Positions 1-41,915 of a stretch of DNA of 41,915 nucleotides are shown in pieces. Origin of the DNA: Candidatus Pacearchaeota archaeon. GTDB taxonomy: Archaea > Nanobdellota > Nanobdellia > Pacearchaeales > GW2011-AR1. Within the stretch, counting starts at the first letter, position 1, and every line of letters starts with the position of its first letter. The stretch spans positions 1-41,915 of the forward strand of contig JAGVXK010000009.1 of assembly GCA_018303825.1 (NCBI GenBank), in the 5' to 3' direction. The position numbers and the translations under genes are program-made. Under the pieces are notes generated by a model. That model saw only the letters and a program-made list of their open reading frames with translations. It ran no database searches and had not been told where the DNA came from.

Positions 1-411
1 ATAAAATTATGCTGAATGACTATTGCAGTCATTAAAATAGGAGCAGACCATAATGCTTTCAAGCCTCTAAAGTCTATAACTCTGTCTTTTATTTTCATAA
101 AAACAGTTTCAATTCTATAATTATGAATGTGTGTTGTTTGATAATTTTGTATTTTATGTTCAATTGTTAATCCCAAATTTTATTTGAATAAATAGCTTTT
201 TGAAAGCTCTTGGATAGAATACTCCTGCATCGGTTTGGATGTATTTAGGTTTTCCTTTGCTTATTGCTTTGTTTAAGAATTCTTGTGCTTGTTGTGGATT
301 AACTCTTAAACTGTAATGATAACTTGTTATTAATCTAGTATCCCAATCTAAGCAACACCAAAATCTATCCTGTTTTCCTTCTCTAAAGCTTAACGGATTT
401 CTTGCTAACAT
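1..411 (-). pseudogene. IS6/IS240-like DDE transposase remnant, 5'-truncated and frameshifted, running off the window start
   Basis: ORF 160..411 has FWCCLDWDTRLI and IQTDAGVFYPRAF (DDE-core-like). After a one-base shift near 170-180 another frame reads GLTIEHKIQNYQTTHIHNYRIETVFMKIKDRVIDFRGLKALWSAPILMTAIVIQHNF, resembling the IS6-type C-terminal motif (N.RIE...IK.R...RG.K....A........HNF). Confidence 0.65.
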
Positions 412-493
412 TTAACAGCTCATGTTTCAGTTAGTTTTAAAAAGCTACTCCATCTCTCAATTAAAGCTGGGTAACACCTGTGCTTACCAGCAT

Positions 494-569
494 AGCGCGG
501 TGGAGCAGCCTGGTTAGCTCGCAAGGCCCATAACCTTGAGGTCGCGTGGTTCAAATCCCGCCCGCGCTA
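494..569 (+). tRNA. tRNA-Met(CAT), initiator-type (A1-U72)
   Basis: Cloverleaf: acceptor AGCGCGG/CCGCGCT, D stem GAGC/GCTC, anticodon stem CAAGG/CCTTG with loop CCCATAA (CAT 529-531), T loop TTCAAAT, discriminator A569, no encoded CCA. Confidence 0.93.
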
Positions 570-597
570 TTCTAATTATGGGTTGGATGCCAAAACA

Positions 598-798
598 TCA
601 AGAATATTTTCCATCTACTCTGCTGTTCTTCTCTCTGTAAAACTTGATATTATCGGGCTTACTAATTCTATAAGACCAGGTATCAACAGCCTCAAGTTCA
701 TCTCCATCATCATCACCTGTAACCATATCCTCAACCTCAAAATCAAGAATAAATCCTCTCCTAGAAAATCTCACATTAGAAAGACACCTTTTTCTCAT
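598..798 (-). CDS. Hypothetical acidic small protein (66 aa)
   Basis: ORF track; divergent from rnhB with a shared TTATATAT box near 821; no recognisable motif. Confidence 0.3.
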   Translation of the reverse strand: MRKRCLSNVRFSRRGFILDFEVEDMVTGDDDGDELEAVDTWSYRISKPDNIKFYREKNSRVDGKYS

Positions 799-848
799 AT
801 AAAGAGAAAATAAACAAAACTTATATATCTTACTTTTCTAATCTTATC

Positions 849-1544
849 ATGTTAACTTTGGGAATAGATGATGCTGGGAGGGGACCCGTGTTAGGAAGTA
901 TGTTTTTAGCGGGCGTATTATTAGAAAAAGACCATGAAGCATTTTTAAAAAAGCAAGGAGTCACAGATTCAAAGCTTTTATTTCATTTTAAAAGAGTTGT
1001 GCTTGCGAAAGTTATAGAAGCAAACTGCGAAGATTTTCACATAGTAAAAGCTTCTGCTAATGACATAGATTTCTCAATAATACACGGCATAAATCTCAAT
1101 ACTCTTGAAGCAATGAAAACAGCAGAAATTATAAATAAAATAAACAACGAAAAAAGGCACAAGGAAAAGATAAAAGTCATTGTTGACTGTCCATCAACTA
1201 ATATAGTTGCCTGGAGAAATAAATTAATCACATTTGTCAAACACATAAATAACTTAGAAGTGATATGTGAGCACAAGGCTGACTTTAATCACCCATCAGT
1301 CAGTGCTGCATCAATTCTTGCCAAGGTAGAAAGAGAAAAAGAAATCGAAAAAATCAAAGAACAATATAAAAACTTGGGCAATCCTGGAAGCGGATATCCG
1401 GGCGACCCATCAACCCAGGAATTCCTGAAAAAACACGGAAAAGAACTCAAGGATTCAGGCATATTCAGGAAGACCTGGTCCACCTGGAAAATAATGTTCC
1501 CTGAAAAACTACCGGGACAAGCCTCATTAAAAGATTTTAAATAA
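849..1544 (+). CDS. rnhB: Ribonuclease HII
   Basis: GIDDAGRGPVLG, DSKLL, VIVDC, EHKAD, VSAASILAKV, GSGYPGDP motifs. Confidence 0.97.
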   Translation: MLTLGIDDAGRGPVLGSMFLAGVLLEKDHEAFLKKQGVTDSKLLFHFKRVVLAKVIEANCEDFHIVKASANDIDFSIIHGINLNTLEAMKTAEIINKINNEKRHKEKIKVIVDCPSTNIVAWRNKLITFVKHINNLEVICEHKADFNHPSVSAASILAKVEREKEIEKIKEQYKNLGNPGSGYPGDPSTQEFLKKHGKELKDSGIFRKTWSTWKIMFPEKLPGQASLKDFK

Positions 1545-1564
1545 CCCAGAGTTTTCTGTTATTC

Positions 1565-1828
1565 ATGGACTTATCAGAGTTGAGAAAAAAGCTTGATGAA
1601 ACAGACTATAAAATTTTAGAATCTTTGGCAAGTAGATTTAACATAGTCAAAGAGATAGGTAAACTAAAAAAAGAACAATCAATAAAAGTTCAAGATAAGA
1701 AAAGAGAAGAATTTACCATAAATGACCGAACTCAAAAGCTGGAATCTTTAGGTTACTATGACCCTCTTTTTGTTTCAGAATTATTTAATTTAATAATGAA
1801 GAAATCAAGAGAAATTCAAAATGACTAA
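1565..1828 (+). CDS. aroQ: Stand-alone chorismate mutase (AroQ type)
   Basis: LSELRKKLDETDYKILESLASRFNIVKEIGKLKK...VQDKKRE matches the AroQ pattern (LR..ID..D..I..LL..R......IG..K....V.D..RE); first of three overlapping genes. Confidence 0.88.
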   Translation: MDLSELRKKLDETDYKILESLASRFNIVKEIGKLKKEQSIKVQDKKREEFTINDRTQKLESLGYYDPLFVSELFNLIMKKSREIQND

Positions 1829-2639
1829 GATTTCTATAATAGGGGGAACAGGGAGGATTGGTTCAGCATTTGCCGAAGCGCTAAAAAATAAGGGTCATGA
1901 AGTAATTATTTCATCAAGATCAACAAAAATAAAACCAATCGATGCTGCAAAACAAGGAGACATTGTTATTATTTCAGTTCCAATAAAGTCAACAGAAAGG
2001 GTGATAAAGGAATTAGCTCCTTTTACAAAGAAAGAAGCAATATTAACAGACTTTACTTCTGTAAAAGTTAAACCATGCAAACTAATGGAAAAATATTCAA
2101 AATCAAATATAATAGGAGGACATCCCTTGTTCGGCCCGGGTGTTAATATTTCTGGGCAGTCTATTGTATTATGCAATATCAGAGGCAATAAATTAAAAGA
2201 GTTAAAATCTATTTATGAATTTATAGGACTAAAAGTAATTGAATTATCTGATGAACAGCATGATAAAGAGATGGCTATAATACAATGCATGAATCAATTT
2301 GACAATTTAGGCTTCGCAAATTATCTGTTTAAAAATAAATTCAACCTAAATGGAAAGGAAAAATTCACGCCTAATTTTAAAATTAGGTTATCTGTCATAG
2401 GAAGAACATTATCCCAATCAGCAGATCTATATCCGGAAATATTGATGGAAAACCCTTATTCGGGTGAAATCATATCTAATTATATAAAAAGCCTGAAAGA
2501 ACTGCAAAAATTAATAAACGATAAAAATGAAATGGCTCTAGAAGAAAAAGTTATTGAACTCCAAGCATATTTTGGCTCTCTAGTTCAGGAATCTAAAATA
2601 TTAACCAATGAAATACTAAACAAAATGGAAAATAAGTAA
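1821..2639 (+). CDS. tyrA: Prephenate dehydrogenase
   Basis: IIGGTGRIG Rossmann motif, DFTSVK, GGHPLFGP, HDKEMAIIQ; adjacent to chorismate mutase and PheA. Confidence 0.9.
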   Translation: MTKISIIGGTGRIGSAFAEALKNKGHEVIISSRSTKIKPIDAAKQGDIVIISVPIKSTERVIKELAPFTKKEAILTDFTSVKVKPCKLMEKYSKSNIIGGHPLFGPGVNISGQSIVLCNIRGNKLKELKSIYEFIGLKVIELSDEQHDKEMAIIQCMNQFDNLGFANYLFKNKFNLNGKEKFTPNFKIRLSVIGRTLSQSADLYPEILMENPYSGEIISNYIKSLKELQKLINDKNEMALEEKVIELQAYFGSLVQESKILTNEILNKMENK

Positions 2640-3446
2640 ATGATAAAAATTGCTGTTCTCGGCCCCGAATATAGTTATTGCCACATACTTGGATTGAAGA
2701 AATTTGCAAACGAAACCATTGTTTTGTGCAAAACAATACCTGAAGTATATGAAAAGGTCTCAAAAGATGAAGTTGAATTCGGCCTAGCCCCAATAGAAAA
2801 TATGCTGCATGGCACAGTAAGGGAATCACTGGTTTCTCTACAGAAATATAAGGTAAAAATAAACAAAACATTTGACTTGCCTATTCACCTCTGTCTGGCT
2901 TCAAAAACAGATAATTTTAACATTATAATTTCAAAACAAGAAGCGCTTTCCCAATGTTTAAAATTAATTTCTCGGTTAAAAAAGCAAACACAAGAATGTT
3001 CTTCAACTTCTGAAGCAATGAAAATAGCCTCATCAGATTCAAATTATGCTGCTCTGGGAAGTGAAGAAGCGGCAAAGTCATTAAACCTAAAAATTATAGG
3101 CAAAGATGTAGAGGATAACTCGGACAACATTACTAGATTTGTCTTAATTTCAAAAAAAGAAAGCGACTTAGATGAAAGTAAATATATGCGAACAAGTCTG
3201 ATGATTCTGCCTGAAAGAGACAAACCGGGCTTGTTATACGAAATTCTATCTATATTCAAAATAAGATACATTAATCTTACAAAAATAGAGTCTATTCCTA
3301 CACGGAAGAAACTAGGCGAATATGAATTCTTTATGGAAATAGAAGGCTCATTGCAGGAAGAAAGAATAATATCTGCTTTGAATCTTCTAAAAACTATACA
3401 TGATATATACTTGTTTGGCTCGTATGAATTGGAAAAAATTATGTAG
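2640..3446 (+). CDS. pheA: Prephenate dehydratase with C-terminal ACT domain
   Basis: IAVLGPEYSY, PIENMLHGTV, DNSDNITRF, DKPGLLYEIL...NLTKIESIP. Confidence 0.92.
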   Translation: MIKIAVLGPEYSYCHILGLKKFANETIVLCKTIPEVYEKVSKDEVEFGLAPIENMLHGTVRESLVSLQKYKVKINKTFDLPIHLCLASKTDNFNIIISKQEALSQCLKLISRLKKQTQECSSTSEAMKIASSDSNYAALGSEEAAKSLNLKIIGKDVEDNSDNITRFVLISKKESDLDESKYMRTSLMILPERDKPGLLYEILSIFKIRYINLTKIESIPTRKKLGEYEFFMEIEGSLQEERIISALNLLKTIHDIYLFGSYELEKIM

Positions 3447-3596
3447 TATCCCATTAATATTTCCTAACGATATATTTTTCCGAGTTCTCATTTTCTAAGT
3501 GTCTCAGTTAGCTTCACTTGTGTCAATTTCATAGAGCTGTCTGGAACAGCCTTATGAAATAATTTCGGGATACCATATATTGATTTGCCAACGAAT

Positions 3597-3909
3597 ATGG
3601 AAAATGATTACACAGAACAGTTTTATAAGGTTGAATGTAGGGGCAGAGATGCTTCTGGAAAAGAAGTTCTTTCCAAACCAGAAAATGTGTTGGTGAAAAT
3701 TCACCAAGGAGTGAAGAACCCTAAGGCAAGACCTTAGGGCATTGGAAAGAATAAACAGCAATACAATATCCGGCATAATTAATTGCAAGTATAATTGCGG
3801 CAGACATGGAGAAAGATACAGAGTAGCCAATCCTAATGCTGACAAAGCAGAAGTAATTTGCTCCTACTCATTCGATATCCCTTATGCCTTGGAACACTTA
3901 AATAAGTAA
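3597..3909 (+). pseudogene. Hypothetical Cys-containing gene split by a frameshift at an 8-bp-stem hairpin
   Basis: ATG 3597 gives MENDYTEQFYKVECRGRD...KIHQGVKNPKARP* (TAG 3735); the +1 frame is open from 3715 to TAA 3909 (RALERINSNTISGIINCKYNCGRHGERY...CSYSFDIPYALEHLNK). Confidence 0.45.
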
Positions 3910-5625
3910 ATTCTTTATTTTTGATATTTCATCTATGACCTTTAACTCCTGAGATGATAGAACATCCTTGTTCTTCTTGAAATCCTTGAACTGCCTGTCG
4001 CTTATATCTGCATAAAGATATTTCTTGTCTTTTAATCTCCTTTCAAAATTAACTCCTGGAAGGGCTATTGCAATTTCATCCCCTTCTTTTGCCTCTTCCA
4101 CTGTTGATTTGTCCCTTTGAATGGATTTGACTCTTGCAATTTCCTCTCCGTCTTCGGCAATTAATGGGATTCCTGTTCTGATTCTTCCAGCAAGGACACG
4201 AACTCCAAAAATGGCGGGATTAAGATTTCTGAAAATATATTGATGCAGAATCTCTAATTTGCATATTGTAGCTAGACCAAGAAGCTTTTCTTTTTCTATT
4301 TGATTTGCCTTCTCAGTTCTCCAAAGTTGAAGGTCTTCTATTAATTTGTAGACAACGTCATTTGACAGGACTTTAACATTTCCAAGAATTTCTTTGGCAT
4401 CTTCTTCAACATCAACATTGAATCCAATAATTATTGCATTTAATGGATTTATCTCCAAATTGGCTTTTGCATTGACAATATCTGATTTTCCTATTAATCC
4501 GATGCCTGCTTTAAGAATCTGGATATTTGCCTGTTTCAGTAAAGTTATCAGCGCTTCCAAGCTTCCGAGAGAATCTGCTTTTATTATTATTCCTTGTTTG
4601 TCTGTTTGCAGAGCATTTGAAAATTCTTTCTTGAATTGCGAGACAACTTGCTTTATATCTTCCTTGGCTTCCTGGAAAGGCATACCTGCAAGAATTCCTT
4701 CGCTGTCGGCAAGCTGCATTCTCACTCCCGAGGCAGCAACTATCTTCTTTTCTGACTTGTACTTGTTTGTTAAAGAAAGGATTTCCTGTATTGCTCTGAC
4801 TTTTGTAATGATTGGATTGTCAAAGCTTGCTATAACTAACTGGTCACCTTCATCCAGTTTTCCATCATAAAGTATTGATTCTGCATAGTTTCCAGTTCTA
4901 TCTTTCTTAACTTCAAGGATTACTCCTTTAGCTAATTCTCCAAGCTTAAGCCTCTCTTTCAAAAATCTCTGGCATAAGCCGCAAAGAACAAATAATAATT
5001 CAGATATTCCTTCTTTTGTTCTTGCAGAGCAGGGAACTATAGCAAATTCTTTTGTAAAATCTTTTATATCGTGAAACAAAGCGGATTCGAATCCATGCTC
5101 CCTTAGATTCCCTTGGAAAGTTAAAAGTGCTTCCTGGAATTCCTGGGAAACATTTAACGCCTGAGATTCTATGCTTTCCTTTAAACTGCCCTCTCCTTTT
5201 CTCCATCCTGAAATTGTATCTATCTTGTTTAATGCAATGAGAAATGGAACTTTGTTTGCTTTCAATATCTGGAGAACCTCTGCAGTCTGGGGTTTTATTC
5301 CTTCTTTAACTGCAACAACAAGAATTGCTAAATCTGCAAGACTTCCTCCTCTTTTTCTTAGATTTGTAAAAGCAGCATGCCCGGGGGTATCTATAAATAA
5401 AAATCCAGGAATTTCTAATTTAATTCCCTGCTTTTCTATTAACGGACAGGCTTTGATTATTTGTTCTATTGGATATTTAGTAAAACTTATCTTCTGGGTT
5501 ATTCCTCCGGCTTCTCTCTCCCGAAGGTTTGTATTTCTAAAACAGTCCAGAATTGAGGTTTTTCCATGGTCTACATGCCCACATACTGTGACAATTGGTT
5601 GCCTTATCTTGTTTGCTTGTGCCAT
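3898..5625 (-). CDS. infB: Translation initiation factor aIF5B (IF-2)
   Basis: RQPIVTVCGHVDHGKTS, EAGGITQ, LFIDTPGHAAFTNLRKRGG, NKID, IKADSLGSLEAL, FRNLNPAIFGV. Confidence 0.98.
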   Translation of the reverse strand: MAQANKIRQPIVTVCGHVDHGKTSILDCFRNTNLREREAGGITQKISFTKYPIEQIIKACPLIEKQGIKLEIPGFLFIDTPGHAAFTNLRKRGGSLADLAILVVAVKEGIKPQTAEVLQILKANKVPFLIALNKIDTISGWRKGEGSLKESIESQALNVSQEFQEALLTFQGNLREHGFESALFHDIKDFTKEFAIVPCSARTKEGISELLFVLCGLCQRFLKERLKLGELAKGVILEVKKDRTGNYAESILYDGKLDEGDQLVIASFDNPIITKVRAIQEILSLTNKYKSEKKIVAASGVRMQLADSEGILAGMPFQEAKEDIKQVVSQFKKEFSNALQTDKQGIIIKADSLGSLEALITLLKQANIQILKAGIGLIGKSDIVNAKANLEINPLNAIIIGFNVDVEEDAKEILGNVKVLSNDVVYKLIEDLQLWRTEKANQIEKEKLLGLATICKLEILHQYIFRNLNPAIFGVRVLAGRIRTGIPLIAEDGEEIARVKSIQRDKSTVEEAKEGDEIAIALPGVNFERRLKDKKYLYADISDRQFKDFKKNKDVLSSQELKVIDEISKIKNLLI

Positions 5626-5693
5626 TTTTCATTTTCTCCCCATTATGATATATTGATTAATTAGCACATGTTTTTAAATCTTGATGATTTAAA

Positions 5694-5893
5694 GAGAGTG
5701 TCAGAGATTAGGGCGTTTCTTCTATTTTCTCCTCTCCTGTCAAGTGTCGGGAGTTGTCATATTTAATTGAATTAATTAATAAGGCATTCCATCTGTTTCC
5801 TTGAACTCCAATACCACATTTATCTGTTCGTAACTTTAGATAAAACTCCCGTCATTTGACAGCTAAACTAACTCCCGATTTCTTGACACTCTC
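5694..5893. mobile_element. 200-bp non-autonomous element (MITE) with terminal inverted repeats and 9-bp target duplication
   Basis: TIR GAGAGTGTCA (5694-5703) / TGACACTCTC (5884-5893); direct repeat TGATTTAAA at 5685-5693 and 5894-5902; internal 19-bp IR 5737-5755 / 5844-5862 (17/19); no ORF. Confidence 0.85.
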
Positions 5894-5935
5894 TGATTTA
5901 AATAGACTTATAAGCTATTAAATTGGGAGAATTTT

Positions 5936-6346
5936 ATGGTAATAGTTAAGTATACCCAAAGCATTAGGGATATTTTGAAAGAAAAAAGCGATTCTTTGAT
6001 TTTCTTGGAGAATCTTGTTATAGATGCAATGTTTCATTCCGACTGGAAGATAAGGGCATCATGTATAGATGAGCTTGGTGAGATGGGGATTGCCTGCAAC
6101 AATGATTTACCCCAATGGGAAGTCCTGCCAAAAGAGCTTATTAATCCTTCAAGGTATGCAAATTTGATGCTTATTACAGAGGCATTTGCTGCAGATTACC
6201 AGATATTCCTTAAAATAGCAAAAGCAAATGGACATTATAAAGGAGTGTCTCAAACCCTTTATCTAACTGATGTGCCAAAAACATTCGGAGACAGAGAAAT
6301 TCTGGATCAGAGAGAAGCAGGAAATTTTACGATAAAACAAGATTGA
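5936..6346 (+). CDS. Hypothetical protein (136 aa)
   Basis: ORF track; TTATAA box about 25 nt upstream; no family recognised. Confidence 0.6.
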   Translation: MVIVKYTQSIRDILKEKSDSLIFLENLVIDAMFHSDWKIRASCIDELGEMGIACNNDLPQWEVLPKELINPSRYANLMLITEAFAADYQIFLKIAKANGHYKGVSQTLYLTDVPKTFGDREILDQREAGNFTIKQD

Positions 6347-6364
6347 AGAATTTAGAAGATGTAA

Positions 6365-6700
6365 TCACATGGCGAATTCGTCCATATCTTCACTTTCATC
6401 AGCAGGTTTTGGCTTCTTTTCCTTGAATTGTTTTTTGTCCTCTTTTTTCCCGGAAGAAACTTGCTGATTATCCTGAACTGGAAATTCCATCAATTCTTTT
6501 TCATTTATTGAATTGATTGCTTTCTTGAATAAAGAGAACTTGTCTGCAGGGATTCTTGTTCCTGCTTTTGTAAAGCCAGTATATCTCTCCCCCTTTACGA
6601 ATTCTCTTATTGTAACACCTCTCTTGCCTCCAAAATCATCAACCCTTATGACAATATCGGTATCGTTATTTTTTGCAATCCTATCGATATCTTTTTCCAT
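6365..6700 (-). CDS. PC4/p15-like ssDNA-binding protein with charged tail
   Basis: VTIREFVKGERYTGFTKAGTRIP resembles the PC4 fold signature (DIR.F......PTKKGI.L); likely start MEKDID at 6700. Confidence 0.65.
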   Translation of the reverse strand: MEKDIDRIAKNNDTDIVIRVDDFGGKRGVTIREFVKGERYTGFTKAGTRIPADKFSLFKKAINSINEKELMEFPVQDNQQVSSGKKEDKKQFKEKKPKPADESEDMDEFAM

Positions 6701-6768
6701 TCCAGTTGTTGCCAATTGCAATATAAAAAGGTTGCTATAGAATTATAATTTAATAGAAATAATTAAAT

Positions 6769-7341
6769 CTAGAACCCTGTAAATTTAAGGATGAAGAGCA
6801 AGGCATATTGCGCGAATACTGCTGTAGCAATAAAACCCAAAAGCCTTGGGATTATCCCATAAATAATAAATGCCTTCCACTTCATGTCCAATGCTCCAAA
6901 TAAAACAGGTATATACGGCAAAGGGGAAACTGCAGAAATCGTGACATACCATTTACCATACTTATTTATTCCATTGTCGATTTTTTTATAAACCTTTTTT
7001 CCAAATATATCCTTAAATACATTTTCTTCAAACCTTCTTCCAAGCCAGAATCCTAAAATTGAGGCAAGAAGAGTGCCTGCCAGAGTAACAAAAAGCACAA
7101 TTGATAAATTTAAGTTTGCCAACTTTGCTATGACAATTAGCATGTGTGCGCTTAAATATTGCGGAAAGAGGTCGAGAAATAAGGAAATGAAAAATATGGC
7201 AAAGAAACCATATAAAGCTACACTATCTGTAACCCAGGTGCGTATGTTTTGATATTCAATTATGCCAAACACTAATAAAAAAGCCATAAATACAAACAAA
7301 AACCAGCCAAAAATTCTGGTAACTCCAGTAGCCTCTCTCAT
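6769..7341 (-). CDS. DedA/VTT-domain membrane protein
   Basis: Multiple hydrophobic helices; GTLLASILGFWLGR, SPLPYIPV, GALDMKWKAFIIYGIIPR. Confidence 0.75.
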   Translation of the reverse strand: MREATGVTRIFGWFLFVFMAFLLVFGIIEYQNIRTWVTDSVALYGFFAIFFISLFLDLFPQYLSAHMLIVIAKLANLNLSIVLFVTLAGTLLASILGFWLGRRFEENVFKDIFGKKVYKKIDNGINKYGKWYVTISAVSPLPYIPVLFGALDMKWKAFIIYGIIPRLLGFIATAVFAQYALLFILKFTGF

Positions 7342-7394
7342 TAACGTGTTTATTTTTTCTTCTTTATATATCTTTCAATTTGAAGGAGAGTCAT

Positions 7395-8006
7395 TCATCT
7401 GTAGCCTATGTTAATCAGAATATCTTTTGTGACTGCTTCTATTGGCTGTTCGCCACTTACTTTTATTGTTTTATAATTTTTCAGTACTGGTTCTATTTCT
7501 CTATGATAAATTGAAAGCCTAACTCTTAACGCCTCTTCGTTATCATCGGCTCTTCTTGACAATGGTTTGTTGCATTTATCACATACATCTTTTTCTTTTG
7601 GGGGCAAAGTCCTAATATTATAAATAGCACCGCAGGTTTTGCACGAAATTCTGTTTAAAATTCTTTCAAAAGCTACATTATCGCTGATTGCAATTTCTAC
7701 TACATAATCTATGCCCATAATTTCATCAAGGGTTCTTGCTTGATTAATATTTCTAGGATATCCATCAAGAATAAACCCTTCCTTACAGTCATCCTGATAA
7801 ATCCTTTTCTCTAACATTTTTAGCGTTAATTCATCAGGAACAAGGTTTCCAGCCAGAATATATGAATCTATTTCTTTTCTCAATTCTCCTTCTGCGTTTC
7901 TAAAAATATCTCCTGTTGAAAGATGCAGAATTCCAATCTTTTTTGAGATAATCTTTGCCTGTGTTCCTTTTCCTGAACCCTGAGCTCCAAAAAATAGTAG
8001 CCTCAT
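7395..8006 (-). CDS. adk: Adenylate kinase (long type, CxxC/CxxC LID)
   Basis: GAQGSGKGTQA P-loop, HLSTGDIFR, GFILDGYPR, CKTC...CDKC, RRADD. Confidence 0.96.
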   Translation of the reverse strand: MRLLFFGAQGSGKGTQAKIISKKIGILHLSTGDIFRNAEGELRKEIDSYILAGNLVPDELTLKMLEKRIYQDDCKEGFILDGYPRNINQARTLDEIMGIDYVVEIAISDNVAFERILNRISCKTCGAIYNIRTLPPKEKDVCDKCNKPLSRRADDNEEALRVRLSIYHREIEPVLKNYKTIKVSGEQPIEAVTKDILINIGYR

Positions 8007-8122
8007 TAAACTCTTTCAAATCTAAGACTTTTAAAGATTATTATATATTTTTACATATCAAACTTAGCATATATTGGAAGTTGTTATCCCACAGATTATG
8101 CACAGAACAAATTAAGATTTAA

Positions 8123-8719
8123 TTACTTTTTGCTCTTTCTCTTTTTGGCTGTTTTGGTTGCTATCTTTGCCTTTTTTGTTTTCTCTGCTTTTATGCATAT
8201 CTTGCAGGCTTTGAATTTTCTTCTCTTGAAAAATAGGTCTATGCTGTTTGTAAGCTTGAATTGTGGTTTTATCAATCTTGCAAGCCTGCAATTTGGAACA
8301 TGATAAACTTTTGTCTGAATTGAACCTATAAACGCCGGCTTTTCATGTTCAAGCTCTTCCTCCAGTGAGCCTTTTGAGATAGCTTCCTCAATTTCTTTTG
8401 CCACTTTTCTGACTTCAGGTCTTTCTAATTTCTTCACAGCTCTCCTTGCTCTGGATTTGTAGGAAAAAAGGAATAAGACAAGGAATAAATAAGCCAGCAG
8501 GGTAACTAAGAATAATAATAAAACTTGAAAGGTGTTAAACTTAAAGAAAATTATTGACATCAAATCGACCAAAAGAAACAACAAAGCAACTAAAACCGAA
8601 ATAAGCAGATTTTGCAACCCATAGCCATTGGTTTTTGCTTGGTTAATTCTTCTTGGGGGCATTATGGGTTTTATATCATAACTTCCATGAACTGCGTTCT
8701 TTAACTCAATATTATCCAT
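8123..8719 (-). CDS. Membrane protein with C-terminal Ada-like metal-binding domain
   Basis: Two TM helices, then FIGSIQTKVYHVPNC...KACKIC and a basic tail. Confidence 0.65.
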   Translation of the reverse strand: MDNIELKNAVHGSYDIKPIMPPRRINQAKTNGYGLQNLLISVLVALLFLLVDLMSIIFFKFNTFQVLLLFLVTLLAYLFLVLFLFSYKSRARRAVKKLERPEVRKVAKEIEEAISKGSLEEELEHEKPAFIGSIQTKVYHVPNCRLARLIKPQFKLTNSIDLFFKRRKFKACKICIKAEKTKKAKIATKTAKKRKSKK

Positions 8720-8804
8720 TGAAATCCGAGAAAATTAAGATATTTAAAAGCACTAGATTGTTTTTCACTTTGATTAGTAGTGAAAACATGAGCTTTGCAC
8801 ATTG

Positions 8805-9868
8805 TTAATTCATGTTGACTAAAATTGACAGTTCTTTCCGAATTTGCACTCTTTTGTTAATATCTTTTTCTTTGTTCAATTTTTCTAAAAGAATATTTAT
8901 TCTTTCATCCCTCGATAAATCAATTGCGAGCTCCTGAGAAGGTTTTAATTTAGATTCAAGAATGGCTGTTCGGACTACTTCGTAATATCTTTCAAATCTT
9001 ACTGCAAGTTTGTCAAAAAGCATTCCATGCGTACTGAAAGAGCTGTCTCTTCTTTTTCTTATGTCTGAAGCATCGGAATAAAGCTCAGCAGCTTCCTCTT
9101 TCCTATTGTCTGACTCTTCTAGGAATCCTGAAGCCATGAAAAACAATCTGAAATCTCCGTTTAATTGGTATATCATCGCCTTTTCAAGTTTTGATGGGGT
9201 TTTTTCTGCCCTGTTCTTCACTTCTTTTTTATCAAATCCAGCATAATGAACTAAAAGAGAATTTTCATTTCCAATTATAAATCTTGCTCCCTTAATAATT
9301 AAATAAATCATAACATCATCCTCAAAACCAAGAAGATTCAGCCTTCTATCGTAATTTCTGTAAACTAATTCATGAAAATTTTTTGGATTTTCTGCCTGGC
9401 CTTTAAAAAGGTTTTCTAAATCTTGAATATCCCTCGTTTAATTTTATTCCGAAAAATTTGCAAGCTTTGCCTATTGCAATACAAAATTCTAAGAGAACCT
9501 CTTTTTCCCCAGAAGAATAACCTTCCATTAGACTTTTTCTAATGATTAGTTTAAATACTTGATTATAATCTGAAATATACTTTGATAAATTCAGTAATAT
9601 TCGTGTTCCGAAATGCTATTGAATTCTGGCCCCATAATTGATGCAACTGGAAACGATATACTCCGAAATCTTTCCGGAACTGGAGAGATTTTAGGGGCAA
9701 ATATATTGTTTTTCTCAATTTCATATGGTGGGCTTTTTGGAAGATTATAGTTTCTCGCACTTAAAGGATATTCGGTCAATAATCTTAACATTTTTTCAAA
9801 TTTTTCAAGACTTTTTTCTACTTCAATCCATTCTTTAGATTTTCTGAGTTTTTTTCAACCAAATCCAT
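8805..9868 (-). pseudogene. Hypothetical gene broken by three frameshifts
   Basis: ATG 9868 MDLVEK | shift in A7 run | LRKSKEWIEVEK...SISEH | shift near 9610 | TRILLNLSKY...MEGYSSGEKEVLLEFCIAIGKACKFFGIKLNE | shift near 9435 | RDIQDLENLF... continuing in frame into ORF 8805..9311. Confidence 0.6.
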
Positions 9869-9978
9869 GCTATTAAAGATAATACTATAGTTATAAATTT
9901 TTCTAAAACACTAGGGATAAGATTAATATATAGATAATCCTCTTAGAGATAATAAAAAATCACAAAAAGAGGACAAAA

Positions 9979-11376
9979 ATGCTAAAAGAAAATAAGTTAA
10001 TTGCTTCGGATGGCAATTTTGCGGAGAAGCTTGTTGATGACTTAAAATTAAGGGAAGAGGCTAGAAAGATAAGTATAAAAGAGTCTGCTGTTTCTGGATT
10101 TTCATCTGGTGTTGGAGACAACTATGTCACTTTATTTGGCCTTGCATTGAACGCGAATGCAACCCAAATTGGTTTTTTAAGCGCTTTTCCGGGATTATTA
10201 TCGCCAATATCTCAGTTCTTTGGCTCTAAATTGATGGAAAAACAGCCAAGACAGAAAATAGTTGCAAAATATGTTCTTATGCAAGCATTGATGTGGATAC
10301 CGATTGCTATTCTTGGAATTCTTTTTTGGAAATTAATTGCTATTAGGAGTTTGCCCTGGCTGCTTATATTTTTATATTCTATTCTTGCGATTGTTGGTGG
10401 CTTGATTGGTCCAGCTTGGTTTTCATGGATGGGAGATATTGTTCCAGCAGAAGAAAGAGGAAAGTATTTTGGAAGAAGGAATAAAATAGCTCATGGATCA
10501 AGCATAATTGCAATATTAATCGGATCTATTGTCTTGGACAGATTTGCAACACATGGCCTTGCTGTAATTGGATTTGCAATATTGTTCTCTGCTGCTTTTA
10601 TTTCAAGGATAATGGCTTACTTTTATTTAAAGAAGCAACACGAACCAAAACTCGAATTGAAGAAGGATTATTACTTCTCTTTCTGGGCGTTTCTTAAGAA
10701 ATATACTAATTTTACGAAATTTACTATTTACATTGCATTATTCAATCTTGCCTTGGCAATCGCCTCCCCATTCTTCACGGTCTATATGAAAGAAAACCTT
10801 GGACTTAGTTATATAATGATTATGATTGTAAATATGAGTATGCTTGCGTTCATATTATTATTCAATCCTCTTGTCGGAAAATTCTCAGACAAATATGGCA
10901 ATCTGAAGTTGATGTACATGGGAAGTTTTCTTCTTGCCCTTTATCCTGTTGGGTGGATATTTATAAAGAATCCAATCTTGCTTATTGCAATTGTGCAATT
11001 GATTGGAGGAATAGGGAACGCAGCCTATGCCCTCTCGCTTACAAATTTCATATATGACACTGTGACACCTCAAAGGAGAGGACTTTGTTTGGCTTATTTG
11101 AACATTCTCGCAGGAATAGGATTATTTATAGGACCATTGATAGGAGGTTACATTATAGACAATATCAATGTAACTTTTATGAGACCAATATTAATTGTAT
11201 TTGTTATATCGGCGATGGGAAGGTTTGTCGCGCCCACTTTTTTCCTTCCAAAGATAAAAGAGCTTAGAAAATTCCAGGAATTTCCATTCTCTACATATAT
11301 GTCATATCCGGCAACAGCAGTCATGAGATTAACAAGACAATTTGTGCATACAAGTTATTCCAAGAAAAAAGATTAA
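9979..11376 (+). CDS. Major facilitator superfamily transporter
   Basis: About 12 TM helices; WMGDIVPAEERGKYFG and GKFSDKYG (motif A-like) loops. Confidence 0.9.
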   Translation: MLKENKLIASDGNFAEKLVDDLKLREEARKISIKESAVSGFSSGVGDNYVTLFGLALNANATQIGFLSAFPGLLSPISQFFGSKLMEKQPRQKIVAKYVLMQALMWIPIAILGILFWKLIAIRSLPWLLIFLYSILAIVGGLIGPAWFSWMGDIVPAEERGKYFGRRNKIAHGSSIIAILIGSIVLDRFATHGLAVIGFAILFSAAFISRIMAYFYLKKQHEPKLELKKDYYFSFWAFLKKYTNFTKFTIYIALFNLALAIASPFFTVYMKENLGLSYIMIMIVNMSMLAFILLFNPLVGKFSDKYGNLKLMYMGSFLLALYPVGWIFIKNPILLIAIVQLIGGIGNAAYALSLTNFIYDTVTPQRRGLCLAYLNILAGIGLFIGPLIGGYIIDNINVTFMRPILIVFVISAMGRFVAPTFFLPKIKELRKFQEFPFSTYMSYPATAVMRLTRQFVHTSYSKKKD

Positions 11377-11393
11377 CGGAAAAAAATTATTAA

Positions 11394-11621
11394 TTATTTT
11401 TCAATAGTTTTCAATAATCCTATTTTTATCTTGCACTCACCATTAAACTTCGAAGTGCCGCCATGCTCCCCGCACATATACCTCATCATGTCAGTATTAT
11501 ATTTATCTAAGCTATTGAATAAACCTTGTCTTTTTTTATCGGCATCTGCCCCGGCTTGTGCAATCCTAACTTGACAAGTATCATAGAATTGGCATTTTCC
11601 CATTGTAATGCTACAATACAT
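11394..11621 (-). CDS. Small Cys-rich hypothetical protein
   Basis: CQFYDTC...MCGEHG...C; ORF track. Confidence 0.5.
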   Translation of the reverse strand: MYCSITMGKCQFYDTCQVRIAQAGADADKKRQGLFNSLDKYNTDMMRYMCGEHGGTSKFNGECKIKIGLLKTIEK

Positions 11622-11690
11622 GCCTTTTTAAATATTTATTCAATAAAGAGAATATTATGCTCATGTTAAGTTTGTTCTTCAAAATAAAAA

Positions 11691-11786
11691 ATGAAATCAA
11701 GAGTAATAAAAAACAAGTTCATATTTAACAATACAATGATTATTGCACTCAGATATTGTGAAAGTTGCGAAGGTCTATATATTTGA
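11691..11786 (+). CDS. Possible 31-aa CxxC mini-protein at the distal edge of the cassette array
   Basis: ATG 11691, MKSRVIKNKFIFNNTMIIALRYCESCEGLYI*, TGA 11784-11786; below the ORF-track cutoff. Confidence 0.25.
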   Translation: MKSRVIKNKFIFNNTMIIALRYCESCEGLYI

Positions 11787-11927
11787 GCAATTTCGAGTAA
11801 TCTGCTGTTGCTTGACCGAACGAAGTGAGGCACGAGTGGAGCAAAAAGCGACCTCGTGAGTTTTAATTTTTCTTTCAGGGTAGGGGATTGGAAAACAAGA
11901 GATTTAAATTTTAGCCGAAGAAAAAAT

Positions 11928-11948
11928 TTCACCTAATTATCTTATGTT
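11928..11948 (+). repeat. Boundary site A (divergent): TTCACCTAA-TTATC-TTATGTT
   Basis: TAA-5nt-TTA dyad at the same position relative to the downstream hairpin block as site C. Confidence 0.5.
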
Positions 11949-11954
11949 CTCGGC

Positions 11955-12060
11955 TCCTCGAAACGAGCCTCGAAAAATGGAGTTTTTCAGAGGTGCGAGT
12001 TTCAGAGATGAAACAACGAGGAAAATTAATTTAATACAAACTTTAGTAGGGCGGGGGACG
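11955..12060 (+). repeat. Hairpin-rich spacer, copy 1 of an approx. 106-bp direct repeat
   Basis: Near-identical to 13170-13277; differences fall in a stem (GAAAAA/TTTTTC versus GCAAAAT/ATTTTGC) and just before the G-tract. Confidence 0.9.
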
Positions 12061-12103
12061 ACACACCGATAATTTTATAAACTCTATAGTAATAACATAA
12101 ACT

Positions 12104-12451
12104 ATGAAACTAAAATATATGGGCAGGGCTGTTGGAGTATTTGATGCAGTAGCTTGGGTTATCGCAACTTCTCTTTGTTATAAAGTCCTCTCTAATGCTA
12201 ATTATAATTTTTTTATGGAAGAACATCCGATTGAACATAAGTTAATTGGGGGAGCTTATTTGGGACTTGTTGCTGCTTTTGTTCCAATTTCTGCCATGGG
12301 AATAACTGATGGAATTGTCGATGTAGTAAAAGGAACTCACCATTATTTTGGATTAAAAGTTTGGCAGAAATTGACTAGAAATCAAGAAACAAAAGCTAAA
12401 ATTCAATCGGATTTGGAAAAACAATTAGAGAGGATTGAACAGCCCTGCTAA
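12104..12451 (+). CDS. Hypothetical membrane protein (module A cargo)
   Basis: Two hydrophobic segments; TTTATAA 12074-12080 is 24 nt before ATG. Confidence 0.7.
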   Translation: MKLKYMGRAVGVFDAVAWVIATSLCYKVLSNANYNFFMEEHPIEHKLIGGAYLGLVAAFVPISAMGITDGIVDVVKGTHHYFGLKVWQKLTRNQETKAKIQSDLEKQLERIEQPC

Positions 12452-12529
12452 TTCTTTAGGTGTGCCGTCTGGGTGGGGGTTGGAAATAGATTAAATTAAT
12501 TTTCCGAAGAGTTTTCTCAGCAGAGACAA

Positions 12530-12551
12530 TTGAGTCTAATGGCTGTTAGTT
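12530..12551 (+). repeat. Boundary site B: TTGAGTCTAA-TGGCTG-TTAGTT
   Basis: Matches sites C, D, E. Confidence 0.75.
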
Positions 12552-12663
12552 TCTCCGAGTGAAACGAGGACGAGATTTTAATGTAATGTTCCCGAAGGGA
12601 AAAATCTCGAGTTCAAAGCGCCGAGTCAAAAGATTTATAATGTTTAACAGATTATATTCTATC

Positions 12664-13140
12664 ATGCGATATGAATTTGAGGATAGGGGCGAGACGACCA
12701 TTGTTGATACAAAACAATTGGATTACGAAGCAATTTGGGATGCCTTAAGATTGAGGAATGGACAAAGAGAAGGAGCAAATAAAATTATGGATTTATACAA
12801 TTCTGCCGACTTTAATGATAGAATTCTCATAGTTACTGCATGTTCTTGGATGAAGCCAGGTAATAGAGAAGCGCAGCGACATCAAGCAGACCATTATAGA
12901 ACAAGAATTGAATTAGAAAGGACTGCGCAAGATAATGGATTAGTTAAAAAATTATTACATAATGGAATTCTTAAGCTTCATCCAAAGTGGAGACCCCACT
13001 TAATTACGAGAAAAGAAGAGGAAGGCATAATTGTAATTGGTCCAGGACATCAAAGGCATTCCCAAGCACCATATAGATTAGATGTTTGGCGACTTCATGA
13101 ATTGGAGTCGAGCCCCGAGCTTGAATACGAGGCGCTTTGA
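12664..13140 (+). CDS. Hypothetical protein (module B cargo); start probably 12664 or 12640 rather than GTG 12559
   Basis: The upstream part of ORF 12559 is hairpin/IR sequence; TTTATAA 12634-12640 lies 24 nt before ATG 12664; stop codon lies inside the right IR. Confidence 0.65.
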   Translation: MRYEFEDRGETTIVDTKQLDYEAIWDALRLRNGQREGANKIMDLYNSADFNDRILIVTACSWMKPGNREAQRHQADHYRTRIELERTAQDNGLVKKLLHNGILKLHPKWRPHLITRKEEEGIIVIGPGHQRHSQAPYRLDVWRLHELESSPELEYEAL

Positions 13141-13141
13141 A

Positions 13142-13162
13142 TTGAGCATAATTATGTTAGTT
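13142..13162 (+). repeat. Boundary site C: TTGAGCATAA-TTATG-TTAGTT
   Basis: Matches sites B, D, E. Confidence 0.8.
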
Positions 13163-13169
13163 TCCTTTT

Positions 13170-13277
13170 TCCTCGAAACGAGCCTCGCAAAATGGGACAT
13201 TTTGCAGAGGTGCGAGTTTCAGAGATGAAACAACGAGGAAAATTAATTTAATAGTTACTTTCGTAGGGCGGGGGACG
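13170..13277 (+). repeat. Hairpin-rich spacer, copy 2
   Basis: Near-identical to 11955-12060. Confidence 0.9.
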
Positions 13278-13352
13278 GAAAAAGCTTTTTGATTCTTTTT
13301 CCTAAAAAGAAGAAGTTATGGGGCACTTTTCGTTTAGTAACTTTGTTTAATA

Positions 13353-13670
13353 TTATTCCCAAAGAGATTCTCGAGCTGCATCTTCTGAAATTCCTCTAGA
13401 TATAGCTAAAGTTTTAATTTCTAAATCTCCAACATCTACACCCAATATTCCAGAAAGTAAGTGTTGACTTTTATCATCTCCAACAGCGTTTCTAAACTCT
13501 CTGATGGCTGAGCATATATTCCCTGCATAAGTACTTCTTTCACTGGGGGTATATTCGGGGTTATATGGTCTTTCCAAGTCCATATTTAATAAATTTTTAA
13601 CTATTCTTCCAGCTACATTCATTTGGAAATTATCACAGACGGTATATCTTATTTGTGTTTGTCTTGTCAT
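13353..13670 (-). CDS. Hypothetical protein (module C cargo 1)
   Basis: ORF track, 105 aa; no family recognised. Confidence 0.6.
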   Translation of the reverse strand: MTRQTQIRYTVCDNFQMNVAGRIVKNLLNMDLERPYNPEYTPSERSTYAGNICSAIREFRNAVGDDKSQHLLSGILGVDVGDLEIKTLAISRGISEDAARESLWE

Positions 13671-13793
13671 TTTGTTTTATCCTCGTAACTTTCGTTACAA
13701 TAGAGTAGTCGCAAGGTATCTTATATAGTTTATCTCCCTCTTGGTGAGGTGTAAATAGAAAGATTTATATAACTGAAAAGCTTCTCTTAAAAT

Positions 13794-14540
13794 ATGAATG
13801 AAAAATTGCTTGAAGAAATTGGTTTGACTAAAGGAGAAATTAGAGTATATTTTACCTTGTTGAAGATAGGCGAGACTACAACAGGCAAGATAATCGAAGA
13901 GGCTCAAATATCCAGTGGTAAAATATACGAAATATTAGATAAGCTCATAAAAAAAGGACTTGTTGGCTTTATTATAAAAGAAAAAACAAAATATTTTAGT
14001 CCTGCTTCTCCAAATAGAATTTTAGATTATATTCACGAAAAAGAAAAAGAGCTTAATCAAAAAGAGCAAGAACTTGTAAAAGAATTGCCTTCTCTTATAG
14101 CGATAGGAAAAGCTGAGAAAGAGAAGAAAGAAACACATTTATTCAAGGGATTTAAGGGAATACAAACAGCAATTTTTGAAGCTCTAGAAGATTTAACTTC
14201 AAAAGATGAAGTTCTTGCGATGGGTATTCGTTCATCTAAAGAAGAAAGGTTTAATCTTCTCTGGCAAAGATGGCATATAGAAAGAGTAAATAAAAAGATA
14301 GTTTGTAAAGCCATTTTTTCAGATAAAAATACAGAGTATTACAAAACTTTTAAGAAAATGAAGTTTGTAGAAGTTAGAATTTTGGAAGGAGTTACGCCTT
14401 CTGCAATTGATGTAATGAAAGATAGAGTCTTAATTTTTACTTATGGAGAAGAACCATCTTGTTTGTCTATAAAAAATCCTGAAATCGCAGAGTCATTTAA
14501 GTCTTTCTTTGAGAATTTATGGAAAGTTGCAAAGAAGTAG
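13794..14540 (+). CDS. TrmB-family transcriptional regulator (module C cargo 2)
   Basis: LEEIGLTKGEIRVYFTLLKIG...IYEILDKLIKKGLV wHTH followed by PLD-like sensor region ending FKSFFENLWK; TTTATATA 13764-13771. Confidence 0.88.
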   Translation: MNEKLLEEIGLTKGEIRVYFTLLKIGETTTGKIIEEAQISSGKIYEILDKLIKKGLVGFIIKEKTKYFSPASPNRILDYIHEKEKELNQKEQELVKELPSLIAIGKAEKEKKETHLFKGFKGIQTAIFEALEDLTSKDEVLAMGIRSSKEERFNLLWQRWHIERVNKKIVCKAIFSDKNTEYYKTFKKMKFVEVRILEGVTPSAIDVMKDRVLIFTYGEEPSCLSIKNPEIAESFKSFFENLWKVAKK

Positions 14541-14640
14541 TTTAGAAAAGTGCCCATTATAGTCATCTCTGAAAAGAATTTTCAGCTATCTTTTCGTGCT
14601 TTTTCCGTCGGGTGGGGGAGGTAATAAGCAGACTTGCGAA

Positions 14641-14661
14641 TTGAGCCTAACGATGTTAGTT
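14641..14661 (+). repeat. Boundary site D: TTGAGCCTAA-CGATG-TTAGTT
   Basis: Contains GCCTAAC and GTTAGTT, i.e. integron-like RYYYAAC and GTTRRY cores only 3 nt apart. Confidence 0.8.
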
Positions 14662-14836
14662 TCCCCTTGCCTCGCGAAGACCCCTCCAATAACGAAGTTA
14701 TTGAGAGTGGGGCTGAGCAGAGCTGCAAGGGTTCGAAGAAAACCGTAGTTTTCTGAGAAAGTATGACGGAGGCGGCGGGCGAAAGTTATTCTTAATTATA
14801 TAAATATTTATAAGTAAGAAGGTGTTGTTAATTATC

Positions 14837-15064
14837 ATGATACTTGATCAACCGGAAAATTGGGGTGGTTTGGAAAATGAATTGGTTGGCACTCCGACAC
14901 CTTCTTACGACCCACAAAAGGCTGCTGAACAATTATATCAGTTCATACAAAAACAACCTTATGAAACTGTAGCACAATTTCAGATGATGGTAAATGAAAA
15001 GCCTTTTGTGCCATATAATAGACCCGCTATAAAATGCGGCAAGGTTGTTCCAGATTCTCATTGA
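14837..15064 (+). CDS. Hypothetical small protein (module D cargo)
   Basis: TTTATAA 14807-14813 is 24 nt before ATG 14837; flanked by GGCGGCGGGC/GCCCGCCGCC. Confidence 0.6.
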   Translation: MILDQPENWGGLENELVGTPTPSYDPQKAAEQLYQFIQKQPYETVAQFQMMVNEKPFVPYNRPAIKCGKVVPDSH

Positions 15065-15082
15065 GCCCGCCGCCGAGTAATA

Positions 15083-15103
15083 TTGAAACTAATTATGTTA
15101 GTC
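15083..15103 (+). repeat. Boundary site E: TTGAAACTAA-TTATG-TTAGTC
   Basis: Matches sites B, C, D. Confidence 0.8.
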
Positions 15104-15412
15104 GACCCTATCGAGATGAGCATCCTCGAAAAAATGGAGTTTTTTCAGAGCTGATGTGAATACTCCTGATAGGGCAAGAAAACAAAGAATATTGTTTTCG
15201 CAGAGTAAAAATCACTTTTCAGGGTGGGCATCGTATTAGAGAAGGCACTAGTTTCGTTTCATGGGGGGCTGAGTATCTAAGTTTTGCTTCTTTTTCTAAA
15301 AGAAGTTTTTAGTTAATTACCAAAGTTTTTTTGATTTTCTTCTTCGACCATCGCTAAACAAAGCTTTTCTTGCTTGTCCTTTTGAAGTTTTTGGTCCTGT
15401 TTTCTTTACCAT

Positions 15413-16897
15413 CTAAGATTTTACCCCCTTTTCAACTATTCCATTTTTATCACAAACCCAATAACCATTTTCTACTAACGAAGGAGAATTACTTATACTT
15501 CCTTGTAAAATGTAGATTGGAAATTCTGAATTATCTAAATACCATTCCGTAAAGAATTTCGCTCGATTACGATTAATCTCTATTTCTTCTGGAAATAAAT
15601 CATAAATCCAATTTTTTGCATCGTTATAATTATCAAAGTATTCAGAACGATATAACTTAGAACTTTGTGATGCTTCATTAAATTTTGTTTTACAAAAATC
15701 TAAAAAATCTTGATTGGATTGAATAACAACATTAGAATTTTCTGAACCATTTGTTACATTATTAATCTTCTTTTGATTTTCTTGTGGATTATTAAAAAGC
15801 AAAAAAACAGCAAAGATTAGTAATAATGAGATAATAAAAATTGAGGAGATTTTAAAAATTTTAAAGAATCTTTTCTTTTTCTCTAAAGACCTGGCTTTTT
15901 TTAATTCATATTCAAAACTTTTTCTTTCGGCGTTAGCAAATCCTTTTTTGCTTACACCCATACTTCTTACCTTTCCCCTAAGTTTCTCGTAATCCTCTTT
16001 AGATATTTTTCCATTGTCTCTTAATTCTTCTAAATCATCGATTTTCGTATCTCCCCATTTTTCATCTTCTAAATTTTCTTCTTGTTTTTCGATAAAAGTT
16101 TTTATTTTTTCAATATCAATAATTTTCCCAGATTTTCTAGATAAATCAATGTCGTTCCTAATTTTATCTAATATCAAATACCTCTTGTTAAAATCTAAGT
16201 CTAATTTCTTAACCATAGAAAATAATTCTTCTAATTCTATGTCCTCTACTCTACTTTCAGCTTGTTCATCTACTTCTCTTTCTTTCTCAAGAAGAATCTC
16301 GTTTTCAATTTTTTTAAGCTGAATTTCTCGTTTAGTATAATCTGAAAATTCTAATTTTTCTAATTGCTCAAAAATTGACCTTTTCTTATTTTTATCCTCA
16401 ATTTTTTCAATTTTGTCATAAAGAGAAGTTAATTTCTGTTCTTCTTCATCTTTTACCCTTTTTAGAACTTCTTTAATCTCGAGATTTTTCCCAACTTCTT
16501 CATATAAATCGACTAAATCTAATCTCTGGAGTTTTCTCCAATAATCTTCATTCCATAAGCATATTCCCTTTTTCTTTAAATTCATTATATATTCATCAGA
16601 TAAATTTTTATGCCCGGTTATAGCTAAGATAAGTTTATCTGCTTCTAAAGATTTTCCGTCTTCAACTAAATCTTCTATTACTTCTTCTATGTTTTCAAAA
16701 GGAAATTTTGCATAATCTTTACATTGAATTAAAATCTTTAGATTGCCTTTTATTGCTAAAACATCTTGTTCTGATTTTCGTCCATCTTCCTTTCTTGTAA
16801 AAATATGATTCCTTACAATAAAACCAATTCTTTGAAATAAGTCAAACATTTCTCTTTCAAATTTATCCCCCATCCTATCTCTGTTTTCGTCTTTCAT
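15413..16897 (-). CDS. PD-(D/E)XK (Mrr-like) restriction-endonuclease domain + coiled coil + TM protein (module E cargo)
   Basis: GDKFEREM...EQDVLA...LIQCKDY nuclease motif; long charged helical region; TM IFKISSIFIISLLLIFAVFLLF. Confidence 0.72.
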   Translation of the reverse strand: MKDENRDRMGDKFEREMFDLFQRIGFIVRNHIFTRKEDGRKSEQDVLAIKGNLKILIQCKDYAKFPFENIEEVIEDLVEDGKSLEADKLILAITGHKNLSDEYIMNLKKKGICLWNEDYWRKLQRLDLVDLYEEVGKNLEIKEVLKRVKDEEEQKLTSLYDKIEKIEDKNKKRSIFEQLEKLEFSDYTKREIQLKKIENEILLEKEREVDEQAESRVEDIELEELFSMVKKLDLDFNKRYLILDKIRNDIDLSRKSGKIIDIEKIKTFIEKQEENLEDEKWGDTKIDDLEELRDNGKISKEDYEKLRGKVRSMGVSKKGFANAERKSFEYELKKARSLEKKKRFFKIFKISSIFIISLLLIFAVFLLFNNPQENQKKINNVTNGSENSNVVIQSNQDFLDFCKTKFNEASQSSKLYRSEYFDNYNDAKNWIYDLFPEEIEINRNRAKFFTEWYLDNSEFPIYILQGSISNSPSLVENGYWVCDKNGIVEKGVKS

Positions 16898-16898
16898 C

Positions 16899-17120
16899 TT
16901 ATTTGTTATCTCCTTCTATCTTTATATTCTCTAGGTTTCCACATTTCCTACATAATAATTTTTTATCTTTTCTTCTAATATAGACAAATGAAGAACCGCA
17001 TTTTGAACACCTAAATCCGGTTTCATCTTCTCTAACATATTTTTTTAGAAGTTTGTTTAAATTAAAAACTTCTTCATTTATTTTACTCATTCTCTCTAAA
17101 ATTTCTTTACTTATATCCAT
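16899..17120 (-). CDS. Small zinc-ribbon protein (module E cargo)
   Basis: CSKCGS...CRKCG; likely start MDISKE at 17120 (ORF track GTG 17144 is too close to the TATA box at 17149-17158). Confidence 0.7.
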   Translation of the reverse strand: MDISKEILERMSKINEEVFNLNKLLKKYVREDETGFRCSKCGSSFVYIRRKDKKLLCRKCGNLENIKIEGDNK

Positions 17121-17320
17121 TTTGTGTGTAATGTTCACACTCACACATTATTTATAAACCTTTGGGTGTTGTATTAGTTATTCGAAGTCAGCCCCCTTCG
17201 TAATAAAATCGAGCAAACGGAAGTTTGCGAGCAAAATGTGGCGAAGCCACTAATAAAATAGTTCAGCCCCCCGTTCGTGTGCCTTCTCCTATTGGGTGGG
17301 AAAGAAAAGGGATTTTTATT

Positions 17321-17340
17321 TTGGCTAATGGTCTTTATAC
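17321..17340 (+). repeat. Boundary site F (array end): TTGGCTAA-TGGTC-TTTATAC
   Basis: Follows module E outer stem directly; left arm can pair with the right arm of site E over 9 nt (3 G.T). Confidence 0.5.
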
Positions 17341-17581
17341 GAAAAGGGGCTTATATGGGTGTAATAAGGGCTAAAAAGAGTGTTTTTGAATGACGACCTT
17401 GGAAATTATAGGAACTAGTGTCAAGAGGAAAAGGATTAATGATGTTGGCTAATTGGTAAAAGTTGATAATCATTATTGGTAAGTTGTTCATTAGAGAGGT
17501 TATTAATTGAACTTTATATAATTGTGTTTTAATTGTTGAATTACAAAATATATATTTAAATGTATATTTTATAGTATATAG

Positions 17582-18421
17582 ATGAGCTATTATCCTATTG
17601 ACATTGAAAGAGCTATAAAAAGAGAGTGCGAGAGGAGAAGATACAGCCCGAGGACTGCTAGAACTTATATCCATTGTGTTAATAAATTCCTTACTCTTTC
17701 TGGAAAAACGCTCGATAAGATAAGCAAGGGAGATGCCAGCGAGTTTTTGCATCATTTAAGTGAAAGGGGAAAATCTGGGAGCACAATTAATGTTTATCAT
17801 ATGGCTATAAGATTTCTTTTTATGGATATTCTTAGGAAGAATATAAGATTAGATATAAAATATTCAAAAGTGCCTTTGAAGCTGCCAGAGATTTTGACAA
17901 AGGAAGAAACTAGAAAGCTGATTAATGCTATTAGCAATGAAAAACATAGGCTGATGGTTGGATTTATGTATTCTGCTGGATTAAGGGTTTCTGAAATGCT
18001 TGATATGAAAGTTTGTGATATTGATTTTAAAAATAATTATGGCTTCGTTAGGAATGGCAAGGGGGGAAAGGACAGAATATTTGTTTTATCTCAAAAGATA
18101 AAACCTGAGATAAAAGAGATAATTGCCAAAGAAAAATTGAGTTCTGGGGATTTAATCTTTAGGAACAGGAATGGCAAGAAATATTCTACAAGAAGCATAC
18201 AGAAGATAGTCAAAAGAGCTGCCATGATTGCAGAGATTAATAAAAAAGTTCATCCGCATACTCTCCGGCATTCGTTTGCCACTCATTTGATTGAAAACGA
18301 CTATTCTATTAATGAAGTTCAGACCCTGCTTGGACATAAAAGTCTTGAAACAACAATGATTTATGTGCATCTCGCTGCTCCGAATATATTAAAAATAAAG
18401 AGCCCAATTGATAATTTATAA
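17582..18421 (+). CDS. Tyrosine recombinase, IntI-like/XerD-like, without integron I2 insertion
   Basis: N-terminal RRYSPRTARTY SAM-like domain; GLRVSE (R), GKGGKDR (K), HTLRHSFA (HxxR), LLGH, TMIY (Y); C-terminal KSPID. Confidence 0.95.
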   Translation: MSYYPIDIERAIKRECERRRYSPRTARTYIHCVNKFLTLSGKTLDKISKGDASEFLHHLSERGKSGSTINVYHMAIRFLFMDILRKNIRLDIKYSKVPLKLPEILTKEETRKLINAISNEKHRLMVGFMYSAGLRVSEMLDMKVCDIDFKNNYGFVRNGKGGKDRIFVLSQKIKPEIKEIIAKEKLSSGDLIFRNRNGKKYSTRSIQKIVKRAAMIAEINKKVHPHTLRHSFATHLIENDYSINEVQTLLGHKSLETTMIYVHLAAPNILKIKSPIDNL

Positions 18422-18519
18422 ATTATTTCTTGAAATTAAAATTTCATTTAGAAAAGTTTAAATACCCATAAAAATAGATAACTTTACTTTCGCCTCGGCG
18501 ATGGGTTGATATATTTAAC

Positions 18520-19803
18520 ATGGCAAAAACAAAACCAATATTGAACGTAGTGTTCGTGGGGCACGTTGACCACGGAAAGTCAACAACTATAGGCAGGCTT
18601 ATGTTTGATTCTGGAAAAGTTTCTCCTGAAGAATTGGAGAAATTGAAGGCTGAAGCGCAAAAACATGGGAAGGCTGGATTCGAATTCGCGTTCGTTATGG
18701 ACAAATTCAAAGAAGAAAGAGAAAGAGGAGTTACAATTGACCTAGCTTATCAAAAGTTAATTACAAACAAGTATGAAGTTACAATAATTGACGCGCCAGG
18801 GCACAAAGACTTCGTTAAAAACATGATTACCGGAGCCTCGCAAGCAGACGTAGCCTTCTTAACTCTATCGGCAAAAGACGGAGTTCAACCGCAGACAAAA
18901 GAGCACGTTTGGTTGTTAAGAACAATGGGGGTAGGACAGGTAGCTGTTGCAATAAATAAAATGGATGCTGTTGGATACAAGGAAGATATTTTCAACAAAG
19001 TAAAGGCTGATGCCGTTACATTGCTAAAGCAGGCAGGATACAAAACAGACGGGGTTACATTCTTGGCTATATCCGGACAGATGGGGGACAATGTTGTAAA
19101 GAAATCAACAAACATGCCTTGGTATAAAGGACCAACCATATTGGAGCAATTGGATTTATTCGCTCCACCTGAAAAACCAACCACATTGCCATTAAGAATG
19201 CCATTACAAGATGTTTATGAAATCACTGGAATTGGAACAGTTCCAGTAGGAAAGATTGAAACAGGGACAATGAAAGTTGGACAGAAAGTTTTGATTCTTC
19301 CGGGAAGATCAGGCAAGGGAGTAGAGGGGGAAGTTAGAAGCGTTGAAATGCACCATGAACAATTAACGCAGGCAGAAGCAGGGGACAATGTTGGAGTTAA
19401 CATTCGTGGTGTTGGCAAGAAAGACATTGCAAGAGGAGACGTCGTTTGTGACGCTGCAAAGCCGGCAACAATCGCAGAAGAATTCGTTGCACAAGTAGCT
19501 GTTATATCGCACCCAACAGTTATTGCTAAGGGATATACACCAGTATTTCACGTTCACACAGCACAAGTTCCGTGCCAGTTCATAGAATTAATTGAAAAAA
19601 CAAGCCCTGATGGACAGACAGCAAAAAACCCAGACTTTTTAAAGAACGGAGATGTTGCAAAAGTCAGAATTAAGCCAATTGGGAATCTTGTACTTGAAAC
19701 ACAAGCCACAAACCCGCACATGGCAAGATTCGCAATAAGAGACGCTGGAGCAACAGTGGCAGCCGGAGTTTGCATAGAGATAAAGGCAAAGCCATTGAAG
19801 TAA
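18520..19803 (+). CDS. tuf: Elongation factor 1-alpha (aEF-1A)
   Basis: [50 protein letters not shown]. Confidence 0.99.
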
Positions 19804-20207
19804 AAGTTAGTTCTGGTAAACATAAAAAATAAGCCAAAAATAAATAATAGATAACAACTATCTAGAAATTCATTCTATAAAACTAAATAATAAACGGATA
19901 AAATCAAAATGAAACTTATAAATTTTAAGAAAGATATGATGAACTCTAGGAATGTTATGAGATTTGGTCTATGGATTTATCTTTATGTTCTCATTAGTTT
20001 GATTTTTAATAAAAAACAAAACAAGATATTCCAAAGATGAAATAAGGTCGTAATTTAATCAATAATTTTGCAAAGATGTATAAAAGACTTGACAGCTTTA
20101 GAGCTATTAATTATTTTGCACTTGTATTCATGTTCATTTATTATTCACAAAAATAAAGAGTCAAGTCAACCAATAGGTTCTTACGCGCTTTTCACCTTCA
20201 ACTAAAT

Positions 20208-20561
20208 TTATTTCTGTTCTACAAGATAAGGGGCAACATTTTTTATTCCATCGAGAATTGTCCTGTCTTTGCTGCCTGATGAAACAATTACTTCTAAATG
20301 ATCTAGAAGCAATCGAAAAGAAGGGTGATTCAGTTTTGGCATAGACGAACGTACAACTATATCCCTGCCAGGCAAGTGAACAACTCTTATGTCCAATTTG
20401 TCATCCAGCATAACGCTTGCATCACTTTGGATAGATGTAAGATAAGTATGAATGTTGTTATACATTATTCTCGCAATCTCCTGCCCTTCACGAAGATAGA
20501 TTGGTGGTTTGGTTTTTGTTTCTGGTTCAAATGGGCAGTCGTATCTTAGTTTTACTATCAT
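20208..20561 (-). CDS. Hypothetical protein
   Basis: ORF track, 117 aa. Confidence 0.55.
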   Translation of the reverse strand: MIVKLRYDCPFEPETKTKPPIYLREGQEIARIMYNNIHTYLTSIQSDASVMLDDKLDIRVVHLPGRDIVVRSSMPKLNHPSFRLLLDHLEVIVSSGSKDRTILDGIKNVAPYLVEQK

Positions 20562-20659
20562 TAAAATAATAATTTATCATTATTTTTAAGTATTGTTATA
20601 TTTTTATGCTGTTTCTGGAACATAATAAACCTTATAAATAAGAAAGAACATCAGAAGTC

Positions 20660-21220
20660 GTGATAATAAAAGAGAGTAATAGAAAAGATGTGGAAGCGCG
20701 GTTAAGTACTATGGGGGATTACGTTAAAATTGATTATCTCTCAGAGTTGTTGAAAAATAATTTAGATTACGATACAAGAAGATTTGTTCTTCTGAAGTTA
20801 GCTTCAATTTACAAAAATAAAGGAATGCTGGCTGAAGCAGGAAGATTAGTGAGAAATGCTGCGGACATAAACACTACTTATGAAGGAATGATGAATGATT
20901 ATACGAAGGCAATGCAGCTATTTATTCAAAGCGGAGATTTTGATGAGGCAGACATCTCATTGAACAAGGCTGTTGCTTCATGCAATACCGAAGGACAAAG
21001 AGCTGCAATAAAAATAAAGAGAAAGGAAACTATTCAGTTGCAGGCGCAGGAATATATAAAAAGAGATAAAAGAAAACATGCGATGCTGGCCTTTGAGAAA
21101 TTACTTTCTATTCGGGAGACGAACAGCGATGAAAAAAGACAGGCGCAAACCCAGTTATTGAGATTGTATGAACAGCTTGGAAAAGTCAAAGAATTCTATA
21201 ACCTTCAGAAATCGATGTAG
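20660..21220 (+). CDS. TPR-like helical repeat protein
   Basis: Alpha-helical repeat pattern (LASIYKNKGMLAEA, AMQLFIQSGDFDEA). Confidence 0.65.
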   Translation: MIIKESNRKDVEARLSTMGDYVKIDYLSELLKNNLDYDTRRFVLLKLASIYKNKGMLAEAGRLVRNAADINTTYEGMMNDYTKAMQLFIQSGDFDEADISLNKAVASCNTEGQRAAIKIKRKETIQLQAQEYIKRDKRKHAMLAFEKLLSIRETNSDEKRQAQTQLLRLYEQLGKVKEFYNLQKSM

Positions 21221-21225
21221 AAAAA

Positions 21226-21395
21226 TGAAAGATAAATATGATTTAGTAAGAAAGTTATGCCAAGATTCTAAATTAGTGAGAATGGTTATTGAAAATCAAA
21301 AAAGGGCTGAACTTTTTGATAATGTAAAGAGAGCAAGAAAAGTTTATAGATTACCTGAAACTCATTATAATCTGCCCGCTGAACTCTATCTGTAA
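21226..21395 (+). CDS. Small hypothetical protein
   Basis: Likely start MKDKYDL within ORF 21168..21395. Confidence 0.4.
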
Positions 21396-21437
21396 ATTTA
21401 GTTATATATTTATAAACACTCTTTTCTCTATTAGACC

Positions 21438-21845
21438 ATGTCGCACATAAGCATTTCTGATAGGGGAAGTGTTAAGTTCGTGACAAAACTAAAAAATCCA
21501 TACAAACAAGCCCTTTCTATTCTAGAAGATTTCCCAGAAATAAGAAGAAATGCAGAGCAATCTAATAAGGGGCAAGCAGCATTTCTTCTGATTCAAGAGT
21601 TTAAGGCTAATTTAATGTTAAAAAGAATCGGGGAGGCAGAAAGACTTCTATCAGAGTTGGATAAAAACCCAATTTATGAAAAGGGATGCGCTGAATGTTA
21701 TTGCATACTTGGAAAAATGTATGAAGATAAATCTGACCATAATTTGGCGATGAAATATTACTTGAAGGCAGTTCAATGTGGACCAGAAACATATCATGTG
21801 GGCAGGGCAAAGTCGAGATTGTCTGAATTATTGGTCAAATATTAG
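21438..21845 (+). CDS. TPR-containing protein
   Basis: CYCILGKMYEDKSDHNLAMKYYLKAV TPR-like motif. Confidence 0.65.
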   Translation: MSHISISDRGSVKFVTKLKNPYKQALSILEDFPEIRRNAEQSNKGQAAFLLIQEFKANLMLKRIGEAERLLSELDKNPIYEKGCAECYCILGKMYEDKSDHNLAMKYYLKAVQCGPETYHVGRAKSRLSELLVKY

Positions 21846-22076
21846 TTAGCAGTACTTACTGAAAGAATTGTCATGGTTATCAGGATGAGCATCTTTTTCT
21901 GAGCTAGTATGGTGCTTTGTCATTTTTTCACTGGTTTCTTTCTTATTTTTTATCTTTTCAAGTTCAGATTTGATAAAGTTTTCTATTTTCTTTGACATTG
22001 AAATGCCTTCTTTCTTGCAATACGCAGAATAATCCTTATGTACCTGCTTATCAATATTGAATGTTTTTATTGCCAT
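21846..22076 (-). CDS. Ribbon-helix-helix (CopG-like) DNA-binding protein
   Basis: KTFNIDKQVHKDYSAYCKKEGISMSKKIENFI strand-helix-helix pattern. Confidence 0.65.
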   Translation of the reverse strand: MAIKTFNIDKQVHKDYSAYCKKEGISMSKKIENFIKSELEKIKNKKETSEKMTKHHTSSEKDAHPDNHDNSFSKYC

Positions 22077-22394
22077 CTTTTCTTTTTCTATATTAAATAA
22101 TGTTAAATAAGATTAATAAACTTTGCGGTTTATAGAAAAATGAGAAAGGGGAAAGACTAGTTATTTATACTTAAATAATATTATTTAATAAGTTGGGGTA
22201 TAATGCTATAATGGGCAAAGGTTTAAATAGGATATTTGTAAAGTAGATATGTAATGGAAGGAAGTTTGTATTACAATTACATTCATACTCGCTTCGGTTG
22301 ATGTCAAAAGATTGGGTTGTGAGCCCAAGGGGCTATATTCTTCTTTCTATTATAAAATAAATTGAAAGCTGGAAGGCTTAGGAGAAAACAAAAA

Positions 22395-23558
22395 ATGGCA
22401 AAAGTAAGTCCCGTATCGATAAAATACATGATACACGCTTCATTTAAGGCGCAAGGTCCTTTGGAAAAACCTGATGTAATCGGGGCTATATTCGGCCAAA
22501 CAGAAGGTCTTTTGGGAAATGAGCTTGAGATGAGAGAATTGCAAAAAGAGGGAAAAATAGGAAGAATTGAAGTTGAATTGGAGATTGTTGATGGGAAATC
22601 TGTTGGAGAAATACAGGTGCCGACAGCGCTTGATAAATCTGAAACCACCATTATTGCTGCCGCCCTTGAGACTATTGATAAAATAGGGCCGACAGAAGCA
22701 GAGATAAAAATAAACAAAGTTGAAGATGTAAGGGGAAGCAAGAGAGAATTCATTCTACAAAGGGCAAAAGCATTGCTTCAGAACTTGGAAGGAGATGCAG
22801 GCGATGAAATGGCAAAGACATTAAAAGAAGAATCAAGAGCAGAAAAAATACAAGAGTATGGCGCTGAAAAGCTTCCTGCCGGAGATCTTTCCGGAAATGA
22901 AGTAATTGTTGTTGAGGGAAGAGCAGATGTTGTTAATCTTTTGAAAAACAGGGTTAACAATGTAATGGGAATGAACGGGACTAAGCTTCCAGCAGAAATA
23001 GCAAAATTAAGCGAGACAAAAGAAATCACATTATTTGTTGATGGAGACAGAGGAGGAAAATTAATCGCTCAGAACGTTATCAACAATGCAAAAGTTGCTT
23101 ATGTTGCAGTTGCTCCTGATGGAAAGGAAGTTGAAGAACTGCAGGGAAAAGAAATTCTTATTGCTTTAAGAAAGAGACTTCCAACAGATGTTTTCTTGAG
23201 AGCATTGGCTAGAAATGGCAATGGAAGTGGGGATAATATGGAGATAATGAATGAACCTGAAGAAGAAAAAGAATATTCTGGAGATGCCAAGGCTGCTTTA
23301 AGAAAGGCATATGAAAATATTAAAGGAAGCAAGTCTGGATTGCTCCTTGACACAAACATGGATGTTATAAGAAAAGTTTCTTCAAAGGAAATCGGCAAAT
23401 ATGCCCGCGGTTCAAGAACAAGAATTTATGCATTAGTTGTGGATGGAACAGCAACAGCTGGATTAATAGAAATGTGCGATGAACTCAATGTCAAATATCT
23501 TGCTGCATTGAATTTCTCAGCAGTTGCAAATGCGAGAGTGAATTTAGTTTCTTTGTAA
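22395..23558 (+). CDS. dnaG: Archaeal DnaG-type primase
   Basis: KPDVIGAIFGQTEGLLG, ELQKEGKIGRIEV, AALETIDKIGP, TOPRIM IVVEGRADV and FVDGDRGG; start MAKVSP. Confidence 0.96.
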   Translation: MAKVSPVSIKYMIHASFKAQGPLEKPDVIGAIFGQTEGLLGNELEMRELQKEGKIGRIEVELEIVDGKSVGEIQVPTALDKSETTIIAAALETIDKIGPTEAEIKINKVEDVRGSKREFILQRAKALLQNLEGDAGDEMAKTLKEESRAEKIQEYGAEKLPAGDLSGNEVIVVEGRADVVNLLKNRVNNVMGMNGTKLPAEIAKLSETKEITLFVDGDRGGKLIAQNVINNAKVAYVAVAPDGKEVEELQGKEILIALRKRLPTDVFLRALARNGNGSGDNMEIMNEPEEEKEYSGDAKAALRKAYENIKGSKSGLLLDTNMDVIRKVSSKEIGKYARGSRTRIYALVVDGTATAGLIEMCDELNVKYLAALNFSAVANARVNLVSL

Positions 23559-23597
23559 AACATATAATTTTATAAAATCAATTCTCAGTAGGAATGC

Positions 23598-24116
23598 ATG
23601 AAGTATTATCAACTTTTGAAAAGACAAGATTTTAGAAACTTAAGGCTTTGCATTGACAACTACACTCCTGATTTCTTGTTCATTAGAGAATGTGGAGGAA
23701 CAAGACCTGATGGAAGCTATAGAATTGAAGGGATGCAAAAGGTCAGCATAAAACTTGGAGGCAAAAGACTTGATTTCAAGAAAAACAAAAATGGACTATA
23801 CATACTCGTTGACAATAAAGAAGTGTTTCACTTTCCATTAGAACCAAGCAGATATTACAAAGGATTCTCTCTGGCATATGAAAGGATTATTCCTGCGGAT
23901 AATGGAGTAGGAAGAAGGGTTAGGCTATCAACCGGAATCAATCCATATGATCCAGAGCTTCCAGAACCAAGAAGATCGTTTCTCAGAACTGTTCTTGATG
24001 ATCATTTAATGGAAATATTCTTCGAAGGCCTTGTTCATCTAAAATTCCATTCATGGTGGATAAGACCGCATTTCAAATACTGGCAAGTTGACAGAAATAG
24101 ACCAAAGCAGAAATAA
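23598..24116 (+). CDS. Hypothetical protein
   Basis: ORF track, 172 aa. Confidence 0.6.
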   Translation: MKYYQLLKRQDFRNLRLCIDNYTPDFLFIRECGGTRPDGSYRIEGMQKVSIKLGGKRLDFKKNKNGLYILVDNKEVFHFPLEPSRYYKGFSLAYERIIPADNGVGRRVRLSTGINPYDPELPEPRRSFLRTVLDDHLMEIFFEGLVHLKFHSWWIRPHFKYWQVDRNRPKQK

Positions 24117-24156
24117 AAAGGAGTAAATTTAAATACAAAGTTTATTTGTTTAATGA

Positions 24157-24642
24157 ATGGGTATAAAAGAGGCATGGCATAACATGGAAAAGGACAAGAA
24201 GACTGGAATCATTGTTGTTCTGTCTGTTTTAATACTTATATTAATCATTGTTGCTGTTTATTTTAGTTATTTTAATTATAAAATATGCGCAGATTACGGC
24301 TGCTTCAAAGATGCAATGTCTAACTGCAAGAAAATGAATTTTATAAATGAAGGAAGCGAAGCCACCTGGGGATATACAATTCTTGGGCAAAGCAATGGAG
24401 AATGCATTGTGAGGGTAAAGTTGTTGCAAGCGAAGAAAGGAACATTAGACATAGAGCAATTAAGAGGTTATTCCATGGACTGCGCATATTCTCTAGGAAT
24501 TTCAAAATATCCTGAATCAGACTTAGGAAGATGCCATGGAAGATTGAAAGAGGAATTGCAAGGCATTGTCATAGACAAGCTTTATGTTTACATTGTTGAT
24601 AACCTTGGCCAGATTGGAGACAATCTAAGAAGTGCTGTTTAA
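24157..24642 (+). CDS. Membrane-anchored Cys-containing hypothetical protein
   Basis: N-terminal TM, several spaced Cys. Confidence 0.65.
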   Translation: MGIKEAWHNMEKDKKTGIIVVLSVLILILIIVAVYFSYFNYKICADYGCFKDAMSNCKKMNFINEGSEATWGYTILGQSNGECIVRVKLLQAKKGTLDIEQLRGYSMDCAYSLGISKYPESDLGRCHGRLKEELQGIVIDKLYVYIVDNLGQIGDNLRSAV

Positions 24643-24825
24643 TCCTTCTTATCATTCCGGTTTTGTTAAACCAACTGGTGATAAATATTAAGATTACAAC
24701 GATAAAATATCAAAGTTTGTTTAGGATATTATCATGAAATATTGATGATGAAATTAGCTGTCATCTTTTAATTTAACAGAACCATCATTACAAATATTTA
24801 TTAAATGACTTTTCTTATTTTATGA

Positions 24826-25617
24826 ATGAGTATTAGATTCGGTCCTGCTGGACTCGGTCCAATAAAAACCGCTGAAGCAGTCTTAGAGCAATATCATAAA
24901 CTTGGTTTAAAGGCATGTGAGATAGCATTCACATATGGACCCTACATAAAAAGCAAGGAAGATGCTGAAAGAATAGGCAAGAAAGCGAAAGAACTTGGAA
25001 TTTCCCTTTCGATTCATGCACAATATTGGGTTAATCTTAATAGCGAGGAAAAAGCGAAAAGAGAGGCTACAAAAAAAAGAATTCTTGACTGCTGTAATAT
25101 TGGGGAACTTCTTGGAGCAAAGACAGTTGTATTTCATCCAGGATATTATACAAACAAAGGCAAGACTGAGGAAGACAAGGAAAAGAGCTACCAAATAATA
25201 AAACATGGAATTTTGGAGATAATGGATGATATAAAAAAGAAAAAATGGAAAATTAAGATTGCTCCAGAAACAATGGGAAAGATAAATGTGTTTGGAAGTG
25301 TTGAAGAGATTTCAAGGCTTGTAAAGGAAACTGGATGCTCATTTTGCATTGATTTTGCACATATTCTTGCAAGAAATAAGAAGATTGATTATGATAAAGT
25401 AGTTAAGTTGTTTTCGGGAAAAGAATGGCATGTTCATTTCTCAGGAATTATTTACAATGAAAAGGGAGAAAGAAACCACAGAACAACAAAAAAAAAGGAA
25501 TGGCAGGAGCTGTTGAGCCATTTGCCAAAAGACAAAGACATCGTTATTGTAAATGAATCTCCAACTCTTGTGGAAGATTCTGTTGAAGGGTTGAAGATTT
25601 ATGAGAAGATGAGATAG
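24826..25617 (+). CDS. nfo: Endonuclease IV / AP endonuclease 2 family
   Basis: SIHAQYWVNL, VVFHPGY, APETMGK, CIDFAH, HVHFSG, IVNESP metal ligands. Confidence 0.9.
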   Translation: MSIRFGPAGLGPIKTAEAVLEQYHKLGLKACEIAFTYGPYIKSKEDAERIGKKAKELGISLSIHAQYWVNLNSEEKAKREATKKRILDCCNIGELLGAKTVVFHPGYYTNKGKTEEDKEKSYQIIKHGILEIMDDIKKKKWKIKIAPETMGKINVFGSVEEISRLVKETGCSFCIDFAHILARNKKIDYDKVVKLFSGKEWHVHFSGIIYNEKGERNHRTTKKKEWQELLSHLPKDKDIVIVNESPTLVEDSVEGLKIYEKMR

Positions 25618-25619
25618 GA

Positions 25620-26153
25620 CTACCTTGCTTTTATTATTGAATAGGCGGCCATTATCTTACGATGCCTATTTGTCCTATCAGCAGGAGTAATTCCATTTCT
25701 GTCTATAAAGTGCGTTCCTATGTCTAATAATGTGTGGACATTGGGAAATCCATTATCTAATGCAAGAATGCGCGGGAATTTTATGTCTTTTATTATTCCT
25801 TGCTCTAATATTGAATGGCTATTCCTTATTTCGCCCCATAAATGCTTTAACAGAGCATTTATCAGAGGATTAATACCAATAAGGCTTTTAAGATTGCTAT
25901 TTATTCTTTCTATCTCCTCTGGAGGGCAGTATCTTCTTGAGATATATTCTCCATGTGTTAAATCTATTACCACTATCGGCGCAAGAAAGCCTGTTATCGA
26001 GCCATCTCGTTCAACATAAGGATGACCTAAATAATTTTTATAGAATCTTGAAGCCATTCTTTCATCTCCAATCTCAAGCAGACAATTAGAGACTGCTAAA
26101 CCAAAGCAATCATTTGGTCTTCTTTGCTTGAAATACTCTCTTTGGTGTTTCAT
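25620..26153 (-). CDS. Hypothetical protein
   Basis: ORF track, 177 aa; N-terminal QRRPNDCF and C-terminal HTLLDIG could hint at a papain-like fold, not confirmed. Confidence 0.55.
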   Translation of the reverse strand: MKHQREYFKQRRPNDCFGLAVSNCLLEIGDERMASRFYKNYLGHPYVERDGSITGFLAPIVVIDLTHGEYISRRYCPPEEIERINSNLKSLIGINPLINALLKHLWGEIRNSHSILEQGIIKDIKFPRILALDNGFPNVHTLLDIGTHFIDRNGITPADRTNRHRKIMAAYSIIKAR

Positions 26154-26315
26154 TTTACCTAGTGCAGATGCTTAAATTATGCTTTAAAATGTTTCTAAAA
26201 TGCACAAAATAAAGTTAAATAAAACTGGCTTTGAATTAAATGAGACTGACTGAAACTAGTATACCAAAGTATCAGACCCTGACTTCCTGTGAAAATTCTG
26301 TGTAAAGAAAAATAA

Positions 26316-26510
26316 TTATTTTTTCTCGCTGGCTTTTAACTTGTCAATCGCCACGAGCTTTGACCTGGCTCTGTCAGGCTCTGTTCTTACAAGATTAAGA
26401 ATTTCCAAGATTTTCTGTAGTATATCGTCGTAACTTTCCCTTCTGTAGCTTCTTAATTTATCTATCCTGTCTTTTGTCTGCTTGTTTAATTTGATAGTTG
26501 TAATGTCCAT
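26316..26510 (-). CDS. Small RHH/antitoxin-like DNA-binding protein
   Basis: TTIKLNKQTKDRIDKL....ESYDDILQKIL pattern; start at 26510. Confidence 0.65.
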   Translation of the reverse strand: MDITTIKLNKQTKDRIDKLRSYRRESYDDILQKILEILNLVRTEPDRARSKLVAIDKLKASEKK

Positions 26511-26636
26511 GACTGGTATAACATGGTATACTTTATAAATCTTTTTATCACTATATAATGATATTTGTATTGTTGTCACCATAAAGTTTATAAAGCGAAA
26601 AATGATAGGGATTTTAACTAAATTTATACATAAACC

Positions 26637-27842
26637 ATGACATACACAAACAAATTGGTCTTTCTTGTAGCTGCTTTATTGCTGGCTGTTTTTGCAGTCA
26701 GCGCTGTAAGCGCACTTGGAACCATCAATCATGTGGAAGTTAATGGTGTAGATGCTGCGGGCGGAGTTGTGAATGTTGCTTCTTTCGCTGGCGATGTTTT
26801 GCCAGTAAGAGTTGAATTCACAGCCGACCAAACAGTAGATGATGTAAGAGTAAAGGCATGGATTTCTGGCGGAAGAGAATACTCAGCCGTCACTGAAAGA
26901 TTTGATGTATTGCAAGACAGCACATACAGCAGATTAGTTTCGGTCCAAATGCCAAGCAACATTGATCCAAGTGAAAGTTTGGAATTGAATGTTGTTGTTG
27001 AAGCCAGAAATGGAGACAGTATTGAAACAACTGTCTCGATAGCTGCTCAAAGAGAATCTTATGTTGTTGATGTTTTGGACGTCGCAATGGACAGCAAAGT
27101 GAAAGCCGGAAGTTCATTAGCACTAGATATAGTGCTGAAGAACAGAGGAAGACACCTTGCTGAAGATACATTTGTTAGAGCAAGTATACCTGCATTGGGA
27201 ATAGAAGCTAAAGGATACTTTGGCGACTTATCCAGTGTTGATACTGTTGATCCTGACAAAGAAGACGCTGCTGAAAGAAGGCTAGTTTTAAGAATTCCTT
27301 CTGATGCTCCTGCTGGAGTCTACACTGTTGAAATAGAAGCTTACAATGGTGACTCAGTTACAACTACAGTAAGAAAAGTTGCTGTTGTTGGTGCTGGTGC
27401 AGACACAAGCATTGTTAGCTCTGGTTCAAGCAAGACATTTGCTGCTGGTGAGAAAGCTGTTTACAGCTTGACACTAGTAAACTCTGGAGACAAAATCAGA
27501 GTATACAGTCTTGTATTGGATACACCAACCGGTTTAACAGTTACTAGCGATGATTCAGTTTTGGCAGTCCCTGCCGGATCTAGCAGAACAGTTAAATTAG
27601 AAGTTTCAGCCGCAAAAGCTGGAAAATACAACTTTGGTGTTAACGTACACAGTGATGGAGCTCTTGTTCAGAGCGTAAACTATATGGCAAGCGTTGAAGG
27701 AAGCAAGATTGCTGGCGGAAATGCTACTGTCCTATTGACAGTCATTTTGGCTATAATCTTTGTCGTTCTTCTTGTTGTCTTAATAGTTTTGCTTACAAGA
27801 AAACCTAAGAAGTCCGAAGAGTTCGGCGAAAGCTACTACTAA
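26637..27842 (+). CDS. Secreted Ig-like/CARDB surface (S-layer-like) protein with C-terminal TM anchor
   Basis: Signal peptide, beta-rich repeats (LKNRG, LVNSG), C-terminal TM and tail KKSEEFGESYY. Confidence 0.75.
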   Translation: MTYTNKLVFLVAALLLAVFAVSAVSALGTINHVEVNGVDAAGGVVNVASFAGDVLPVRVEFTADQTVDDVRVKAWISGGREYSAVTERFDVLQDSTYSRLVSVQMPSNIDPSESLELNVVVEARNGDSIETTVSIAAQRESYVVDVLDVAMDSKVKAGSSLALDIVLKNRGRHLAEDTFVRASIPALGIEAKGYFGDLSSVDTVDPDKEDAAERRLVLRIPSDAPAGVYTVEIEAYNGDSVTTTVRKVAVVGAGADTSIVSSGSSKTFAAGEKAVYSLTLVNSGDKIRVYSLVLDTPTGLTVTSDDSVLAVPAGSSRTVKLEVSAAKAGKYNFGVNVHSDGALVQSVNYMASVEGSKIAGGNATVLLTVILAIIFVVLLVVLIVLLTRKPKKSEEFGESYY

Positions 27843-27982
27843 ACATAATTTTTATTTTTTTACTTTTTTAATTTAGTAGCCTTTCTTTTTTTATAAGAAA
27901 GAAGTTGTTGGATGATTCTGACTGGCTTATACACTGGCTTTAGCATAGTTATTTTTATATACACTTATTCCATTCATTATAA

Positions 27983-30892
27983 GTGGTGTATGTAAAAAAG
28001 CTGGTGATGCAGGGCTTTAAGAGCTTTGCAAAGAGGACAGAGATAATTTTTAGTATGGGGGTTAACTGCATACTTGGCGCGAATGGCAGCGGAAAATCTA
28101 ACATTGCAGATGCAATTTGCTTCGTTTTGGGAAGGAGAAGCATAAAGTCAATGAGGGCTGCAAGAGCAAGAAACTTAATATTTATGGGAAGCAAGTATAT
28201 CAAGCCATCAAGAGAAGCTTTTGTTGAGATTATTTTTGATAATACAGATAGGGGATTTAACATAGACAAAGATGAGGTTCATATTAGAAGAACGGTAAGG
28301 GTTAATGGGCAAAGCATATACAAATTAAATGGTGAAATAAAGACAAGCGCAGAGATCCTTGAAACACTTGCACAGGCAGGAATAGACCCTTACGGCTTCA
28401 ATCTGATATTGCAAGGGCAAATACAGAGCATTGTAAGAATGCACTCAGAAGACAGGAGAAAAATCATTGAGGAAGTATCAGGAATAGCCGTTTATGAATC
28501 TAGAAAGAAAAAAGCACTGCATGAGCTGGAAAAGACGGATGAAAAACTCAAAGAAATAGGTGCCATTTTAAGGGAAAGGGGAATTTTTTTAAGGAATCTT
28601 GAAAAAGAAAAGGAACAGGCAGAAAAATACAATGAGCTCCAAAGCACAGTGAAAAGAGCAAAGGCAACAATACTGCACAAGAGGAGCGAGGAAAAAAAGA
28701 GAGAAATTCATTCTATTTTAAAGTCCATTCAGGATAAAAACGAACAAAAGGAGAAAATAATAAATAGGAGAAAAAAAGTAGAAAAGGATAATCAGGTTCT
28801 TGACGAAAAAATAAATGGCATAAATAAAGAAATACAAAGAGCAACAGGAGTTGAACAGGGGGAATTGCAGGAGCAGATAGTAAATTTGAAATCGGAAATA
28901 GAGGGATTGAAGGTAAGAAAAGAGAATTATGAGAATAAAAAAACAGAAATAGAGAGGAGAATAGAACAGGTCAGTAATTCTATTCCCGAATTAGAGCAGG
29001 AAATCGAGGAATTAAAGAAAGAATCGCCTATAACAGCAAAGAAAGCAGCAGAATTGAAGGAAAAGAAGAATGAATTAACAATAATAGAAGAGGAAAGAAA
29101 AAAACTAATAGCTATAGAGTCAGAACTTAATTCTATCAAAGAAAGAAAAAATGAAAAGGAAAGACAGATTGCAAAAACAAATGCAGAATCGGAATCATTA
29201 TTAAGGCAAATAGAAGAAGAGCTTTCTAAATTGAACCATAAAACAGAAGATGAATGCATTAGAGCAATACAAAGCCAAAAGGAAAAGCTTATTGAAAAGA
29301 ATAAAGAAATCACAGGTATTGAAAAGGCACAAATTGAAAATGAAAAAATAGTGTCTGTTTCTGATTTTGAAATAAAAAGGCTTGGAGATATCAAGAATAA
29401 GCTTGACAACATAGATGTCTGCCCATTATGCCAGACAAAAATAACGGGGGATCATGTAAAACATGTTTTCAATGAAGCAGATGAAGGAATTGAGATAGCT
29501 AGAAAGAAAAAAGAAAAGGCAAATGAAGAAATTACGCGAACAATGGAGATTAAGCATAAGCTTGCTAATGAGATAAAATCAAATGAAGAGAGCATAACAA
29601 GGCTTGAATTTGAGCTGAACAAGCATAAGAATGCAAAGGAAAAACAGGAAAGATTAAAGAAAATAGTGGAAGAAGAGAAAGTATTGAAAAATGAATTGAA
29701 GAGGTTTGAAGAAAAAAGAATTAATCTTGAAAAAGCAGGAGAGGGAATAGATAGAATAGAAGAGCAATATCATAAAAAGATGCTTGAAATAGAGGAAATA
29801 TCATCCAGAAATGATGAGAATATAGACAATCTTCTTTTATACAAGCAAAGAGACCTTGAAAGTTTTAACACAATTATAAAGCAAAGCAAGAAAGGACTGA
29901 AAGAAGTTGAGGAAGATATTGAAGAGATAACATCTGCTTTAGACAAAAAGATAGATGTGCTTGATGAAAAGGAAAAGCAGGAAGAAGAATTAACAAAAAG
30001 GTTCAATAAGATGTTTCAAGAGAGAGATAAGATGCAGAAAGAAATACATAATAATAACATTAAAATGGCTGAGCTGCAAAATGAAATTCGAGCTGTTGAA
30101 GAGCAAGCAAATTATTTAAAGATTGGAAAAGCAAAAGCAGATGCTGAATTGGATGCCACAAACATGGAGTTAAGCGAGTTTGCTGGAGTTGAATTGCTTC
30201 AGGGAAGCATACAACATTTAGAGGAAAGATTGAGGAAGGCACAGGAATCGCTTTTAGTCATAGGAAATATAAACATGAGAGCATTGCAAGTATATCAAGA
30301 GGTTAAGAAAGAGTATGATATTGTTCAAGATAAAGCAGGTACAATTGAAAAAGAAAAGATTGAGATTTTGAAAATTATAGAAGAAGTAGATAAGAAAAAG
30401 ACAAGAGAATTTATGAAGACATTCAAAGGAATAAATGCTCTTTTCTCTGAAAATTTTGCAAAACTATCTGCAAAGGGGCATGCTTATCTTGAAATTGAGA
30501 ATCAGGAAGATATATTCGCTGGAGGAATCAATATAATCGTAAAGCTTGCAAAGGGAAAGTACTTCGATGTGACTTCTCTTTCTGGCGGAGAGCAAACACT
30601 TGTCGCCCTGTCCTTGCTGTTTGCCATACAGGAGTTCAAACCGTATCACTTCTATATATTCGATGAAATTGATGCCGCCCTTGATAAAAGAAACTCGGAA
30701 AGGCTTGCTGCTTTATTAAACCAGTACATGAAATCAGGGCAGTATATTGTTATAACTCACAATGATGCCATTATTCTAAACAACAACCTATTATACGGCG
30801 CAAGCATGCAAGAAGGAGTTTCAAAGGTTCTTTCATGGAAGGTTAGCAGGGACAATCCTGAGCAGGCAGCAACTGAAATCAATAAGACTTAG
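27983..30892 (+). CDS. smc: Smc-family ATPase with central CPLC zinc-hook-like motif
   Basis: GANGSGKSN Walker A, LQGQI Q-loop, GNINMRA, LSGGEQ, FDEIDAALD, ITH; CPLC at residues 480-483 of 969 (29420-29431). Confidence 0.9.
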   Translation: MVYVKKLVMQGFKSFAKRTEIIFSMGVNCILGANGSGKSNIADAICFVLGRRSIKSMRAARARNLIFMGSKYIKPSREAFVEIIFDNTDRGFNIDKDEVHIRRTVRVNGQSIYKLNGEIKTSAEILETLAQAGIDPYGFNLILQGQIQSIVRMHSEDRRKIIEEVSGIAVYESRKKKALHELEKTDEKLKEIGAILRERGIFLRNLEKEKEQAEKYNELQSTVKRAKATILHKRSEEKKREIHSILKSIQDKNEQKEKIINRRKKVEKDNQVLDEKINGINKEIQRATGVEQGELQEQIVNLKSEIEGLKVRKENYENKKTEIERRIEQVSNSIPELEQEIEELKKESPITAKKAAELKEKKNELTIIEEERKKLIAIESELNSIKERKNEKERQIAKTNAESESLLRQIEEELSKLNHKTEDECIRAIQSQKEKLIEKNKEITGIEKAQIENEKIVSVSDFEIKRLGDIKNKLDNIDVCPLCQTKITGDHVKHVFNEADEGIEIARKKKEKANEEITRTMEIKHKLANEIKSNEESITRLEFELNKHKNAKEKQERLKKIVEEEKVLKNELKRFEEKRINLEKAGEGIDRIEEQYHKKMLEIEEISSRNDENIDNLLLYKQRDLESFNTIIKQSKKGLKEVEEDIEEITSALDKKIDVLDEKEKQEEELTKRFNKMFQERDKMQKEIHNNNIKMAELQNEIRAVEEQANYLKIGKAKADAELDATNMELSEFAGVELLQGSIQHLEERLRKAQESLLVIGNINMRALQVYQEVKKEYDIVQDKAGTIEKEKIEILKIIEEVDKKKTREFMKTFKGINALFSENFAKLSAKGHAYLEIENQEDIFAGGINIIVKLAKGKYFDVTSLSGGEQTLVALSLLFAIQEFKPYHFYIFDEIDAALDKRNSERLAALLNQYMKSGQYIVITHNDAIILNNNLLYGASMQEGVSKVLSWKVSRDNPEQAATEINKT

Positions 30893-31088
30893 CAATAGCC
30901 TTTAGAAAAGCCTAGGGAAAGCAAGGTGCTAAAGCAAAAGAATTAAACATAATGAAAGGCAATGGTAATAAATTCAAATATTATATATAGCTTATATTGG
31001 TTTTATCATATATCTGCTGGTTATTAGTGTGCATTCTAATTAACAAATCTAAAAGTTTAAAAAACACTCTTCGCAAGTATATTTTGTC

Positions 31089-31115
31089 TGCCCAAATCGT
31101 ATAACGGCTAGTACA
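31089..31115 (+). repeat. 27-bp duplicate of tRNA-Asp 5' end (att-like)
   Basis: TGCCCAAATCGTATAACGGCTAGTACA identical to 31746-31772. Confidence 0.92.
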
Positions 31116-31144
31116 TGATAATAAAGGTACGAATATACTAACTC

Positions 31145-31369
31145 CTAAATCAGCTTCTCAAAATCTTCTCTAGACAATTTGACTTGCTTTAATATCTCCA
31201 ACAAAAGCCCAGGTCCAAGATCTTCATTTCCATGAACAGGTACTACCGTTCTTCTTCCATCAAGATGTTTAAACCTTACATGACTTCCCTTTCCATATAC
31301 TTTCTCAAATCCAAGTTTTTCTAATATTTTACACATCTCTTTTCCAGAAACCTTAGAAAGCTTTGTCAT
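31145..31369 (-). CDS. hicA: HicA toxin
   Basis: LEKLGF...GKGSHVRFKH...TVVPVHGNEDL...LLLEILKQ. Confidence 0.92.
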   Translation of the reverse strand: MTKLSKVSGKEMCKILEKLGFEKVYGKGSHVRFKHLDGRRTVVPVHGNEDLGPGLLLEILKQVKLSREDFEKLI

Positions 31370-31372
31370 TTT

Positions 31373-31588
31373 TTAACTGGTAGCTACTTCGACTCTTTGA
31401 ATGCCTACAAACTTCATGGGCTTTATAATCTCTTTTCCGTCTGCTTCTAAACAAACCTCTATTGCTTCTTTTATCCTTTCAAGCACTTGCTGGATTGTTT
31501 TGCCCTGTGTGTGGCACCCCTGAATTTCAGGAACACTGGCCACAAACCATCCTTCTTCATCCTTTTCAATTATTACATTATATTCCAT
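31373..31588 (-). CDS. hicB: HicB antitoxin (short, N-terminal domain only)
   Basis: VIIEKDEEGWFVASVPEIQGCHTQGKTIQQVLERIKEAI. Confidence 0.92.
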   Translation of the reverse strand: MEYNVIIEKDEEGWFVASVPEIQGCHTQGKTIQQVLERIKEAIEVCLEADGKEIIKPMKFVGIQRVEVATS

Positions 31589-31746
31589 GTTTTCTCAAAT
31601 CAATTTCAATTTAAATACCTTTCTAAATACAAGTTTTTTTTGAGTTTTGATAAAATACTTAAAGTATCAATCTTATTTTTTGTCCGAAGAAAATCTTAAA
31701 ATAAACATTTAAAAACCACAAAACTTAAATCATTTTATCATTAAAT

Positions 31747-31818
31747 GCCCAAATCGTATAACGGCTAGTACACAACCCTGTCGCGGTTGAGACCCGGGTT
31801 CAATTCCCGGTTTGGGCG
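31747..31818 (+). tRNA. tRNA-Asp(GTC)
   Basis: GCCCAAA/TTTGGGC acceptor, CAACC/GGTTG anticodon stem with loop CTGTCGC, CCGGG-TTCAATT-CCCGG T arm, discriminator G. Confidence 0.95.
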
Positions 31819-31903
31819 TGTATCATTCTGGAGTAATAACAAATTAGAAAGATTTATAAAGGGCAAGACGCCCCTAAAAATATAAGAAAATTATAACTTT
31901 ATT

Positions 31904-32059
31904 ATGATGGCAAAAAAAGAATATACTATCAGAAAAAAAATCGCAAGTCAAGGAGAAAACTCAATTATAGTCATACCTAAGCTATTAAGAGACGAGTTAA
32001 AACCCCACACTATTGTCGAAATAAATATCCAAATTTTAGAGGAGACAATTTCAAAATGA
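31904..32059 (+). CDS. Small AbrB-like (swapped-hairpin) DNA-binding protein, 51 aa
   Basis: MMAKKEYTIRKKIASQGENSIIVIPKLLRDELKPHTIVEINI; ATGA overlap with the next gene; not in ORF track. Confidence 0.6.
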   Translation: MMAKKEYTIRKKIASQGENSIIVIPKLLRDELKPHTIVEINIQILEETISK

Positions 32060-33057
32060 AAAACGAAACTGTTCATAGAATCTTGTATGCTCCCCCAAGA
32101 GGAATAGGTGATATGATATTTTCATTACCTCTGCTTCATTCTTTAAGAGGAGCATATCCTCAAGCGAGTATTCATGTTCCAATGCCAAGAGATAAAGAGG
32201 GGATTTTAAGATTAATTGGATTTCTAAAAAACACTCCAAGATATTTACCAAAACCTTCTGAAGACTCCTTAGCAAACGATAGATGGCAGGCATCAGTAAG
32301 AGGAGATACAAAAGAAAAATATAGATTAGAAAAATTAATTTATGAGAAATATTTAGAAGGTCAAGAATTCGATTTAGCATTAATTCCTAAAGATTTTACT
32401 ATAGATAGTATAACCTGTCCAGAGCAAGTTTGCGAGAGAGATTTAAGAGATGCAGGATTCCCTACAGATGGAAAACACATGGTTGATAGATTTTTAGGAT
32501 TTGTAGATTATTTGAAGATTCCAAGAGTGATGAGTTTTGATTTAGCAGTTGACAAACAAAAAGATGCGACTCTAAATTCTGGTTGGAGATTGCAGAGCGA
32601 TAGACCCTATGTTGTTTTGAATCTTGGGGCAAGTTTAGGTAGAAAAGTTTGGAACGATAAAGGTTATAGTGAAACAGCATCTTGGTGTCTTGATAATGGA
32701 TTAACTGTAGTTTTAGTCGGAGATAAAGACTCTTTTGATATGGCATCAAGAATAGAAAGAGAAGAGGGGAGAGTATTTAATACAGTTTTAAGACAAGGTT
32801 ATGCTTTTGATTTAGAAAACTTTGCTCGTCTTGCTTTTAAAGCAGGAGCAGTTGTAAGTCCTGATACGGGGGTTTTACATATAGCTGATGCTGTTGGTGC
32901 AAAAGTAATCGGATTATATAGTGCAACTTCTCCAGCAAAATATGCCCCCTATAATAATCGACTAAATGTTATTTCAAGATATGGCAGTGACCAGAATGTC
33001 CAGAATATACCTTCAAGGGAAGTAATTAAAAAGATTGAGGAGGTTGTCCAAAAATGA
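32056..33057 (+). CDS. Glycosyltransferase family 9 (heptosyltransferase-like)
   Basis: RGIGDMIFSLPLLHSLRGAYP, LNLGASLGRKVW, SPDTGVLHIADAVG. Confidence 0.88.
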   Translation: MKNETVHRILYAPPRGIGDMIFSLPLLHSLRGAYPQASIHVPMPRDKEGILRLIGFLKNTPRYLPKPSEDSLANDRWQASVRGDTKEKYRLEKLIYEKYLEGQEFDLALIPKDFTIDSITCPEQVCERDLRDAGFPTDGKHMVDRFLGFVDYLKIPRVMSFDLAVDKQKDATLNSGWRLQSDRPYVVLNLGASLGRKVWNDKGYSETASWCLDNGLTVVLVGDKDSFDMASRIEREEGRVFNTVLRQGYAFDLENFARLAFKAGAVVSPDTGVLHIADAVGAKVIGLYSATSPAKYAPYNNRLNVISRYGSDQNVQNIPSREVIKKIEEVVQK

Positions 33058-33686
33058 AATTAGAAGAAATAACTGCGAGACATGAACATCCTATCATTGG
33101 GATAATTGGAGCTACATCTCCTTTGCCTGATTATGACGGCGATGATGCTTATAGACTGGGTTATGAACTTAGACAAGTTGTAGACAATAAGGGAAGTTTA
33201 TTCACGGGGGGGGTTTCGGGTGTCGGTATTGATGTATACAGAGGAATAGTGGATTATTGTTTGGGGAAAGATGTAGATGATAAATTCTTTGTTCTATTTC
33301 CTAATATGGACCTTGAACCTCCACAAGAATATTTTAAACTTGCTGGAAAAACAAAAAATAGAGTTTTAAGAGTAGAAAAAGTAGGTCAGGATATGGAAGA
33401 AAGAAGGTCTTATGTTGGAGCAGTGGCTGATTTATTAGTCTTAGTTAATGGTTCAGTTGGAACAATTGACGAAGCATTAAAAGGCTTATTTTTAGGAAAA
33501 CAAGTTATTTGTTTACAAAATTCTGGAGGAGCTTCAGATGTTCTCTCAAGATTTAAAAAAGGAGAGATTGAGATTCCGTTAAATGTAGATAGAGAATTGA
33601 TAAAACCTTTTGATTCAATAAGTGAAATAGTAAATTATTTATCAAACAATGCATTATATAATGAAGGAGCTGAAAGTAAAAAATGA
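33054..33686 (+). CDS. SLOG/LOG-family nucleotide-binding protein
   Basis: IGIIGA, FTGGVSGV, ERRSYVGAVAD, NGSVGTIDE, NSGGASD. Confidence 0.8.
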   Translation: MKLEEITARHEHPIIGIIGATSPLPDYDGDDAYRLGYELRQVVDNKGSLFTGGVSGVGIDVYRGIVDYCLGKDVDDKFFVLFPNMDLEPPQEYFKLAGKTKNRVLRVEKVGQDMEERRSYVGAVADLLVLVNGSVGTIDEALKGLFLGKQVICLQNSGGASDVLSRFKKGEIEIPLNVDRELIKPFDSISEIVNYLSNNALYNEGAESKK

Positions 33687-34774
33687 CAAATTTAGAAGAG
33701 ATTTTCAGAGATAAATATGCAGACCTTTTAGGTAGTGGTAAAAAGAAAAAGCCAAAAAAGGATTTGCTTGCTGAAGATGATAGATTAAGGCAGAAGTATA
33801 GGGATTTAGGTATTGATTTAGGTGAACCAAAAGAACTAAGAGAAGAAGATGATGATTTAAGAATTAGATTGCCCAAGAAAAAAGGAAAATATGGAGAATT
33901 AGAAGATTTGGGGAGTTCTGTAGGTCTATTGTCAAAATACTTGATTAAAAAACTCATTAAAGATAATATTTATGAAAATAAAAATATAATTTTAAAGAAT
34001 AATAAATACTTCGATTTAAAAAAGGAATTTAAGGAAGAGATTATTAAAAATTACAATATTTTAAACATTATAAGTAATAATTTTAGTAAGATTCAATCTA
34101 CACCATTAGGACTTAATTTAACTTTAGGAGATTCTGCCTCAATTAATGCAGATAACATCGGAGAATTTGCATTACCAATAGTTGAATATATACATCAGAC
34201 TCAACCCGACTTTGTAGTAGCAAGTGATAGGGGAGCAAGATTATTAGGTCTTGCAGTATTCAGATTGCATAAAAGGTTATACGGAAGATTTCCAACTGCT
34301 GATGGGACAATTAGGTTTAGAAGATTTAGTAAGAGCAATACTCAAGAAGCTACTGAAAAGCATATACAACCATTAGTAGATGAGATATTAGCATGCAAAA
34401 AGAAACCAACTGTTTTAGTATTAGATGACTGGGTTTGTTCTGGAGGCACAAAAAGATTAGCTCAAAATGTGTTAGATAAATTAGGTAAGGGAAAGATTAA
34501 AATAAAGTTTGGAGTTTTAGTTGGTGCTGGAGCTGATGTTTCAGGTCATAGTGGGCAAACATCTGGTTTTGCTGGTGTTACTGACTGGAGAGATTACTCA
34601 GATATAATCGGAGTTAGATATGGTAAAGATAATTGGGGTTCTACAGGAATAAAAGCGCAACCAGTGAGAAGCGAACAAGCAAGAGATTATAGAAAAAGAA
34701 TGTATGAGGGTATTGATAAATTAGTTGATAGAATTGCTGAAGAAGGAAAAGAAGCAGTTATGGCTAAACATTAA
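33683..34774 (+). CDS. Type I phosphoribosyltransferase domain with long charged N-terminal extension
   Basis: VVASDRGAR and VLVLDDWVCSGGT (PRPP-binding loop). Confidence 0.75.
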   Translation: MTNLEEIFRDKYADLLGSGKKKKPKKDLLAEDDRLRQKYRDLGIDLGEPKELREEDDDLRIRLPKKKGKYGELEDLGSSVGLLSKYLIKKLIKDNIYENKNIILKNNKYFDLKKEFKEEIIKNYNILNIISNNFSKIQSTPLGLNLTLGDSASINADNIGEFALPIVEYIHQTQPDFVVASDRGARLLGLAVFRLHKRLYGRFPTADGTIRFRRFSKSNTQEATEKHIQPLVDEILACKKKPTVLVLDDWVCSGGTKRLAQNVLDKLGKGKIKIKFGVLVGAGADVSGHSGQTSGFAGVTDWRDYSDIIGVRYGKDNWGSTGIKAQPVRSEQARDYRKRMYEGIDKLVDRIAEEGKEAVMAKH

Positions 34775-34907
34775 CCAAAATAATTCTGAATAACAATTCA
34801 ATTTCGATAATTCTATAAAGTTGGCTTTTAGTTAAACAGATATTTATAGTAACATTTAATCAAATGGTCATTGTTTATTCTTAATTTTTACACATATTAC
34901 CCCAAAT

Positions 34908-34930
34908 TTCAATTAGTCCGGTTTGGGCGT
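34908..34930 (+). repeat. Degenerate duplicate of tRNA-Asp 3' end (att-like)
   Basis: TTCAATT (34908-34914) and CCGGTTTGGGCGT (34918-34930) match 31799-31805 and 31807-31819. Confidence 0.7.
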
Positions 34931-34999
34931 AATACTATTTTGCGATTAGAGAAAGTTTTATATACATTGCATTATTGGCTTAATAAAGAGGTGCAAATA

Positions 35000-35194
35000 A
35001 TGGCAAAGAAAGGTTTACTTGAAGTAGTGCTTTGGATTGTTGGTGTGATTGTTTCCTTGGCTGTAGGATTCGGAATGATTTCTGGAACTTTAACTGTTCC
35101 ATTTGTTCAGTCAGTTGTTCCTGTAGCTGGATGGATTGTAGTGATAGGAACAGTCATCGGAGTAATTGCCGCTATAATAAAAGCTATAAAATAA
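35000..35194 (+). CDS. Small two-TM membrane protein
   Basis: GAGGTG SD-like motif then ATG 35000 MAKKGLLEVV. Confidence 0.7.
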   Translation: MAKKGLLEVVLWIVGVIVSLAVGFGMISGTLTVPFVQSVVPVAGWIVVIGTVIGVIAAIIKAIK

Positions 35195-35359
35195 ATAGAT
35201 TATTTATTTCTTTTTTTATTTTTTATATTTGGCAATTTCTTCCTGTTCAATTCCCAGTAAAGTCCACTTCTGGCGTAATTGAGTTTTAGAAAGATAATTA
35301 TACCTGATTTTCCTTATGTTTTTATGTCCAAGGAGAGTATACTGAAAAGGGAAAATAGA

Positions 35360-35476
35360 ATGGCAAGAAGAAAAAAAGCCATAGCAAATGATGAATGTCC
35401 TAATTGTGGCGTTAAATTAAGAGACAAATGGCGTGGCGGAGGGATGTATTGCCCGAAGTGCAACTGGGAAAAATAA
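35360..35476 (+). CDS. 38-aa zinc-ribbon protein
   Basis: CPNCG...CPKCNW; start MARRKK. Confidence 0.55.
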   Translation: MARRKKAIANDECPNCGVKLRDKWRGGGMYCPKCNWEK

Positions 35477-35532
35477 ATTAAATTCATTGTGTGGGCTTAT
35501 AAAAAAACTTAAACATAAAAGAGAGGAAGTGG

Positions 35533-35871
35533 TTATTTATTTAGTTCTTTCTTTAGATATTGCCTATGCAGAAACATCATTAACCCCTGATTTGGCAGCC
35601 AATGGGGGCATACATTATTGGGCATGACATTTAAATAATTTTGAGCTGATTTTGGATTGCCGCAATGCCACATTCTTTCCCTTACAAATACACAATATTC
35701 GCAACAAATTGGAAATTTAAGCGGCCGATAACTTCTATTAAGTTCTTTTCGCCATATTCTCTCCGATTCTTTCTTTATGCCCCTATATTCTGTAGATTCG
35801 ACAACAGCTTCAGGGAATTCTACGATGCCTCTTAGCCTTATCTTGTCAGCTAATTGAACTCGTATGTCCAT
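35533..35871 (-). CDS. Cys-cluster hypothetical protein
   Basis: CCEYC...HCGN...VCPHW. Confidence 0.6.
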   Translation of the reverse strand: MDIRVQLADKIRLRGIVEFPEAVVESTEYRGIKKESERIWRKELNRSYRPLKFPICCEYCVFVRERMWHCGNPKSAQNYLNVMPNNVCPHWLPNQGLMMFLHRQYLKKELNK

Positions 35872-35970
35872 TTGATTAGTAAAAAGATACCTTTTAAATA
35901 GATTTATGCAAAATAAACATTATTTCCTTTTCCTGAGTAGATTTATAAATTGCATATTATTCAATGGTTT

Positions 35971-36717
35971 ATGAAAAAGACAGGTATGTTGATTGTTATA
36001 ATCTTGCTTGGTGTTTTGTGCTTTAATCTTGCTGGTTTTGTTAGTGCATTAGACATTCCACAATATAAAGATAAATATGTGAATGATTTTGCAAATGTTC
36101 TTAATCCATCCAATAGCGCAATGCTTAAGGGATTGTTTTATGAAGTAGATACAAACACAACCGCAGAAGCTGTGTTTGTGAGCTTTGATACAATTGAAAC
36201 TGAGGCGATAAGTGATTATGCAGTAAGGATACTGCAGACATGGGGTGTTGGAAAGAGCGATAAAGATAACGGTATTGTTATATTATATGTTAAAGATATA
36301 AATAAAATATTCGCCGCGACTGGATACGGTGTAGAGGGAATACTGCCAGATTCAAAAATAGGAAGATTGTTTGATGAAAACTATGTCCTACGAAGAGATG
36401 CAGGAGATGTGCAACAAGGAATAATTGACTTTTCTGTTGCTTTATCAGATGTTTTATTTGAAAACAGGGAAGAAATATTATCTGAAAAGGCTTCTCCAAA
36501 AGACGTTTCACAAATAGATATAACATCTATTATTTTTATAATAGTCATAGTCATATTTATTATGAAGATAATTGCCCGTGCCGCATACTCTAAAAAGCCA
36601 AGGTCTTCCTGGCCCTGGTTTATACCTCTCTTTCTTCCTTCAGGAAGATCAAGTGGTGGATTCGGAGGCGGCGGTTTTGGCGGAGGAGCTGGCGGTGGCG
36701 GAGGAGCTGGGAGATAA
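35971..36717 (+). CDS. TPM-domain (YgcG-like) membrane protein
   Basis: YVNDFANVL, WGVGKSDKDNGIVI, TGYGVEGILPD, Gly-rich tail GGFGGGGFGGGAGGGGGAGR. Confidence 0.9.
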   Translation: MKKTGMLIVIILLGVLCFNLAGFVSALDIPQYKDKYVNDFANVLNPSNSAMLKGLFYEVDTNTTAEAVFVSFDTIETEAISDYAVRILQTWGVGKSDKDNGIVILYVKDINKIFAATGYGVEGILPDSKIGRLFDENYVLRRDAGDVQQGIIDFSVALSDVLFENREEILSEKASPKDVSQIDITSIIFIIVIVIFIMKIIARAAYSKKPRSSWPWFIPLFLPSGRSSGGFGGGGFGGGAGGGGGAGR

Positions 36718-36746
36718 GTTTATAAATTAAAAAAAGATGTATTGAA

Positions 36747-37340
36747 ATGGCTAAAGGTATTTCTAAGAAAGCATGGACATGGATTGTTGTAGCAGTTATT
36801 GTTCTTGTATTAATCTTTTGGGTGGCTGGAAGTTATAATAGATTTATAAGCATGGATCAGGCCATTAATGGAAGGTGGAGTGAAGTTGAAAATCAATATC
36901 AAAGGCAGGCAGATTTGATTCCAAATCTTGTTTCTGTTGTTTCAAGTTCTGTTAGTGTGGAGACAAAATTCGTCAAAGATGTTATTGCAGCAAGAACAAG
37001 CTGGCAAAACGCACATAGTGTGCAGGCGAAAGACACTGCCGGAGTTCAAATGGCCAATGGATTAGTTGCTTTTGTGAATGCGGTGGCAGAGAATTATCCG
37101 GTCCTGCAGGCAAATGCACAGTATGTTGCTCTTACTGATGAGCTTTCAGGAACTCAGAATAGAATCACGACTGCAAGAGGAAGATATATAGAAGCAATCC
37201 AGCAGTATAATATTGCAGTAAGAAGGTTTCCTTCTAACATCCTAGCAGGAATATTCGGCTTTACTGCCAAAGATTATTATCAAGCAGATGTTGCTTCGAT
37301 GACAACACCTGGCCTGGGTACTGGCCAGTTACCTCAATAA
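36747..37340 (+). CDS. lemA: LemA family protein
   Basis: WSEVENQYQRQADLIPNLV, ENYPVLQAN, NRITTARGRY, RRFPSNILAGIFGF; next to TPM gene. Confidence 0.95.
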   Translation: MAKGISKKAWTWIVVAVIVLVLIFWVAGSYNRFISMDQAINGRWSEVENQYQRQADLIPNLVSVVSSSVSVETKFVKDVIAARTSWQNAHSVQAKDTAGVQMANGLVAFVNAVAENYPVLQANAQYVALTDELSGTQNRITTARGRYIEAIQQYNIAVRRFPSNILAGIFGFTAKDYYQADVASMTTPGLGTGQLPQ

Positions 37341-37402
37341 TTCTCAGTGATTGTTTTTGGTGATTTGGAAAGATATATAATAAGTTCTTTTTGTTTAATT
37401 TA

Positions 37403-38767
37403 ATGGAAAAAGAAGTCACAGTGAAAGAAGCGCTTGATAGTGCATTAAAGAAACATTCAAATGGAGAACTACAAGAGGCAGAGATTATTTACAGAGCAAT
37501 TTTGGATAAATATCCTGATAATCCTGATGCACTGCACTTGCTTGGGTTAATTGCACATCAGACCGGAAATCATGAGGAAGCGGCCAGATTGGTTGAAAAG
37601 GCCATTGAAATCATGCCGAAAATGGCAATTTATTACGGAAATCTCGGAATGGTCTATGATTCTCTTGGAAATGAGGAAGAATCAACAAAAAATTTTGAAA
37701 AAGCCCTTGAATTGAACCCAAAATATAATAATGCCTATTTGGCACATTATAATCTTGGAGTTTATTATAAAGACAAAGGAGAACTTGAAAAAACATTGAT
37801 GCATTATGATAAATCTATTGAGTTAAACTCAGGTTTCGCCGATGCTCACTTCAATAGGGGACTTATTTTGCTTCTTCTAGGAAGGTTTGAAGAAGGATGG
37901 AAAGAATATGAATATAGATTCAAAAAAAGAAGTCCAACAGATTCTAGAGTTTTTAATAAACCTAAATGGGATGGTTCCAATTTAAATGGAAAAAGAATCT
38001 TTGTTCTTTCAGAGCAGGGTTTTGGAGATAGTATTCAATTTATCAGATACATTCCATTAATTAAAGAGCTCAATGGGTATGTTATCTTGGAATGCAGAAA
38101 AGAACTTAAAAGATTATTCAATAACCTTCCAGGGGTTGATGAGATAATTGAAAAACAAAATGGTGTTCCAAATATTGAGTTCGACTGCTATATTCATCTT
38201 ATGAGTCTTCCTGAGATTTTCAAAACCAATTTAGAAAATATTCCTAAAAAAATTCCTTATTTAAAGGCAGGTAAAGAGATTGCTGAAAAATTTAAGGAAA
38301 AGATAAAAAATGAGACAAATGAAAAGAAGTTCAAGATAGGAATTGCCTGGGCGGGAAATCCCAAGCAGGATAATGATAAAAATAGGTCTGCAAATATTGA
38401 TAAATTTAAAATTTTAGAGACAATCCCAGATGTACAGATATATTCATTGCAGAAGGGAGACTATTCCGAAGAATTAAAAAAAACAGAAATAATTGATATG
38501 AATAATGAAATGGATGACTTTGCTGATACTTCTGGGATAATTGAAAATATGGACTTGATTATATCTGTTGATACTTCTATTTCCCATCTTGCTGGAGCAA
38601 TGGGAAAACCGGTATGGACTTTGCTGGCTTTTATTCCGGATTGGAGGTATCTTCTTGAAAGAAACGACAGCCCCTGGTATAAAAGTATGAGATTATTCAG
38701 GCAAAAGAAAAAGGGAGACTGGGATTCTTTATTAAATGAAGTCATTGAAGAAATAAAAATACACTAA
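37403..38767 (+). CDS. TPR-repeat + GT9-like glycosyltransferase
   Basis: TPRs (DALHLLG, AHYNLG, AHFNRG) then EQGFGDSIQF, IGIAWAGNP, ISVDTSISHLAGAMG, DWRY...SPWY. Confidence 0.9.
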   Translation: MEKEVTVKEALDSALKKHSNGELQEAEIIYRAILDKYPDNPDALHLLGLIAHQTGNHEEAARLVEKAIEIMPKMAIYYGNLGMVYDSLGNEEESTKNFEKALELNPKYNNAYLAHYNLGVYYKDKGELEKTLMHYDKSIELNSGFADAHFNRGLILLLLGRFEEGWKEYEYRFKKRSPTDSRVFNKPKWDGSNLNGKRIFVLSEQGFGDSIQFIRYIPLIKELNGYVILECRKELKRLFNNLPGVDEIIEKQNGVPNIEFDCYIHLMSLPEIFKTNLENIPKKIPYLKAGKEIAEKFKEKIKNETNEKKFKIGIAWAGNPKQDNDKNRSANIDKFKILETIPDVQIYSLQKGDYSEELKKTEIIDMNNEMDDFADTSGIIENMDLIISVDTSISHLAGAMGKPVWTLLAFIPDWRYLLERNDSPWYKSMRLFRQKKKGDWDSLLNEVIEEIKIH

Positions 38768-38772
38768 ATTAA

Positions 38773-39156
38773 CTATTCTTTCTTGGCCTTCGGAGAAAAG
38801 TTTATACTCTCACTTGATATAGAACCCATGCCATCTTCGCCAATATTTGTCCACTCGTCAGGATAAATCAATATATTAGTCCCGGCCGCGATTTCATTCA
38901 GCAAACAAATAATTGGTTTTCTTGAATTCTCTGTTCTTTCCATAACTCTTAATCTATATGTCTTATTTTGATTTGTAAGAACGAGCGCATAGCATGGATG
39001 CTGGTACCCTAATGAAGAGCCAAGCTCTTCAACTACTGCTGCTTCAATTGGCTCGCGACTATTTACTTGACTGTATTCAACTTTTCTGTTGCATGCACTT
39101 GAGCAAGTTAACAGACCTGCCAGTCCGATAGCCGCCACCGCTCTCCTTATTTCCAT
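38773..39156 (-). CDS. Putative lipoprotein/secreted hypothetical protein
   Basis: Signal-like N-terminus with LTCSSAC. Confidence 0.55.
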   Translation of the reverse strand: MEIRRAVAAIGLAGLLTCSSACNRKVEYSQVNSREPIEAAVVEELGSSLGYQHPCYALVLTNQNKTYRLRVMERTENSRKPIICLLNEIAAGTNILIYPDEWTNIGEDGMGSISSESINFSPKAKKE

Positions 39157-39239
39157 GCTATAGCATGAATATGTCTCTTATTTAAGCTTTCTTTATGTTT
39201 TTCACTACTTAGTTATACTAAAAAAGGATTGTTAAAATC

Positions 39240-39620
39240 TTATAGGGTTCTGGATCTTTCTTCTAGTGGGATAAACGGTCTTAAGATTGATTCTAATTTA
39301 TTTATGAACTGAATATCTGGTTGCAAGCCAATTTGATGAGAGTATCCTAAAAGATTTGTTGTGATGTGCAAAACCTTTGTCGTTGCTGATGAAAGCAACT
39401 GGATTTTTGGAAGCTGCCTGTTTGCCCTTGATGGGTCTGCCTTCATTATTATCTCTCTTTCTTTTTGATTTGGCTGAACAAGGTGATCAAGCATATAATG
39501 TTTCCATAAGAACGGAACAGTTATAGTAACGTCCAAGTCTTGCAATCGGACACTATATTCGCTGCCACCTTCTCTTACACAACCGGTGTTTTCTCTGAAA
39601 GCACAATAATTAATTGCCAT
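39240..39620 (-). CDS. Hypothetical protein
   Basis: ORF track, 126 aa. Confidence 0.55.
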   Translation of the reverse strand: MAINYCAFRENTGCVREGGSEYSVRLQDLDVTITVPFLWKHYMLDHLVQPNQKEREIIMKADPSRANRQLPKIQLLSSATTKVLHITTNLLGYSHQIGLQPDIQFINKLESILRPFIPLEERSRTL

Positions 39621-39731
39621 GCTTATTCTTTTAACATGAGATATTTAAACTTTTCACTTCTTGAACATTACTATAATAAAGATATTAATGATTACATATA
39701 AAAATAAATACCTTTTAATTTGGCTTATTTT

Positions 39732-40079
39732 ATGAATATGATTGAAAAAATAAATAACAAGACCATTGCATTGGGATTTTGCGCTTTTGGGAGAGCTTTA
39801 GATTTATCAACAACATGGGTTGGATTGGAAAGATCTATTGCAGAAGAAATTAAACCTGGAGCATTGCATATAATGCAGATAATGGGGGATCACAAGGGGC
39901 TGATTTGCTATGAGGCCCTGATTACCACTCCTTTGATTTTTCTTGGTTGTAAATATCTCAATAATAAATTGAGGTCTGATAAAAGCAAGGCAACTACTGC
40001 AGAAAACCTATTTCTTTATGGCATTGGAGCTATTTCTTTGATTGTTACAAATCATAATTTGCAGTATTTACTAAGATAA
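39732..40079 (+). CDS. Hypothetical membrane protein
   Basis: Hydrophobic segments; DLSTTWVG motif. Confidence 0.55.
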   Translation: MNMIEKINNKTIALGFCAFGRALDLSTTWVGLERSIAEEIKPGALHIMQIMGDHKGLICYEALITTPLIFLGCKYLNNKLRSDKSKATTAENLFLYGIGAISLIVTNHNLQYLLR

Positions 40080-40081
40080 TT

Positions 40082-40723
40082 TTATTTAATTTTATGTCTT
40101 ATGTATTGAACTATTGCTGGTGTGAATGACAATATTATAATTGCAATTATTACTAGACTTAAGTTTTCTTTTATGAAAGAAATGTTACCAAAGAAGAAAC
40201 CTGCGAAAAGGAATAGAGCTACCCAAGCTATGCCTCCAAGAACATTATAAATTAAAAATCTTAGATAGTCCATCTTTCCAACCCCTGCTATAAATGGAGC
40301 CACAGTCCTTACAACGGGAAGAAATCTTGCAATAACTATTGTTTTGCTCCCATATTTTCTGAAGAATTCTTTTGTTCTGTTTAAGTTTTCTATTTTTATC
40401 CACCCTTTTTCATAAAAAAATCTTTCTCCAAAATAACTTCCAAGAAAATAATTAAATGAATCTCCCAAAATAGCGGCAAGGGAAAGCAGGAAAAAGATTA
40501 AAACGACATTTAGAGAGCCTAAAGCAGCAAAGGTTCCTACAACGAACAATAAAGAATCTCCGGGAAGAAAAGGAGTTACCAAAAGACCTGTTTCCAGGAA
40601 AATAATCAAGAATAAAATTGCATATGTAAGAATTCCAAATTTCTGAATTATAATGTTTATGTATTTGTCTATATGGACTATGAAGTCTATGATGAGGTTC
40701 ATATAAACTGGAAATAAAAGCAA
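40082..40723 (-). CDS. DedA family protein
   Basis: IFLETGLLVTPFLPGDSLLF, ARFLPVVRTVAPFIAG, YNVLGGIAW. Confidence 0.93.
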   Translation of the reverse strand: MLLFPVYMNLIIDFIVHIDKYINIIIQKFGILTYAILFLIIFLETGLLVTPFLPGDSLLFVVGTFAALGSLNVVLIFFLLSLAAILGDSFNYFLGSYFGERFFYEKGWIKIENLNRTKEFFRKYGSKTIVIARFLPVVRTVAPFIAGVGKMDYLRFLIYNVLGGIAWVALFLFAGFFFGNISFIKENLSLVIIAIIILSFTPAIVQYIRHKIK

Positions 40724-40956
40724 TATATAAATTAACTGATTTTGATATTTTTAATTTCTCAATGCTTTGTTGAGCCAATTGGTTATGACTTAAAATTACT
40801 AGGGATTAGGAAGATACAATGTTAACCTTATTCTTAATAAAATGCTGTGATAATTTGCGATGGTAATTTGGTTACGGATGATTGAATCTCAAATTCTAAA
40901 ATATATGTTCTTTTCAATATATGTTTAAATACCTTGAATATTGTGCATCTGATAAG

Positions 40957-41505
40957 ATGGGTGATATAATAAAAGAGGATTTGGATAGACATTTTGCATA
41001 CCTTAAAGAATGCTATCAATATGCAAAAGAGTATTCTCATGATAAAAGCACTTGGAATTCTGCTAAGCTTATAAGAAATGACGGCATACCTATTGCAATT
41101 GAAGCAAATAGAGTTATGGAGGGGATTGAACCAACAGAAGAAATACTGACAAAAAGACCGGATAAATATTTTTACACGGGTCATGCGGAAGAAAGAGTTC
41201 TCTGGAAAGCACTTGATATGGGATTTACTGATTTTAAAAATTCAACCATGTTCTGTCCCTGGTATGCCTGCCACACATGCGCAAGAACCATATTAGGATT
41301 TGGAGTCGGGAGAATAATAGGACATCAATCTCCTATGGACTGGGACGGGGAGATAGCAAGAAAAGGCGATGGAAGAATGGAATGGCTGCCAAGCATTGAA
41401 GCAGCATGGAATATGTTCAGGAAAAGGGGAGTTGATTTCAGATATCTTATTGGAAAAATAGGCGGGGTTGAGAATCTTCATGCAGGAAGAATCTTCTACC
41501 CTTAA
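40957..41505 (+). CDS. Zinc-dependent (deoxy)cytidylate deaminase family protein
   Basis: HAEE and PWYACHTC zinc motifs; likely start MGDII at 40957. Confidence 0.85.
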   Translation: MGDIIKEDLDRHFAYLKECYQYAKEYSHDKSTWNSAKLIRNDGIPIAIEANRVMEGIEPTEEILTKRPDKYFYTGHAEERVLWKALDMGFTDFKNSTMFCPWYACHTCARTILGFGVGRIIGHQSPMDWDGEIARKGDGRMEWLPSIEAAWNMFRKRGVDFRYLIGKIGGVENLHAGRIFYP

Positions 41506-41556
41506 TTTTATAAACTTCAAAGTAATCGGTAATTTATAGAAAGAAAGTATTTTGAG

Positions 41557-41769
41557 GTGCCAAAGAGAATAGATAAATATCTCCGCCCGCTTGTTATAAC
41601 ATTTGTTTCAGCATTATATTTGTCTGTTGTTGTTCCTTCCATAAGAGAATTTGTAGGATATACTAAAGCCTCCAAAGAGCGACATCCATCTGTAAATAAT
41701 AATTACTCCGACAGAATACAACCTGCAAATACTTTGGGTGGAAAGAAATTGCAGGATAAATTAAACTAG
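41557..41769 (+). CDS. Small hypothetical membrane-anchored protein
   Basis: GTG start, one TM. Confidence 0.45.
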   Translation: MPKRIDKYLRPLVITFVSALYLSVVVPSIREFVGYTKASKERHPSVNNNYSDRIQPANTLGGKKLQDKLN

Positions 41770-41776
41770 AATATCT

Positions 41777-41810
41777 GTGACATCCTCCTAGCCCTAAAGG
41801 GCTAGGCGTC
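41777..41810 (-). mobile_element. IS200/IS605-family right end with subterminal hairpin
   Basis: CCTAGCCC-TAAA-GGGCTAGG (41787-41806); minus strand ends GGAGGATGTCAC (TCAC at 41780-41777). Confidence 0.8.
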
Positions 41811-41819
41811 CAGTTGGTC

Positions 41820-41915
41820 TTATTGCGTCGCGTGGTGCAACGATTGATTTTCTATATATGCAAATACTTGTTCAAATTCTGCTCCGACTGAACAGCAAAA
41901 ATATCCTGCATTCCA
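41820..41915 (-). CDS. tnpA: IS200-family TnpA (HUH Y1 transposase), C-terminal part; gene continues beyond the window
   Basis: WNAGYFCCSVGAEFEQVFAYIENQ matches the W..GYF..SVG......V..YIENQ motif including the catalytic Tyr. Confidence 0.88.
   Translation of the reverse strand, partial: WNAGYFCCSVGAEFEQVFAYIENQSLHHATQ

Follow-up and report, generated by a model that had tools for sequence, protein, structure and literature searches.

The closest described systems are integrons, IMEX, the pdif modules of Acinetobacter and archaeal XerA/dif dimer resolution. In integrons, a fixed docking site lies beside a tyrosine recombinase gene, the array runs away from the 5′ end of that gene, a cassette begins with bases that can pair with a motif at its opposite end, and some cassettes are empty while the rest hold very diverse, largely unknown cargo. 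All these traits recur at the archaeal locus described here, which also carries the AA^C motif on the recombinase-sense strand, as attC does on its bottom strand, and whose array-linked protein scores equally well against IntI4 and XerA. It differs from integrons in that the recombinase is without the I2 insertion and cargo orientation is random. Moreover, a mere 3-4 nt separate AAC from GTT, with neither an L box nor a variable terminal structure in between, and base pairing runs outwards around the cargo, since the crossover would fall at the tip of the hairpin and not at its base. As far as the accessible part of Ghaly et al. 2022 (PMC9668308) describes them, the attCs of archaeal integrons are canonical 70-90-nt R′′...R′ hairpins, located on contigs other than those with the split hairpins reported here.

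Among IMEX, CTXphi in particular recombines through a single-stranded, folded site whose centre is non-homologous and which is resolved once a single strand exchange has taken place (PMC5357621), a form of site also proposed here. As in IMEX, the sites of our locus are dif-like with one well-conserved arm and form tandem arrays at the target. However, IMEX are phages or islands with their own genes, using the host housekeeping XerCD at the chromosomal dif, whereas here a separate paralogue adjoins the site, and the fold spans the whole of a unit that has one gene or none. In the pdif modules of Acinetobacter, which Blackwell and Hall are said to have described in 2017, accessory genes are reportedly partitioned by repeated 28-bp Xer-type sites of alternating orientation (C/D then D/C), located on plasmids, where no recombinase gene is linked to them. 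Repeated Xer-type sites likewise delimit modules of accessory genes here, but as chromosomal direct repeats beside a dedicated recombinase and with cassette-specific paired arms in each module. Archaeal XerA/dif dimer resolution (PMC2958812) shares with our locus the 11-6-11 layout and a left arm matching P. abyssi dif, and the array-linked protein scores marginally above the cut-off of the NCBIfam XerA model. In contrast to that system, another XerA with a higher score is encoded in the genome, the site is asymmetric, adjoins the gene and occurs in five or more copies, and the paralogue clade is patchy among relatives. A preliminary description of this DNA knew of no account of such an architecture, and we found no published description of a split-hairpin cassette system in the searchable literature either. 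The gene-capture design would be integron-like and built from different parts, each cassette being flanked by the halves of its own foldable site.

Six tandem modules adjoin a tyrosine recombinase gene

The window is the 41,915-nucleotide stretch of contig JAGVXK010000009.1 from a Candidatus Pacearchaeota archaeon, a tiny groundwater archaeon with an 806-kb genome. Positions 11798-17343 contain six tandem modules, immediately 5′ of the gene for a 279-aa tyrosine recombinase. The preliminary description had recognised a common grammar in five modules; this grammar is present at the places it gave, with boundaries refined as follows, and the modules number six.

11790..11811, + strand: distal array boundary; chromosomal left half-site (ATTTCGAGTAA-T), 5-nt spacer, then start of module 0
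11807..11937, + strand: module 0, the sixth module, gene-less, 131 nt, behind junction 11790-11811
11941..12540, + strand: module A; degenerate 5′ arm, branched hairpin block, G-tract and clamp, cargo, clamp and G-tract, 3′ arm with TAAT end
12104-12451, + strand: module A cargo ORF, 115 aa, no Pfam family
12545..13152, + strand: module B; right clamp overlaps the cargo stop codon
ending at 13140, + strand: module B cargo ORF, up to 193 aa, no match in Pfam and NCBIfam
13156..14651, + strand: module C; left arm ~94% identical to that of module A (direct repeat)
13353-13670, - strand: module C cargo 1, 105 aa
13794-14540, + strand: module C cargo 2, TrmB-family regulator (match E = 1.7e-15)
14655..15093, + strand: module D; 10-nt GC clamp pair 14771-14780 / 15064-15073
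14822-15064, + strand: module D cargo ORF, 80 aa, no family
15097..17329, + strand: module E; termini 9/9 paired, two inner inverted-repeat pairs
15413-16897, - strand: module E cargo 1, 494 aa; weak Mrr_cat and SHOCT matches, under cutoff
16899-17144, - strand: module E cargo 2, 81-aa zinc ribbon

As a rule, a module starts with GTTA and ends with TAAY, its first and last 9 nt are complementary to each other, and inverted repeats peculiar to the module lie inward of these paired ends. Modules B, C, D and E all show GTTAG at the start and TAAY at the end, and the start of module A is degenerate (CTTAT). Further clamp pairs were located in module A (~12058-12067 / 12459-12468), in module C (11 nt) and in module E, whose second inverted-repeat pair lies at ~15267-15276 / 17263-17272. 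The right arm of module 0 (11880-11937) is homologous to that of module A (12470-12540); other gene-less modules occur at loci L030, L046, L051 and L084. The left-arm form of the distal boundary matches junctions of other loci, and from this boundary onward the depth in the metagenome increases 20- to 35-fold. No further copy of the junction motif was found in the rest of the genome.

The two ends of each module covary

Over the terminal 9 nt, own-end pairing is complete in module D (9/9, one G.T) and module E (9/9, three G.T), and reaches 8/9 in C and 7/9 in B, A and module 0. Inverted repeats were compared with shuffled controls for modules A-E. The longest exact repeat is 16 nt in module A (12020-12035 / 12490-12505), a length attained in 0/500 shuffles. 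In modules C (13217-13228 / 14563-14574) and D (inner repeat) it is 12 nt, each matched by 1/500 shuffles, and in modules B (12613-12622 / 13131-13140) and E (15239-15248 / 17279-17288) it is 10 nt, with 14/500 and 19/500 shuffles as long, respectively. Nested inverted-repeat blocks come in addition in each of modules A-E.

We then considered 65 modules delimited at 28 loci of DPANN genomes, a set that includes mixed bins and in which several "modules" of >4 kb probably contain overlooked junctions; it gave 57 distinct end pairs. Variable end positions 5-9 were fully complementary in 32 of these 57 unique modules from other genomes (56%), versus 5.4% of non-cognate pairs, and the observed sum was reached in 0/50,000 permutations. 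The pairs themselves vary, with T-A 20, G-C 13 and A-T 10 at position 5, A-T 18, G-C 13 and T-A 9 at position 6, and T-A 20 and G-C 19 at position 8. The end of the neighbouring module pairs no better than a random end. Further inward, 71% of cognate arm pairs contain an exact inverted repeat of at least 10 nt, versus 10.7% of non-cognate ones. When the arms were folded with a linker in place of the cargo, cognate arms reached -41.7 kcal/mol versus -30.5 for chimeric ones and were lower in 50/58 modules (p = 1e-8). Thus, the two ends of a module covary as base pairs, and therefore the fold encloses the cargo. This agrees with the "inside-out" arrangement relative to attC put forward in the preliminary description, the clamps and folds being cognate-specific as well.

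The recombinase-sense strand gives the better fold in 47/58 modules (p = 2e-8), and G.T is accepted at position 1 in 31/57. Outside position 1, the wobble asymmetry is weak (G.T 20 versus A.C 14), so that the preference for one strand derives chiefly from fold energies, and these can be affected by base composition.

Junctions are dif-like, with a probable crossover at TAA^Y

The recombinase-proximal end of the array comprises two features.

17319..17343, + strand: docking core (attI-like); left arm of the last cassette, 4-nt spacer, fixed right arm TTTATACGAA
17344..17581, + strand: platform from the core to the recombinase start; variable hairpin region and second conserved box at ~17385-17415 (alignment of 25 loci); may hold accessory binding sites or a promoter

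Across loci, the docking core takes the form ATTGAAYATAA-C-AGRC-T-TTTAACGAA, with variants. The junctions are dif-like 11-6-11 sites, with 10/11 left-arm bases identical to the P. abyssi dif arm (reference sequence from PMC2958812). Internal junctions read TAAT (54) or TAAC (24) with pyrimidine-rich spacers, whereas terminal ones read TAAC in 31/36 with AGRC spacers. Within one array, junction centres are unlike in sequence and length (3 versus 4 nt). Internal and recombinase-proximal junctions differ systematically in their spacer and in the base that follows TAA. This makes a crossover where arm and spacer meet (TAA^Y), the position used in Xer/dif recombination, more likely than one at G^TT, and the cleavage at G^TT proposed earlier is probably wrong. 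The dif-like 11-6-11 junctions, the sixth module and the tip-crossover hairpin of the circular form, considered below, are absent from the preliminary description.

The array-linked recombinase forms a separate clade

17582..18421, + strand: array-linked tyrosine recombinase, 279 aa, XerA/IntI-like without I2 insertion; Pfam PF00589 and PF13495

This protein barely reaches the NCBIfam XerA model (NF040815, 220.2 bits for a cut-off of 220) and stays below that of TIGR02249 (197.6 bits, cut-off 265, split over two stretches). It aligns with IntI4 (PDB 2a3v) at 141.8 bits, chain residues 200-245 remaining without match, and with XerA (PDB 4a8e) at 135.5 bits. The model and PDB alignments bear out the earlier view that a recombinase without the I2 insertion of IntI is tied to a cassette-like array. 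The genome contains two XerA-type genes, 45% identical; the second gives 269 bits with the XerA model and has no array adjoining. No second, more symmetric dif was identified in the genome. Orthologues of the array-linked copy with at least 53% identity occur in 5 of 60 relatives, whereas most of the 60 have an XerA-type match. Every invariant catalytic-region column is kept across the orthologues.

In the tree, the array-linked clade is split from housekeeping XerA with 99% support. Among its 77 rows, 44 have a recognised docking site and 28 have no site matching the search patterns, whereas the housekeeping branch has 0 docking sites in 14 archaeal XerA rows; two CPR bacterial rows with a docking-like motif fall in this branch. 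The grammar thus goes with the array-linked clade and not with housekeeping XerA, as expected from the co-occurrence put forward earlier, and the right-arm class of the docking site tracks the recombinase tree. The linkage is not obligatory, and a site-first search recovered the docking platform without a recombinase gene in 12/28 contigs. In contig L120, the recombinase start is decayed.

Cargo and array content differ among relatives

The same grammar was found upstream of orthologous recombinases in three relatives (one module in G029, two each in G020 and G007) and on dozens of Woese-, Pace-, Nano- and Aenigmatarchaeota contigs. Homology sets in at the docking core in 2/7 related pairs (L086/L087 and L035/L068). 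Locus L084 has one 254-nt module more than L092, precisely at the docking core, next to a neighbouring module common to both and 98% identical. With these homology breaks, the one-module indel and cargo turnover, arrays differ among relatives, as the mobility suggested earlier would imply.

Cargo orientation is 28 plus and 29 minus, and eight modules are without any gene. The 65 modules hold 134 cargo ORFs, and blastp gave no more than 9 hits between different modules (8 ORF pairs); recurring arm families carry unrelated cargo, and the cargo turns over almost entirely between species. No replication or transfer genes were found in the modules. In the source metagenomes, arm repeat families reach 20-35x the genome depth. 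The preliminary description suggested that cassettes would be excised as single-stranded circles or dumbbells. Among assembled contigs, no circle junction joining a module end to its own start was found; joints skipping modules B and D were imprecise or replaced, and may come from the arrays of other organisms.

A proposed cassette array with tip crossover and its alternatives

We consider it probable that the locus is a sedentary, integron-analogous gene-cassette array made of Xer/dif-type parts, the site being cut at the palindrome tip upon insertion. A dedicated XerA/IntI-like paralogue without I2 insertion, adjoining a conserved dif-like docking site, would be the catalyst. Each cassette would carry one long imperfect palindrome around a dif-like core, whose 11-nt left arm ends in TAA and whose right arm begins with TTA, the centre between them being 5-6 nt long. 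In the circular form, end pairing would produce a long hairpin with the crossover point at its tip. Insertion at the docking site would proceed by crossover at or beside TAA^Y, that is at the palindrome tip, so that the two halves would become terminal inverted repeats around the cargo. The entry point of new cassettes would lie beside the recombinase gene. Because paired positions vary yet stay complementary and neighbouring centres differ, the reactive form would probably be folded single-stranded or extruded DNA. The reaction would comprise one pair of strand exchanges, as for integron attC and CTXphi attP and unlike the classical two-step double-strand reaction. The array may still be active.

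Somewhat unlikely in our opinion, the modules could be hitch-hikers of the IMEX type, small independent elements, each with a dif-like attP, integrated in tandem at a linked xer/dif module for chromosome resolution and served by any XerA, with no dedicated platform. The dif-like junctions and docking site would suit this, as would the linked xerA/dif module reported for some archaea, the tandem arrays of IMEX at dif and the folded single-stranded attP of CTXphi, ~150 nt long (PMC5357621). Also, where platforms are without the paralogue (12/28 contigs), another Xer might act in trans. However, the array-linked enzyme belongs to a separate, patchy clade (5/60 relatives) while XerA-type genes are found in most, the docking-site class co-varies with that clade, and the modules, many of them gene-less, carry no replication or transfer genes. 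Quite unlikely is ordinary double-strand recombination between direct dif-like repeats, with the inverted repeats serving as insulation, terminators or protein binding sites or being an origin relic. Directly repeated core sites suffice for excision by tyrosine recombinases, and the enzyme is without I2 insertion. Yet, starting at the first base of the core and moving outwards, the paired positions stay complementary with no preferred sequence, and the folding advantage is strand-specific, independently of cargo orientation. In addition, two-step exchange requires identical overlap regions (Cre, lambda Int, XerCD), and should therefore be blocked by the unlike junction centres of a single array.

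That the pairing acts in RNA, a plus-strand module transcript folding end to end for processing, circularisation or stability, seems highly improbable. The better plus-strand folds (47/58) and the position-1 G.T, or G.U (31/57), would be expected of it, but the favoured strand is constant while cargo lies on either strand, pairing sets in right at the recombination core, eight modules are gene-less, and Rfam detected two tRNAs and nothing else in the window. We regard as equally improbable that a once-mobile or merely repetitive region has become fixed, its sites and enzyme being without present function. The lack of any circle or joint among assembled contigs, the degenerate arms (the start of module A, and B and C with 7-8 of 9 paired) and the decayed recombinase start in L120 are consistent with such a fossil. 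Against it, the catalytic-region columns are all kept across orthologues, compensatory change maintains end pairing, cargo turnover between species is near-total, and two genomes differ by precisely one module beside a 98%-identical neighbour.

Organization of the array

Reading of positions 11400-18700 of the window, which is contig C5 of an 806-kb genome (34.5% G+C, 23 contigs), confirmed that the grammar attributed to five cargo modules in the preliminary description is present where it had been placed. The module boundaries had to be shifted, however, and a sixth module, named 0, was added. Judged from its relatives, the genome is that of a DPANN archaeon of the Woesearchaeota/Nanoarchaeota type.

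Features of the array in the window
11790-11811, junction before module 0
11807-11937, module 0; 131 nt, gene-less
11941-12540, module A; start degenerate
12545-13152, module B; GTTAG start, TAAY end
13156-14651, module C; GTTAG start, TAAY end
14655-15093, module D; GTTAG start, TAAY end
15097-17329, module E; GTTAG start, TAAY end
17319-17343, docking core
17344-17581, platform separating docking core and recombinase start
17582-18421 (+), array-linked recombinase, 279 aa

Modules B to E are separated by spacers of 3-4 nt. The seven sites of the array are direct repeats with unlike right arms, and the arms of the docking core agree at only 6 of 11 positions (hand count). Within the genome, the junction motif was found in the array only. 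The right arm of module 0 is homologous to that of module A. Modules A and C have a left arm in common, a branched hairpin of about 130 nt, and carry unlike cargo. An archaeal-type EF-1 alpha gene, called from sequence, lies directly 3′ of the recombinase gene. A search of the whole window with Rfam at gathering thresholds returned two tRNAs and nothing else.

Pairing of a module's start with its own end had been pointed out for B, D and E. Over nine nucleotides, such pairing was observed at 9 of 9 positions in D and E, 8 of 9 in C and 7 of 9 in A and B. The inner inverted repeats, 10-16 nt long, are private to each module and mostly rare among shuffled controls.

The recombinase belongs to a distinct clade

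The array-linked recombinase has a PF00589 domain and a SAM_4 N-domain. It scores 220.2 bits with the NCBIfam XerA model NF040815 (cut-off 220), as compared to 269.3 bits for the XerA-type paralogue encoded on contig C4, which shares 45% identity with it and has no array adjoining. With the IntI model TIGR02249, the score is 197.6 bits for a cut-off of 265 and the match is split in two stretches. Among solved structures, IntI4 (2a3v) gave 141.8 bits and P. abyssi XerA (4a8e) 135.5 bits. In the alignment with 2a3v, residues 200-245 of the IntI4 chain (about 45 residues, the I2 region) have no counterpart, in agreement with the initial view of an I2-less enzyme. Orthologues at 53-60% identity were found in 5 of 60 related genomes, most of the others having an XerA-type protein only. 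In one of these genomes (G029), the orthologue is preceded by a single module of this grammar; another (G007) has two modules, and in a third (G020) a module carries a terminal inverted repeat of 20 nt and nested repeats.

A scan of public genomes with the single recombinase sequence as query gave no match. With the orthologue alignment as query against one genome per species, 80 loci were recovered in Woese-, Pace-, Nano- and Aenigmatarchaeota and in two CPR bacteria. In a quick maximum-likelihood tree, the array-linked clade was split from the housekeeping XerA branch with 99% support. The co-occurrence of grammar and recombinase proposed at the outset was borne out: 44 of the 77 rows of the array-linked clade have a recognised site, as against none of the 14 archaeal housekeeping XerA rows for the docking site. 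The right-arm class of the docking site follows the recombinase tree. The two CPR bacterial rows have a docking-like motif and join the housekeeping XerA branch. On the corresponding contigs (L105:2233-5570, Uhrbacteria; L107:1368-1400, Gracilibacteria), an Xer-like gene, 39-40% identical, follows ATTKCRYATAAC-type sites; L105 carries four direct copies of such a site in 3.4 kb, with right arms ending in TATRCGAA-like sequence.

A conserved docking platform precedes the recombinase gene

Dozens of loci (at least 44) have a docking core of sequence ATTGAAYATAA-C-AGRC-T-TTTAACGAA, or a clade-specific variant of it, which precedes the gene by about 110-260 nt. Upstream of the core are one to eight junctions made of ATTGnnnnTAAY, a 3-4-nt spacer and GTTAnnnnnCCCGA, and in every array all junctions have the same orientation. 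Of the 11 positions of the left arm, 10 agree with an arm of the P. abyssi dif sequence (given in the methods section of PMC2958812). An 11-6-11 layout also fits, so that the sites can be described as dif-like.

At 60-90 nt beyond the core comes a second conserved box. Its consensus (alignment A3 of the platforms, 25 loci; 17344-17581 in the window) is about GAATTTGAnTAAyGACTCnnGAAATTTT, in which the TAACGA of the core's right arm recurs. Between core and box is a variable hairpin, which in several loci reproduces that arm in inverted form. The attI1 site carries DR1 and DR2 repeats; by analogy, the hairpin and second box could be accessory binding sites, or else belong to the recombinase promoter. 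About 25 of the 80 loci (L028-L107) lie on contigs that break off on the array side, less than 1 kb before the recombinase gene. Such ends fit the behaviour of assemblers at repeated or strain-variable DNA, which is only suggestive, as short metagenome contigs break on both sides.

A search of metagenomes starting from the site returned 36 contigs with one site each, 28 of them with enough downstream sequence. The recombinase lies immediately downstream in 16 of these 28; in the other 12, the whole platform is present and the recombinase is absent from the fetched stretch. The link between site and recombinase is therefore strong yet not obligatory, a situation that can be likened to integron CALINs. 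The platform-only contigs are L108, L109, L112, L117, L119, L120, L122, L132, L134, L135, L141 and L143; in L120, an apparent recombinase start, truncated or decayed, runs into a stop codon.

Module ends pair with their cognate ends

Pairing statistics were derived from 65 delimited modules, 57 unique ones being used for end pairs and 58 modules for folds. All of the variable end positions 5-9 are paired in 32 of the 57 unique modules, as compared to 5.4% of non-cognate pairs, and the observed sum was reached by none of 50,000 permutations. The mean number of pairs at positions 5-12 (out of 8) is 4.71 with the module's own end, 3.56 with the end of the previous module and 3.22 with a random end. 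An exact inner inverted repeat of at least 10 nt occurs in 71% of cognate pairs versus 10.7% of controls. When both arms were folded with a linker using DNA parameters, cognate arms gave -41.7 kcal/mol and chimeric ones -30.5 kcal/mol, the cognate value being lower in 50 of 58 modules. RNAduplex on long arms separated cognate (-58) from foreign (-50) pairs poorly, and this measure was replaced by the exact-repeat and linker-fold statistics.

Positions 5 and 6 use three Watson-Crick pair types, positions 7-9 two or three. The presence of several pair types per position shows covariation such as base pairing, rather than a protein-binding consensus, would produce. The recombinase-sense strand is the better folder in 47 of 58 modules. 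Outside position 1 of the terminal stem, G.T exceeds A.C by 20 to 14, a weak asymmetry. By their longest ORF, 28 modules have plus-strand cargo and 29 have minus-strand cargo; eight modules are gene-less.

Proposed topology and crossover point

In a circular cassette, the module-end pairings would form a single long imperfect hairpin with the core spacer at its tip. Insertion by a crossover at this tip would leave the hairpin halves as terminal inverted repeats around the cargo. An attC site is an R''-L''...L'-R' hairpin of roughly 50-150 nt, in which crossover occurs in R' at the stem base, and it remains whole after the cut. The name 'inside-out attC' of the preliminary description is thus apt, since the cassette hairpin would be split at its tip.

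Internal junctions carry TAAT (54) or TAAC (24) and pyrimidine-rich spacers; at the recombinase-proximal junction, TAAC (31 of 36) and AGRC spacers are found. Because the base following TAA and the spacer both differ between the two junction classes, both appear to stay with the downstream half-site. From this pattern, the crossover at G^TT initially put forward is a poorer fit than one at TAA|Y, which would fit the Xer arm/spacer border and be equivalent to AA|C of the attC bottom strand. Junction centres within one array are unlike in sequence and in length. Differing centres disfavour the two-step duplex exchange of tyrosine recombinases and favour a single-exchange route of the attC/CTXphi type. 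The CTXphi-type route is described in PMC5357621. A single-strand, tip-cut mechanism is plausible as a hypothesis.

Comparison with known systems

Overall, the array architecture is real, conserved and widespread. In its working, the array would be comparable to an integron, with which it has in common a fixed attI-like docking core beside the recombinase gene. Yet it fails as an integron proper on three points. IntI has I2 around patch III and the array-linked recombinase lacks it. Each integron cassette has an attC, whereas here AAC-type and GTT-type motifs lie 3-4 nt apart at every junction and attC is absent. Integron cassettes are co-oriented and use a common promoter, in contrast with the near-equal distribution of longest ORFs over the two strands here. 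According to the available part of Ghaly et al. 2022 (PMC9668308), arrays of canonical attC sites, for the most part lacking an integrase, occur in Nanoarchaeota and other phyla; the archaeal attCs presented in it form hairpins of the classical 70-90-nt kind, and the contigs it lists differ from the loci studied here.

A housekeeping Xer/dif system predicts a single, near-symmetric 28-bp dif, at odds with the seven direct repeats and their unlike right arms. A search of the genome for a second, symmetric dif gave weak candidates only, in an AT-rich background, none of them identifiable as dif. The comparison with IMEX, which lack a recombinase of their own and use the housekeeping Xer at the host dif, points both ways: the modules have no recombinase genes, but a dedicated paralogue flanks the site. 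For pdif modules, alternating (inverted) Xer sites are expected, and all array junctions have one orientation. In the literature on archaeal integrons, XerA/dif, DPANN recombinases and archaeal tyrosine recombinases, we found no description of this layout.

The array-linked clade may even be a living Xer-to-integron intermediate, with an I2-less enzyme performing single strand exchange on folded ssDNA cassette sites with a tip-cut hairpin, although we consider this rather doubtful. If it were the case, structure-specific cassette capture would have arisen, perhaps independently, in DPANN archaea from an xer/dif module. To our knowledge, integrons are so far the sole well-understood platform capturing single genes via folded DNA sites, and how they evolved out of Xer-like enzymes has yet to be settled. 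The array would represent a second capture solution, built on a dif-type core and widespread in DPANN archaea. It would offer a source of accessory genes to genomes of about 0.5-1 Mb with few other visible gain routes, point to a mobile gene pool of uncultured episymbionts and test the need for I2 in structure-specific recombination. As a small recombinase whose sites are short and portable, the enzyme could also serve as a laboratory tool.

Turnover of the modules

Among 134 cargo ORFs, blastp gave only nine between-module hits (eight ORF pairs). Arm families recur with unrelated cargo, as in loci L052 and L080, whose arms are 91% identical and whose centres differ. In 2 of 7 related pairs (L086/L087 and L035/L068), similarity begins at the docking core and spans the recombinase gene; in L086/L087 it extends to the downstream genes as well. 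Array order among relatives, a comparison called for at the outset, differs between L084 and L092 by a 254-nt gene-less module, which L084 has inserted exactly between a neighbouring module common to both and the platform. The neighbouring module is 98% identical and the recombinase regions only 81%. This one-module difference and the spacer pattern suggest that new cassettes would enter at the docking site. A gene-less 315-nt module, 98% identical, is shared by L084:3927-4402 and L092:1-221, from two MAGs of different studies. This hints at a recent exchange of cassettes among diverged genomes, or else at strong conservation of the arm family.

No circle junction or clean deletion joint was found among assembled contigs of public runs. 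Joints skipping B (12535 to 13154) or D (14674 to 15127) have extra or replaced letters and short sides and were rejected as excision products; a backward joint from 12485 to 11897 is explained by the right-arm homology of modules 0 and A. Viral contigs contained neither a recombinase relative nor a docking-site match, so that no viral or plasmid carrier was found, and the lineage-specific platform sequence had no match in metagenomes.

In the source metagenomes, left-arm repeat blocks reach 20-35 times the genome depth, and loose ends at arm borders number in the hundreds. Four public runs, from groundwater and soil, cover positions 11753-12003, 12506-12756 and 15016-15266 at about 80-630x and the genome at about 7-19x; base 11845 is G, not A, in most copies. 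The excess depth and this variant indicate that the arm repeats are common to many cassettes or organisms of the community.

Cargo and additional sequence features

The cargo of module E (15413-17144, minus strand) encodes two proteins, one of 494 aa and an 81-aa zinc-ribbon protein. The larger shows a weak match to an Mrr-type restriction-endonuclease N-domain, as well as a SHOCT motif, both under the Pfam cut-off. A TrmB-family regulator of module C has a homologue (30% identity) within an L071 cassette. The cargo of these two modules may be defensive or regulatory.

G-tracts (GGGYGGGGG or GGGTGGG) occur on the plus strand at 12049-12057, 12471-12479, 13266-13274, 14610-14618, 15225-15231 and 17295-17301. 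In A, C and E they flank the cargo on either side, bordering the innermost clamp on its outer face, and would be opposite one another in the fold. Over all loci, GGG-N0-3-GGG is present in both arms of 7 of 58 modules and the C-rich equivalent in none. A split G-quadruplex was therefore discarded as an element of the grammar and is a feature of a subset.

Elsewhere in the genome, at C3:7820-7975, a tRNA-like gene has a long insert, and about 16 nt of its 3′ end recur at C3:9645-9662, about 1.7 kb downstream. The two repeats bracket a membrane-protein-like ORF region, which looks like a small element integrated in the tRNA 3′ end. Twelve nucleotides of this repeat are also found within the right G-tract of module A (12469-12480).

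Follow-up and report, generated by a model that had tools for sequence, protein, structure and literature searches.

Integrons are the textbook platform for the capture of gene cassettes and are defined by the integrase IntI together with its attC sites. Xer-type recombination offers other elaborations of a short core site: at cer and psi, accessory sequence of about 150-200 bp flanks the core Xer site on one side, while at cer and CTX a single-strand exchange is completed by other means, the CTX substrate being a folded single strand. These systems (cer, psi and CTX-type IMEX) use host Xer proteins with named accessory proteins and form no cassette arrays. A further variant is found on Acinetobacter plasmids, where, according to the part of PMC13141974 used here, pdif sites have distinct XerC and XerD arms, lie in alternating orientation (C/D, D/C) and are served by host XerC and XerD. 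Our literature search found no description of integron-like gene capture from dif-type parts. Here we analysed a stretch of 41,915 nucleotides from a Candidatus Pacearchaeota archaeon (the window), in which four short repeated sites are best interpreted as the junctions of a chromosomal gene-cassette array. We give a probability of roughly 80% to the reading that this array, with five cassettes at about 11926-17345, is served by the adjacent Xer-family recombinase (17582-18421).

The four repeats begin at 12530, 13142, 14641 and 15083, all on the plus strand. The pattern TTGANNNTAAN{4,7}TTAGT matches four times in the window, where 0.16 matches are expected and 0 of 100 shuffles gave four, and its application to all 805,733 bases of the genome returns the same four with no extra ones. 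Similarly, model R1, which is sequence-only and was trained on 27 junction sites from the source and related genomes, recovers only these sites from the genome at E ≤ 10 (30.7, 27.6, 27.4 and 21.7 bits for sites 1 to 4), the best remaining score inside the window being 8.5 bits. The original prediction, which had described four copies in one orientation with AT before each, holds on every one of these points, the left arm reading ATTGA; scattering of the motif through the genome, which it had named as evidence against itself, is seen in neither scan. Its list of four is correct but leaves out two degenerate end sites (about 11926-11952 and 17318-17345), so that the window holds four good and two degenerate copies across 5.4 kb, compared with up to six per array in relatives.

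The core of each site has the dif format, with an 11-nt left arm (ATTGARNNTAA), a spacer of 5-6 nt whose TG end is invariant, and the right arm TTAGTTTC. This 11-5/6-11 arrangement is that of Xer/dif sites, which have two 11-nt inverted arms and a 6-nt spacer, and bears out the earlier assignment to the simple-site format of tyrosine recombinases. All 27 aligned sites have the conserved G ahead of TT, as had been proposed; the proposal that the centres are mostly 5 nt fits three of the four window sites but not the wider alignment, in which the spacer measures 6 nt in 19 of 27 sites and 5 nt in the other 8. A hairpin module of 70-130 nt comes after each core, and the whole junction is a composite of about 150-200 nt made of core, module and cargo-flanking inverted repeats. 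The short core is real, as is its position at module boundaries, but it only starts the junction; the description of an "ultra-short" boundary site overlooked this larger composite as well as the terminal inverted repeats specific to each cassette. We judge "between dif and attC" to be a fair description.

Loose and stricter regular expressions matched relatives at about the rate of a reversed-pattern control and are non-discriminating alone; genuine sites there were recognised by their flanks and later by R1. Among the matches listed for the stricter pattern in viral contigs, no module-like sequence was seen by eye after any viral site. A metagenome scan yielded at least about a dozen short contigs that look genuine, a long array being present in none of the matches listed.

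The array can be followed part by part, all features lying on the plus strand unless stated. Its distal end is a degenerate junction, site 0 (11926-11952; ATTTCACCTAA-TTATC-TTATGTTCTCG), which scores a non-significant 3.4 bits under R1 and was placed by flanking homology: the hairpin module of site 2 recurs after it, and the two regions including the junction are 87% identical column by column. Cassette 0 consists of a hairpin module with the G-rich motif GGGCGGGGG (11953-12067), left halves of inverted repeats (12020-12035, 12057-12067), an ORF of 115 aa (12104-12451) and the right halves around GGGTGGGGG (12459-12469 and 12490-12505, region 12459-12505), where 12490-12505 is perfectly complementary to 12020-12035 over 16 nt. 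Site 1 (12529-12556; ATTGAGTCTAA-TGGCTG-TTAGTTTCTCC) opens cassette 1, whose module (12546-12622) combines a helix around a conserved unpaired 10-mer (TAATGTAATG here) with a C-GAA-G hairpin and ends in the left inverted repeat (12613-12622). Its cargo ORF (12664-13140) encodes 158 aa from an in-frame ATG, and the right inverted repeat (13131-13140) directly adjoins site 2 (13141-13167; ATTGAGCATAA-TTATG-TTAGTTTCCTT). The module of cassette 2 (13157-13331) is a long imperfect hairpin plus GGGCGGGGG, with left inverted repeats at 13275-13285 and 13321-13331; the cargo is an ORF of 105 aa on the minus strand (13353-13670) and a TrmB-family regulator of 248 aa (13794-14540; PF01978, E 1.7e-15), after which the right inverted repeats (14545-14555, 14598-14608) and GGGTGGGGG occupy 14545-14621. 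Site 3 (14640-14666; ATTGAGCCTAA-CGATG-TTAGTTTCCCC) begins cassette 3, comprising a module (14656-14780) with the left inverted repeat at 14771-14780, an ORF of 75 aa (14837-15064) and the right inverted repeat (15065-15074). The ORFs of 115, 158, 105 and 75 aa match no Pfam family. Site 4 (15082-15108; ATTGAAACTAA-TTATG-TTAGTCGACCC) has a left arm exactly complementary to the site 3 right arm. Cassette 4 carries a module (15098-15273) with the left inverted repeat at 15263-15273, and cargo on the minus strand (15413-17144) made up of an ORF of 494 aa that matches Mrr_cat weakly (PF04471, E 5.4e-4, under the curated cut-off) and an 81-aa ORF that zinc-ribbon families match weakly; its right inverted repeat (17262-17272) is complementary to 15263-15273 at 10 of 11 nt, by eye. 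The array closes with an attI-like terminal site (17318-17345; ATTTTGGCTAA-TGGTCT-TTATACGAAAA), which also escapes R1 and was placed by the terminal-site pattern, 256 bp upstream of the ATG of the Xer-like tyrosine recombinase Int-W (17582-18421, 279 aa).

In the metagenome runs, the summed contig depth is uneven over two of the modules, reaching 335-500 at 11953-12067 and about 90-100 at 15098-15273, against about 20 around each.

Across genomes, the two ends of a cassette belong together. The right arm of site k and the left arm of site k+1 are reverse complements at 8 of 8 positions in 26 of 52 cassettes, compared with a mean of 7.0 and a maximum of 16 in 5000 shuffled pairings, with 12 of 99 for the two arms within one site and with 6 of 52 for the reverse pairing (left arm k with right arm k+1); site L069 at 14917, which lies outside the arm pattern, was excluded from these counts. 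Several pairs are compensatory and off consensus, such as TTAGGCAC/GTGCCTAA and TTCAACGA/TCGTTGAA. Exact cargo-flanking inverted repeats of at least 10 nt are present in 31 of 46 cassettes but in only 7.1% of 1998 mismatched pairings. In the window, arm complementarity is perfect only in cassette 3, against 5/8 in cassette 1 and 6/8 in cassette 2. When junctions are compared in pairs, 42 have only the right flank in common, 12 only the left and none both. Complementarity across the cassette marks the cassette as the inherited unit and would put the crossover inside the spacer. Cassettes compared across genomes and genera share ends and differ in cargo, and whole-cassette comparison between genomes identified no cassette present at more than one location. 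Such conserved ends, together with the terminal inverted repeats on each unit and the occurrence of ORF-less mini-units of 94-162 bp, would also suit MITE-like transposon elements inserted side by side by some transposase, the integrase being unrelated. This explanation is hard to credit, given that the arrays have no associated transposase, that units are confined to head-to-tail arrays beside the Int-W clade with none dispersed, that the spacer between them, within a dif-format core, always has 5-6 nt and ends in TG, and that a conserved terminal half-site lies next to the integrase.

The cargo is varied and accessory in kind, including toxin-antitoxin pairs, methyltransferases, NUDIX and TrmB proteins and many unknowns, with replication and virion genes absent. 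Genes lie on both strands, apparently with their own promoters; where an apparent TATA-type promoter is seen, the arms and repeats are placed outside it, as judged by eye. The original prediction had set binding by TrmB against its own view. Several arrays have TrmB genes within them or close by and most have none; TrmB is cargo of some arrays and not a fixed partner.

The helix of the hairpin module is 96.6% paired, whereas shuffling gave 79.5% and none of 500 shuffles reached the observed value; six of nine helix pairs have changed on both sides. GNA triloop hairpins number 56 where 4.0 are expected, with C-G closure in 42 of 55, and GNRA tetraloops are rare; such a predominance of C-GNA-G triloops over GNRA tetraloops is typical of DNA hairpins, not RNA hairpins. 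The module may nonetheless act as an RNA, and one could read the repeats as the merely intergenic 5' ends of a repeated structured RNA, a terminator or a regulatory element such as a TrmB operator. The covarying helix with its conserved unpaired 10-mer, a few G-U pairs on the given strand and the TrmB genes in or near several arrays would all be in keeping with this. We consider it very unlikely, since the triloop preference points the other way, most arrays lack TrmB, and an Rfam search gave no match at gathering scores and none up to E 10. It would also leave unexplained the complementary arms and repeats that bracket each cargo outside its apparent promoter, the free recombination of junction flanks, and the location of all sites upstream of a single recombinase clade.

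This last association is strong comparative evidence, and it substantiates the earlier proposal that the sites are tied to the neighbouring integrase. Loci were gathered by a search with an alignment of Int-W orthologs; a single-protein query retrieved none. R1 matches (E ≤ 0.5) were found in 33 of 76 related DPANN loci, and 67 of 67 lie upstream of Int-W and co-oriented with it, a placement that covers only 15.5% of the strand-positions in those loci. Of the 37 clade loci whose upstream DNA extends to 1 kb or more, 27 have sites and 10 have none. Of the 12 R1 matches at E ≤ 1 in four whole genomes, one of which is complete, 11 fall inside an Int-W array. The array relatives are Woese-, Pace-, Nano- and Aenigmarchaeota according to their sequence records, with genomes below 1 Mb. 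In our tree, a single clade (65 rows, SH-aLRT 96) takes in all 32 site-associated integrases, and the window gene belongs to it; two XerA-like clades stand separate. The cassette-array model also explains the frequent breakage of contigs of these genomes just 5' of Int-W, where the contig or locus begins no more than 300 bp from 24 of 76 integrase genes. In several genomes of the family sample, sites are present but no ortholog was found, such sites often being near contig ends.

The best solved-structure match of Int-W is IntI4 (2a3v, E 2.4e-40), with query residues 13-198 and 205-277 aligned by phmmer to 10-199 and 246-318. IntI4 residues 200-245 (about 46) face six residues in Int-W, which therefore lacks the IntI-specific additional domain near patch III. 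Int-W aligns colinearly with Pyrococcus abyssi XerA (4a8e, E 2.1e-38). Orthologs of at least 50% identity occur in 13 of 120 sampled genera, 8 of the 13 with sites upstream and co-oriented on the same contig, while XerA-like proteins of about 35-46% identity occur in most of the 120.

The attI-like pattern, [variable left arm]TAA-CAGRCT-TT(T)Ann-CGAA, is found at 26 loci, 109-290 bp before the integrase ATG (about 140 bp), and its sole match in the source genome is at 17326. Its right arm, TTATACGAA, is like the canonical dif arms of relatives, the core is in the 11-6-11 dif format, and some left arms match, letter for letter, the XerC-side arm of Acinetobacter pdif as given in the portion of PMC13141974 available. 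One might accordingly take the sites as chromosomal copies of dif, with IMEX-type elements, which have no recombinase gene of their own and enter the host dif through the host Xer, integrated in tandem by the housekeeping XerA. This is unlikely for several reasons. The Int-W clade is patchy, accessory and separate from the two widespread XerA-like clades, and the source genome has a separate XerA-clade paralog on another contig (C4). Moreover, 23 related genomes have a canonical dif-like site (TTCGYAYAA-N6-TTRTRCGAA, ≤2 mismatches) within 10 kb of an XerA-like gene, a distance taken from compared coordinates, and at least four of them (G016, G143, G335 and G022) have cassette-type sites on other contigs. 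The cassettes contain no replication or virion genes, and dif is single-copy by definition in the section of the review consulted (PMC8371274). A generic-dyad search for dif candidates in the AT-rich source genome was swamped by chance matches.

The spacers bear on where strands might be exchanged. Within arrays, the first 3-4 spacer letters vary and TG is constant, which is consistent with the single G^TT exchange put forward in the original prediction. At the integrase-proximal junction, by contrast, a platform-specific spacer type (CAGRCT; TGGTCT in the window) lies beside variable left arms, which would place the insertion crossover at the other spacer edge. Junction pairs alike only on the right flank have the same spacer in 7 of 42 cases and those alike only on the left in 1 of 12, against a background of 4.8%; the spacer is thus linked weakly to either flank, with a slight lean to the right. 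The sequence evidence as to which edge exchanges conflicts. Spacers that vary in this way would hinder ordinary two-strand exchange.

Each cassette runs from a right arm (TTAnnnnC) through a folded module of 70-130 nt and cargo set in a private inverted repeat to a left arm (GnnnnTAA after ATT); adjacent cassettes meet via a 5-6 nt spacer (NNNNTG), so that every junction is a hybrid dif-format core. We envision the following process for the array. Int-W would bind both arms and exchange strands at the spacer edges. Cassettes would leave as circles, whose own two arms make a symmetric core, and re-insert at the attI-like site beside the recombinase gene or at other junctions. The substrate would, at least in part, be a folded single strand or cruciform, like attC, because arm pairs and cargo-flanking repeats keep complementarity rather than sequence and C-GNA-G hairpins abound in the modules. 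The comparisons establish how cassettes are built, inherited as units and tied to the recombinase clade, along with the covariation and the diversity of cargo; from them we infer which protein would cut, the exact position of the cut and whether one strand or two would be exchanged. More tentatively, a second kind of integron could have evolved independently in DPANN archaea through XerA/dif duplication. In it, a dedicated Xer paralog would capture and shuffle cassettes whose recombination substrate is specified by its fold, and a single-strand exchange would be finished by replication; the cassette ends would then pair through arms and private inverted repeat, with a bulged module, so that each cargo would sit within the loop that serves as its attC-equivalent. 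The array in the window may be old and inactive, as its imperfect arms and degenerate sites 0 and 5 would suggest. We found no cassette circles, no empty sites and no differences between strains at the junctions; contig joints in four metagenome DNA runs are short-sided, lie at repeated motifs and are unreadable as excision or rearrangement.

Gene exchange in these DPANN lineages is poorly understood. If active, such arrays would give symbionts a route to exchange toxin-antitoxin pairs, methyltransferases and transporters, would mean that cassette platforms arose more than once from Xer/dif, and would provide a minimal, bench-testable pair of recombinase and site.

Taken together, integron logic has seemingly been rebuilt here from other parts: a plain recombinase of the Xer type, cores in dif format and cassettes with their own inverted ends. 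As far as the extract of Ghaly et al. 2022 (PMC9668308) describes integrons, including archaeal ones, the two systems share a tyrosine recombinase with a platform site and co-oriented, short, varied and often unannotated cassettes, transcription of the recombinase away from the array, toxin-antitoxin pairs in the cargo, and recombination elements kept in pairing rather than sequence. The array is not a classical integron, since Int-W is without the IntI insert and the junctions are simple 11-5/6-11 dyads and not attC hairpins of 55-140 nt. In attC, R''/L''/L'/R' boxes are present with the crossover in R', whereas here R''-like and R'-like motifs stand 5-6 nt apart in one dyad core, with the hairpin module to one side; the paired elements are the two cassette ends with the cargo within the loop, and that cargo has both orientations and apparently its own promoters. 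The Acinetobacter dif modules, on the evidence of the passages of PMC13141974 considered, have in common with the array the Xer-type 11-6-11 sites between modules, module-side arms that are inverted copies (perfect in half of cassettes here), spacers that differ from site to site, and small accessory genes with toxin-antitoxin cargo. Unlike pdif, the sites of an array lie on one strand of the chromosome with TG at the same spacer end, and they come with a single dedicated recombinase alongside, an attI-like terminal site and a hairpin module. The layout of a core with accessory sequence on one side resembles cer and psi, and a folded single-stranded substrate would resemble CTX, yet those systems use host Xer proteins and are not cassette arrays. 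Finally, archaeal XerA/dif shares the two 11-nt inverted arms and short spacer, as outlined in the part of the review cited (PMC8371274), and in relatives dif too lies beside its recombinase gene. The sites are not dif, however: a separate XerA with canonical dif exists elsewhere in relatives, dif is single-copy where cassette sites form arrays (PMC8371274, same part), Int-W belongs to a separate, patchy clade, and the cassette arms are unlike the canonical dif-like sites of relatives.

The four strings from which the original prediction started are present at 12530, 13142, 14641 and 15083 (sites 1–4), all on the + strand, and the observation is confirmed. The site pattern matches four times in the window against 0.16 expected, and a whole-genome pattern search finds it nowhere besides these four places; R1, a sequence-only model of the core built from 27 sites, likewise returns only the four sites over the genome at E ≤ 10, the best score elsewhere in the window being 8.5 bits with filters off. 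The motif is therefore not scattered. The extended core consists of ATTGARNNTAA, three or four variable letters plus an invariant TG, and then TTAGTTTC, the same 11-spacer-11 layout as the dif format set out in excerpts of a review of archaeal tyrosine recombinases (PMC8371274). The noted predominance of 5-nt centres stands for the window sites (3 of 4) but does not extend to the aligned sites, 19 of 27 of which have a 6-nt spacer.

About 2.5 kb downstream of site 4, a tyrosine recombinase of 279 aa is encoded at 17582–18421; its closest solved structures are the IntI4 integron integrase (E 2.4e-40) and P. abyssi XerA (E 2.1e-38). The alignment with XerA is colinear, and the IntI-specific insert of IntI4, about 46 residues long, has only 6 residues opposite it in the window's recombinase. 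A second Xer-like gene of the genome lies on contig C4. In a quick maximum-likelihood tree, all 32 site-associated integrases fall in a single clade of 65 rows (SH-aLRT 96), separate from two XerA-like clades, one of which contains the C4 paralog. Across a 120-genus family sample, proteins 35–46% identical to the window's integrase are nearly universal and orthologs at ≥50% identity occur in only 13 of the 120 genera; 8 of these 13 have R1 sites upstream of the ortholog on its contig, in the same orientation. Ortholog alignment retrieved 76 public-genome loci, in which all 67 R1 matches at E ≤ 0.5 (33 loci) precede the integrase gene in the same orientation, a zone making up only 15.5% of the strand-positions in those loci. 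The count of 67 overstates independence, as the 76 loci overlap the family sample and are mutually related. R1 matches are found in 27 of the 37 clade loci with at least 1 kb of upstream DNA, and across four whole genomes, of which one is complete, the array holds 11 of the 12 matches at E ≤ 1. In 24 of 76 loci the integrase gene lies no more than 300 bp from the start of its contig or locus, as expected if assemblies break in the variable array. In one relative a decayed integrase, with 14 internal stops (3 TGA, 2 TAG, 9 TAA), sits beside a good site (loci L061/L423; genome G095 C1:36540–37373).

In 26 loci a half-conserved, attI-like terminal site separates the last cassette from the integrase; it lies 109–290 bp before the start codon, with a variable left arm followed by TAA-CAGRCT-TT(T)Ann-CGAA; there is one extra match to this pattern, a stray on the opposite strand. 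The window's copy, ATTTTGGCTAA-TGGTCT-TTATACGAAAA at 17326, is the sole match in its genome, lies 256 bp before the ATG and has a right arm similar to canonical dif arms. A degenerate distal site (11926–11952) is recognisable from its surroundings, which match the site-2 region at 87% identity and include a copy of the site-2 module. The window array comprises six junctions: this distal site, sites 1–4 and the terminal site. Also of note, an EF-1alpha ... DnaG gene cluster lies near array and integrase in three genomes (window 18520–23558; L388 1907–5481; L360 7722–11213), on sides and in orientations that differ among them, which suggests a sedentary chromosomal platform with local rearrangement.

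The cassette, running from one right arm to the next left arm, behaves as a paired unit. We compared arms over 52 neighbouring site pairs at most 3 kb apart, leaving out one site whose arm pattern did not fit. In 26 of 52 pairs, a perfect 8-nt reverse-complement match links the start of one site's right arm to the end of the next site's left arm, against a mean of 7.0 and a maximum of 16 in 5000 shuffled pairings; the reverse pairing matches in 6 of 52, and arms within one site are complementary in 12 of 99. Many of the matches are compensatory and off consensus, and in one even the TAA/TTA letters are replaced. Comparing the stretch right after the module with the last 100 nt before the next core, we found exact inverted repeats of ≥10 nt in 31 of 46 cassettes versus 7.1% of 1998 mismatched pairings, the right-hand copy often abutting the next core. 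The window's cassette inverted repeats pair 12020–12035 with 12490–12505 (16 nt, perfect), 12057–12067 with 12459–12469, 12613–12622 with 13131–13140, 13275–13285 with 14598–14608, 13321–13331 with 14545–14555, 14771–14780 with 15065–15074, and 15263–15273 with 17262–17272. The two ends of each cassette are complementary over ~20–27 nt, with the module interrupting on one side, and the end sequences vary from cassette to cassette, so that pairing is kept and sequence is not. Conserved pairing without conserved sequence is the classical attC argument; it holds for the cassette ends here and points to a folded strand or cruciform as the putative cassette substrate. Perfect arms in the window are confined to cassette 3, so the window array may be old. 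The motif GGGYRGGGG occurs on the + strand five times inside the array (11878, 12049, 12471, 13266, 14610) out of six in the window, on the outer side of the cargo-flanking repeats, so that, where those repeats pair, a cassette's two copies are opposed as G-rich strands. Contig C3 has similar GGGTGGGGGG motifs at C3:7969 and C3:9649.

Each unit follows the order core, a 70–130 nt module of imperfect hairpins, a TATA-like box (recognised by eye), cargo ORF(s) and next core. A module type shared by many genera combines a small hairpin with a helix around a conserved unpaired 10-mer (TAGTGCAACG). In 23 sequences its helix is 96.6% paired versus 79.5% in column shuffles, none of 500 reaching the observed level, and 25–73% with the partner slid; 6 of 9 pairs show changes on both sides. 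Across 99 modules we counted 56 GNA triloop hairpins with stems of at least 4 bp versus 4.0 in shuffles, the closing pair being C-G in 42 of 55; GNRA tetraloops are rare. As C-GNA-G is a hallmark of stable DNA mini-hairpins, this excess hints, without proving it, at DNA as the folded form. The modules matched no Rfam family. In metagenome contigs of four runs from groundwater and soil, summed depth over the region is ~20x, with spikes over modules of 335–500 (11835–12101), ~270–310 (12369–12635) and ~90–100 (15039–15305), indicating that modules are multi-copy in those communities.

Junction comparison places the exchange near the spacer. No junction pair is alike on both flanks, 42 are alike on the right only and 12 on the left only, and between genomes cassette ends are similar and cargo different; both patterns fit reassortment at the core. 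Left-flank similarity stops at TAA and right-flank similarity starts at or just before TG-TTA, so the crossover would lie in the spacer or at its edges. The single exchange originally predicted beside the invariant G agrees with the variable first spacer letters, but the platform-specific spacer of the terminal junction favours the other edge and argues for a putative insertion crossover there, away from the G. Spacer and right flank show only a weak association (7 of 42 versus 4.8% background). Contigs of the four groundwater and soil runs yielded no direct excision traces, their joints being short-sided and at repeated motifs.

The 52 cassettes span 94–2822 bp (median 766 bp) and include five mini-units of 94–162 bp, too short for a listed ORF. 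Cargo ORFs lie in both orientations, and 26 of 71 have a Pfam family, among them toxin–antitoxin types (HEPN with nucleotidyltransferase pairs, ParE, PIN), several methyltransferases, NUDIX, CYTH, SET and HD domains, a short-chain dehydrogenase, a class II aldolase, an MFS transporter, a C39 peptidase, and TrmB and winged-helix regulators. The window's larger cargo ORFs are a TrmB regulator and a weak Mrr-like ORF accompanied by a zinc-ribbon ORF; its small cargo ORFs matched no Pfam family. Arrays in L251 and L062 likewise hold TrmB cargo, and four TrmB-family homologs, 31–36% identical to the window's, lie 1–4 kb downstream of the integrase (L368 7938–8684, L391 5922–6653, L369 14476–15204, L397 3628–4335), which may be coincidence or a recurring regulator. 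The host genome (0.8 Mb, 23 contigs, of which the window is C5, ~34% G+C) is archaeal, encoding aIF2/eIF5B, aEF-1alpha, archaeal-type DnaG and RNase HII, and record titles of relatives name Woese-, Pace-, Nano- or Aenigmarchaeota. Elsewhere in the window, an IS240-type DDE transposase fragment (E 7.7e-6, slightly under the curated cut-off) adjoins a tRNA-Met at the contig start (160–411, −, and 492–572, +), and a HicA/HicB toxin–antitoxin pair (31145–31588, −) lies immediately upstream of tRNA-Asp (31746–31819).

A canonical dif-like dyad (TTCGYAYAA-N6-TTRTRCGAA, at most 2 mismatches) occurs in 39 of 121 family genomes, single matches being weak evidence since a reversed-pattern control also matches in a fair number of genomes; at this threshold the window's genome has none. 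By coordinate comparison, the match lies within 10 kb of a XerA-like gene in 23 genomes, often within 1 kb, and at least 4 of these have, on other contigs, cassette-type sites as well. The cassette system thus coexists with the housekeeping pair and is distinct from it. Contig C18 of the window's genome holds four dif-like dyads of another arm type within 3.6 kb (~10983–14570; L428 ~1984–5570): TTCGCTTAA-N6-TTAAACGTA, CGCGTCTAA-N6-TTAAGCGAA, and two identical copies of TGCGCCTAA-TCTAGT-TTAAACGAA 3.4 kb apart. They lie between housekeeping genes, flanking family-less ORFs with no recombinase gene adjacent, and may represent either the true dif region, with modules integrated into it, or another module array. 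At the extreme start of C18 (9–38) is a near-perfect dyad, ATTGAAATTAA-GGCATTAT-TCAATTTCAAT, with a left arm like that of the cassettes and an 8-nt spacer. Contig C12 ends in TTCGCATAAat (34932–34942), a canonical dif-type arm truncated by the contig end that could be part of the genome's missing dif. Another near-perfect dyad, ATTGAATCTAA-(5 nt)-TTAGTTTCAAT, occurs with the same flanks and no following hairpin module on a large viral contig (L132 5001–5024; 175 kb, IMG/VR) and a metagenome contig (L306 1279–1302), scoring 19.6 and 17.9 bits with R1.

Taken together, the original reading of the sites as boundary recombination sites of the neighbouring integrase, between dif and attC in character, holds in its main point as a putative assignment from sequence, its mechanistic detail being hypothetical. 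We file the system as a tyrosine-recombinase cassette platform, an arrangement without description in the freely accessible literature searched. A tyrosine-recombinase classification paper recognises a ‘Cand’ subgroup of Xer-related enzymes from candidate phyla, and reports incomplete conservation of the IntI insert across its ‘integron-like’ subgroup. Viewed along the opposite strand, the window's system is organised like an integron, its recombinase being transcribed away from platform site and cassette array. Archaeal integrons, as presented in excerpts of their published description (PMC9668308), are characterised by classical attC sites and by an IntI bearing the additional domain, both absent here. 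With Acinetobacter dif modules, as outlined in part of a report on them (PMC13141974), our system shares Xer-type sites, inverted module-proximal arms and varied spacers, whereas those modules differ in their alternating orientation, their use of host XerCD and their location on plasmids.
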